A stretch of 32,000 bases of DNA from positions 1,560,001 through 1,592,000 of the forward strand of contig NC_003364.1 in NCBI RefSeq assembly GCF_000007225.1. The letters are read 5' to 3'. This document shows positions 1 through 32,000 of this stretch, in pieces. Made by a program: the position numbers and the translations under genes. Positions within the stretch are counted from its first letter, which is position 1; each line of letters opens with the position of its first letter. Below the pieces are notes generated by a model. It worked only from the letters and a program-made list of their open reading frames with translations, did not search any database and was not told the origin of the DNA. This stretch comes from Pyrobaculum aerophilum str. IM2 (lineage in GTDB: Archaea; Thermoproteota; Thermoprotei; Thermoproteales; Thermoproteaceae).

Positions 1-35
1 AACTCGGTTCTTGCCAGCGCTGAAATCCCCCCTTT

Positions 36-557
36 TTACGTTGAATTTAACATCTCGTACCGTCTTATAATTTTCAACTCTGTAGCGCTGAGCTTCCTCC
101 TAGCCACTTCAGACTTCTTTAATTCGCCCTCCCGAGCCGTCACCTTGTATATGGTGATCTCCCCGGGGTCTTCCCGCACGGCGTATCTGACCTCCTTGCC
201 CTCTATCAGCTTGGGGAAATCGGCGAGTTCCTCAACGGCGTAGTAGGCGGGAGTGTGAAGTATGGCGACTCTCTCCACATACGGAAGTAGAGACGCCACG
301 GCCTCGGCGAGGTCGTTTCTATAAGGCCCCATTAAAAAGAGGGCGTGTCTAGCGGAGTTGCGGAACTGCGCAGCGGGGACGGCCTCTACCCTCTTGCCCC
401 TCGCCATTAACAAGGCCGTAATGGCAGAGGCCATTGAGATACAGCTGGGCGAGTTTTCAAAAACTATAACCACGTCGTCTAAATCAGAGGCCATGTCGGC
501 GTATATTAAAGAGAGGACAGCTCTGTACTCCACCTCGGCCCCCTCCATTGAGGACAT
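36..557 (-). CDS. hypothetical protein (173 aa)
   Basis: Intact ORF whose codon usage resembles its neighbours. It is divergent from the merA-like gene. I can assign no motif. The overlapping + ORF 358..582 is judged a shadow ORF. Confidence 0.5.
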   Translation of the reverse strand: MSSMEGAEVEYRAVLSLIYADMASDLDDVVIVFENSPSCISMASAITALLMARGKRVEAVPAAQFRNSARHALFLMGPYRNDLAEAVASLLPYVERVAILHTPAYYAVEELADFPKLIEGKEVRYAVREDPGEITIYKVTAREGELKKSEVARRKLSATELKIIRRYEMLNST

Positions 558-602
558 TGCGAATACTAGTTTTAAACATTGAGGGGCGAAATCAAGTGAG
601 CA

Positions 603-610
603 TTAAAATA
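603..610 (+). promoter_or_regulatory. TATA-like box (ttaaaata) about 25 nt upstream of the ATG at 631, implying a leaderless-type start
   Basis: AT-rich box at the distance typical of archaeal TATA-to-TSS spacing. A short inverted repeat, TGCCA-gt-TGGCA (615-626), lies between the box and the start codon. Confidence 0.35.
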
Positions 611-630
611 CTGTTGCCAGTTGGCAGTAT

Positions 631-2034
631 ATGTATGACGTTGTAGTCCTCGGGGGCGGCAGCGCTGGCGTGGCCGCCGCCGTGAAGGCGGCGCAACTAG
701 GGGCTAAAGTAGCCGTTGTAAACTCAGGGCCTCTCGGGGGTACTTGTGTTAATGTTGGCTGTGTGCCCAGCAAATTTCTCATCAGAGCGGCTCAGCTAAA
801 ACGCTACGCAGAACGCCCCTTCTTCAAGGGCATTTCCGCCAAAGTGGAGGTGGCTTTTGACGCGCTGTTGCAACACATGAAGGAAGTGGTGGAGGAGTTG
901 CGCAGGGAGAAATACGAGGAGGTTTTGAAGTATTACGACGTCGACATTATAGAGGGATACGGCTACTTAAAAGATGCAAAGACCGTGAAAGTAGGGGAGA
1001 GGGAGGTGCGGGGCGAGAAGATAATAGTGGCCACTGGGGCCAGGCCTAGGGTGCCTGAGATCCCGGGCCTTAAAGAGGCCATGGCGCGAGGGATGGCCTT
1101 CACCAACGAGGAGTTTTTTAAACTTGATCATATGCCCAGCTCTATAGTGTTTATCGGCGGCGGCGCCATAGCCGCCGAGCTGTCGCAAGCGCTGGCGAGG
1201 CTGGGGATAGAGGTGGCCGTAATATACCGCAGCTCTTTTTTAAAATACGAGGAGGAGATTGCCTCCAAATTCGTCGAAGAGCTTTTAGCAAACGAAGGCG
1301 TCCGCTTAATAAAAGCCGCGGTCACTGCGGTGGAAATTAGGGGCAGGGAGGTGGAGGTGAGACACTCAGGGGGCTCCGTTAGGGCCGAGGCCCTCTTCGT
1401 GGCGGCTGGAAGGGCGCCCAATATTGAGCCGCTTGGGGGCCTCCTAAAACTGGGGCCTAACGGCGGCGTTTTAGTCAACGAGAGGATGGAGACCTCCCTC
1501 CCAGGCGTTTACGCCGCGGGAGACGTCACGGGGGGTTTAGAGGGCGCGCGCTTCTTAGAAAACGCCGCCGCCAGACAAGGCGTTGTGGCGGCGGTAAACG
1601 CCATGGGGGGAAATGCCAAGTTCAACCCCCTGGCGGTTCCCCGCGTGGTCTTCACAGATCCGGCAGTCGCCAGCGTGGGCCTCAGGGAGGAGGACATGAT
1701 TAAAGGCGGCATAGGGTGTCGTTGTAGAGCCGCGCCTATTGAGGCAGTCGCGGCAGGGTGGACTAAGGGGCAGACAACGGGGTTTATAAAAATCAACACA
1801 TACCCAGAGACTTGGAAAGTATCTGTAAAGAGGGGGAAAATAGCGGGAGCTTTAGTCGTTGCGCCGGAGGCAGAGGAGTTAATAAACGTCTTCGCCATGG
1901 CGATTCAGCTGGGGCTCACGGTAGAAGACTTGATTGAGTGGCTACCCAGTTTCCCCTCTTACGGAGAGGCCCTGAGGCTGGCCGCGCTTGCCTTTTATAC
2001 AGATCCCACTAAACTGAGCTGTTGCGGCGGGTAA
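631..2034 (+). CDS. merA: mercuric reductase-like pyridine nucleotide-disulfide oxidoreductase (MerA family, no N-terminal HMA domain)
   Basis: 467 aa. FAD fold VVVLGGGSAGVAAA; redox-active disulfide motif GGTCVNVGCVPSK; second dinucleotide fold VFIGGGAIAAE. The C-terminus, ...YGEALRLAALAFYTDPTKLSCCGG, carries a vicinal Cys pair like the MerA tail ...LSCCAG. Confidence 0.75.
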   Translation: MYDVVVLGGGSAGVAAAVKAAQLGAKVAVVNSGPLGGTCVNVGCVPSKFLIRAAQLKRYAERPFFKGISAKVEVAFDALLQHMKEVVEELRREKYEEVLKYYDVDIIEGYGYLKDAKTVKVGEREVRGEKIIVATGARPRVPEIPGLKEAMARGMAFTNEEFFKLDHMPSSIVFIGGGAIAAELSQALARLGIEVAVIYRSSFLKYEEEIASKFVEELLANEGVRLIKAAVTAVEIRGREVEVRHSGGSVRAEALFVAAGRAPNIEPLGGLLKLGPNGGVLVNERMETSLPGVYAAGDVTGGLEGARFLENAAARQGVVAAVNAMGGNAKFNPLAVPRVVFTDPAVASVGLREEDMIKGGIGCRCRAAPIEAVAAGWTKGQTTGFIKINTYPETWKVSVKRGKIAGALVVAPEAEELINVFAMAIQLGLTVEDLIEWLPSFPSYGEALRLAALAFYTDPTKLSCCGG

Positions 2035-2039
2035 ATCCC

Positions 2040-2069
2040 TTTTTGACGCGGCGGTATTAGGCAGTTTTT
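2040..2069 (+). terminator. two oligo-T runs (T5 at 2040-2044 and 2065-2069) just after the merA-like stop
   Basis: Archaeal terminators are typically oligo-T tracts, and these begin 6 nt after the stop codon. Confidence 0.35.
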
Positions 2070-2157
2070 GACGCCGTCGGGGAACACTCCTCATTCCTTT
2101 AATAAAGGCACAGTTTTTAACGGCGATTTTATAGTGGCAATTTATTCACAAATGATA

Positions 2158-2169
2158 TTTTTTATATAT
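2158..2169 (+). promoter_or_regulatory. TATA-like box (tttttatatat) about 26 nt upstream of the ATG at 2190
   Basis: Position and composition only. Confidence 0.4.
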
Positions 2170-2189
2170 GTATTTCGAGAATTATATAC

Positions 2190-2516
2190 ATGGAGATAGA
2201 TTACGCCGGGCTGAAGCACTTTGGCGTTGACGGCGAGCCGATAGGGGCGGATAGAGTCGGCGAGTTTCTCAAAATCCCCGGCGTTGTGGTAGACAAGCTG
2301 GCGCCGGGACAACACGTCGACTTTGTAACCCTGAGAGTTAGACATGAGGGAAAAGGCGTGGTCTCCTTCGCCAAGTCGCACCACGCCTTCGTCGAGCTGT
2401 TACGGCTTGAGCCAGGGGACGCCTTCCTTCTGTACTGCACATGCCCGATAGTGGACAAATTCCTAGTCATAACCAGAGAGGGAGAAACGGTTAAGCTGAT
2501 TTACAAAAGGCTTTGA
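2190..2516 (+). CDS. hypothetical small protein (108 aa) with a CTC motif (LYCTCPIV)
   Basis: The plus-strand frame has GC-rich third positions like the neighbouring genes and its own TATA-like box. The minus-strand alternatives (2142..2384, 2201..2470) look like shadow ORFs. The 3' end overlaps the convergent SQR-like gene by 16 nt. Confidence 0.5.
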   Translation: MEIDYAGLKHFGVDGEPIGADRVGEFLKIPGVVVDKLAPGQHVDFVTLRVRHEGKGVVSFAKSHHAFVELLRLEPGDAFLLYCTCPIVDKFLVITREGETVKLIYKRL

Positions 2517-3691
2517 GCCTCTAAAATTATTTTTTTCATCGCGTTCATCCACTGGTATTTCGCCTCGGCGTTTTCTCTTGAGGGGCCGTAGATATTTCGC
2601 CACAATATGTCGCCGTATATAGGCCACCACGCCTTTGCGCCTCTAACAGCCTCTTGGGGAGTTAGCCTAACGGCGTCTTCGCTGTATAAAAATCCCGGGG
2701 GTTTAGCCTCTAGCCCCATATCCTCTAATATTTTGGCGGAGGCCACTAACGCCTCATAAAAAGCCGCCCATCCGGTCTTTACCACGTGCCACACCACATC
2801 GCCTACTGCATATATATCGTCCCAGCCCAGCGCCCTCATATTGTCGTCTACTCTAATATAGCCAAATTCCCCCTCCCTCGCAAGCCCTGCCTCCACCAGC
2901 CACGGCCACCCCCTATGTGGAGGAGTCCACACGAGGCTGTCATATTTCACCACATCGCCGTCGTCTAATACCAACTCATTGGCCCGCACCTCCACCACCT
3001 CGTGTCCTCCGATAAAACCTATTCCCCTCTCTTCCATTAAAGAGGCTACCTTATCGCCCAGCCCGGATATTTGGTGTACAAACTCCGCCGGTATTTCCTT
3101 TACGCCCGAGACTACAGAGATCTCGGCCTGTGGATTTAGCCACTTTATTAAAAAGGCCATTTCATAAGGCGCAGAGGTGCATCGATAAGGCAAACCTGGG
3201 TGGGCAATTACCACGCGGCCGCGTGCATTTCTCAACGCGCCTATATTAGACAGGACGTTACTATCATCGTAAATATTTACATATTTTGCGCCCGGCTCAA
3301 TTGAGACATCCTCATACGCCAGCCTAATCCCCGGGGCCAGCACTAAATAGCGGTATTGAAAAACGCCTGCTGTAGTGTAGACAAGCCTATTGCCGGGATC
3401 CACTGCAAACGCCTCCCCCCTTATGTATTTCTCAAACCTCGTGGCATATTCCCCAGGCTGAGCCAAGCCGAGGACAATATCCTCCTTAGCAGGGCCCACG
3501 ACGTAATATTCGCCCCTCTCTATTACTACTACGTCTAAACCCTTTAGGTTTTTTACAATTGTAGATCCCGCGAGGCCTCCCCCCACTACAACCACGTCGG
3601 CTTTTCTAATACGGGGTCTTGTCAACAAATAGCCGCCGACAGCGCCCGCGGCAATGGCGGCGACGAATTTTAGAAAATCTCGCCGTTTCAT
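2501..3691 (-). CDS. Tat-signal FAD-dependent oxidoreductase, sulfide:quinone oxidoreductase / flavocytochrome-c sulfide dehydrogenase-like
   Basis: 396 aa. The N-terminus MKRRDFLKFVAAIAAGAVGG has a twin-arginine motif plus a hydrophobic segment. It is followed by the FAD fold VVVVGGGLAGS. YRCTSAPYEMA resembles the xKCPGAPxE motif of the SQR family, and AVGDV...KTG lies near the C-terminus. The protein has only one Cys. Its start forms an ATGA overlap with the upstream gene. Confidence 0.75.
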   Translation of the reverse strand: MKRRDFLKFVAAIAAGAVGGYLLTRPRIRKADVVVVGGGLAGSTIVKNLKGLDVVVIERGEYYVVGPAKEDIVLGLAQPGEYATRFEKYIRGEAFAVDPGNRLVYTTAGVFQYRYLVLAPGIRLAYEDVSIEPGAKYVNIYDDSNVLSNIGALRNARGRVVIAHPGLPYRCTSAPYEMAFLIKWLNPQAEISVVSGVKEIPAEFVHQISGLGDKVASLMEERGIGFIGGHEVVEVRANELVLDDGDVVKYDSLVWTPPHRGWPWLVEAGLAREGEFGYIRVDDNMRALGWDDIYAVGDVVWHVVKTGWAAFYEALVASAKILEDMGLEAKPPGFLYSEDAVRLTPQEAVRGAKAWWPIYGDILWRNIYGPSRENAEAKYQWMNAMKKIILEAQSLL

Positions 3692-4443
3692 AGACTATGA
3701 TAAGCGTGTACCGCTGGGTGGTAGAGGTGGATTAACACCTCAGGCACGGCGTATAACATAACGCCGCCGAAGAGAGAAGCCCAGAATTTATACGAGCTAA
3801 GTCCCCCCATTAAAGAGGCGGCCACTAAATTATTTCTAAACATGGCGTATACTATCAACGCGGCTGATCCCGCCTGTGCGGTCGCCAATATGAGCCTGGG
3901 GTATATGTCTGTAGAGAGAGGAGGCAATACCCAATATGAAAGCCAGCCGGCGGGGAAAGTTATGGCAGGTACGGGCCAAGTCTTAAGAGCTGATTTTGTA
4001 GACGACGCCACAGCCCTCAGCACGAAAACCTCAACTCCTGCGAAAGTTATTAAGCCTGATAACAACAGCGGCTCTGCCAGCTCTGAATATCTGGGTAAAG
4101 AGTATACAGCTGAGGCAATCATTAGGCCGTAGGAGTAGTTATACAGCCCAAGCCCCAGGGCTAGGGCATCGCCGGGGCTGACTTTAGTGCCAGCCCTTAG
4201 AAAAACTAGGAAAGCAGCCGAGGTTATAATTACTGCATATAAGAAAAGCGGAATGAGATTCACAGGCCAGGCTACTGCAAGAGACTTGGGGAGGGAAGAG
4301 GCGTTGCCCCCAGCCATAAGAGCCATATGAGCCGCGGCCCCGCCCGCAATTGCGTAAACATACGGCCTAGTCCCCACTCTGAGCAATGGGAAAAACAGAA
4401 AATAAACAAAGAGGAAAAAGAGGGGTTCTTTTATGAAAATCAT
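3688..4443 (-). CDS. polytopic integral membrane protein (about 8-9 hydrophobic helices), unknown family
   Basis: I place the start at the ATG at 4443, which forms an ATGA overlap with the stop of the 4440..5738 gene. The ORF-track start at 4530 would overlap that gene by 91 nt. The C-terminal tail is His-rich: HLYHPAVHAYHSL. Confidence 0.6.
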   Translation of the reverse strand: MIFIKEPLFFLFVYFLFFPLLRVGTRPYVYAIAGGAAAHMALMAGGNASSLPKSLAVAWPVNLIPLFLYAVIITSAAFLVFLRAGTKVSPGDALALGLGLYNYSYGLMIASAVYSLPRYSELAEPLLLSGLITFAGVEVFVLRAVASSTKSALKTWPVPAITFPAGWLSYWVLPPLSTDIYPRLILATAQAGSAALIVYAMFRNNLVAASLMGGLSSYKFWASLFGGVMLYAVPEVLIHLYHPAVHAYHSL

Positions 4444-5738
4444 CTCCCCCAGATTTTTAGCCACTCGCCAGAGGGAATAGCCACAACCCATACTGCGGCA
4501 TCTGCCTTGAAATGTTTTACTACGGACCATGTTGATGTGTCAAGAACGACTAATCCACCTGCCCCGGCGAGATAAAAATACTTACCGTCTTGGCTGAACA
4601 CCCCCTGCACCGCGCTCTTTAAGTAATCTGGAACTACTTTAACCTCTTTAATTACTTGGTATGACGGCGGAAGAGATCTCACGTATACCCCAACGCCTGA
4701 CACCACAGTAACTACCTCATCCCTGGCCGGATTTTCAACAGCCATATATGCTATAGACGGATAACTGACCTCTTTTATAAGCCACGCAGTACCTCTATTT
4801 ACATCTATTTCTAACACAGCCTCATAGGGCTTGGTCTCGCTCTGTAGTATTCCGTATTGTGGCTTGTAATAACTCCAATAAGTCATGAAGGGCTCTGTAT
4901 ACGTCTGCTCTCCTGGCTTCTTGAAATAATATCTAGCCACCTCTCTCCCAGAGGGCACTTCTAAAACTAAGCCGTATTCAGGTTTATTTGGATCTTGATC
5001 TGCTTTCACTGGTATAAAGACGTACTTCCCGTCTGGAGAAGGCGCGACGTCACACGGATTAGCGTCTAAATTTACCACGTTGACTATCTCCATTTTCTGG
5101 AGGTCAATAAACACCACCCTTTGGGCTTGTCTTTGGCTGATAATTAAATACCTGCCATCTGGCGTGACGCCGGCGTACTGTCTAGTGAATTTATCATAAG
5201 TCTTCATAAGCTTTATATCTCTAAACGTCACTCTGTCAATAAAGGCGACATATGAGCCGTTGGGGTTTTCAAATAGTAAAATAAAATACGGCAAATTCCC
5301 CAGGAAATATCTCGGCGTCCACGTCTCTAAAGTGCTGGGCTTTGCCAGTCCCTTAAGGGTAGCGTATAAAACCTCATACACTGGAGAGCTGAGGGTGTAT
5401 TTCAAATCGATTTTAGCCACTACGTCGTTAGTAGAGGGGTCAATAACATATGCGTATAGGACATCCCCCTCTCTTATAGCTGCGTATACCAGACCGCGCG
5501 GCTTTACTTGTTGTTGCAACGCCTTTATTTGCTCCTCCCTCTGGGCCAGCGTCTTGTTAAGCTCTGTTATTTTAGTCTGTAGTTGGGATAGCTCCGACTT
5601 AAGCGTATCGGCCTCGGCTTTGGCTTTGCTGAGTTCTTGGGATAACTGCGCCACTTGGGAGGCATATTGTGTATACACTGCGACTAGCGCTATGAGAAGG
5701 ACGACAATAATTACTACTAAGATATAAGTCGCCTTCAT
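4440..5738 (-). CDS. membrane-anchored coiled-coil plus beta-propeller (YVTN/lactonase-like repeat) protein
   Basis: 432 aa. N-terminal TM helix YILVVIIVVLLIALVAVY, then about 60 aa of heptad-like sequence (QELSKAKAEADTLKSELSQLQTKITELNKTLAQREEQIKALQQQ). Recurring propeller-type motifs follow: TPDGRYLIIS, SPDGKYVFIP, SQDGKYFYLAG. Confidence 0.7.
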   Translation of the reverse strand: MKATYILVVIIVVLLIALVAVYTQYASQVAQLSQELSKAKAEADTLKSELSQLQTKITELNKTLAQREEQIKALQQQVKPRGLVYAAIREGDVLYAYVIDPSTNDVVAKIDLKYTLSSPVYEVLYATLKGLAKPSTLETWTPRYFLGNLPYFILLFENPNGSYVAFIDRVTFRDIKLMKTYDKFTRQYAGVTPDGRYLIISQRQAQRVVFIDLQKMEIVNVVNLDANPCDVAPSPDGKYVFIPVKADQDPNKPEYGLVLEVPSGREVARYYFKKPGEQTYTEPFMTYWSYYKPQYGILQSETKPYEAVLEIDVNRGTAWLIKEVSYPSIAYMAVENPARDEVVTVVSGVGVYVRSLPPSYQVIKEVKVVPDYLKSAVQGVFSQDGKYFYLAGAGGLVVLDTSTWSVVKHFKADAAVWVVAIPSGEWLKIWGR

Positions 5739-5739
5739 A

Positions 5740-6804
5740 TTATCCGCCGCAGGCTAGGGCTATTTGTCTCTTGCCGCCTAGCTGCACTGCTACTCCAGAG
5801 GCGCCGCTTTTCACAGCCACGTCGTAAAGCATTACATCAAGCTGCACAGTGTGGACGTTAAGAGACGGCACGAGTATCATGTGTAGCGCGCTGTCGCCGA
5901 CGATATACACTAAGCTACAAGTGGGATCGGCCCTAACCCTCAATCCCCCTACGTCAAGTGTCTTTATTAGTGATAAGTCTGGAACTCTCAGGGCATACGT
6001 CTTATCTGCGGTGATCACCAACATTATGCCTCTACAAGCCCGTAGATATTGGACCTCCCCACCCACTGTGGCCCTGGATATCTGCTTGCCGCTGAATCTC
6101 TCAAAGGAAATTACGTCATTGCCCTTAGCCACAAAGAAGTAGTAGGCCCCTACGAATAGCTTATCGCCGCCAACTCCGAACTCCCTCAGCTGCTCAAGAT
6201 CTTCTGAGAGGACATAAAGTTTTTCTCCCGTTAGAACATATACCTCATTCTCATCTGGCATGGCCACTAGATCTCTCACATCACTGATTTTTTCACTACC
6301 CTTTTCCTCTAATTCAGGAACGCCGAGCCTATAGATACCCTCCTCGGCCCCAACATAAATATCATTCCCCATTAGTGATGCCGCCTTAATTCCCTTGATA
6401 TACAGTCTAGTATATATATCTTGACCTTTAATTACATATACATATTCAGAAGAAATAAATATAGTATATCCTGCGACATCGCCTACATAAATTATTTTCT
6501 CATTTAAATTTAGAGGTTGTACAAGTAATTGTGTACCCATGGGAGTTAACATAAGTGATTTGTCCGCAGTATATGCCACTAGGTAAATGTCGGGAGGTGG
6601 AGCCTGTGCCTCAGATAGTAGTTTATAGGCATATTGCAGAGTGCCTGTATGTACGTAATAACCCACGGCTATTCCTATGGCTAGCCCTATAGCAATTCCC
6701 AATAGGATGTAACTGCTACGTTTTTCCTTCTTTACAGGTTCTTCAAGCGGGATCTCGGCCATGATATGCCATGTCTCATAATTTAAAAAATATTTTGTTA
6801 ACAT
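5740..6804 (-). CDS. membrane-anchored beta-propeller-like protein ending in a C-terminal Cys-Gly-Gly tail
   Basis: 354 aa from the ATG at 6804. An alternative ATG at 6762 (MAEIPLEEP...) also has a TATA-like box about 26 nt upstream. TM helix YILLGIAIGLAIGIAVGYYV. The remainder is a repetitive beta-rich sequence (IYVG, VYVL, LFVG and similar). The C-terminus reads ...GGKRQIALACGG followed by the stop. The stop lies 1 nt from the next gene's ATG. Confidence 0.65.
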   Translation of the reverse strand: MLTKYFLNYETWHIMAEIPLEEPVKKEKRSSYILLGIAIGLAIGIAVGYYVHTGTLQYAYKLLSEAQAPPPDIYLVAYTADKSLMLTPMGTQLLVQPLNLNEKIIYVGDVAGYTIFISSEYVYVIKGQDIYTRLYIKGIKAASLMGNDIYVGAEEGIYRLGVPELEEKGSEKISDVRDLVAMPDENEVYVLTGEKLYVLSEDLEQLREFGVGGDKLFVGAYYFFVAKGNDVISFERFSGKQISRATVGGEVQYLRACRGIMLVITADKTYALRVPDLSLIKTLDVGGLRVRADPTCSLVYIVGDSALHMILVPSLNVHTVQLDVMLYDVAVKSGASGVAVQLGGKRQIALACGG

Positions 6805-6820
6805 GTTCTTAGTTCACTAG

Positions 6821-6840
6821 TTAATAACATATTTATATGG
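6821..6840. promoter_or_regulatory. shared AT-rich divergent promoter region containing the near-palindromic element CATATTTATATG
   Basis: It lies in the 52-bp gap between the divergent starts at 6804 (-) and 6857 (+), roughly 20-30 nt from each. Confidence 0.4.
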
Positions 6841-6856
6841 AAAATTGAGGCGAGAC

Positions 6857-7102
6857 ATGCCTAGCATTAAAAAAGTAGGTGATAATCTCTACGAGCTAGA
6901 CTTAAAGGGATATGTGTGTCCCTATCCGCAGATGTACACATCACAAGCACTGTCGAAACTGCCAAAGGGCAGTGTGTTAAAGGTTATAATAGATAATCCC
7001 CCCTCTATAGAGAACATAAAATCAGTGGCCCAGAAGGCCGGCGCAAAGTCTCTTCAAGTAGAGGCTAAGGGCGGCACGTGGGAGATCACAATTAACATAT
7101 AA
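6857..7102 (+). CDS. tusA: TusA/SirA-family sulfur carrier protein
   Basis: Canonical motif LDLKGYVCPYPQMYTSQAL (Cys-Pro-x-Pro) at the TusA position, followed by VLKVIIDNPPSIENI. I prefer the ATG at 6857 over the TTG at 6845, which sits only about 11 nt from the TATA-like box. Confidence 0.8.
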   Translation: MPSIKKVGDNLYELDLKGYVCPYPQMYTSQALSKLPKGSVLKVIIDNPPSIENIKSVAQKAGAKSLQVEAKGGTWEITINI

Positions 7103-7109
7103 TTAACTT

Positions 7110-7484
7110 ATGAAAGTAGGCGTAATCTTAACCTCTGACGACCCTGTGAAGCTGTACGAGGCTGGGACATATATAGCAACAGAGCTGGCCAGGGGGAATG
7201 AGGTGGTCGTTTTCGTCACGGGGAGGGCCACGTTGGCATTTGCGGGGAGGGCTGAGGTCTCGGAGACTCCGGAGGTTAAGAGGATGAAAGAGCTTCACGT
7301 AATGTGGGATGAGCTCTTCTCAGCTGCGAGGCCTATGGGCGTTAAGGTAATTGCGTGTGAAACCGCTAGTAAAATATTCGCAGTGGGCGAGGAGGAGTAC
7401 AAGAAAACAGGACTTGTAGACGTTGTGTCTTCTATGTATACCTTCTTAGAAGAGGTGGGCGAGGGAAGGGTTGTGGTGTTTTAA
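7110..7484 (+). CDS. DsrE/DsrF-like sulfur relay family protein
   Basis: 124 aa. The N-terminus MKVGVILTSDDP...VVVFVTGRA has a DsrE-like Rossmann-type beta-alpha pattern, and there is a single conserved-looking Cys in VIACETASKIF. It lies between tusA and yeeE with 7-nt and 1-nt gaps. Confidence 0.65.
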   Translation: MKVGVILTSDDPVKLYEAGTYIATELARGNEVVVFVTGRATLAFAGRAEVSETPEVKRMKELHVMWDELFSAARPMGVKVIACETASKIFAVGEEEYKKTGLVDVVSSMYTFLEEVGEGRVVVF

Positions 7485-7485
7485 T

Positions 7486-8733
7486 ATGCCGTTGCCCAAG
7501 TTTTTAAAAGAGCCGTGGAGGCCCGAGGTCGCGGGGGCTCTCATCGGACTAGTCGCCGTGTTGCAAATAATTGTCGTGAGGAGCCCGTGGTATATCACCG
7601 GCCCTGAGAATCAATTCGGAGGGTGGCTCTTCTACGTCCTCACAGGCGGATTATTAAATACAAAAGAGTGGGCATATTTTAATCCTAACTCCCCCATGTT
7701 CGTCGCGCCGGCCGCCGCGCCTTGGGAGCCGGCTAATAAGGAGTTTATGATCGTATGGGGGTTTATGCTAGGTGCCATGATCGCAAAGGCCATAGAGGGC
7801 AACTGGCGCCTTAGATGGCCTGCTAATAGGATGGTGGTATTACTGTCAATCATTGGCGGCCTTATGTTAGGCTTCGGCGCCAGGCTGGCGTTGGGATGTA
7901 ACGTGGGGAATTTCGTCGCCACTATTCAGTCCCTGGTCTTCTCGGGCTTTGTCTTCTTCCTGGGGATGGCCGTGGGTACTTTCATCTCTACGCGGCTTAT
8001 TGAAGATTTCTTAATGGAGAAAATGCACAAGTCCAAGCCTATTAGAATTGAATTGGGTTCTAATGTAGACAACCGTAAAGTATTGGCCTTCGCCCTAGCC
8101 GCAACCCTATTAACTACCCTGTATTGGTGGGGCCTTGGGATTTGGGCCGCTATCGCCTTCCTTTATCTGGGAATAGCATATGGCTTCTTCGGCTCTAAAG
8201 GCAATGTTTGCTTCACCTCTATGTTGAGAGACGGCTTTTGGTCGAGGCTAGCCCCCTACGGCGGAAACGCCAGGGCCATAGCCATAGCATTGGCCATTAT
8301 GATAACCGGAAACCTCGTGTTAAAATACGGCTTTGGGTGGCAGTACAGAGAGTTCTTATTCCCAGTGGGTGTTCACACTTTCCTCGGAGGCGTCCTCTTC
8401 GGCATAGGTATGGTTTTGGTGGCTGGCTGTAGCTTTAGTAGCGCTTATAGAAGCGGCGAGGGTAGCATACCGCATTTAATAGCGTGGTTTGGAATGGTGG
8501 CAGGCATGACAATATTATCTTACGTCTGGCCCTTCTTTTTCACTACGTCAATTTACTTATCTCCAGTGTTGCACTTTTACGACTTCTTTGGCGGAAATGT
8601 CGCCGCAGGCGCCGCCGCGGCTTATTCAGTGGCGTTATTCATCGCGCTTGTGGGGAGTTGGAGAGACGGCACATTACAGCGCTTAGTGCAAATACCTCCC
8701 TTAAAAATATTGGCGCCACGGCTCCATGTATAA
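7486..8733 (+). CDS. yeeE: YeeE/YedE-family sulfur (thiosulfate) transport membrane protein
   Basis: Polytopic membrane protein with Cys-containing motifs RLALGCNVGNF, GNVCFTSMLRDG and LVAGCSFSSAYRSGEG, as in the two-repeat YeeE/YedE architecture. The start is set at the ATG at 7486, 1 nt after the DsrE-like stop; the ORF-track start at 7471 is a TTG. Confidence 0.8.
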   Translation: MPLPKFLKEPWRPEVAGALIGLVAVLQIIVVRSPWYITGPENQFGGWLFYVLTGGLLNTKEWAYFNPNSPMFVAPAAAPWEPANKEFMIVWGFMLGAMIAKAIEGNWRLRWPANRMVVLLSIIGGLMLGFGARLALGCNVGNFVATIQSLVFSGFVFFLGMAVGTFISTRLIEDFLMEKMHKSKPIRIELGSNVDNRKVLAFALAATLLTTLYWWGLGIWAAIAFLYLGIAYGFFGSKGNVCFTSMLRDGFWSRLAPYGGNARAIAIALAIMITGNLVLKYGFGWQYREFLFPVGVHTFLGGVLFGIGMVLVAGCSFSSAYRSGEGSIPHLIAWFGMVAGMTILSYVWPFFFTTSIYLSPVLHFYDFFGGNVAAGAAAAYSVALFIALVGSWRDGTLQRLVQIPPLKILAPRLHV

Positions 8734-9904
8734 AAAACTTCTTTTTTCTTTAATTCCGCTGCTCCTCCTTCTTCTTTTTTTAATCCCAAGCCCCCAGCCG
8801 CCGAGTGAAGATACGTTTATAGTAGTGGGCGGGGGCCCGCCCTCAATTGCCCTATACGTAAACGGAGTTTATGTGGGCGGCGCCGCTCTAAACGACGTGT
8901 GGCCTAACTATACAATGTACGACGCGTTTCTCTGGGGAGATAAGCTAGTAGTCACCATAGCTGAAGTGAGTAAATGGGTGTACGTCTTCCACCTCCCCGA
9001 TTTCTCAAGGCCTGCTGTTGTGTTGAGAGCGCCGGGCAACGTGAGCCACTTCCTTTACTATACCCCGGAGGTGGCGCCGCTGAACGGATCTATCCTTTGG
9101 CTTGCAGTTTTTAACACAACTGAAAAACGGGGCTATATCTGCGCTTTAGATTTAGTGAATGAAGTCATTCAAAACTGCGTGCCCGTGGGGATTTACCCGC
9201 ACGCCCCCATTAAGCTGGGCTCTTCGGTAATTACTCCGCTTATAAGAGAGCCGTATTTAGTGTTTAAAGAGGGGGGGCGGATAGAGAGAAGGCTTGTCTC
9301 GAAGAGCTGGCCGCCGTATGTAAACGCCCACGATCCGCTTAGATATACATATTTCTCTTTCCACATGATTACCACAGACGGGCGTTATATATACGGCGAA
9401 GGCCACGCCATAGAGCCTGGGTATTTGCTATCGCCTATAACTGTCCACGCCCACTCGTATATAATTTCCATGACCCCCTCAGGGGAGGTTATTGCTTATT
9501 ATCCAACCTCAGCGCTTCCGCCTGGGCTACCGGGGCTGGCTGTGTGTAGGGGAAAGCTCTTTGCCACATCTCCCCTGGAGGGTGTGGTCTACGTCTTGTC
9601 CACGCCGGAATTAAAGCCTTTGTCTCTTTTAAAAGTCGGCAAAGTGCCATGGGGAGTCTTCGCAAATAGGGATTGTAGCAGAGTGTATGTTACTGACATC
9701 ATAGGCGGGTTTGTTTATGTAATAGACGTCGAAAGTCTATCTATAGTTAGGCGTGTAGAAACTCCAATGACGTGGCCCCACACAGTTATATTTATCGACA
9801 ACGCGGCCGCGGAGAGGCTAAAGACCGCCGTCTCTAAGAGATTCGCCTATAACTTTACTGTCTTTCCGCCTATACTCTCATGCGGAGATCTGCCGCCGAG
9901 CTGA
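8726..9904 (+). CDS. secreted YVTN-type beta-propeller repeat protein, His-rich
   Basis: Signal-like N-terminus MYKKLLFSLIPLLLLLLFLIPSP. A canonical YVTN-type repeat: VGKVPWGVFANRDCSRVYVTDIIGGFVYVIDVESLSIVRRV. Several N-x-S/T sequons and nine His residues, including VHAHS. Overlaps the yeeE stop by 8 nt. Confidence 0.7.
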   Translation: MYKKLLFSLIPLLLLLLFLIPSPQPPSEDTFIVVGGGPPSIALYVNGVYVGGAALNDVWPNYTMYDAFLWGDKLVVTIAEVSKWVYVFHLPDFSRPAVVLRAPGNVSHFLYYTPEVAPLNGSILWLAVFNTTEKRGYICALDLVNEVIQNCVPVGIYPHAPIKLGSSVITPLIREPYLVFKEGGRIERRLVSKSWPPYVNAHDPLRYTYFSFHMITTDGRYIYGEGHAIEPGYLLSPITVHAHSYIISMTPSGEVIAYYPTSALPPGLPGLAVCRGKLFATSPLEGVVYVLSTPELKPLSLLKVGKVPWGVFANRDCSRVYVTDIIGGFVYVIDVESLSIVRRVETPMTWPHTVIFIDNAAAERLKTAVSKRFAYNFTVFPPILSCGDLPPS

Positions 9905-10506
9905 AATACATACTCCTAATTACTGCCGTCTTTGCCGCTTTGTTGCTATTCCCTGTCTATTCCTCTCTATTTGTAAACAACAGCAGTGCGGCTGGAGGCT
10001 TGGGGCAAGCGTCGCGGATAACAGTGGAGTGTTACGAGCCGGGGGCGGAACCCACAGCGCAGGATTTTATACTGGTGAACCAGTTTAACAAGACAGTGGC
10101 TCTAAGCCAGTTGTGGGAGACGCCTACACTTTTAATTTTCGCCTATACCTATTGCCCTGACGTGTGTCCTATTATAAACCTTGTTTTAAACGCCACTAGG
10201 CCGAAGTTGCCCGGGGTGATAATCGCCGAAATTACCTTAGATCCCGAGAGGGATACTCCCCAGCGACTATACGCCTACAGCGTTGGGAATAAATACAACT
10301 GGACTTTCCTCACAGGCCCCCGTGAGGTGTTAGAAAAAGTGTGGCGTAGCTACGGCGTTATAATAGAGCGCCGTGGAGACTATATAGCCCATAATGTTTT
10401 GTTTATAGTGATACACAAGGGGAATATTTTGGGAGTAATTAAGGGGTTGCCGCCGCCAGAGGATTTGGCTAAAAACGTCGAGAGGATACTTAGGAGATGC
10501 CGATAG
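9880..10506 (+). CDS. SCO1/SenC-family thioredoxin-fold copper chaperone/thiol-disulfide protein, membrane anchored
   Basis: N-terminal TM helix ILLITAVFAALLLFPVY; signature FAYTYCPDVCP (CxxxC); a downstream His in DYIAHNVLFIV, as in SCO proteins. Overlaps the upstream gene by 25 nt. Confidence 0.8.
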   Translation: MRRSAAELKYILLITAVFAALLLFPVYSSLFVNNSSAAGGLGQASRITVECYEPGAEPTAQDFILVNQFNKTVALSQLWETPTLLIFAYTYCPDVCPIINLVLNATRPKLPGVIIAEITLDPERDTPQRLYAYSVGNKYNWTFLTGPREVLEKVWRSYGVIIERRGDYIAHNVLFIVIHKGNILGVIKGLPPPEDLAKNVERILRRCR

Positions 10507-10576
10507 AGTTATAAACGGCCTTGTTGCCAGACGTCACTCCACTGCCGGCCATTATGGGATAATGAAAATTTTTCAC

Positions 10577-10590
10577 GTATATACATAAAA
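10577..10590 (+). promoter_or_regulatory. TATA-like box (gtatatacataaaa) about 27 nt upstream of the ATG at 10611
   Basis: Position and composition only. Confidence 0.4.
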
Positions 10591-10610
10591 AGTGGTAATA
10601 ATTCTTATAT

Positions 10611-11180
10611 ATGCTCAGGCTGACTCCAACTGCCAAACTTGTGATTAATTACATGGCGATTAGGCATTTAGTAGACGGCGCTACGTATGTGACGTTTAAA
10701 GAGCTTGTGGAGAGGCTGGGCATTTCCGAGAGGAGGCTAAGGGCTTTAATGCAAGAGCTCCGGCAGGCTGGCCTTGTGGAGGCTTATATAAATCCCTCTA
10801 GGGGCAGGGCGCTCTTATACCGGTTGGCGTTTAACAATTTTAATTTCGACTCGCCTATTGTAGAGCCCGGGCTCTACTACATAGACCTCCCCCCAAATGC
10901 CAAAATCCCCGGCGACTTAACGCTGAGGACTTTTTCAATAATAAGGGCGTCTAAGCTCCTGCTCTACACCCCCGTTTTTGCCAATAGAAAGAGCTTATTC
11001 ACCCTCACGAAATGTACGTGTACTATAAAGCCCTACAGCGAGGAGGCCTTGGCTGAGGCGCGCGCCGTGGCTGATTCCCAAGGCGTGGCCACTGTGGTTT
11101 TTAGCTCAGAAGTAGATCGCGTGGAGATAAACGGCGCGAATTTAATTTCTTCTGCCGGCGTCAAGATCTACAAGGCGTAA
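10611..11180 (+). CDS. winged-helix DNA-binding protein fused to a tetrapyrrole-methylase/RsmI-like N-terminal subdomain (paralog 1)
   Basis: 189 aa. The N-terminal segment TFKELVERLGISERRLRALMQELRQAGLVE is wHTH-like. The C-terminal part, EPGLYYIDLPPNAKIPGDLTLRTFSIIRASKLLLY...KCTCTIKPYSEE, resembles the LYxVxTPIGNxxDITLRAL start of the RsmI/TP-methylase fold. About half the positions are identical by eye to the ORF at 18568..19128. Confidence 0.6.
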   Translation: MLRLTPTAKLVINYMAIRHLVDGATYVTFKELVERLGISERRLRALMQELRQAGLVEAYINPSRGRALLYRLAFNNFNFDSPIVEPGLYYIDLPPNAKIPGDLTLRTFSIIRASKLLLYTPVFANRKSLFTLTKCTCTIKPYSEEALAEARAVADSQGVATVVFSSEVDRVEINGANLISSAGVKIYKA

Positions 11181-11184
11181 AGGG

Positions 11185-11745
11185 CTAGAGGAAGTCCACT
11201 ATTACGTTATTAGCCGCGTGGTAGAGAAAACAGCTCCATGTGGATTTAGTATATAGGAAGAGGCCGCCCGCAATTAAGGCCCAGAAGAAAATATAGACGG
11301 AGAGCGCCGGGCAGAACCGTAAGTGTATAGCCGCGAAGGCGGCTGAGGTAATCAGCAAAGCCCCCGCAGTCCCCACTGCTTTATTTAGCCTGGGCATGGA
11401 GTATCCTCTGAAAAAGCCCTCTTCAAAAAAGGCGGCTCCCAAGGCCCATATGGCCACGGGAACTGCGTTTAGCCCCGATGTGGAATATCCCCATTTCGGC
11501 CACGACATGCCCAGGGCTGACAGCATTAAGTTTATAGGCCACCACAACATAAAGGCGGCGCCTAGAGCCGCAAACGCGTATAGAATTTCCCTGCGCCCCA
11601 GGCCGCCTGTGTAAATACTCCGGAAAGCCCCACTCCAAGTGCCGTACCCCTCAGCCCGGGTTATTGCCAAGAGAAGGACAAAGCCTATTACCTGCGCCGT
11701 TGTGTACAAGAGGGCGTACCAGGGGTTGTCCGGCGGCGGCTGCAT
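11185..11745 (-). CDS. CPBP-family (CAAX/Abi-like) intramembrane glutamic endopeptidase
   Basis: Motifs FFEEGFFRGY (EExxxR), FAAIH and YHAANN within a multi-TM protein. Confidence 0.75.
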   Translation of the reverse strand: MQPPPDNPWYALLYTTAQVIGFVLLLAITRAEGYGTWSGAFRSIYTGGLGRREILYAFAALGAAFMLWWPINLMLSALGMSWPKWGYSTSGLNAVPVAIWALGAAFFEEGFFRGYSMPRLNKAVGTAGALLITSAAFAAIHLRFCPALSVYIFFWALIAGGLFLYTKSTWSCFLYHAANNVIVDFL

Positions 11746-11840
11746 AAAGGGCCAGGGCCAGCAGGTAGTATCCCCCCAATGCCACTGTCAATCCGATCAT
11801 GTAAGTTATTTGATTAATAAATTTACACATCGTTATATTT

Positions 11841-12713
11841 ATGATTCCGTCTTGGGTTTCCCTAAGGGCCGGAGATTATGAAAAAATAATTAACGTGAGG
11901 AGGGCGTTAAGCAGACACGGGATTTATACAGTGTGCGAGGGGGCTAAGTGCCCCAATATTTTCCACTGCTGGGGCGAGGGGACGGCCACCTTCATGATTC
12001 TAGGGGAGGTCTGCACAAGGGCGTGTAGATTCTGCGCCGTGCGCACTGGTAATCCGAGGGGGTATGTGGACTGGGGCGAGGTGGATAGGCTTGTTGAGGC
12101 TGTTAGAGAGCTCGGGCTTAAATACGTCGTGGTGACCTCAGTGGCTAGAGACGACCTCCCCGACGGAGGGGCCTCGGTATTTGCGGCAGTTGTGAAAAAA
12201 CTACGCGAGGTGGGTTGCGTCGTGGAGGTTTTAGTGCCCGACTTCGGCGGAAGTCCGGCCTCGGTAAAAACTGTGGTTAGCTCGGGCCCAGATGTGTTCG
12301 CCCACAACGTGGAAACAGTGAGACGGCTTACGCCGCTAGTTAGAGACCGCAGGGCGGGTTATGAGCGTTCGCTATCTGTGTTGAAATACGCAAAAGAATT
12401 CGGCGCACCCCTCACTAAATCAGGCTTGATGTTAGGGCTTGGGGAGACGTTTGAGGAGGTGGTGGAGACTTTAGAGGATTTGAGGAGGGCTGATGTGGAC
12501 ATTGTGACTATAGGCCAGTATATAAAACCCAGCGGCTCGCCTCGTCATTTAAACCCCGTTAGGTACGCGACTCCCGAAGAGTTCGCCAAAATTAAAGAGG
12601 TGGCCGTGTCCCTGGGCTTTAAGGCCGTTGCCTCAGGCCCTTTAGTGCGTAGCTCATATAAGGCTTACAGTCTATATAGAGAAGCTTTAAAAAATATAGT
12701 ATACTTAGGTTAA
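11841..12713 (+). CDS. lipA: lipoyl synthase
   Basis: N-terminal auxiliary-cluster motif CEGAKCPNIFHC (Cx4Cx5C), radical-SAM motif CTRACRFC (CxxxCxxC), and the C-terminal RSSY motif (VRSSYKA). Confidence 0.9.
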   Translation: MIPSWVSLRAGDYEKIINVRRALSRHGIYTVCEGAKCPNIFHCWGEGTATFMILGEVCTRACRFCAVRTGNPRGYVDWGEVDRLVEAVRELGLKYVVVTSVARDDLPDGGASVFAAVVKKLREVGCVVEVLVPDFGGSPASVKTVVSSGPDVFAHNVETVRRLTPLVRDRRAGYERSLSVLKYAKEFGAPLTKSGLMLGLGETFEEVVETLEDLRRADVDIVTIGQYIKPSGSPRHLNPVRYATPEEFAKIKEVAVSLGFKAVASGPLVRSSYKAYSLYREALKNIVYLG

Positions 12714-12726
12714 CTTTTATATATTA
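12714..12726 (+). promoter_or_regulatory. TATA-like box (cttttatatatta) about 24 nt upstream of the E1-alpha ATG at 12744
   Basis: It lies in the 30-nt lipA-E1alpha spacer. It suggests the dehydrogenase genes can be transcribed independently of lipA. Confidence 0.45.
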
Positions 12727-12743
12727 TTTTCGAATTTACTACC

Positions 12744-13862
12744 ATGTTAGAAATAAGTTTAGAAATTCCTACACAATTTAAAACAGAGGTTAAAGAGCCT
12801 CAAGTCTTTAGAGTGCTGGGCCAAGACGGCTCTCCGCTGGAGACGTATGAAGTGGGCTATAAGCCCAGCGAGGGGGAGTTGGCCAAGGCGTATAGGTGGA
12901 TGGTATTGGGGAGGGTGTTGGACAGATACGCCTTGATGTATCACAGAATGGGCAAGGTGAAATCCACCTACGGCCCCCACGAGGGCCACGAGGCCGCAGA
13001 CGCGGGCACTGCCCTGGCGCTGAGGCCTGAGGACTGGGTGGCGCCTTATTACAGAAATTTAACTCTGCTCATAGCCAGGGGCGTCCCGTTGGAGGTTATA
13101 TGGGCTAAGTTCTTCGCCAAGTTGGGGGATCCGGACAAGGGAAGGAATTTAACAATTGAGTGGGGCGGGTTTAAACAGTGGAGGATTTTATCCATCGGCG
13201 CGCCCATTGGCCACCAGTATATATACGCAGCTGGCTTCGCCTACGCCTTAAAGTATTTAAAGAAAAAAGAGGTGGTGGCCGCCTATATAGGAGACGGCGG
13301 GACTTCCACAAACGGCTTCCACACAGGCTTGAACTTCGCAGGAGTGTTTAAAGTTCCCGCGGCCTTTTTCATTTACAACAACCAGTACGCCATATCTGTC
13401 CCAGTCTCTATACAAACCGCCGTCTCTAGGCTGTCCACTAAAGCCGCGGCGTACGGCCTGGTGGGGGTTTCCGCAGACGGCATGGATTTGCTGGCGGTGG
13501 TGAAGACGGCAATGTGGGCGGTGGAGAAGGCCAGGAGGGGGGAGCCTACGTTAGTGGAATACGTCATGTATAGATTCGGCCCCCACACCACAGCGGATGA
13601 TCCCTTGACTAAGTACAGAGATCCCAAAGAGGTAGAGGAGTACAGGAGGTGGGACCCCCTGGCTAGGCTTGAGAAATTTTTAATCCGCCAGGGGATTTAC
13701 AGCGAGGGCGACGTGAAGACAATTTGGGAGGAGGCCGAGAGGGAGGTTAAAGAGGCGGCAAAAGAGGCCGAGGCCCTGCCCGATGTGCCCGCGGAGGAGC
13801 TTATAAACGATGTATATAGCTTTGTGCCCAAGTCGCTGAGGGAGTGGCTGGAGTGGTTATGA
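12744..13862 (+). CDS. 2-oxoacid dehydrogenase E1 component, alpha subunit (ThDP-dependent)
   Basis: ThDP-binding motif [36 protein letters not shown] (GDG...NN). Size and gene order are typical of E1alpha. Confidence 0.9.
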
Positions 13863-14824
13863 TGGCCAATATGGCAAAGGCCATTAACATGGCGCTTCAC
13901 GAAGAAATGGAGAGAGATGAAAGAGTAGTGGTGCTGGGAGAAGACGTGGGGAAAAAGGGAGGGGTTTTCCTCGTGACTGAAGGGCTTTATGAGAGGTTCG
14001 GCCCGGAGAGAGTTATAGACACGCCGTTAAACGAAGGGGGGATTTTAGGGTTCGCCATGGGAATGGCCATGGCGGGGCTGAAGCCCGTGGCCGAGATACA
14101 ATTCGTCGACTTCATCTGGCTAGGCGCTGATGAGCTTTTAAACCACATAGCCAAACTGAGGTATAGGTCCGGGGGGAATTACAAGGCCCCCCTCGTCGTG
14201 AGGACTCCCGTCGGCTCGGGCACAAGAGGCGGGCTTTACCACAGCCAATCCCCAGAGGCCATCTTCGTCCATACGCCGGGCCTAGTTGTGGTCATGCCCT
14301 CGACGCCGTATAACGCCAAGGGCTTATTAAAAGCCGCCATTAGGGGGGATGACCCCGTGGTATTCCTCGAGCCCAAAATACTATACAGAGCCCCCAGGGA
14401 GGAGGTGCCCGAGGGGGACTACGTAGTGGAGATAGGCAAGGCTAGAGTGGCCAGGGAGGGCGACGACGTCACTTTAGTGACCTACGGCGCCGTGGTACAT
14501 AAAGCGCTGGAGGCGGCCGAGAGGGTAAAGGCGTCGGTAGAGGTTGTGGACTTACAGACTCTCAACCCCCTTGATTTTGACACTGTGTTAAAAAGCGTTT
14601 CTAAAACCGGCAGGCTTATTATAGCACACGACTCGCCGAAAACGGGAGGGCTCGGCGCAGAGGTGGCGGCGCTAGTAGCAGAGAAGGCGCTAGATAGACT
14701 GACGGCGCCTGTAATTAGGCTTGCGGGCCCTGACGTCCCCCAGAGCCCAATTGCCCACGACGCGGCCTACGCCCCCACGGTGGAGAGAATAATAAAGGCC
14801 ATAGAATACGTGATGAGGTACTAA
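13859..14824 (+). CDS. 2-oxoacid dehydrogenase E1 component, beta subunit
   Basis: The N-terminus [31 protein letters not shown] is typical of E1beta. The ATG at 13859 forms an ATGA overlap with the E1alpha stop; the ORF-track start at 13844 is a GTG. Confidence 0.9.
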
Positions 14825-15975
14825 TGGAGTTTAAATTCCCAGATCTGGGGGAGGGGCTTGTAGAGGGCGAGGTAATTAAATGGCATGTAAAAGAGGGTGA
14901 CTTCGTCAAGGAGGGCGACCCTCTAGTGGACGTGATGACGGAGAAGGCCACAGTCACTCTGCCCGCCCCCACAACGGGCAGGGTGGTGAAAATCCTCGTG
15001 AGGGAGGGAGAGGTGGTAAAAGTGGGCCAGACGTTATGTGTCATCGAGCCGGCCGAGGGGCCAGCGGCCGGCCCCCAGACAGAGGCGCCGGCGCGCCCGC
15101 GCGAGGTGGCGGCCATGCCAGCCGCCAGAAGGCTGGCCAAAGAGCTGGGGATAGATCTCTCTAAGGTTAAAGGCACAGGCCCAGGCGGCGTTATTACTGT
15201 AGAAGACGTGAAAAGATATGCGGAGGAGACAGCCAAGGCCACCGCGCCGGCCCCTGCGCCTAAAGCAGTGGAAAAGGCGGAAGAGGCCGAGGTTGTGCCA
15301 GTGAGGGGGATTAGGAGGGCAGTTGCCGAGAAGATGTCTAAGGCGAAGAGGCTAATTCCCCACGCCTATCACTTAGAGGAGGTGGATTTCACAGAGTTAA
15401 TAAAACTAAGGGAGAGAGTCAAGGCAGAGGCCGAGAAGAGGGGGATTAGGCTCACTCTGTTGCCGTTTATAGCAAAGGCCGTGGCCATGGCCTTGAGGGA
15501 ATACCCCATGTTAAACTCTGAATACGACGAGGAGAAAAACGCCATTGTGGTGAAAAAAGAGGTGAATTTGGGAATAGGAGTTGACACAGAGCAGGGGCTG
15601 GTTGTAGTGGTGGTTAAAAACGCGGATAAAAAGGGGTTGTTGGAAATGGCGAAGGAGATAAACGAGCTGGCACAGAAGGCCAGGGAGGGGAAGCTGGAGC
15701 TTCAAGATGTGAGGGGATCCACCTTTACTATTAGCAACATCGGCGCCGTGGGAGGACTAGGCGGCCTCTCCATTTTGAACTACCCAGAGGCGGGGATACT
15801 GGCGGTGGGACAGGCCAGGAAAAAGCCGTGGGCTGTGGGCGATAGAATTGAGATAAGGGACATAGCCCTTCTCGCTGTGAGTTTTGACCACAGAGTTGTA
15901 GACGGCGCGTATGTGGCGCGTTTTATGAACAGAGTTAAAGAGCTTTTGGAAAACCCCTGGCTTTTGTTGTTATGA
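14824..15975 (+). CDS. dihydrolipoamide acyltransferase (E2)
   Basis: Lipoyl domain with the lipoyl-Lys context DVMTEKATVTLPAP; an Ala/Pro linker; E3-binding domain AMPAARRLAKELGIDLSKVKGTGPGGVITVEDV; catalytic motif SFDHRVVDGA. TAATG overlap with E1beta. Confidence 0.9.
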   Translation: MEFKFPDLGEGLVEGEVIKWHVKEGDFVKEGDPLVDVMTEKATVTLPAPTTGRVVKILVREGEVVKVGQTLCVIEPAEGPAAGPQTEAPARPREVAAMPAARRLAKELGIDLSKVKGTGPGGVITVEDVKRYAEETAKATAPAPAPKAVEKAEEAEVVPVRGIRRAVAEKMSKAKRLIPHAYHLEEVDFTELIKLRERVKAEAEKRGIRLTLLPFIAKAVAMALREYPMLNSEYDEEKNAIVVKKEVNLGIGVDTEQGLVVVVVKNADKKGLLEMAKEINELAQKAREGKLELQDVRGSTFTISNIGAVGGLGGLSILNYPEAGILAVGQARKKPWAVGDRIEIRDIALLAVSFDHRVVDGAYVARFMNRVKELLENPWLLLL

Positions 15976-17330
15976 AGGTGGTAGTAGTTGGGGGAGGCCC
16001 CGCGGGATACGTGGCCGCGATAAGAGCCAGACAGCTAGGCCTAGACGTAACGCTGGTAGAGGCTGAGCGCTTAGGGGGCGAGTGCACTAATTACGCCTGC
16101 ATCCCATCAAAGGCTTTACTACACGCAGCCGAGGCGTATAGACGCGCCGTGTCGTCGCCGTGGATTACAGGCACAGTCTCATTCCGTTGGAAAGAGGCAG
16201 TTCAGTGGAAGGAAAAAGTGGTGGAGAAGCTGAGGCGCGGTATAGAGTTTTTACTATCAGCGGCTGGGGTGGAGGTGGTGCGCGGCTTAGCCAAGCCAGG
16301 GCCCGGCAAGACTGTGGAGATAGACGGGCGGAGGTTGCAGTACGACTTCCTCATACTCGCCACGGGGAGCGAGCCCGTGGGGCTGAAGGAGTTGCCCTTC
16401 GGGAGGCGGGTAATAGGGACAAGGGAGATTTTCTCCCTTGAGGAGCCCCCCGCCTCAGTGGCCATAATTGGCGGCGGGGCATCCGGCGTGGAAATCGCCT
16501 CCCTCTTCTCCATGATAGGCGCTGAGGTACACGTGGTAGAGGCCATGGAGAGAATCCTCCCAGGGCTTGACCCCGAGATTTCGCGGCAAATGGAGAGGGC
16601 ATTATCCAGCAGAGGGGTTAAGATTTACACCTCCAGCAGAGTGGTAAAGGGGGAGGAGGGGGAAGGCTCCGTGAAGCTGAGGATCTCATCCCCCGGCGGC
16701 GAGCGGGAAATTGAGGCGGAGCTGGCGGTAGTGGCCGTGGGGAGGCGCCCAAGGCCCGGCCCCTTCAGTGCCATGGGGCTTGAGGTGGACGGCAGAGGCG
16801 CCGTGAGAGTGGACGAGAGCATGAGGACCAGCGTCCCGTGGGTTTTCGCCGCCGGCGACGTGACAGGCCCGCCGTATTTTGCCCACAAGGCCTACGCACA
16901 AGCCAAGGTAGCCGCCGAGGCTATCGCCGGCTTGAAGTCCGCATACAGCCCCAGGTCTGTGCCGGCGGTTATCTTCAGCGACCCTGAGGTGGTGTCCGTG
17001 GGCATGACGGAGGAGGAGGCAGTGGCAAAAGGCTATAGGCCTAAGGCGGTGAGGATGAGCCTCTCGGCGTTGGGAAAGGCCGTCGCCGCAGAGTCAGAGG
17101 GGGGCTTTGCGAAATTAATATACGACGCAGAAAGCCGTATAATTCTCGGCGTTCACATAGTCGGGAGGGGCGTTTCTGAGCTGGCGGGGGAGGCCTCAGC
17201 GCTGGTGGAGTTCTACGCCACTGTGGACGACTTGGCTTTGACAATACACCCCCACCCAACGCTCTCGGAGCTATTCGCCGAGCTTGCTGAGGCGGCTTTA
17301 GGCAAGCCGGTGCATATAGCGAAGTTATGA
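15972..17330 (+). CDS. lpdA: dihydrolipoamide dehydrogenase (E3)
   Basis: FAD fold VVVVGGGPAGYVAA; redox-active disulfide GGECTNYACIPSK; NAD fold AIIGGGASGVE; C-terminal HPHPTLSE His-Glu motif. ATGA overlap with E2. Confidence 0.9.
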   Translation: MKVVVVGGGPAGYVAAIRARQLGLDVTLVEAERLGGECTNYACIPSKALLHAAEAYRRAVSSPWITGTVSFRWKEAVQWKEKVVEKLRRGIEFLLSAAGVEVVRGLAKPGPGKTVEIDGRRLQYDFLILATGSEPVGLKELPFGRRVIGTREIFSLEEPPASVAIIGGGASGVEIASLFSMIGAEVHVVEAMERILPGLDPEISRQMERALSSRGVKIYTSSRVVKGEEGEGSVKLRISSPGGEREIEAELAVVAVGRRPRPGPFSAMGLEVDGRGAVRVDESMRTSVPWVFAAGDVTGPPYFAHKAYAQAKVAAEAIAGLKSAYSPRSVPAVIFSDPEVVSVGMTEEEAVAKGYRPKAVRMSLSALGKAVAAESEGGFAKLIYDAESRIILGVHIVGRGVSELAGEASALVEFYATVDDLALTIHPHPTLSELFAELAEAALGKPVHIAKL

Positions 17331-18001
17331 AAATCCTGTGGATTGGGAGGACTCAATACGCCGAGGCTTGGCGGCTGATGAAATCTCTACACTGCGCCGT
17401 GGCCCAAGGCCTTACAGGCGATATAGCCCTAGTCACAGAACACGAGCCGGTGGTCACGGTGGGGAAACACGGTAGGTTAAACAACGTGATTAAATGGGAT
17501 GTGCCAGTATATCTGGTGGAGAGAGGGGGAGACGCCACATACCACGGCCCGGGACAGGCCGTTGTGTACCCAATAGTGGCTTTGAGATGGCCCCTTAAGC
17601 GTTATATAGACGCCATCGAAGACGCCGTTATTAAAACCCTGGGGACATACGGCATTTTGGCCGGCAAAAAACAGGGCCATAGGGGAGTGTGGGTGGGGGA
17701 TAGGAAAATAGCCAGTATTGGAATTGCCGTTGAGAACAACGTCGCCTATCACGGCGTTGCCATCAACGTGACTATTGACCCGAGGGAATTCGCCAGGATT
17801 AACCCATGCGGCTTGCCGGCGTCCACAATGATCTCAATGAAAGAACTGGGCGTAGTTGCCGAGGTGAGAGACGTGGGTATAGAAACGGCGAAAAAATTGG
17901 CACTGGAGTTGGGGCTGACGCCAGAGTTGATATCAAAGCCGCCGGAAGTGCCGCAAGTGGCTGAGGAGCTAAAGCCGGTAAGAGTTGCAATAAACGCCTG
18001 A
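17327..18001 (+). CDS. lipB: octanoyl/lipoyl transferase
   Basis: Motifs RGGDATYHGPGQ, catalytic Lys context RKIASIG, and catalytic Cys context NPCGL. ATGA overlap with E3. Confidence 0.85.
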   Translation: MKILWIGRTQYAEAWRLMKSLHCAVAQGLTGDIALVTEHEPVVTVGKHGRLNNVIKWDVPVYLVERGGDATYHGPGQAVVYPIVALRWPLKRYIDAIEDAVIKTLGTYGILAGKKQGHRGVWVGDRKIASIGIAVENNVAYHGVAINVTIDPREFARINPCGLPASTMISMKELGVVAEVRDVGIETAKKLALELGLTPELISKPPEVPQVAEELKPVRVAINA

Positions 18002-18061
18002 GGGCGCGTATTTAAAAGTGTATTTCAATAAAAATTTATATGAGGAAAAACGTTTTTTCAC

Positions 18062-18307
18062 ATGGACATCGTGGCCACCTATCAGTTTTCCAAAGACGAC
18101 TCTTGTCACAAACTTGGGCTAAAACACCCAGTTTATACAGTATTGGAAAAACTCAAACAACTAGCCCCTGGACAGGGCATTGAGGTTATAACAGACGATT
18201 TCGACTGGGCGCTGACTATGGAGATAATCGCAAAGGGGGCTAACTACGGCGTGATTAGAGAAAGCCGCGGAGGACTCGCCAGAGTTGTGATCTACCGCTT
18301 ACAGTGA
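18062..18307 (+). CDS. TusA/SirA-fold small protein lacking the canonical catalytic Cys (Cys to His)
   Basis: 81 aa. LGLKHPVYTVLEKLKQLAPGQGIEVITDD aligns by eye with E. coli TusA [31 protein letters not shown], placing His where the Cys should be. The only Cys lies 7 residues upstream (DDSCHKLGL). It has its own TATA-like box (around 18031-18040) about 26 nt upstream. Confidence 0.55.
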   Translation: MDIVATYQFSKDDSCHKLGLKHPVYTVLEKLKQLAPGQGIEVITDDFDWALTMEIIAKGANYGVIRESRGGLARVVIYRLQ

Positions 18308-18534
18308 TAGAACTTTGTAAAAACGGAAGAGAGGGCTGTTAACAAGGGCGTTCTTGCTTTAAATCCGTTCTAGAAACTCCACAATTTATGGACGTTACAT
18401 TATTTTAACGAAGCGGGAGTACACAGTGGCCGGGAGATATGCGAATAAGCCTATTTGTAATGTAAGACAAGCAATTAACTGCAGATATCACTATCATTAC
18501 GTCATGGCAGACACCTCGGAGGCCGGCTAATTGT

Positions 18535-18550
18535 AAAAGATATATATTTT
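18535..18550 (+). promoter_or_regulatory. TATA-like box (aaaagatatatatttt) about 25 nt upstream of the GTG at 18568
   Basis: Position and composition only. The GTG start is supported by N-terminal alignment with the paralog at 10611. Confidence 0.4.
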
Positions 18551-18567
18551 TCAATTTTTGTTTTTTT

Positions 18568-19128
18568 GTGTATAAGCTTTCACACAGTGGTAAACTGGTG
18601 CTTATGTATATGGCCTGGAGGCATTTAATATGCGGATTTGATTACGTCACTGTTAAAGACATGGTGTCTGATTTAGAGATTCCCGAAAGGACAGTACGCA
18701 AAATCCTCGCCCAGTTGAGAGACGCGGGGCTTTTAGAAATGAGGACGTCTGGCAGGCGGATTAAATACCGCCTCTTATTTCAAAATTTCAGCTTAGACGC
18801 CTCTGAGGTGGAGCCAGGTGTTTATCTGCTGGATATCCCAGCCGAGGTGAGAATACCCGGCGACTTGACGTTCAGAGCCTTTTCAATTCTCAGATCGGCG
18901 CGCCTCTTAATTTACACAGCCAGTCATGCGGATAAAAAGGCCTTGTTTAAACTGGCGCGTTGCACTTGTAGTATAAAGCCCTATTCAGAAGACGCGATTG
19001 AAGAGGCGAGGGGAGTTGCCAGTTTGGGATACGTGGCTGTTGTGGTCTACGACTCCCGCAGAGATGAGATACACATCCCCAACTCAAAACCGCTGTCAAC
19101 AGTGTATATAAATATTAAACATTCTTAA
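18568..19128 (+). CDS. winged-helix DNA-binding protein fused to a tetrapyrrole-methylase/RsmI-like N-terminal subdomain (paralog 2)
   Basis: 186 aa, collinear with 10611..11180: KLVLMYMAWRHL, ERTVRKILAQLRDAGLLE, VEPGVYLLDIPAEVRIPGDLTFRAFSILRSARLLIY, RCTCSIKPYSED. Confidence 0.6.
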   Translation: MYKLSHSGKLVLMYMAWRHLICGFDYVTVKDMVSDLEIPERTVRKILAQLRDAGLLEMRTSGRRIKYRLLFQNFSLDASEVEPGVYLLDIPAEVRIPGDLTFRAFSILRSARLLIYTASHADKKALFKLARCTCSIKPYSEDAIEEARGVASLGYVAVVVYDSRRDEIHIPNSKPLSTVYINIKHS

Positions 19129-19148
19129 GTAAATATCGAAAATTATAT

Positions 19149-20018
19149 GTGGAGATCGAACTACTCCTGAAGGGGTTGTGGACGAGGGACGGGGCGGGGG
19201 TGAGGCTGTACAGAGTATTCGGCGATCCCACGCTGGCTGAGCTGACAGATCCATTTCTACTACTTGATCATTTCGGCTCCCGATATCCCCATGAGTATTT
19301 GGCGGGATTTCCCTGGCATCCCCACAGGGGGATTCAGACAATAACCTACCTCCTGAAAGGCGAGGTTCACCACGAGGACTCAGAGGGGAATAGGGGGGTG
19401 TTGGGCCCGGGGGATCTCCAGTGGATGAACGCGGGCTCTGGCATTTTCCACTCAGAGATGCCTAGGCCTTATAGGCAAGACCCGGAGGTCTCGGGCTTTC
19501 AGCTGTGGGTAAACTTGCCTAGGGCGAAAAAAATGTCCGATCCCTTCTATAAAAACTTAAAGAGCGGCTCTATGCCCAAGCTGAGGACAGATGAGGGGGC
19601 CACAGTGAGGCTTATATCGGGGAGGCTCAGAGAGCCCGGCACCGGCGTGGTGGAGGGGCCTGTTAAAGAGTTGCCAATTCCCGTGATTTATATGGACGTG
19701 GAGCTGCCCGCGGGGGTTGAATTCGCCTTTGAAGTAGAGGAGGGCTGGAGGACTCTGGTATATAACTTCGGAGGCCCGGCAGTTGTGCAAAAAAAGCGAA
19801 TTGAGGATAAAAGCCTCGTAATAATGTCCACAGACGGCGGAGTGCTCACTGTGCGCGGGCCCACGCGCTTTCTATTACTCTCCGGCAGACCTATAGGTGA
19901 GCCCATTGCGTGGAGGGGGCCAATTGTAATGAATACGTGGGAGGAGATAAGACAAGCTTTTTTAGAGCTAGAGAGGGGCACCTTCATTAAGAAAAGAGCC
20001 TCTGTGGAGGATATATGA
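19149..20018 (+). CDS. pirin-family bicupin protein
   Basis: Motif HPHRGIQTITYLLKGEVHHEDSEGN (the pirin metal-binding His cluster). The 289-aa size is typical. GTG start. Confidence 0.85.
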   Translation: MEIELLLKGLWTRDGAGVRLYRVFGDPTLAELTDPFLLLDHFGSRYPHEYLAGFPWHPHRGIQTITYLLKGEVHHEDSEGNRGVLGPGDLQWMNAGSGIFHSEMPRPYRQDPEVSGFQLWVNLPRAKKMSDPFYKNLKSGSMPKLRTDEGATVRLISGRLREPGTGVVEGPVKELPIPVIYMDVELPAGVEFAFEVEEGWRTLVYNFGGPAVVQKKRIEDKSLVIMSTDGGVLTVRGPTRFLLLSGRPIGEPIAWRGPIVMNTWEEIRQAFLELERGTFIKKRASVEDI

Positions 20019-20812
20019 TACTCATCGCCACTGAAGACGGCGTGTACGACCTCAGTGGAAAAAGGCGGTGTTGCAAGGGGAAAGAGGTGTACGACCTCCT
20101 CGAGGATTACTTCTGCGCTTGGGAGGGGGTGTACAAACTGCCAACAGAGGAGAAGATAGAGGGGAGATCTTGCTGGCGCCTCGTGAAGGCAGAGGACAGG
20201 ATATACGCCTCTATAGAGGGGCCTGTCCTCCTCGATTTGCACAGAGGGAGGGAGATAGATCTCAGCCGTTTTGCCAAGGAGCTGGGCTGGCACTTCCCCC
20301 ACGGCCCCCCGCACATAACTGACGTAACGCGTTTTAAAGAGGAGTGGATTGTTGCAGTGGAGGTGGGCCATATGCTGGCCGGTCCCAGCTTAGAGGAGCT
20401 AAAGCCCCTGGGATTTAAACACGACCAGCACAACCTCCTCCCCCATGGCCGTTTCCTACTAGTCGCCACGGCCGCCGGCATTTATTACACGGCGGATTTA
20501 TCCAATTTTGCCTTTGCCGAGGGCAGCGCCGGCTACGCACACGCCCTCCTTTACTGCAGAGGGCGGCTGTACAGCCACGTTATGAAAAATACTCCAATAA
20601 TTGAAAGCGCAGACGGCAGACAGTGGCGTAATCTCGACATTATTAAGCTTCCCCCGCCCACATTCGGCACCACGGCGCTGGGGTGTTATAACGCGGAGTT
20701 GATATACTCAACCACATCTACTTATGTAATACGCGATGGAGATCGCGATGTAATATTAAAAGGGCATCCAATGACCAAGAGGGTAATAGTGGAGGGGAGT
20801 AAATTCCTCTAG
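20015..20812 (+). CDS. hypothetical protein, possibly beta-propeller/BNR-like
   Basis: 265 aa with an ATGA overlap with the pirin stop. One Asp-box-like motif, SADGRQW. The large antisense ORF 19688..20371 is judged a shadow ORF. Confidence 0.55.
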   Translation: MILIATEDGVYDLSGKRRCCKGKEVYDLLEDYFCAWEGVYKLPTEEKIEGRSCWRLVKAEDRIYASIEGPVLLDLHRGREIDLSRFAKELGWHFPHGPPHITDVTRFKEEWIVAVEVGHMLAGPSLEELKPLGFKHDQHNLLPHGRFLLVATAAGIYYTADLSNFAFAEGSAGYAHALLYCRGRLYSHVMKNTPIIESADGRQWRNLDIIKLPPPTFGTTALGCYNAELIYSTTSTYVIRDGDRDVILKGHPMTKRVIVEGSKFL

Positions 20813-20909
20813 CTAAAGACTTGTGCCGACGGTTATTAACCCTTTTCTACTCCTACGCCGTTGTAAACTTTCTTTTGTGGACACATACCCTACCTGTCCT
20901 ATAGCTTTG

Positions 20910-20914
20910 AAAAA
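20910..20914 (-). terminator. T5 run on the minus strand about 20 nt downstream of the fdhE-like stop
   Basis: Oligo-T tract in the convergent intergenic region 20813-20932. Plus-strand T runs also follow the gene that ends at 20812. Confidence 0.3.
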
Positions 20915-20932
20915 GGCATGAGAGGTTTTTTA

Positions 20933-21493
20933 TTACCCTAATTTTGATAGGAGTAGTTGTATTTTCACGTGAATTAGTTGTATACTGACGGCGGGGTCTT
21001 CTACCTCGCCGAAGAGGTGGCCGCAGCCCTTGCATTTTAATATCTTGACATCGTCTAAAAGGTATACGTCAAAGTGTTCCCTGCCCTCTACTCCGCATTT
21101 AGGACACTTCCATGGCTTATAGCTCCACGCAGATCCGCATACGCACCTTGCCTCAGTAGCGTATCCTTGGTATATGCCTGTGTCCACCTTTTTCAAAACC
21201 ACTAGGGTGGCTGGGCCTCCGCAGATAGAACATAGGCCTCGCCACTCGCCGCCGCCGTATTTAAAATACAGTGTCCTTCTAATAAAATAGTCCACAAAGC
21301 CCTCAGGCACATATCTACGCGCCGAGGCCTTAGCTGTTTCTAAGTCTATGCCTTTTATCAACGGCTTTGTGTCTATTGCCTCAATGTCAAAACTACGGGC
21401 TAATCTGTCAACATATTCTAAAAAAGAGGGGAGTTCTTTAATTTCTTCTAGGCACTCCTTATCCTCGCCGCAAATTGCTCTATCTAAGTCCAC
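20933..21493 (-). CDS. fdhE: FdhE-like formate dehydrogenase accessory protein (short form)
   Basis: 186 aa with four Cys pairs: CSICGG, CVCG, CPKCG and CKGCGH, in FdhE-like order and spacing. It is the last gene of the FDH-like operon. GTG start overlapping the upstream gene by 14 nt. Confidence 0.65.
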   Translation of the reverse strand: MDLDRAICGEDKECLEEIKELPSFLEYVDRLARSFDIEAIDTKPLIKGIDLETAKASARRYVPEGFVDYFIRRTLYFKYGGGEWRGLCSICGGPATLVVLKKVDTGIYQGYATEARCVCGSAWSYKPWKCPKCGVEGREHFDVYLLDDVKILKCKGCGHLFGEVEDPAVSIQLIHVKIQLLLSKLG

Positions 21494-22184
21494 GTCTAGC
21501 CAAGTATTTAGGCATGTGTTTTTGAACCCAGCTTAATTCGGCCTTTCCATCGCCGAACATAGCCACCAGTAGCGGCCTATTACTTGGGTGAGTCACGGCG
21601 AATAAATGAAATGCCACAAAGAGCAGGCCCAGGGCAAAGCCTATGTCGTGTAGTAAGACTAGCCACGATGCGGTGGCGGCTGATATGCCGAGCGCGTCTT
21701 TATATACTAACAAGACGCCGCTTGCGCTCAAGAAGATAATAGAGATAAATAGCAATATGGCCATATAGGAGACTAGGACGTTATGTCTCTCCAGCTCTTT
21801 CTCCACGTCGGGCGGTAGCGGCCTCCCCGTGAGATAATGCCTAATTAGCGCCTTGGCCTCCGCCATTTGTTTGCTGAGCGGCCGCGCCAGGGGTTTGAAA
21901 ATCTCAACTCTCCTAAAGGCCAGGAGGTATATGCCGTAAGTTATGAGGAGGGCTCCCCATATGAAGCCAATAAACCTGTGACTTGTACGCAAAAGCTGGA
22001 CGCCTGCAGTAACTGGGTCAGTGCCTAATACAGTGGACAGCGGCGAGCCTATTATATAGGCGAACCAACTAGTCACTTCTATGCTGAATAAAACCCCGCC
22101 TGTTATTGCCAATACAGTAAATAATAATAAATTCCAGTGATGGACTATTTTATATCCTATACTTATAATTTCAATTTTATCCAT
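21480..22184 (-). CDS. cytochrome b-type membrane subunit (FdnI-like gamma subunit)
   Basis: 234 aa, about 4-5 TM helices with candidate heme-ligand His residues (VHHWNLLLF, SHRFIGF, LLHDIGFALGLLFVAFHLF). It follows the FeS subunit. Confidence 0.7.
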   Translation of the reverse strand: MDKIEIISIGYKIVHHWNLLLFTVLAITGGVLFSIEVTSWFAYIIGSPLSTVLGTDPVTAGVQLLRTSHRFIGFIWGALLITYGIYLLAFRRVEIFKPLARPLSKQMAEAKALIRHYLTGRPLPPDVEKELERHNVLVSYMAILLFISIIFLSASGVLLVYKDALGISAATASWLVLLHDIGFALGLLFVAFHLFAVTHPSNRPLLVAMFGDGKAELSWVQKHMPKYLARRGLR

Positions 22185-22220
22185 GTAAAAATATAGGGTC
22201 TTAATTTAAAAATTTTTCTT

Positions 22221-23069
22221 TTATTTAGTCCCAGCCTCTTCCTTTTCCTCTTTTCTGCGCTGGCGCCAAGCCGCTATGCCGGCTATCGTCAAACCCACGG
22301 CCAGCAACGCCCCTCCGTATAAAGTCAGCGGCTTTAACACCTCTCTTATTTGTTGTGCAGCCCGCGGGCTTGCGTTAGAGAAGTGTTGCTTAACCGCAAA
22401 GGCCCTCCTATCCGATGTCACATATATCCAACGGACTGAGCCGCCAACATAATCGTTTACCTCAAGCCCGTAGACATATCTTCCGCGCCTCTGCTCTTCC
22501 CTTGCCTTGGCTATAACTTCGCTAGCTGGGCCAAATGTGAACACATTCGTTGGACATACCTCTACGCACGCAGGAGCGCGGCCGTTTTGAATCCTATCTA
22601 CACAGAAAGTACACTTGTAGTATCTTCCATCAGATCCCTTCTTGGGGACGTCATATGGACAGGCGGCTTCGCAGTATCCACATCCTATACACTCTTCTTT
22701 ATTTATAACGACTGCCCCCTCGCCAGTGACTTTAATCGCACCGACGGGACAAGCCCTGGCGCACGGGGCAGCGGCGCAGTGCATACAATTGTACGGCAAG
22801 GGCGCCAATTCAAACTGGCTGAAAGTCACTTCTCCAGCAGGCGTCATTAACTTCTTGCCAGTTTTGCCCTCATAGAAGAACACAACCTTCCAGTCCTCCG
22901 CCGTGAGCCATTTAGGCAACGTGAGAGATCCCGCAAACTCCGTCTTAACCGCCGGCCTTCCGTTCCAGTCTTTACAAGCCACTTGGCAAGCGCGGCATCC
23001 AATACACTTGTCTATATCCACAAGCACCGCGACTCCTTCGTTGGGCTTGGGGAAGGTCAGGGACACCAT
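22221..23069 (-). CDS. 4Fe-4S ferredoxin-type electron-transfer subunit (FdnH-like beta subunit) with C-terminal TM anchor
   Basis: Four Cys clusters: CIGCRACQVAC, CMHCAAAPCARACP, CIGCGYCEAACP and CTFCVDRIQNGRAPACVEVCP. C-terminal helix LTLYGGALLAVGLTIAGIAAW. The start is set at the ATG at 23069, 2 nt after the alpha-subunit stop; the ORF-track start at 23108 is a TTG inside the alpha gene. Confidence 0.85.
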   Translation of the reverse strand: MVSLTFPKPNEGVAVLVDIDKCIGCRACQVACKDWNGRPAVKTEFAGSLTLPKWLTAEDWKVVFFYEGKTGKKLMTPAGEVTFSQFELAPLPYNCMHCAAAPCARACPVGAIKVTGEGAVVINKEECIGCGYCEAACPYDVPKKGSDGRYYKCTFCVDRIQNGRAPACVEVCPTNVFTFGPASEVIAKAREEQRRGRYVYGLEVNDYVGGSVRWIYVTSDRRAFAVKQHFSNASPRAAQQIREVLKPLTLYGGALLAVGLTIAGIAAWRQRRKEEKEEAGTK

Positions 23070-23071
23070 AG

Positions 23072-26000
23072 TCACGCCAATGAGGCCTTTCTTATTTTGC
23101 CAATCCAAGCCTTAGACTCTTGTATCGTAGTAACCACATCGCCGACGTCTGGGTTTAAGAAATTCCCCTGCGGCCCAGTTACATAGCCCTCAAAGCTAAA
23201 GGCCCAAATTACGTTCACCACGGGCAATTCCTTGCCGTTGACTGTGAGATAGGCCTCTCCATCTGTCACATACGCCTTCATTCTCAACCCGCCTCTTAGC
23301 GTGATGACGTCTACATAGTCGCCTGATTTAACTCCAAGCCTCTCGGCGAGGGCCCTAGGCAAATAGACAAACGGCTCGGGCGCGAGCTCTGCGAGATACG
23401 GAACATTTCTACTCATGGAGCCGCCGTGGAAATGCTCTGTAAGTCTGTTACTAGTTATAACTACCAGCTCGCCTGGGATATCTTTTAAATCGTCAGGAGT
23501 TAGGGCGACACCAACGTTCTTGCCCTTTACAATATCGGGCTGATCTTGCAGTACTTGTAAATTGTACGGATTTAGCCATGCCAGAGATGGATATCTCACG
23601 GCTAGCTCAGGCAAGGGGCTCTCTACGGGCTCTGTGTGTATAGGCCACTGGAAGCTGTACCCTTTGTACCAGCCGCCCATATCGGATATCACTTTTAACA
23701 CGGCGTCTTTTAAATTCCCAAACTGGCTGTAGTATTGCCCCAGGAGATCTCTCATTTTCTGATATACAGGCTTAAAACTCCTCCAGTCACCGCCGGAGAA
23801 GAAAGGCCTCTTCAAAGCCGCTTTAAATGAGGTTGTGTCCGCGTCCCAGTAAAGAGAGTCGTTTACCCACAAGTACTTCATCCCAGTCCTGGCCACGTAT
23901 TCCTCGTACGTGAGAGTTTTTACCTCGCCGCCTTCCTCCACGATAAATTTGCCTAGTATTCTCACCTCGCCAGTTTTTATAAAGTGCATAATGTCCATAC
24001 CTCCGTAGACGTCAGCCACGCCAGACAGCCTTCTTTTGAAGGACCTAGGAACCCAGAAGTTGTGCCCCGGGATAAATGCCGGCTTGTATTCGCCGGTGTA
24101 TTCATCTATCCACTCCCCAGTCTCTCCGGCGACTTCCCACTCCCTCCCGGCGGCGTAGACCTTGTCTGTTACTCCGAGGACAGCCTTTAGCGAGTCATAG
24201 TTATAGAGAAATCTAACGTTCATAGGCCACGACCACCCCCAATCCTTATAGACTTCAAACTTAGAACTGAAAGTGCCGTCAATTTGGCCTGGTCTCCTCA
24301 ACTGCGCAATTCTCTTCATAGTGATTATTTCATCTCTAATTGGGTCGTAAATCCCCTGGTATATAAGCGTGGTGAAGTTTATCTCCTTGTAAATAATCCT
24401 CGGGTTGACCTCAGCCTCTATTGGTGATATTGGTGCGCTTTTTCCAGTGCCTCCTGAGTAATCCCAGCTGTTGTCGGGACGCAACGGCCTCTCGTATACA
24501 AATACTAATTTGCCGCCTTTTCTAAACTTAACCTCTTCTTTTTTAACGCCTGCAACCTCGCTGGGTAGAACTACCGCCCCTTCGCGCCTTAAGTATTGAT
24601 AGAGCTTTGTGATTATCCAGTAGTCTGGCCTCGAGTCGCCCTTAGGAGGAACGGCGCGATAAGACCACTGTATTACCCTGTTACCGTTTGTCCTAGAACC
24701 TTCCTTTTCGGCGAAAGAGGCGGCGGGCAAGAGCACGTCTGCGAACCACGCAGTCTCTGTCTCAAATATGTCGGAAACCACTAGGAGATCCAACGCGGCC
24801 AGTCCTGCCATAATTATCTTAGCGTTGGGGTTAGTCACTGCGGGGTTTTCCCCAAACACAAACGCAGCTTTTATCTCGCCGGCCAGCGCCCTCCTTGGGA
24901 ACACTACCTCCGTAGTGCCAGTGCCCAATGGGAAGTCGCAAACCACAACCCCGTTTTGCGGGTCGTCCTCAGGTATTGTCCCACAAAACATTCTCCAAGC
25001 TAATTCAAACCTCCTCCACCCGTAGAACTTAAAGACTTGTAAAACTTTAGACAAATCGGCCTTGCCAGCGTCTGGGGCTGTGGTTGAGAAGCTAGCTCTA
25101 GCCCACTCGGGAACTGACCAATTCCAAGCATCTGGCATGCCCTGTAGCTTCCAGTCTTGGTAAAGCCTAATTTCAAATACCGAGGCTGGGAATCCGTGAT
25201 AGCCCGGCAATCCGTCTACGCCTCCGCCTTGTACGTCATTAGCCCCCTGTACGTTGCTGTGCCCGCGGAAGGGATGCGTGCCGCCACCGGGGTAGCCAAC
25301 ATTGCCCAAGAGTAGCTGTACAATAGCCGCGGCTCTTATAATGTTTATAGTGGCATTTGTATGTTGTGTAAAGCCCATTGCCCACTGTATAATTCCGTGT
25401 TTTTCGTGGTTTGTCACAACGCCGCTGTTCTCGACGTAAATCGAGGCCACTGTCCGCAACAAGTCTTTAGGCACGCCGCTGATGTTAGAGACGGTGTCTG
25501 CGTCGTATTCTTTCAACAATTCCTTCAAATCGGCTAGATCGTCGTCTGTAATATTCCACCGCGACCTCAGCCGTTGAAACTCGTCTAGTTGGTCAATGGG
25601 GGGATTCCGCTCGAAAAACGCGTAATGTAAAATATAGAGCAGAATGGCTGTATCTGTGCCGGGTCTGAACGGCACCCATAGGTCAGAGGCCGCAGCTGTA
25701 CGGGAATACCTGGGATCAAAGGTGATGAATATAGTCCCCCTCTCCCTCTTCCCCTTTAAGAAATATGCGAAAGACAACGGGTGGGCCTCCGCCGGGCTTG
25801 ACCAGAACAACACGACATCGGCGAGGGCCACGTCCTCTATTGAAGCGGTCTCAGCCCCCCAGCCGTAGGTTACTGCAAGCGAGCTGACAGTTGACGAGTG
25901 GCATTTGCGGTACTGCGAATCCATGTTTGAAGTCCCGAGGTAAGTGGCTAATTTCTTACTGAGGTAAGCCTCCTCGTTGACTAAAATTGACGACCCAATT

Positions 26001-26575
26001 ATTTGAATTGGGACGTTTCTCCCCACGTAATAATACCCGTCTTTTTGCTTCGGGGAGCCAGTGGAGGCCCTCCACTCGTTTAGAATTCTCGCCAGTCTGT
26101 TGGCTACTAACTGCAATGCCTCATCCCACGTGGCCTCCCTCCACATAGGAGGATATTTCCTGACTACTGCGATTAGCTCATCCCAGCTTTTAGCCGCTAG
26201 AATCTCCTCGGGGGGTGGTTTCGGCCCCGTCCTAATTAAGGGCTTTGTTACGCGTAAATCGTTTTCCACTAACTGAAACGCCGCCTTGCCCTTTGGGCAC
26301 AACGCCCCCCAGTTAATAGGCGAATCAGCAGATCCCCTACTCCACACTATCCTCCCCCCTGAGACGTATAAGTCTATAGAACACCCGACGGAACAATAGG
26401 GGCATATTACAGGAGTCACAGTAGCCTTTGGAAGGTCTAACTTGCCGCCGATCTCTCCTATTTCCCACGTGGCCTTTGTGGCCTTGAAGGGGACTTGTGC
26501 CTCCGCCCCTATGCTTAAAGCTGACGTGGCTAAGGCGGCCAGTTTTAAAAACCCTCTTCTCGTAACTGCCGTCAT
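23072..26575 (-). CDS. Tat-exported molybdopterin (Mo/W-bisPGD) oxidoreductase catalytic subunit, formate dehydrogenase-N (FdnG)-like, Cys-type
   Basis: 1167 aa. Tat signal MTAVTRRGFLKLAALATSALSIGAEA. FeS motif CPYCSVGCS...CPKG. RKCHSSTVSSLAVTYGWGA aligns by eye with FdnG ARV-Sec-HGPTVASLAPTFGRGA, with Cys at the Sec position. FRGHSNVQGANDVQG corresponds to FdnG LRGHSNIQG. Confidence 0.9.
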   Translation of the reverse strand: MTAVTRRGFLKLAALATSALSIGAEAQVPFKATKATWEIGEIGGKLDLPKATVTPVICPYCSVGCSIDLYVSGGRIVWSRGSADSPINWGALCPKGKAAFQLVENDLRVTKPLIRTGPKPPPEEILAAKSWDELIAVVRKYPPMWREATWDEALQLVANRLARILNEWRASTGSPKQKDGYYYVGRNVPIQIIGSSILVNEEAYLSKKLATYLGTSNMDSQYRKCHSSTVSSLAVTYGWGAETASIEDVALADVVLFWSSPAEAHPLSFAYFLKGKRERGTIFITFDPRYSRTAAASDLWVPFRPGTDTAILLYILHYAFFERNPPIDQLDEFQRLRSRWNITDDDLADLKELLKEYDADTVSNISGVPKDLLRTVASIYVENSGVVTNHEKHGIIQWAMGFTQHTNATINIIRAAAIVQLLLGNVGYPGGGTHPFRGHSNVQGANDVQGGGVDGLPGYHGFPASVFEIRLYQDWKLQGMPDAWNWSVPEWARASFSTTAPDAGKADLSKVLQVFKFYGWRRFELAWRMFCGTIPEDDPQNGVVVCDFPLGTGTTEVVFPRRALAGEIKAAFVFGENPAVTNPNAKIIMAGLAALDLLVVSDIFETETAWFADVLLPAASFAEKEGSRTNGNRVIQWSYRAVPPKGDSRPDYWIITKLYQYLRREGAVVLPSEVAGVKKEEVKFRKGGKLVFVYERPLRPDNSWDYSGGTGKSAPISPIEAEVNPRIIYKEINFTTLIYQGIYDPIRDEIITMKRIAQLRRPGQIDGTFSSKFEVYKDWGWSWPMNVRFLYNYDSLKAVLGVTDKVYAAGREWEVAGETGEWIDEYTGEYKPAFIPGHNFWVPRSFKRRLSGVADVYGGMDIMHFIKTGEVRILGKFIVEEGGEVKTLTYEEYVARTGMKYLWVNDSLYWDADTTSFKAALKRPFFSGGDWRSFKPVYQKMRDLLGQYYSQFGNLKDAVLKVISDMGGWYKGYSFQWPIHTEPVESPLPELAVRYPSLAWLNPYNLQVLQDQPDIVKGKNVGVALTPDDLKDIPGELVVITSNRLTEHFHGGSMSRNVPYLAELAPEPFVYLPRALAERLGVKSGDYVDVITLRGGLRMKAYVTDGEAYLTVNGKELPVVNVIWAFSFEGYVTGPQGNFLNPDVGDVVTTIQESKAWIGKIRKASLA

Positions 26576-26763
26576 AAGAACACGCTCCTCTGAACCCCCT
26601 TGTCCCGCTTCCCCATTAATTTTTTAGCCGTGAAACAAGTATAGTCCTCTTCGCCGTTATATAAACTGAGCAATCCGTCTATCGCCTCTGGAACTTCTGT
26701 ATAAAGCCTTTCAAGATCTTTTTTCACCTGTTCGTAGTGTTTTAAGAGGGCTTCAAAGGACAC
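26572..26763 (-). CDS. small hypothetical protein (63 aa) translationally coupled to the molybdoenzyme gene
   Basis: GTG start 21 nt after the fdhD stop. Its TGA overlaps the alpha-subunit ATG (ATGA). The predicted sequence is helical and charged. No recognisable family. Confidence 0.4.
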   Translation of the reverse strand: MSFEALLKHYEQVKKDLERLYTEVPEAIDGLLSLYNGEEDYTCFTAKKLMGKRDKGVQRSVFL

Positions 26764-26784
26764 GGATTATAGGAGCAGGCCTTT

Positions 26785-27489
26785 TTAAGAATTATTCGAG
26801 ATTTTTTCGAAGTCGCGGGGAGTGCACAGCGTGGTGAAACCCGCGTTTCTCACGTTTGACACAAGAGTAATGCCTAGTCTGCACGCCGCCTCCACACCGC
26901 TGTAAAGAGGTCCTCTTAGGGAGACTATGCCGTTTACGCCTATAGTGGCGAGTCTGTAAACCATGTCGGAGGAAACCCTGCCGGTTGTATACGCAATTTT
27001 TAACTTGCCGCCGCCTCTTTTTAAGAACTTGCCAACTAGTTTAATCACGCCGCTGTGCCGACTGGTGTCATGAACAACTAGCCAATCGCCGTCTACGTAT
27101 AACGCTGAGGTGTGCATTGCAAGATGCGGATCCACGTGCCAAATAGTCATTTTTGTAAACTCCCCGGCAAGTTTAACCATGAGGGCGGCGTCCGCCGGAT
27201 CCCCCCTGAGCGCCTTAACCAGTTCTCCTACTCCGCAGTCGTCTAGCAGGCGGGCGGCGCGCGAGGCGTTTAATCTGGTCTTTATCCTCACTTGGTTTTG
27301 AAGCACTGAAACTTCTATTATATCGTCGATATTGGCCGCATAGCCCTCGCTGTATGCATAGCCAATCCCCAAGTCCTCCAGATCCTCTGGATTAGATACT
27401 ATCTCAGCGACTAGCCCGTCATTAACCCAGATTTTCACTAATTCGTCTATGGCTATTTTAACTCCGTTTATAATTTTATACTTCGGCAT
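26785..27489 (-). CDS. fdhD: FdhD-family formate dehydrogenase accessory sulfurtransferase
   Basis: Motifs EDLGIGYAYSEGY, DDCGVGE (Cys-loop region), DTSRHSGVIKLVG (compare EDVGRHNAxDKxIG) and TGRVSSDMVYRLATIGV. I prefer the ATG at 27489; the ORF-track start at 27519 is a TTG. Confidence 0.8.
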   Translation of the reverse strand: MPKYKIINGVKIAIDELVKIWVNDGLVAEIVSNPEDLEDLGIGYAYSEGYAANIDDIIEVSVLQNQVRIKTRLNASRAARLLDDCGVGELVKALRGDPADAALMVKLAGEFTKMTIWHVDPHLAMHTSALYVDGDWLVVHDTSRHSGVIKLVGKFLKRGGGKLKIAYTTGRVSSDMVYRLATIGVNGIVSLRGPLYSGVEAACRLGITLVSNVRNAGFTTLCTPRDFEKISNNS

Positions 27490-28004
27490 GGGGCGACAAC
27501 TAGGCTGCACATCTTGCAATATCCGGCGAATATATTGCCTATTAATACTCCGATGTGCACATTATCAATAGGCCCGCCCGCTTCAGCCATAGCGGTTGCT
27601 AAGAGCCTCTTGACCGATGGCGGCAAATCGGACAATTTGGCGCCACTCACAGCTTCGAGTAGTGCCGGCAGTATATGCCGTGAGTGGGGCATTCTTTTGG
27701 ATAAAAACTCCAATGCGTCGCATATTTCCCTGTCGTTTAACTCCGATGCATAATGTCTATTAATTAAGCGCCTCGTGGCGTTTGTAGCGATGAAATTACA
27801 GCCCTTATAGGAGACGTAGTACAACACCCCCTTAAAAGTAGGCACGTAGTAATCCCTATCAGCCTCCACAAACCCCTCTGCTTCTAGCCTATACAAGGCG
27901 TAATAAACTGTAGAGACGCTGTACGGCAGAGCCTTAGCCAGTTCATAAGCCTTAGCCCTCCCCAGCATTAACACGGCCTCTAAGACACTGTGGCGAGAGC
28001 TCAT
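27468..28004 (-). CDS. winged-helix transcriptional regulator (putative), first gene of the FDH-like operon
   Basis: The N-terminus VLEAVLMLGRAKAYELAKALPYSVSTVYYALYRLEAEGFVEAD is a typical archaeal wHTH. The C-terminal domain is unassigned. A TATA-like box lies about 20-25 nt upstream (28011-28030). Confidence 0.6.
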   Translation of the reverse strand: MSSRHSVLEAVLMLGRAKAYELAKALPYSVSTVYYALYRLEAEGFVEADRDYYVPTFKGVLYYVSYKGCNFIATNATRRLINRHYASELNDREICDALEFLSKRMPHSRHILPALLEAVSGAKLSDLPPSVKRLLATAMAEAGGPIDNVHIGVLIGNIFAGYCKMCSLVVAPCRSIKL

Positions 28005-28112
28005 TAAAATTATTATGATATATACATTTAAATTTCGCAGTAATAAAAAATCTCTTTACGTTTATAACTATAAGTCAGATAAAAGTAATGAGGGATTGAA
28101 TACCGCCGAGGC

Positions 28113-28125
28113 AATAATTTAAATT
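28113..28125 (+). promoter_or_regulatory. TATA-like box (aataatttaaatt) about 24 nt upstream of the ATG at 28143
   Basis: Position and composition only, within the 138-bp divergent intergenic region. Confidence 0.4.
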
Positions 28126-28142
28126 GCAAATTCGATAGATTC

Positions 28143-28583
28143 ATGGATGTTAAAGAGGTGTTTAAACTGAAGACAATAGCAGTGGTGGGAGCCTCCCGCG
28201 ACCCGGCTAAATGGGCCCACGTAGTTCCCCTGTATTTAAAACAAATGGGGTATAGAATAATACCCATAAACCCTTCTGCCGGGGAGATACTGGGGGAAAG
28301 GGCGTATAAGTCGTTGCTTGAGGTGCCCGAGCCAGTGGACGTGGTACAGGTGTTTAGGCCCTCTGAGGAGGTTCCCAAAATAGCAGAGGAGGTGTTGAAG
28401 AGGCGCAGGGAAAGAGGAGATGTAAAGGTGGTGTGGCTACAGCTGGGCATTAGGGCTCCCCCTGGGGTGAGAGAGGCGTTGGAGAGAGAGGGAATAGCGC
28501 TATTTGAAGACATGTGCATGATGGAGACTCACGCCAGGCTTTTTGGACACACGCCGCTTCAGCCGCAGGGGGGTAAGGGTTAA
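28143..28583 (+). CDS. CoA-binding domain protein (YccU/YneT-like)
   Basis: KTIAVVGASRDPAKWAHVVPLYLKQMGYRIIPINP and VDVVQVFRPSE match the CoA_binding_2 pattern. Confidence 0.8.
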   Translation: MDVKEVFKLKTIAVVGASRDPAKWAHVVPLYLKQMGYRIIPINPSAGEILGERAYKSLLEVPEPVDVVQVFRPSEEVPKIAEEVLKRRRERGDVKVVWLQLGIRAPPGVREALEREGIALFEDMCMMETHARLFGHTPLQPQGGKG

Positions 28584-28584
28584 A

Positions 28585-28591
28585 TTTTTTT
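28585..28591 (+). terminator. T7 run immediately after the CoA-binding gene stop
   Basis: Oligo-T tract 2 nt after the TAA stop and about 20 nt before the GTG of the XdhC-like gene. Confidence 0.3.
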
Positions 28592-28611
28592 AACTCCCCG
28601 TCGGCATTTAC

Positions 28612-29391
28612 GTGTCTGTATGCGACTTGTTCAGAGTCTTAGACCTCGCTGCGCGGCGGGGGGAGACGGCGGTGGTGATTAGGGTAATTGACGGCGGACG
28701 GAGCTATATAGACGCCCTGGTGGGAGGTAAGCCGTTGCTTGGCCTAGTCCTCAGGGAAGTGGCTGAGGCCGCGGTGGCGTTGAAAAAACCGGGGGAGAGG
28801 GCTGAGTTTAAAGTCGGCAACTTAGTGGTCTACGCCGAGGCTGTCTTAGTAAGGCCCACGCTGATAGTTTTTGGCTTTGGCGAAATAGCCCGCAGAGTTT
28901 CAGAAGTGGCGGCGGCCGCCGGGCTCAACGTGGCGTCGCTAGGCCACGAGGCGCCTGGCGTTTTTTACAAGGGGCCGGCGTCAGATCTCAAAAGGCTCGT
29001 CTCAGAGGGCTCGGCAGTTGTCGTGGCTAACGAAGGGGGGAGGCCGGAGGACGTAGACGCCGTTGAAACCGCGCTTAGGAGCGGCGCGGGATACGTGGCT
29101 CTTCTGGCCAGCCAGAAAAGGGCCGCCCTCGTTATAAAAGAGCTGGAGAATAGGGGCGTGCCGAGGGATGTCATAAAAGAGAGGCTGAGGGCTCCAGCGG
29201 GCCTTGACATAGGGGCGAAGACCGCGGGGGAAATCGCAGTAAGTATAGTCGCAGAGGTGATAATGTATTTCAGAGGGGGCACCGGCAGGCCGATGAGAGA
29301 GGTGAAAAACCCCTTTGACGTCATCGCCGAGGTCAAGGGAGAGGACCTCTCTAGGTATAAATGCGAATGGAGACCCCCACGTGCGGTATGA
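28612..29391 (+). CDS. XdhC/CoxI-family molybdenum cofactor maturation/insertion accessory protein
   Basis: N-terminal XdhC_CoxI-like segment (LDLAARRGETAVVIRVIDG). Rossmann-like TLIVFGFGEIARRVSEVAAAAGLNV. C-terminal GLDIGAKTAGEIAVSIVAEVI. GTG start. Confidence 0.75.
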   Translation: MSVCDLFRVLDLAARRGETAVVIRVIDGGRSYIDALVGGKPLLGLVLREVAEAAVALKKPGERAEFKVGNLVVYAEAVLVRPTLIVFGFGEIARRVSEVAAAAGLNVASLGHEAPGVFYKGPASDLKRLVSEGSAVVVANEGGRPEDVDAVETALRSGAGYVALLASQKRAALVIKELENRGVPRDVIKERLRAPAGLDIGAKTAGEIAVSIVAEVIMYFRGGTGRPMREVKNPFDVIAEVKGEDLSRYKCEWRPPRAV

Positions 29392-29409
29392 CGCAGGCCA
29401 GCGTCGCAG

Positions 29410-29766
29410 TTACAAAAACCGCTTGAGCTTTTCCACAAGCTTCAAGACGGCCTCCCTATGTAGCTCAAAGCTTTTCCTTCTCATATAATTGTGGTAAAAA
29501 TTGGCATGTAACGCCTCTGCCATTCTGAACTCCATTACTATTTCGACATCTCCCGATTCTTCATACAGAGCCTCTATTATCACGGCGTAGTCCCTGTGGC
29601 TGTAGTGGGGCATTCCTCTCTTCTCGGCTATGGCGTTGAGCAAGGCAGTTACAGCGCCCCAGTACTTCTCCCCTGCCTGGGCCAAATCGCCTATCTCGTA
29701 AAGCGACTCAGCCTCTCTTAAGTACTTCTCATGAGGCGAGAGATAAGCATCCAAATTATTTAACAT
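29410..29766 (-). CDS. PaREP1-family protein (short copy, 118 aa)
   Basis: EKYLREAESLYEIGDLAQAGEKYWGAVTALLNAIAEKRGMPHYSHRDYAVIIEALY...HANFYHNYM is characteristic of the Pyrobaculum PaREP1 repeat-protein family. The N-terminus is shorter than in the 30606 copy. Confidence 0.8.
   Translation of the reverse strand: MLNNLDAYLSPHEKYLREAESLYEIGDLAQAGEKYWGAVTALLNAIAEKRGMPHYSHRDYAVIIEALYEESGDVEIVMEFRMAEALHANFYHNYMRRKSFELHREAVLKLVEKLKRFL
29573..29734. repeat. 162-bp block identical (by my reading) to the reverse complement of 30743-30904
   Basis: Direct base-by-base comparison of the two PaREP1 genes. Identity ends abruptly at both edges. Confidence 0.85.
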
Positions 29767-29877
29767 GGCGGGGATGACTTCCTCATATTTAATAGTACCC
29801 TGGAGAAGTATTGTGCAGGCGCTGGGCTATATCCGCCGCCCATTCTCTTCGCTGGCGCCAACGCGTGTGAGAAATAT

Positions 29878-30585
29878 ATGGTGGTTAAATGTGTCGTGGA
29901 TTTAATCGCTCTGTACACTGGAGGCAAGGACAGCCACTTCGCCATAATAGAGGCCTTGAGGAGCGGACATATAGTTAAGTGTTTGATCACGGCCGAGCCC
30001 GCCAGGGCGGATTCCTATATGTTCCACGCGGTGAACGCCCGTTGGGCATTGCTCCACGGCGAGGCCATGGGAATACCGCACTACTTAGCTGGGGTTTCCG
30101 GCGTTAAGGAGAGGGAAGTGGAGGAGCTGGGGGAGGTGCTGGCTAGATATAAGCGGGAATGCGGCGCAGAGGGGGTATTGACGGGGGCGGTGGCCTCGCG
30201 GTATCAAAAAGAAAGGGTGGACAGGCTGGCCGAGAGGCTGGGCCTCGTCCACGTGGCCCCTCTTTGGGGGAGAGACCAGGTCGAGCTTTTATTGGCGGAG
30301 GCCTCGGCGTTGGAGTTCATTATAGTCGCCGTCATGGCAATGGGCCTTGACGAGAGGTGGCTCGGGGCGAGGATAAGCCGCCTCGAGGCGCAGAAGTTGT
30401 TGGAACTGAGCAGAAAGTACGGCTTCTCGCCGGTTGGCGAAGGCGGCGAGTTTGAGACATATGTAATAGCCAGCCCGCTCTTCCGCGGCAAGAGAGTGGA
30501 AATACTAGAGGCAGAAATCCACTGGAGCCCCGCCGGTTGGGGCTACTATGAGATCAAGTCTGCACGCCTCACTAAAAGTATTTAA
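29878..30585 (+). CDS. PP-loop N-type ATP pyrophosphatase, MJ0570/Dph6 (diphthine-ammonia ligase)-like
   Basis: PP-loop ALYTGGKDS near the N-terminus and the EGGEFETYV motif near the C-terminus. An alternative GTG start exists at 29896. Confidence 0.75.
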   Translation: MVVKCVVDLIALYTGGKDSHFAIIEALRSGHIVKCLITAEPARADSYMFHAVNARWALLHGEAMGIPHYLAGVSGVKEREVEELGEVLARYKRECGAEGVLTGAVASRYQKERVDRLAERLGLVHVAPLWGRDQVELLLAEASALEFIIVAVMAMGLDERWLGARISRLEAQKLLELSRKYGFSPVGEGGEFETYVIASPLFRGKRVEILEAEIHWSPAGWGYYEIKSARLTKSI

Positions 30586-30605
30586 CATCAGTACTCCCTT
30601 AGTAC

Positions 30606-31067
30606 GTGTCCCTAGTTATTTCTTCCCCTGTAGCCGAGGTTTTGCGCAAGGCCGCCGGCGGCCGGGACGTTGAGGAGTTCCTTTTAGAGCTTGTGGCTAG
30701 TAGACTTGACCCCTCTGAGAGAATTGATGTTTACCTCGCCCTTCATGAGAAGTACTTAAGAGAGGCTGAGTCGCTTTACGAGATAGGCGATTTGGCCCAG
30801 GCAGGGGAGAAGTACTGGGGCGCTGTAACTGCCTTGCTCAACGCCATAGCCGAGAAGAGAGGAATGCCCCACTACAGCCACAGGGACTACGCCGTGATAA
30901 TAGAAGCGCTCTACGCGGAGACTAAAGACAAAGAGCTGTTAGTGGGATTTAGCCTGGCCGAAAGGCTCCACGCTAATTTTTACCACAACTTTATGAAAAG
31001 GGAGAGTTTTGAACTCCACAGAGACGCCGTCTTGAAGCTTGTGGAAAAGCTCAAGCGGTTTTTGTAA
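30606..31067 (+). CDS. PaREP1-family protein (full-length copy, 153 aa)
   Basis: Same family signature as 29410..29766. GTG start. Confidence 0.8.
   Translation: MSLVISSPVAEVLRKAAGGRDVEEFLLELVASRLDPSERIDVYLALHEKYLREAESLYEIGDLAQAGEKYWGAVTALLNAIAEKRGMPHYSHRDYAVIIEALYAETKDKELLVGFSLAERLHANFYHNFMKRESFELHRDAVLKLVEKLKRFL
30743..30904. repeat. inverted partner of the 29573-29734 block
   Basis: See the partner entry. A second identical block links 31026-31067 to the reverse complement of 29410-29451 (42 bp, ending exactly at the stop codons). Confidence 0.85.
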
Positions 31068-31217
31068 TCCGTTAAGCGGCAAGGAGCCAGCCTTACGCTG
31101 AGATTTACGAATTGCTGACAACAAGACTGTTACCAGATCGAGTCATATGTATAAATTGCCAAGTTTGACATTTTATTTTTAAATGCAGTAAACAGTTTTT
31201 GAGGTCTTGGCCGACGT

Positions 31218-31274
31218 GTGATGAGTCCTTCCGCTTGGGATTAGTGACTTAACATGAGGCGTGCCGGCCGCTGA
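31218..31274 (+). ncRNA. weak candidate C/D-box-like sRNA
   Basis: GUGAUGA (31218-31224) and CUGA (31271-31274) lie 57 nt apart. A degenerate internal C'-like element, CAUGAGG (31253-31259), sits 11 nt before the D box. A TATA-like element at about 31171-31186 would place a TSS near 31208. No good D' box occurs at the expected 12-nt spacing and there is no terminal stem. Confidence 0.2.
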
Positions 31275-31504
31275 CTTCAGCCTACATACTTCGGAGATCA
31301 AGAAGTCTAGTGTCCCGGCGCTAAGTCGCGGCATTTGTCATCGGGCAAAAAGCGTTATAAATAGCGATTACGGTGACGCGTTGATATTATTGAGCGGAGT
31401 TCTGACGACCGTTGAAGATAAAAGAGGACTTGACAGCGTCGATAGCCGTCTCAACAGGACACTTTTTTATACAGTTGTCATCTGGGGCGAAGCTGGCGTC
31501 GTTG

Positions 31505-31882
31505 TTAACCGCCTACCACCTCCCCGGGCTCCAACCTCTTGAGATCGGTTTTGTCAAAATCCTTATCGAAACTGACAATGGGCACGCCTAATTTCTTGGC
31601 GTAATAGTAGTGGAGCCCGTCGTCGAAGTCGAGACCAACCTTAGCGGCGGCTCTGGCCGCCTCAATCTCCTCCTCCATATTGCTCTTCACGATTTCAAGC
31701 CCGCGCCATGTTGCGATCTCGCTTAGGAACGCCTCCACGAGATCTGGCCTGGCCAAAATGGCTGATATGCCATGTACGGCGAACTGCAAGACGTATCCCC
31801 TAATGTTCCCCGACTTGACCTTCTCTAGAAAGCGGTACGGTTCAACCCACTTTTGCCGCTTGTAGAGCAACTCTGGCGTCAA
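31505..31882 (-). CDS. PIN-domain-like protein (VapC-like), possibly N-terminally degenerate
   Basis: The C-terminal part, GLDFDDGLHYYYAKKLGVPIVSFDKDFDKT, matches the PIN DxxH/Y...SxDxDF region. It has a TTG start immediately after an in-frame stop. The usual N-terminal acidic strand is not evident. Confidence 0.55.
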   Translation of the reverse strand: MTPELLYKRQKWVEPYRFLEKVKSGNIRGYVLQFAVHGISAILARPDLVEAFLSEIATWRGLEIVKSNMEEEIEAARAAAKVGLDFDDGLHYYYAKKLGVPIVSFDKDFDKTDLKRLEPGEVVGG

Positions 31883-32000
31883 TTATCCCTCAACGCCTCG
31901 GCTAGATCCTCCCCGTTCCACCTCCTCGGTGAGGAGAGGCCGAGCCCCACGAGCCGATCCAGTCCCCCAGCGCTGGGCTGAGGGCCGCCGAGCTCCCTCT
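31879..32000 (-). CDS. partial ORF (3' end only) in the antitoxin position upstream of the PIN-like gene
   Basis: An open frame runs to the window edge: ...LDRLVGLGLSSPRRWNGEDLAEALRDN, then stop. Its TGA overlaps the PIN TTG (TTGA). Confidence 0.3.
   Translation of the reverse strand, partial: RELGGPQPSAGGLDRLVGLGLSSPRRWNGEDLAEALRDN

Follow-up and report, generated by a model that had tools for sequence, protein, structure and literature searches.

A conserved eight-gene module of Pyrobaculum and Thermoproteus as a candidate extracytoplasmic sulfur relay

Two divergent operons and their shared promoter region

The window, a stretch of 32,000 nucleotides from Pyrobaculum aerophilum IM2 (NC_003364.1, positions 1,560,001 to 1,592,000), contains the following features:

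2501..3691, minus strand: P1, Tat-signal, FAD-binding flavoprotein of the FccB/SQR superfamily (396 aa, single cysteine C171)
3688..4443, minus strand: P2, polytopic membrane protein of a novel family (251 aa from ATG 4443)
4440..5738, minus strand: P3, signal-anchor, coiled-coil stalk of ~60 aa and YVTN-type beta-propeller (432 aa)
5740..6762, minus strand: P4, type-II-anchored compact beta-propeller (340 aa)
6763..6856: divergent promoter region (94 bp, GC 0.27 against 0.51 in the window)
6857..7102, plus strand: TusA-family sulfur carrier (81 aa, active-site Cys21 in a CPYP motif)
7110..7484, plus strand: DsrE-like sulfurtransferase (124 aa, single Cys83 in IACET)
7486..8733, plus strand: YedE/YeeE-family (Sulf_transp) membrane channel (415 aa, three cysteines at 138, 242 and 315)
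8726..9904, plus strand: P8 (PAE2637), signal or anchor and seven-bladed YVTN-type beta-propeller (392 aa)
9880..10506, plus strand: SCO1/SenC copper chaperone or thiol-disulfide protein (208 aa, membrane-anchored, 'senC homolog')

The layout proposed in an earlier, sequence-only reading of this DNA, two divergent operons of coupled genes, is real: a sequence check recovered the nine open reading frames at the coordinates given before, and the gaps and overlaps were read again from the sequence. On the minus strand, the P1/P2 and P2/P3 junctions are TCAT (ATGA on that strand) at 3688-3691 and 4440-4443, and a 1-nt gap (5739) lies between P3 and P4. On the plus strand, the TusA and DsrE-like genes are separated by 7 nt (7103-7109) and the DsrE-like and channel genes by 1 nt (7485), the channel gene starting at ATG 7486; the channel gene overlaps P8 by 8 nt (8726-8733) and P8 overlaps the SCO1 gene by 25 nt (9880-9904). 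The pattern of hydrophobic segments, with one N-terminal segment in each of five exported proteins and several in both polytopic ones, matches the prediction of five products with N-terminal export or anchor signals and two polytopic products.

The most likely start of P4, the first minus-strand gene, is ATG 6762 (340 aa) and not 6804; this ATG and the N-terminus MxEEIPLEE are conserved among orthologues, the frame being open up to 6804. Because of this displaced start, the shared promoter, which is AT-rich as had been claimed, measures 94 bp and not 52 bp. It holds outward-facing TATA-like boxes with GTTAACA-type repeats between them. When the region is aligned with its counterparts from P. 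ferrireducens and Thermoproteus uzoniensis, four elements prove conserved: TTTAAAAA (6782-6790), GTTAACA/TGTT (6797-6807), GTTAATAAC (6820-6828) and TTTATAT (6832-6838). They probably correspond to TATA boxes and operator, and their conservation would fit a co-regulation of both operons.

Protein families and invariant residues

Searches against Pfam and NCBIfam matched the recognisable parts to Pyr_redox_2, TAT, TusA, DsrE, Sulf_transp and SCO1-SenC, and all the subfamily-level scores (SQR type III, YedE/FdhT, TsuA, YedF) are far under the curated cut-offs. P1 (GenBank AAL64326) is annotated as 'flavoprotein reductase, conjectural'. It matches Pyr_redox_2 (5e-19), FCSD_central and TAT_signal_seq (19.6 bits, above the 16.7 cut-off). 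Its description as an SQR-like flavoprotein stands at the superfamily level, but the protein is nearer to FccB, its closest solved structure (1fcd, 3e-13), than to any SQR type (68 bits against the SQR type III model, cut-off 525) and the second catalytic cysteine is missing. Across 11 orthologues there is no variation in the RR motif, in GxGxxG or in C171 (HPGLPYRCTSAPYE), which aligns with Cys161 of FCSD and Cys160 of SQR, and an invariant YSED motif stands where FCSD and SQR have their second cysteine. The family is made up of 13 orthologue clusters, after which scores drop from 265 to 77 bits. P2 has no match in Pfam or NCBIfam, even at E<=5; it has five to seven hydrophobic segments, and its invariant residues are H39, K53, N205, E235 and H246.

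Three products had been described as beta-propeller-like, and this holds for P4 and P8 according to AlphaFold2 and Foldseek and for P3 according to the comparison of its profile with YVTN propellers. P3 has weak Cytochrom_D1, YncE and YVTN matches and coiled-coil matches at residues 23-80 (Pfam/NCBIfam), and a profile comparison relates it to the S-layer YVTN propeller 1l0q (6e-15). In an exhaustive HMMER search, its family is limited to 6 representatives, followed by a gap from 209 to 90 bits. The N227-P228-C229-D230 motif, which includes its sole cysteine, is invariant down to 36% identity. No Pfam or NCBIfam match was found for P4, whose family has only 11 clusters in a database of 5.8 billion proteins. 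Its AlphaFold2 model (pLDDT 82.1) has a helix at 17-52, a beta domain at 59-319 (pLDDT >90) and a tail at 321-340 (<50), and Foldseek relates it to WD40/BamB-type propellers (TM-scores ~0.4-0.64). The disordered C-terminal tail ends in ...RQIALACGG-COOH, and no orthologue departs from C243, C282 or C338 or from the juxtamembrane motif TLQYAYKLL..Q.PPPD; the ...LACGG* ending is retained in a divergent lineage at 36-38% identity.

P4 and P8 are paralogues (hhalign probability 88%, E 3e-6) that have three equivalent cysteines in common. The P8 family has only 13 clusters in the same 5.8-billion-protein database; its invariant residues include C139, C151, C274, C317 and C386 as well as H108, H159, H227 and H352, H243 being nearly so. 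In the P8 model (pLDDT 84.7), residues 385-392 fall below 50; this disordered tail reads ...LSCGDLPPS (type ...LACGD...), and the divergent P8 has ~13 residues after the tail cysteine. The Foldseek and profile matches of P8 are generic propellers (S-layer 1l0q, NirN, amine dehydrogenase heavy chains, AztD), with NosZ at rank 49. In agreement with the earlier statement that the propellers have no assignable function, no characterised enzyme was matched by P3, P4 or P8 in Foldseek and profile searches. The cysteine counts of P1, P3, P4 and P8 are 1, 1, 3 and 5, all odd and every one invariant; P2 has none.

The TusA protein (PF01206, 72.6 bits, cut-off 28.6, 2e-20) has a single cysteine, and its nearest NCBIfam model is YedF (57 bits, under the 79 cut-off). 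The DsrE-like protein (PF02635, 28.2 bits, cut-off 22.7) has the Sulfolobus DsrE-like protein 2qs7 as its nearest solved structure, with the cysteine aligned. The channel, previously named YeeE, does belong to the Sulf_transp family (PF04143, 1e-38), but it is collinear with the YedE/FdhT model (151 bits, cut-off 350) and not with TsuA/YeeE, the TsuA models giving partial matches only (85 bits, cut-off 400). TusA, the DsrE-like protein and the channel all retain their functional cysteines. The SCO1 protein (PF02630, 64 bits, 2e-17) has CxxxC (C92, C96) and a downstream His; its nearest structure is B. japonicum ScoI (3e-12). The neighbouring MerA is an NCBIfam equivalog match (630 bits, cut-off 454).

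Conservation of the cluster

Eight of the nine genes (P1-P4, TusA, DsrE-like, channel and P8) form a conserved module found in five different gene orders. P. aerophilum, P. ferrireducens and T. uzoniensis agree in gene order; P. oguniense and P. calidifontis differ from these three and from each other, and a divergent metagenome lineage has yet another arrangement. The same eight families lie together across four rearrangements, a co-location beyond chance. In P. oguniense, for example, the genes are interleaved as TusA-DsrE-P3-P2-P1 and P4-YeeE-P8. P2 is always directly upstream of P1 in the five arrangements, although in the fifth, that of the metagenome lineage, the ORF at the P2 position is too diverged for BLAST. 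The TusA and DsrE-like genes are present in every version and are neighbours in four of the five orders; the channel gene lies beside P8 or P4/P3 wherever seen, and P4 and P8 are neighbours in the divergent lineage. Since one Pyrobaculum MAG keeps a P8 remnant alone, the cluster was apparently lost there as a unit. The novel families are confined to the same few genomes, with ~6-13 sequence clusters each in billions of proteins, and the module is restricted to Pyrobaculum and Thermoproteus. Its hosts, which range from strict anaerobes reducing sulfur or iron to facultative aerobes, have no obvious common sulfur phenotype.

The ninth gene behaves differently from the other eight. In P. ferrireducens, T. 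uzoniensis, P. oguniense and P. calidifontis, tblastn found no SCO1 homologue up to 10 kb away from the cluster, and MerA adjoins the cluster only in the P. aerophilum lineage and at one decayed locus. SCO1 is therefore a lineage-specific accessory outside the conserved core. On these grounds, the Cu-S or thiophilic-metal setting that had been proposed describes a lineage-specific neighbourhood and not the machine; co-conservation extends to eight of the nine genes.

A proposed thiol relay and its alternatives

Several scenarios may explain this module. We favor, with a probability of about 0.5, a thiol relay, anchored in the membrane and exposed on its outer side, that would process reduced sulfur and pass sulfane sulfur inward, a function that we infer from family membership, conserved cysteines and synteny. 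P1, exported by Tat with its FAD bound, would sit on its obligate membrane partner P2, through which electrons would reach the quinone pool. The second thiol that it lacks could be supplied in trans by the three propellers of the same membrane, each with one putatively unpaired invariant cysteine: C229 of P3, by the opening of the propeller channel, and C338 of P4 and C386 of P8 on the disordered tails, which might act like the swinging GGCGG arm of SoxY. A carrier cysteine would become persulfidated when sulfide, or the sulfane sulfur of thiosulfate or polysulfide, is oxidised. The carrier would then offer this sulfur to the three-cysteine YedE/YeeE-type channel, and in the cytoplasm Cys21 of TusA and Cys83 of the DsrE-like protein would take it over for oxidation or biosynthesis. 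A pure thiol relay leaves the invariant histidines of P8 unexplained.

The same components could instead serve an opposite or protective role, namely surface detoxification or disposal of reactive sulfane sulfur (S0/polysulfide), or its export via the channel. SQR-family enzymes often serve sulfide detoxification and elemental sulfur reportedly inhibits P. aerophilum; nevertheless, T. uzoniensis, a sulfur respirer, has the module too. The direction of YedE/YeeE-type transport is known only for TsuA and SoxT (PMC11582611), but the trios of TusA, DsrE and YeeE-family proteins that have so far been characterised work in uptake and inward relay (PMC11582611, PMC11073785), and a protective role seems unlikely. 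We give still less weight to the handling of selenium or another chalcogen or metalloid (selenite, elemental selenium, selenide) via the same thiol chemistry, through selenotrisulfides. P. aerophilum and P. ferrireducens do reduce selenate and selenite, and the best NCBIfam matches are linked to selenium: YedE/FdhT for the channel (4e-44), YedF for TusA (1e-15), and the SQR_III selenoprotein subtype and Nterm_to_SelD for P1. Yet these scores are far below the curated cut-offs and thus indicate family resemblance only, SelD, SelA and SelB genes are absent from every neighbourhood examined, and these Crenarchaeota are not known to have selenoproteins.

Alternatively, the catalytic heart could be P8, as a propeller with His-ligated copper or another metal, matured by SCO1 and analogous to methanethiol oxidase, thiocyanate dehydrogenase or nitrous-oxide reductase; in the extreme form, P8 would be the missing N2O reductase, an enzyme for which P. 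aerophilum has no annotated gene. Three of its four to five invariant histidines would occupy the first inner-strand position of blades (S/P-H-x) and face the central channel, judging from the topology, and the overlapping SCO1 gene encodes a complete CxxxC+His site. Nevertheless, no other lineage has SCO1 in its cluster, P8 is also present in T. uzoniensis, an anaerobe, and its tight linkage with TusA, DsrE and YeeE favors sulfur. In methanethiol oxidase, a propeller that contains copper, four histidines are conserved and SCO1 is encoded nearby (PMC5739008), and canonical NosZ was not found in P. aerophilum (PMC3512248, PMC11052009), but P. calidifontis and P. ferrireducens, both of which already possess NosZ (PMC3512248), have P8 orthologues too. 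Pfam and profile searches gave no sequence match of P8 to NosZ or SBP56, the weak L-NosZ matches (7e-5 and 3e-5) reaching 21-23 bits against a cut-off of 700 over ~80 residues of generic YVTN blades. P8 moreover has no cupredoxin domain and fewer histidines than the seven of CuZ, and such a metalloenzyme appears improbable. Least probable of all, the genes would not encode one machine, the propellers and P2 belonging to the cell envelope (S-layer-associated) and simply lying beside an ordinary TusA-DsrE-YeeE assimilation trio and a sulfide-detoxifying flavoprotein. The propellers could indeed be structural, since they match only scaffolds of a generic kind and YVTN repeats of the S-layer type; the P3 and P8 profiles both have an archaeal S-layer YVTN propeller as their best sequence match, and P4 resembles scaffolding propellers. 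However, the clustering outlasts four independent rearrangements that interleave both gene sets (e.g. in P. oguniense), the families accompany one another one-to-one and are absent elsewhere, propeller, membrane, flavoprotein and channel genes have overlapping start and stop codons, and all the cysteines are invariant.

The products have no Pfam or NCBIfam match to Sox, Dsr, sHdr, Psr or SOR families, as anticipated by the claim that the set corresponds to no known sulfur system. Given this, the co-conservation, the conserved promoter and the lack of matches to characterised enzymes, an extracytoplasmic sulfur module with import and relay is the best reading, and the cell-surface machine proposed before survives as a hypothesis without its Cu-S part. 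A literature search found no publication that mentions or experimentally covers these genes; the module, with four proteins from families without known function, is a credible candidate for an undescribed archaeal sulfur pathway. The relay would probably be independent of Sox, oxidising or mobilising reduced sulfur and handing sulfane sulfur to the channel, TusA and DsrE. Compared with FccB and SQR, P1 keeps the first catalytic cysteine and lacks the second, whereas the cytoplasmic SQR paralogues of T. uzoniensis have both and no Tat signal. In the S. thermophila YeeE structure, C293, C22 and C91 are the counterparts of the three channel cysteines, the two halves of the protein being in the opposite order. 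In characterised systems, YeeE-like SoxT passes SoxY-bound sulfane sulfur to TusA (PMC11582611), and a sulfur-induced YeeE and an exported propeller are found in Sulfolobaceae (PMC11323534). The carrier cysteine of SoxY sits in GGCGG (PMC6067878, PMC5336275); the tails of P4 and P8 resemble this carrier arm, but their motif is LACGG or LACGD.

Gene organisation and conservation of the cluster

The nine open reading frames of the two divergent operons, and the junctions between them as laid out in the sequence-only reading, were borne out when every junction was read on the sequence. The features are the following (coordinates are window-relative).

2501-3691, minus strand: P1, flavoprotein (AAL64326, annotated 'flavoprotein reductase, conjectural')
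3688-4443, minus strand: P2, polytopic membrane protein
4440-5738, minus strand: P3, YVTN-type propeller
5740-6762, minus strand: P4, compact propeller, 340 aa
6857-7102, plus strand: TusA, sulfur carrier
7110-7484, plus strand: DsrE, DsrE-like protein
7486-8733, plus strand: channel, membrane protein of the Sulf_transp family, 415 aa
8726-9904, plus strand: P8, propeller, product PAE2637 (AAL64333)
9880-10506, plus strand: SCO1, annotated 'senC homolog'

The minus-strand genes are joined by ATGA overlaps at 3688-3691 and 4440-4443 and by a 1-nt gap at 5739. On the plus strand, 7 nt separate the TusA and DsrE genes, a single nucleotide precedes the channel gene (ATG at 7486), and overlaps of 8 nt and 25 nt link the channel to P8 and P8 to SCO1, respectively. 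A start of P4 at 6804 was rejected in favor of the ATG at 6762: the orthologues and the gene callers begin with MAEIPLEE (340 aa), and this ATG is aligned with the start codons in P. ferrireducens and T. uzoniensis. The intergenic region shared by both operons is therefore 94 bp long (6763-6856), instead of the 52-bp promoter originally proposed. Its GC content is 0.27, versus 0.51 for the window, and its promoter elements are conserved in P. aerophilum, P. ferrireducens and T. uzoniensis (window 6763-6856; L012, a further module locus, 8050-8142; L011, the T. uzoniensis locus, 8032-8123). The three species share TTTAAAAA approximately 24 nt upstream of the minus-strand ATG, and GTTAATAAC and TTTATAT upstream of the TusA ATG; repeated GTTAACA, TGTTAAC, GTTCAC and GTTAATAAC elements lie between the two TATA-like boxes. 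This arrangement looks like two outward-facing archaeal TATA boxes with a shared operator for a putative regulator.

The P8, P4 and P1 families comprise 13, 11 and 13 clusters, respectively (90% identity; 5.8 billion proteins), and the P3 family 6 representatives (50% identity; 1.8 billion proteins); the P2 orthologues were gathered from the loci and not from protein searches. A scan of a genome collection with the P8 alignment yielded 2 loci because its peptide patterns were strict, and the neighbourhoods were obtained by exact-protein look-ups instead. One set of organisms carries P1, P3, P4 and P8, namely P. aerophilum, P. ferrireducens, P. oguniense, P. calidifontis and T. uzoniensis, along with lineages from hot-spring metagenomes. 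The co-conservation of all nine genes that the sequence-only reading supposed holds for eight of them, which stay clustered in five different orders by our count (four are tabulated), and fails for SCO1.

Gene orders of the cluster
P. aerophilum, P. ferrireducens, T. uzoniensis: P4-P3-P2-P1 (minus); TusA-DsrE-channel-P8 (plus)
P. oguniense: TusA-DsrE-P3-P2-P1 (minus); P4-channel-P8 (plus)
P. calidifontis: P8-P2-P1 (plus); DsrE-TusA (minus); P4-P3-channel (plus)
Divergent metagenome lineage, 6.8-kb contig: DsrE-P3 (minus); TusA-membrane protein-P1 (plus); P8-P4 (minus)

Some sub-modules are constant: P2 is always directly upstream of P1, TusA adjoins DsrE in four of the five orders, and the channel gene adjoins P8 or P4/P3. 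The locus L008 of a Pyrobaculum sp. MAG (DAITPC010000006; L008 10001-10209) has only a P8 remnant of 44 + 9 residues (...ACGDLPPS) beside MerA, and P1-P4 and the channel are absent from its 20 kb, which fits the loss of the module as a unit.

SCO1 itself is a clear member of its family (PF02630, 64.1 bits, cut-off 22.8), with the motif YCPDVCP (CxxxC), a downstream histidine and a match to ScoI (4wbj, 3e-12). In P. ferrireducens, T. uzoniensis, P. oguniense and P. calidifontis, no SCO1 was found closer than 10 kb to the cluster. Since SCO1 is confined to the P. aerophilum lineage, the core consists of eight genes, with SCO1 as an accessory coupled to them translationally in one lineage. The MerA gene (631-2034, plus) encodes a protein with CVNVGC and ...SCCGG motifs and without the N-terminal metal-binding domain (equivalog TIGR02053, 629.5 bits, cut-off 454.45). 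Its position beside the module is particular to the P. aerophilum lineage and the decayed locus L008; the genome of P. calidifontis has a copy with 60% identity at a distance of ~7 kb from the module. As neither SCO1 nor MerA is co-conserved with the module, the copper and mercury framing of the sequence-only reading does not extend to the module in general.

Several other genes surround the module. A 108-aa ORF (2190-2516, plus) runs toward P1, with a 16-nt overlap at the 3' end of P1; it was rejected as a core member, being conserved (78% identity) only in P. ferrireducens and having no family. Directly downstream of SCO1 are a MarR/HTH_36-like regulator (10611-11180, plus) and an Rce1-like (CPBP/CAAX-type) intramembrane protease (11185-11745, minus), both found in the P. 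aerophilum lineage only; the protease is a curious neighbour for the Cys-tailed P4 and P8. Farther away are lipoyl synthase, E1-alpha, E1-beta, E2 and E3 of a 2-oxoacid dehydrogenase complex and lipoate-protein ligase (11841-18001, plus), a block that is also near the module, inverted, in P. ferrireducens. In the region 22221-27519 (minus), an FdnG-like molybdopterin oxidoreductase (1167 aa; ~400 bits against formate dehydrogenase models, below their cut-offs) is encoded together with a 4Fe-4S subunit, an FdhD/NarQ sulfurtransferase and two ORFs of no family. The module is also flanked by genes for ordinary SQR-like proteins that have two cysteines and no Tat signal, and a PF07849 (HMP/DUF1641) gene accompanies each of them: T. 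uzoniensis has two such pairs (L011 41-3725), and P. aerophilum has one, which precedes the window (L001, the locus of this species, 1-1298). In some genomes the module thus belongs to a wider sulfide-related neighbourhood.

Proteins of the module

Profile searches confirmed the families recognised from the sequence (Pyr_redox_2 flavoprotein, TusA, DsrE, Sulf_transp and SCO1-SenC, together with MerA), and hydropathy agreed with the topology first proposed: P1, P3, P4, P8 and SCO1 each have one hydrophobic segment, at the N-terminus, and P2 and the channel have several.

P1 has Pyr_redox_2 and FCSD_central matches (PF07992, 69 bits, cut-off 26.1) and a Tat signal that passes the NCBIfam threshold. 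Its nearest solved structure is FccB of flavocytochrome c sulfide dehydrogenase (FCSD; 1fcd, 3e-13), followed by the Acidianus SQR. The twin-arginine motif, the FAD motif (GGGxxG) and C171 are invariant across 11 P1 orthologues. C171 lies in HPGLPYRCTSAPYE, at the position of FCSD Cys161 and SQR Cys160, in the conserved context P-x-[RK]-C-x-x-A-P-Y-E. The second member of the redox cysteine pair over the flavin (FCSD C161/C337; SQR C160/C356) is absent: at the position of FCSD Cys337 there is an invariant YSED motif, and the protein has no other cysteine. Two cytoplasmic SQR paralogues adjoining the T. uzoniensis cluster keep both cysteines and are without a Tat signal. After the 13 P1 clusters, scores drop from 265 to 77 bits, to ordinary SQRs, and P1 is below the cut-off of the curated SQR type III model (NF049943; 67.9 bits, cut-off 525). 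The invariant features, the score gap and the sub-cut-off SQR type III match mark P1, as judged from its sequence, as a distinct exported single-cysteine clade outside all described SQR types.

Among the remaining extracytoplasmic and membrane proteins, P2, P3, P4 and P8 represent four novel families. P2, which has two invariant histidines, gave no family match even at loose thresholds, and P4 gave no Pfam or NCBIfam match. P3 and P8 have only weak propeller matches (Cytochrom_D1, YncE, YVTN repeat, and L-NosZ with 21-23 bits versus a cut-off of 700); their best solved profile relative is the Methanosarcina S-layer YVTN propeller 1l0q (6e-15 and 2e-13, respectively), and the NCBI name for P8 is 'YncE family protein'. 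Both are YVTN/YncE-type propellers, an assignment that defines fold, not function. P3 has a signal anchor and a stalk of ~60 residues matching many coiled-coil families. The AlphaFold2 model of P8 is a seven-bladed propeller (pLDDT 84.7) with a disordered tail (385-392), and that of P4 (pLDDT 82.1) consists of a long helix at the N-terminus, a compact propeller (59-319, pLDDT >90) and a disordered 20-residue tail. Foldseek searches against the PDB returned generic propellers only (TM-scores mostly ~0.4-0.65, identity 8-18%): the S-layer YVTN domain, NirN, amine dehydrogenase heavy chains and AztD for P8, with NosZ at rank 49, and WD40 and BamB propellers for P4. Residues 41-58 of P4 (T-L-Q-Y-A-Y-K-L-L-x-x-x-Q-x-P-P-P-D) are near-invariant, more so than its propeller, and this juxtamembrane conservation suggests that the segment makes a conserved contact with a partner in the membrane. 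P4 is distantly paralogous to P8 (hhalign probability 88%, E 3e-6), and the A-C-R-G and D-x-x-C-S cysteines of the two align; P3 was rejected as a P8 paralogue (hhalign probability 2%). P8 has invariant histidines at the inner-strand start of three blades (S-H108-F, P-H159-A and P-H352-T), a further invariant one, H227, and a nearly invariant H243, a sequence pattern that suggests a metal or acid-base site. P3 has no invariant histidine.

Among the exported proteins, P1 and P3 have one cysteine each, P4 has three and P8 five, and P2 has none; all those of P1, P3, P4 and P8 are invariant in family alignments down to 33-38% identity. The odd counts fit, as far as sequences can suggest, structural disulfides plus one free thiol per protein. 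The third cysteine common to P4 and P8 lies in the disordered tail (...RQIALACGG-COOH in P4, ...LACGDLPP in P8), and the P4 ending LACGG is unchanged in the divergent metagenome lineage. In P4, this cysteine is the third residue from the C-terminus, is followed by GG and sits in a flexible tail. The placement may be likened to that of the SoxY carrier cysteine in its C-terminal GGCGG (PMC6067878, PMC5336275), an analogy and not a sign of membership. The sole cysteine of P3 is in N-P-C-D-V-A-P-S-P-D-G, at the start of a YVTN blade inner strand, which by topology would put it at the mouth of the central channel.

TusA (PF01206, 72.6 bits, cut-off 28.6) has the active site VCPYP (C-P-x-P motif), and Cys83 (IACET) of DsrE (PF02635, 28.2 bits, cut-off 22.7) is aligned with the cysteine of 2qs7. 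In the channel (PF04143, 133.8 bits, cut-off 27), C138, C242 and C315 are aligned with C293, C22 and C91 of the S. thermophila YeeE structure (StYeeE); the homologous halves are in the other order than in that protein, and the whole channel is collinear with the YedE/FdhT model. It remains below the equivalog cut-offs of TsuA (85 bits versus 400 and 51.6 versus 645) and of YedE/FdhT (151 versus 350).

A putative route for sulfur and its rivals

We consider that the cluster is a sulfur module that works through thiols outside the cytoplasm and is coupled to import and relay, a reading of the sequences and models to which we give even odds (probability of about 0.5). In that case, P1 would leave the cytoplasm through the Tat pathway together with its FAD and stay tethered to the membrane by its signal anchor, by P2 or by both, and P2, with its two invariant histidines, would be the electron exit from P1 to quinone. 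Because its second cysteine is missing, P1 would be unable to form the usual intramolecular disulfide or trisulfide, and a partner cysteine could complete its site in trans; the best candidates are the tail cysteines of P4 and P8, and another is C229 of P3. Sulfide, or the sulfane sulfur of thiosulfate or polysulfide, would be oxidised to a persulfide on the carrier, which would hand it through the three-cysteine channel to TusA and DsrE. A bacterial parallel is the passage of SoxY-bound sulfane sulfur to SoxT and TusA (PMC11582611). If an arm cysteine of P4 or P8 did complete P1 and the persulfide were fed directly to the YedE-type channel, this would be a Sox-independent archaeal pathway, a tentative and rather doubtful proposal; just as tentatively, it might be the route by which P. 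aerophilum, without Sox, uses thiosulfate or sulfide. P. aerophilum grows with thiosulfate as electron donor and is reportedly inhibited by S0, an observation said to go back to Voelkl et al. in 1993. To our knowledge, this species has not been assigned any Sox, TQO or SOR system, and no Sox families were detected within the 32-kb window.

Other scenarios may explain the same genes. The same parts could detoxify or export sulfane sulfur, which seems unlikely. A role in the handling of selenium or another chalcogen would be in line with the NCBIfam families that score best for P1 (SQR_III selenoprotein subtype, Nterm_to_SelD), TusA (YedF) and the channel (YedE/FdhT), which are all selenium-linked; nevertheless, all these scores are far below the cut-offs, and the scenario is improbable. 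The resemblance itself may be a coincidence or a hint of chalcogen breadth. The genes might also be no more than envelope proteins that lie beside a sulfur-assimilation trio; the interleaved rearrangements and the one-to-one co-occurrence of the genes contradict this hypothesis, which is very hard to sustain.

Alternatively, P8 could be a histidine-ligated metal enzyme matured by SCO1, for which methanethiol oxidase offers a precedent (PMC5739008), but SCO1 is not conserved with P8, and P8 has no CuA domain. It could even be the N2O reductase that P. aerophilum lacks, an idea raised by the L-NosZ matches and by the missing nosZ of this species (PMC3512248, PMC11052009). Yet, the L-NosZ scores are 30 times under the cut-off, generic and limited to a few blades of the YVTN type, a CuA domain is absent, and species that already have NosZ carry P8 too (PMC3512248); the N2O reductase reading is thus unlikely, and there is little to recommend the metal enzyme as a whole.

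The transfer of sulfur from extracytoplasmic oxidation into the cytoplasm is only now being resolved in bacteria (from SoxY to SoxT to TusA), and we know of no model for this passage in neutrophilic hyperthermophilic archaea. The module is a concrete, small and genetically delimited candidate in a long-standing model archaeon, and literature searches by locus tag found no paper on these genes. As a natural 'half' FccB/SQR, P1 could show how this enzyme class works with a carrier protein, and the invariant cysteines and histidines form a set that can be mutated one by one. Were the sulfur reading false, the genes would still encode a conserved surface complex in a well-studied archaeon.

Comparison with known systems

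P1 shares with FccAB and SQR the fold, the FAD motif and the first catalytic cysteine, and it has a Tat signal as FccB does, but it lacks the second redox cysteine and the FAD-linking cysteine. No cytochrome c subunit gene is present in any of the five cluster arrangements, in contrast with FccAB; the constant neighbour of P1 is instead P2, an obligate polytopic partner of no named family. A mechanistic precedent within this enzyme superfamily is given by flexible C-terminal Cys tails (MerA ...CC; large thioredoxin reductase GCUG), which shuttle a thiophilic ligand or electrons to the flavin-proximal center. There, tail and center are parts of one polypeptide or dimer, whereas here it would be, purely hypothetically, on a separate propeller.

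In Sox systems, the carrier is accompanied by SoxF, a Tat-exported FccB-like flavoprotein. The Sox carrier of Hyphomicrobium denitrificans is coupled to SoxT (YeeE-like), TusA, DsrE3C and sHdr (PMC11582611). The likeness to the module consists in an extracytoplasmic cysteine near a flexible C-terminus followed by a three-cysteine YeeE-family channel and TusA/DsrE (PMC11582611, PMC6067878, PMC5336275). Nevertheless, profile searches found no homologues of SoxXA, SoxB, SoxYZ or SoxCD, and the neighbourhoods examined have no sHdr or LbpA genes. The putative carriers P4 and P8 have no SoxY/SoxZ match and are membrane-anchored beta-propellers instead of the small SoxYZ fold, their motif is LACGG/LACGD and not GGCGG, the flavoprotein has one cysteine and not two, and the channel is in YedE order. 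Like YeeE/YeeD (TsuA/TsuB) and YedE/YedF, the module encodes a three-cysteine Sulf_transp channel with a TusA-like partner (PMC11582611). It differs from them in that the channel has 415 aa, its halves in YedE order and scores under all subfamily cut-offs, and in that its gene is translationally coupled to that of an exported propeller, with a DsrE-like protein alongside.

With the copper propellers (SBP56 methanethiol oxidase, thiocyanate dehydrogenase, and NosZ including the lactonase-type clade III), P8 has in common that it is exported and seven-bladed and that it has several invariant histidines, which probably surround the central channel. Methanethiol oxidase also has a SCO1/SenC neighbour (PMC5739008), and the P. 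aerophilum SCO1 gene overlaps the 3' end of P8. Yet, P8 has five invariant cysteines, no CuA and no specific sequence or fold match to these proteins: SBP56 (PF05694) does not match at E<=0.01, nor is there a PDB sequence match to SBP56. There is likewise no membership of NosZ clades I-III: the L-NosZ scores are 21.5 and 22.8 bits (cut-off 700), the CuA cupredoxin domain of the canonical clades I and II is absent, and P8 has 4-5 invariant histidines versus the seven CuZ histidines of NosZ.

Tetrathionate hydrolases are also exported propellers, and the Sulfolobales one has an inorganic sulfur compound as its substrate in the pseudo-periplasm of these archaea. This Sulfolobales propeller is PQQ-like and has eight blades. 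It belongs to another propeller family, without a cysteine tail and without homology to P3, P4 or P8. A sulfur-induced exported propeller and YeeE have been reported together in Sulfolobales (PMC11323534). The general design of an extracytoplasmic carrier and flavoprotein with a YeeE-family channel, TusA and DsrE is known from bacteria; what is new here, by sequence, is a set of extracytoplasmic proteins unrelated to Sox, four of which are new families, and a single-cysteine flavoprotein clade.

Follow-up and report, generated by a model that had tools for sequence, protein, structure and literature searches.

A Membrane-Anchored Beta-Propeller Protein of Pyrobaculum with an Invariant C-Terminal Cysteine: A Possible Extracellular Sulfur-Carrying Arm in an Eight-Gene Module

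The window is a stretch of 32,000 nucleotides of Pyrobaculum aerophilum DNA and contains two divergent operons, the features of which are collected in Table 1. The operon of the target gene encodes an anchored propeller protein with a cysteine near its C-terminus (the target), a second anchored propeller (prop2), a polytopic membrane protein, and a flavoprotein related to flavocytochrome c sulfide dehydrogenase (FCSD) and SQR. Its four genes abut or overlap: prop2 starts 1 nt past the target stop codon, the ATG of the polytopic membrane protein overlaps the stop of the gene upstream, and its own stop overlaps the flavoprotein start. The opposite operon encodes TusA-like, DsrE-family and YeeE/YedE-family proteins and a third propeller (prop3), which is a paralog of the target. 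From its sequence, the intergenic region between the two operons probably acts as a promoter region.

Table 1. Coordinates of the features in and around the two operons (positions within the window)
Feature	Position	Strand	Basis and remarks
MerA	631-2034		ends SCCGG (C464-C465); passes TIGR02053 cut-off
FCSD/SQR-like flavoprotein, TAT-exported	2501-3691	minus	Pfam Pyr_redox_2, TAT signal, PDB alignments, ortholog alignment
Polytopic membrane protein	3688-4443	minus	~251 aa from M30; no known family
Second anchored propeller (prop2)	4440-5738	minus	TM helix, ~55-residue coiled coil, YVTN-like propeller, one invariant Cys (C229)
Target ORF	5740-6804	minus	354 aa from first ATG
Target CDS, most likely extent	5740-6762	minus	340 aa from M15; start by orthologs, translation; AF2 and Foldseek for fold
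C-terminal tail, residues 335-354	5743-5802	minus	Gly/Ala-rich variable linker, then conserved nonamer; pLDDT <50
Nonamer R-Q-I-A-L-A-C-G-G	5743-5769	minus	conserved end of tail
C352 codon	5749-5751	minus	tail Cys
C257 and C296	5917-6036	minus	A-C-R-G, codon 6034-6036, and D-P-x-C, codon 5917-5919; invariant in 15 sequences
TM anchor, residues 32-51	6652-6711	minus	hydrophobicity scan; model helix 30-66; predicted N-in/C-out
Divergent intergenic region	6763-6856		TATA-like elements, rich in A/T, 20-35 nt before both start codons
TusA-like sulfur carrier	6857-7102	plus	81 aa from ATG at 6857; V-C-P-Y-P, Cys25; Pfam TusA E 2e-20
DsrE-family sulfurtransferase	7110-7484	plus	invariant C83
YeeE/YedE-family sulfur transporter	7486-8733	plus	415 aa; Pfam Sulf_transp E 1e-38
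Third propeller (prop3), target paralog	8726-9904	plus	signal anchor; low-confidence tail with L-A-C-G-D
CPBP/Rce1-like intramembrane protease gene	11185-11745		4.4 kb from target

The start of the target gene was assigned by alignment. All orthologs begin at the residue matching M15 (ATG at 6762-6760), and an A/T-rich TATA-like stretch can be read ~23 nt upstream of this codon; the true start is therefore most likely M15. The predicted layout of the protein is a short cytoplasmic N-terminus, one TM helix, a conserved juxtamembrane helix, a 7-bladed beta-propeller, and a flexible Cys tail. The single N-terminal TM helix and the beta-propeller proposed in an earlier note on this DNA are borne out, the former by the hydrophobicity scan and the model helix and the latter by the AF2 model and Foldseek. 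A pLDDT of >90 was obtained for approximately residues 100-330, and the 28 strands modeled at residues 73-333 (pLDDT mostly >90) form seven four-stranded blades. The Foldseek search with this model returned 7- and 8-bladed propellers with E-values of ~1e-10 and a probability of 1.00 to BamB, WD40, NirN, and Dtox_1751. The target passes no Pfam or NCBIfam threshold, including those curated for YVTN/YncE repeat signatures. Its sole Pfam match is B-prop_COPA_B_2nd (14.7 bits versus a cut-off of 57), there are no NCBIfam matches, and the PDB profile searches with the target family and with that of the polytopic membrane protein gave no match. The overall fold is shared with the YVTN/YncE-type propellers (archaeal S-layer YVTN domain 1l0q, E. 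coli YncE, and BamB), none of which has the cysteine features described below.

The N-terminus of each of 15 homologs carries 1-4 Lys and Arg residues before the TM helix (2-4 in all except one) and 0-1 after it. From this positive-inside bias, the propeller and the tail are predicted to lie on the outer face of the membrane, in agreement with the extracellular tail that had been suggested. TAT or signal-anchor N-termini are present on the operon partners of the target.

Translation of the minus-strand ORF confirmed the ...ALACGG ending reported earlier, the C-terminus being V-Q-L-G-G-K-R-Q-I-A-L-A-C-G-G-stop. Conservation of the terminal Cys was checked in the orthologs. All 15 family members, down to 38% identity, terminate in L-[AS]-C-G-G or L-[AS]-C-G, and the motif is thus not a chance ending. 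The tail Cys is followed by two residues, or by one in three homologs. Residues R346, L350, C352, and G353 are invariant in the 15 sequences. The conservation is 0.90 for the nonamer versus 0.54 for the linker, and the nonamer ranks second among all 9-mers of the protein. Synonymous sites in the tail codons differ freely between genomes, so that selection bears on the peptide rather than on a signal in the DNA. The possibility that the last codons are kept as a nucleotide signal for the gene abutting downstream was rejected on this ground and because the downstream gene differs in P. oguniense. A Gly-Gly thiocarboxylate of the ThiS/MoaD/SAMP type was also rejected, since its formation requires ATP-dependent activation in the cytoplasm and the C-terminus is predicted to be outside the cell.

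Processing or attachment was considered as a further role for the C-G-G end, which would be cleaved or lipidated in the manner of a CAAX-like terminus by a protease such as the CPBP/Rce1-like enzyme encoded nearby. This role is highly improbable. No CaaX box is formed by the one or two residues after the Cys, the protein already has an N-terminal anchor, the motif is internal in divergent paralogs, and the protease gene was absent from the vicinity of the module in every other genome examined.

The proposal that the tail is mobile was addressed indirectly with the AF2 model, in which residues 335-354 are not buried and have a pLDDT of <50, a value that is not by itself proof of mobility. The combination of a conserved peptide, a variable Gly/Ala linker, and low pLDDT would fit a tethered arm. 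Disorder in the monomer model, together with a conserved peptide at the end of a variable linker, likewise characterizes short linear docking motifs, and the nonamer could instead bind a groove on a partner such as the flavoprotein, prop2, or the membrane protein. The two descriptions are not exclusive, because a carrier arm must dock too.

The tail C352 is one of three invariant Cys residues in the target family. The other two, C257 and C296, occupy the same place in two successive four-strand repeats close to the C-terminus of the AF2 model, namely the turn that comes after strand one. Rhodanese-like chemistry, which was prompted by the A-C-R-G sequence around C257, was rejected; the motif lies in a beta-hairpin turn of a propeller blade and there is no rhodanese cradle. 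The invariant polar residues of the target are mostly these three Cys residues, and no invariant His, Met, or acidic cluster was found among the 15 sequences.

The target family is tiny and confined to the hot-spring archaea Pyrobaculum and Thermoproteus. A scan of genome contigs returned P. oguniense only and hence added no taxonomic breadth. In every locus long enough to judge, the target is accompanied by seven further genes, and the complete module comprises the target, the TAT-exported FCSD-like flavoprotein, the polytopic membrane protein, two more anchored propellers, YeeE, TusA, and DsrE. Three gene orders were observed: the first is common to the window, L001, L002, and L005, the second is found in L003, and the third in L009. 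The short contig L006 has the same order as the window as far as it reaches. No published description of the module was found by locus tags or by Pyrobaculum combined with the module components.

The flavoprotein was identified by Pyr_redox_2 (E 5e-19) and by a TAT signal (TIGR01409, above cut-off), and its best PDB relatives are 5n1t and 1fcd. The earlier note had described an exported flavoprotein with one Cys in the same operon, and both the export signal and the single Cys, C171, were found. C171 aligns with FCSD Cys161 and A. ambivalens SQR Cys178 and is the only invariant Cys among six flavoprotein orthologs. The protein resembles FCSD (FccB/SoxF) and SQR in its TAT export, FAD Rossmann fold, and first redox Cys, for which the motif P-[FY]-R-C-x-x-x-P-Y-E reads P-Y-R-C-T-S-A-P-Y-E in the flavoprotein and P-F-R-C-P-P-G-P-Y-E in FCSD. 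It differs from them in the lack of a second redox Cys, a covalent-FAD Cys, and a cytochrome c subunit, and in the coupling of its gene to a novel membrane protein and Cys-bearing propellers. The residue aligned with FCSD Cys337 is E338, the Glu of an invariant Y-S-E-D, and no Cys is present around this position in any of the six orthologs. An FccA-type cytochrome c subunit is likewise absent from the module, where the Cys positions leave no room for CxxCH and no cytochrome c domain was found in the cluster proteins. The subfamily is sharply set apart from other SQR-like proteins. A Glu in place of Cys337 makes a cysteine supplied by a partner plausible.

The cytoplasmic half of the module is, judged by its residues, a recognizable sulfur relay consisting of the CPxP-type TusA, the DsrE Cys, and a YeeE with three invariant Cys (C143, C247, and C320 in ORF numbering). 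All three proteins score above the Pfam cut-offs and do not reach the NCBIfam equivalog cut-offs. For the transporter, the YedE/FdhT selenium model gives 151 bits and TsuA gives 85 bits, and the TusA-like protein matches YedF best, ahead of the thiosulfate protein TsuB, all below the respective cut-offs. Since the selenium models outscore the thiosulfate models, the chalcogen could be selenium, and a YedE/YedF-type importer would then receive a selenosulfide or selenopersulfide from the tail. Respiration of selenate or selenite occurs in several Pyrobaculum species. A YedE-like protein has been implicated in Methanococcus selenium transport, according to work cited in PMC11582611. The selenium version is nevertheless very unlikely, given that the scores are all far below the family cut-offs and that DsrE and the FCSD-like flavoprotein are sulfur-pathway proteins. 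T. uzoniensis and P. calidifontis, moreover, are not known to respire selenium compounds.

The paralog prop3 contains invariant residues C139, C151, C274, C317, and C386 together with H108, H159, H227, and H352. Target residues C257 and C296 align with C274 and C317 of prop3, and both the three-Cys pattern and the floppy tail with LACG[DE] recur in this protein. The three-Cys pattern and the conserved Cys tail are the features that set the target apart from the YVTN/YncE-type propellers. In divergent prop3 members, L-A-C-G is followed by 12-13 further residues, and the extreme-terminal position is therefore not essential.

The three invariant Cys residues suit a metal site or a disulfide just as well as a sulfur carrier. 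For the metal site, a soft metal or metalloid such as Hg(II), Cu(I), or As(III) would be bound by C257, C296, and C352 as a trigonal thiolate site in an extracellular metal-binding or chaperone propeller that echoes MerP and the MerA tail. The three conserved thiols are common to the two paralogs, prop3 adds four invariant His residues, and its fold neighbors include the zinc chaperone AztD and NosZ. The surroundings in the window also suggest metals: MerA lies 0.5 kb from the flavoprotein gene (which is followed by a MerA-like gene in L005), and an SCO1/SenC copper-chaperone-type gene overlaps the end of prop3. Neither neighbor is kept next to the module in P. ferrireducens, T. uzoniensis, or P. 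oguniense, whereas the genes for TusA, DsrE, YeeE, and the flavoprotein never fail. The target itself has no invariant His, Met, or acidic cluster, and its tail has one Cys where MerA has a vicinal pair. A metal site is a distinctly unlikely function.

For the disulfide, C352 would be bonded permanently, within the subunit or between subunits, to C257, C296, C229 of prop2, or C171 of the flavoprotein, for example, and at high temperature this bond would stabilize an extracellular complex. Pyrobaculum and its relatives have well-established disulfide-rich proteomes. Each outer-face subunit has an odd number of invariant Cys residues: the target has three, prop2 and the flavoprotein have one each, and prop3 has five, of which C139 and C151, 12 residues apart, could pair locally. 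A staple of this kind leaves unexplained why the flavoprotein has lost exactly one redox Cys and why the module is constantly tied to the YeeE-TusA-DsrE relay. Taken together with the docking peptide, it is an unlikely explanation.

The earlier note had compared the tail with the C-terminal Cys arms of SoxY and MerA. The predicted extracytoplasmic position and the Cys followed by a terminal Gly-Gly stand; kinship with either protein does not. The target and the SoxY of the SoxYZ carrier are both extracytoplasmic, both close with a single Cys and Gly-Gly on a peptide that is mobile (predicted in the target), and both are genetically tied to a YeeE-family channel and to cytoplasmic TusA and DsrE. 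They differ in fold, a TM-anchored 7-bladed propeller versus an Ig-like sandwich, with no sequence or fold kinship between them. The motif is ALACGG in the target versus VTIGGCGG in SoxY, there is no G-G before the target Cys, the tether of ~18 residues is far longer, and two additional invariant Cys residues are present. No SoxY domain was matched in the target in Pfam or NCBIfam at E<=0.1, and no Sox family domain (SoxZ, SoxXA, SoxB, or SoxCD) was found in the 20 scanned window ORFs or in the loci examined. For MerA, the likeness lies in thiols on a mobile C-terminal segment, as in the MerA tail and MerP, from which a ligand passes to the active site of a flavoprotein. The MerA-like protein of the window does end in SCCGG, as had been reported, and was verified by translation and TIGR02053. 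The target has one tail Cys and not a vicinal pair, is predicted to be extracellular, has no Pyr_redox domain, and is not a pyridine nucleotide-disulfide oxidoreductase. DsrC/TusE proteins likewise traffic sulfur by means of a Cys on a C-terminal arm that is flexible and highly conserved. DsrC is cytoplasmic, with two arm Cys residues and another fold, and is not homologous to the target.

The best, though tentative, reading of these results is a SoxY-like role in which the target provides an extracytoplasmic sulfur-carrying arm that feeds the YeeE-TusA-DsrE relay. The invariant tail Cys, within a constant eight-gene cluster for sulfur handling, makes the tail a probable carrier of sulfur outside the cell. 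The analysis itself shows the sequence and its conservation, the predicted topology, the predicted fold and tail disorder, the gene linkage, and the absent second Cys of the flavoprotein. Counted against the carrier role are the lack of homology of the target to SoxY, DsrC, or any known carrier and the internal motif of the divergent paralogs. There is a bacterial precedent for transfer from a periplasmic Cys-arm carrier to a YeeE-like channel and on to TusA and DsrE (PMC11582611), and the SoxY arm itself has been described (PMC5336275, PMC11237559).

For this carrier role, we infer which adduct forms, which partners the arm meets, and which way the sulfur flows. The tail Cys would form a covalent sulfur adduct (a persulfide, polysulfide, or thiosulfonate), which the tether would move back and forth among the cysteines of the propeller, the flavoprotein, and the YeeE mouth. 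The outer face would hold the flavoprotein, the polytopic membrane protein, which may be its anchor or quinone site, and the three anchored propellers, two of them with the three-Cys pattern and the L-A-C-G tail. Sulfur would cross the membrane through the YeeE-type channel with its three Cys residues and pass to TusA and DsrE in the cytoplasm. The corresponding task in bacteria falls to SoxY, which serves SoxT, TusA, and DsrE3. The hosts include aerobes and strict anaerobes, and their mixed physiology gives no clear hint on the direction of sulfur flow.

A stronger version, which is rather unlikely, is a "split" sulfide or persulfide dehydrogenase, in which the second Cys lost from the flavoprotein would be supplied in trans by the tethered L-A-C-G arm. 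Sulfur chains would then be oxidized or built directly on the protein carrier before being carried to the YeeE channel. Such an enzyme would correspond, in archaea and without homology, to the SoxYZ-to-SoxT system and would be the first carrier-dependent member of the FCSD/SQR family, which would thereby gain a trans-cysteine mechanism. If the arm carries sulfur, the Cys-Gly-Gly swinging arm of SoxY would be a solution that arose independently a second time, on a fold unrelated to the first.

How sulfur from outside the cell enters cytoplasmic relays is a poorly understood matter in bacteria, and beyond the Sulfolobales it has hardly been studied in archaea. The module is a compact candidate for such entry, with an outward carrier that has a single tail Cys, a seemingly incomplete exported flavoprotein, and a dedicated YeeE-TusA-DsrE import line. 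It also gives a likely context to five genes annotated in Pyrobaculum and Thermoproteus as hypothetical, generic oxidoreductase, or "YncE family", the last being the NCBI name of prop3 ("YncE family protein").

Translation of the minus-strand ORF at 5740–6804 gives a product of 354 residues with the C-terminus ...VQLGGKRQIALACGG, followed by TAA. The Cys-Gly-Gly ending of this protein (the target), which the earlier note had read as a possible SoxY-like or MerA-like cysteine arm, was confirmed, and the codon for the terminal cysteine, C352, lies at 5749–5751. The only other cysteines are C257 and C296. The first 14 codons of the ORF (MLTKYFLNYETWHI; 6804–6763, minus strand) are missing in all orthologs and overlap a likely promoter, and thus the noted start is 42 nt too far upstream. 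Since every homolog has its start at the position of M15 (MAEIPLEE...) and an A/T-rich TATA-like stretch is found approximately 23 nt upstream of the ATG at 6762, the real product most likely contains 340 residues. Numbering from the first ATG is retained here.

Eleven relatives of the target were obtained from a word-indexed search of 5.8 billion proteins, only 7 full-length clusters from a profile search run exhaustively over 1.84 billion cluster representatives, and one further family member from the P. calidifontis genome. All 15 family sequences (identity down to 38%) end in [RK]-[QK]-[IV]-[AV]-L-[AS]-C-G-G or in the same motif without the final Gly. That residue is absent in three of them, one of which ends within its contig, so the shorter end is natural. 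Invariant residues include R346, L350, C352, and G353 in the tail and the other two cysteines, C257 and C296. The terminal nine residues form the second most conserved 9-mer window of the target (0.90); the 12-residue Gly/Ala-rich stretch before them scores 0.54 and varies as much as propeller positions do on average. A translational-coupling signal was considered as the source of this conservation and was ruled out, because the tail codons vary freely at synonymous positions across eight loci and the gene downstream in P. oguniense is a different one; the constraint acts on the peptide. Three metagenomic proteins of 62–98 residues (P0014, P0015, and P0016) contain only the juxtamembrane helix and the first strands (G-T-L-K-Y-A-Y-S-L-L...P-P-P-D-L-H-L-V-A-Y) and probably represent gene copies that have been truncated or have decayed.

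No sequence family in Pfam, NCBIfam, or the PDB was matched by the target. An AlphaFold2 model was built with a 12-sequence alignment (pTM 0.71). Helix 30–66 comprises a TM segment (32–51) and an almost invariant juxtamembrane helix (T-L-Q-Y-A-Y-K-L-L), and residues 73–333 form 28 strands arranged as seven four-stranded blades, mostly at pLDDT >90. Foldseek against the PDB returned generic 7/8-bladed propellers only (e.g., BamB, WD40 proteins, NirN, and Dtox_1751). By fold the target is placed with the YVTN/YncE-type propellers, although no sequence threshold was passed. The 15 residues before the TM helix contain 1–4 Lys and Arg (2–4 in 14 of the 15 homologs) and those after it contain 0–1 in all 15, which predicts an N-in/C-out topology and agrees with the external C-terminus previously proposed. 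The tail (335–354) is modeled at low confidence (pLDDT <50), which may reflect mobility. The strand pattern places C257 (A-C-R-G) and C296 (D-P-x-C) in consecutive four-strand repeats near the C-terminus, each in the turn that follows the first strand, and the two would lie on the same propeller face near the central axis.

The third propeller of the neighborhood, whose orthologs are named "YncE family protein" by NCBI, is by sequence a paralog of the target. Residues 251–319 of the target align using hhalign with 268–342 of the third propeller (E 5e-5, probability 67%), pairing C257 and C296 with C274 and C317, respectively. Its tail carries an invariant L-A-C-G-[DE] and is poorly ordered in the model (pLDDT 66, then 53, then 37); the two most divergent members extend 12–13 residues beyond this motif. 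The cysteine tail of the target is part of a three-Cys pattern common to both proteins. The third propeller also has an extra Cys pair (C139/C151) and four invariant histidines (H108, H159, H227, and H352) that the target lacks, and within the propeller trio it may be the one that acts in catalysis or binds metal.

The target gene opens an operon of four tightly linked genes, in which neighbors overlap by, or are separated by, 1–4 nt. The eight-gene order of the window is repeated in P. ferrireducens, T. uzoniensis, and a MAG, and on a short metagenome contig as far as the contig reaches. P. oguniense and P. calidifontis also keep the eight genes together, in two further arrangements, and a grouping that outlasts such reshuffling strongly indicates a functional module. 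No description of the cluster or its locus tags was found in the literature searched.

Genes of the module and its surroundings in the window
Feature	Position	Strand	Remarks
Target propeller	5740–6762	−	most likely CDS, 340 aa
Second anchored propeller	4440–5738	−	target operon; coiled-coil stalk, one invariant Cys
Polytopic membrane protein	3688–4443	−	target operon; ~251 aa, no known family
Flavoprotein	2501–3691	−	target operon
TusA	6857–7102	+	divergent from target operon
DsrE	7110–7484	+	divergent from target operon
YeeE/YedE-family transporter	7486–8733	+	divergent from target operon
Third propeller	8726–9904	+	divergent from target operon
MerA	631–2034	+	TIGR02053, 629 bits; adjoins module
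C-T-C motif ORF	2190–2516	+	108 aa, no known family; between MerA and flavoprotein genes
SCO1/SenC protein	9880–10506	+	membrane-anchored, thioredoxin fold (C-P-D-V-C)
CPBP/Rce1-like (CAAX protease family) intramembrane protease	11185–11745	−	4.4 kb from target
Pirin, then Cys- and His-rich ORF	19149–20812	+	second gene 265 aa, family unassigned
Molybdopterin oxidoreductase and 4Fe-4S subunit	22221–26575	−	large subunit 1167 aa

The flavoprotein carries a TAT signal, with TIGR01409 scoring above its cut-off, and has the Pyr_redox_2 fold. Among solved structures, its closest relatives are the flavoprotein subunits of FCSD (5n1t and 1fcd), with SQRs next. Its clade is tight, confined to Thermoproteaceae, co-distributed with the target, and set widely apart from other SQR-like proteins. 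The single cysteine attributed to it earlier is C171, the sole cysteine of the window protein and the sole invariant one in six orthologs. C171 aligns with Cys161 of FCSD, and the counterpart of Cys337 is the Glu in an invariant Y-S-E-D. The Cys that would bind FAD covalently is missing as well, and no cytochrome c subunit is encoded alongside. The flavoprotein is a relative of FCSD and SQR that lacks their two-cysteine signature. The polytopic membrane protein has no relative in Pfam, NCBIfam, or the PDB; the constant overlap of its gene with that of the flavoprotein marks it as a candidate for the membrane anchor or the quinone site. In the cytoplasmic half of the module, three cysteines are invariant in YeeE, and both the C-P-x-P motif of TusA and the Cys of DsrE are present.

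In SoxY, a Cys arm at the C-terminus serves as the carrier of pathway intermediates (PMC5336275, PMC11237559). For Hyphomicrobium, it is proposed that sulfane sulfur bound to SoxY reaches TusA/rhodanese and DsrE3 by way of SoxT, a YeeE-like channel with three cysteines along its lining (PMC11582611). By analogy the target would work most like SoxY, yet it lacks the SoxY domain, SoxZ, and the Sox enzymes, and has another motif before the Cys. With a single Cys and no oxidoreductase fold, it is not MerA-like either. None of the three findings that the earlier note named as refuting the arm was obtained: the cysteine is conserved, the predicted topology is outside, and the tail is mobile insofar as low model confidence indicates it. 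The kinship with SoxY or MerA is reduced to analogy. In the best-supported reading, itself still tentative, sulfur adducts would form covalently on an outward-facing tethered arm. The arm would carry them between the cysteines of the propeller, the flavoprotein with its one Cys, and the YeeE channel, where TusA and DsrE would receive the sulfur. The analysis itself shows the sequence, its conservation, the predicted topology, the fold, the predicted disorder of the tail, the gene linkage, and the absence of the flavoprotein cysteine; the adduct, the arm's partners, and the direction in which electrons and sulfur flow are inferred. Every outer subunit has an odd cysteine count, which fits a tail that serves as a docking peptide or locks a heat-stable extracellular complex through a permanent disulfide; this doubtful alternative leaves the lost flavoprotein cysteine and the obligatory relay unexplained. 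Selenium rather than sulfur as the element handled is improbable; the transporter and the TusA-like protein match the YedE/YedF models better than those of TsuA/TsuB, with every score under its cut-off. The assignment of the target as a carrier whose C-terminal cysteine arm is borne by an unrelated, membrane-anchored propeller, in a previously undescribed archaeal module, is partly supported and offers sulfur-metabolism specialists a directly testable lead on an entirely computational basis.

Neighbors beyond the eight genes vary between loci, and MerA, SCO1/SenC, the molybdopterin oxidoreductase, and Pirin are among those not conserved. The MerA-like protein described earlier is a true MerA that does end in SCCGG; in the MAG a MerA-like gene follows the flavoprotein gene. 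The SCO1/SenC gene overlaps the end of the third-propeller gene in this window only, and its product could either assist the arm cysteines in the manner of SoxS/DsbA or act as a copper chaperone. The proximity of MerA and SCO1 would fit a soft-metal site formed by the three target cysteines, which is unlikely given that neither neighbor is conserved and that the target has no other metal-ligand signature. A processing signal at the C-terminal C-G-G is very improbable: the motif is not CaaX, and the CPBP/Rce1-like gene is not conserved near the module elsewhere, so that its proximity is probably coincidence. The ORF with the C-T-C motif is 78% identical to the same-position ORF in P. ferrireducens (L001 14290–14616). 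The P. oguniense (L003) and MAG (L005) loci also have molybdopterin enzymes in the vicinity of the module, and the one in the window may be a linked respiratory reductase. The Pirin and Cys/His-rich pair is found directly upstream of the module in P. calidifontis (L009 8265–9964), with 49% identity for the second gene.
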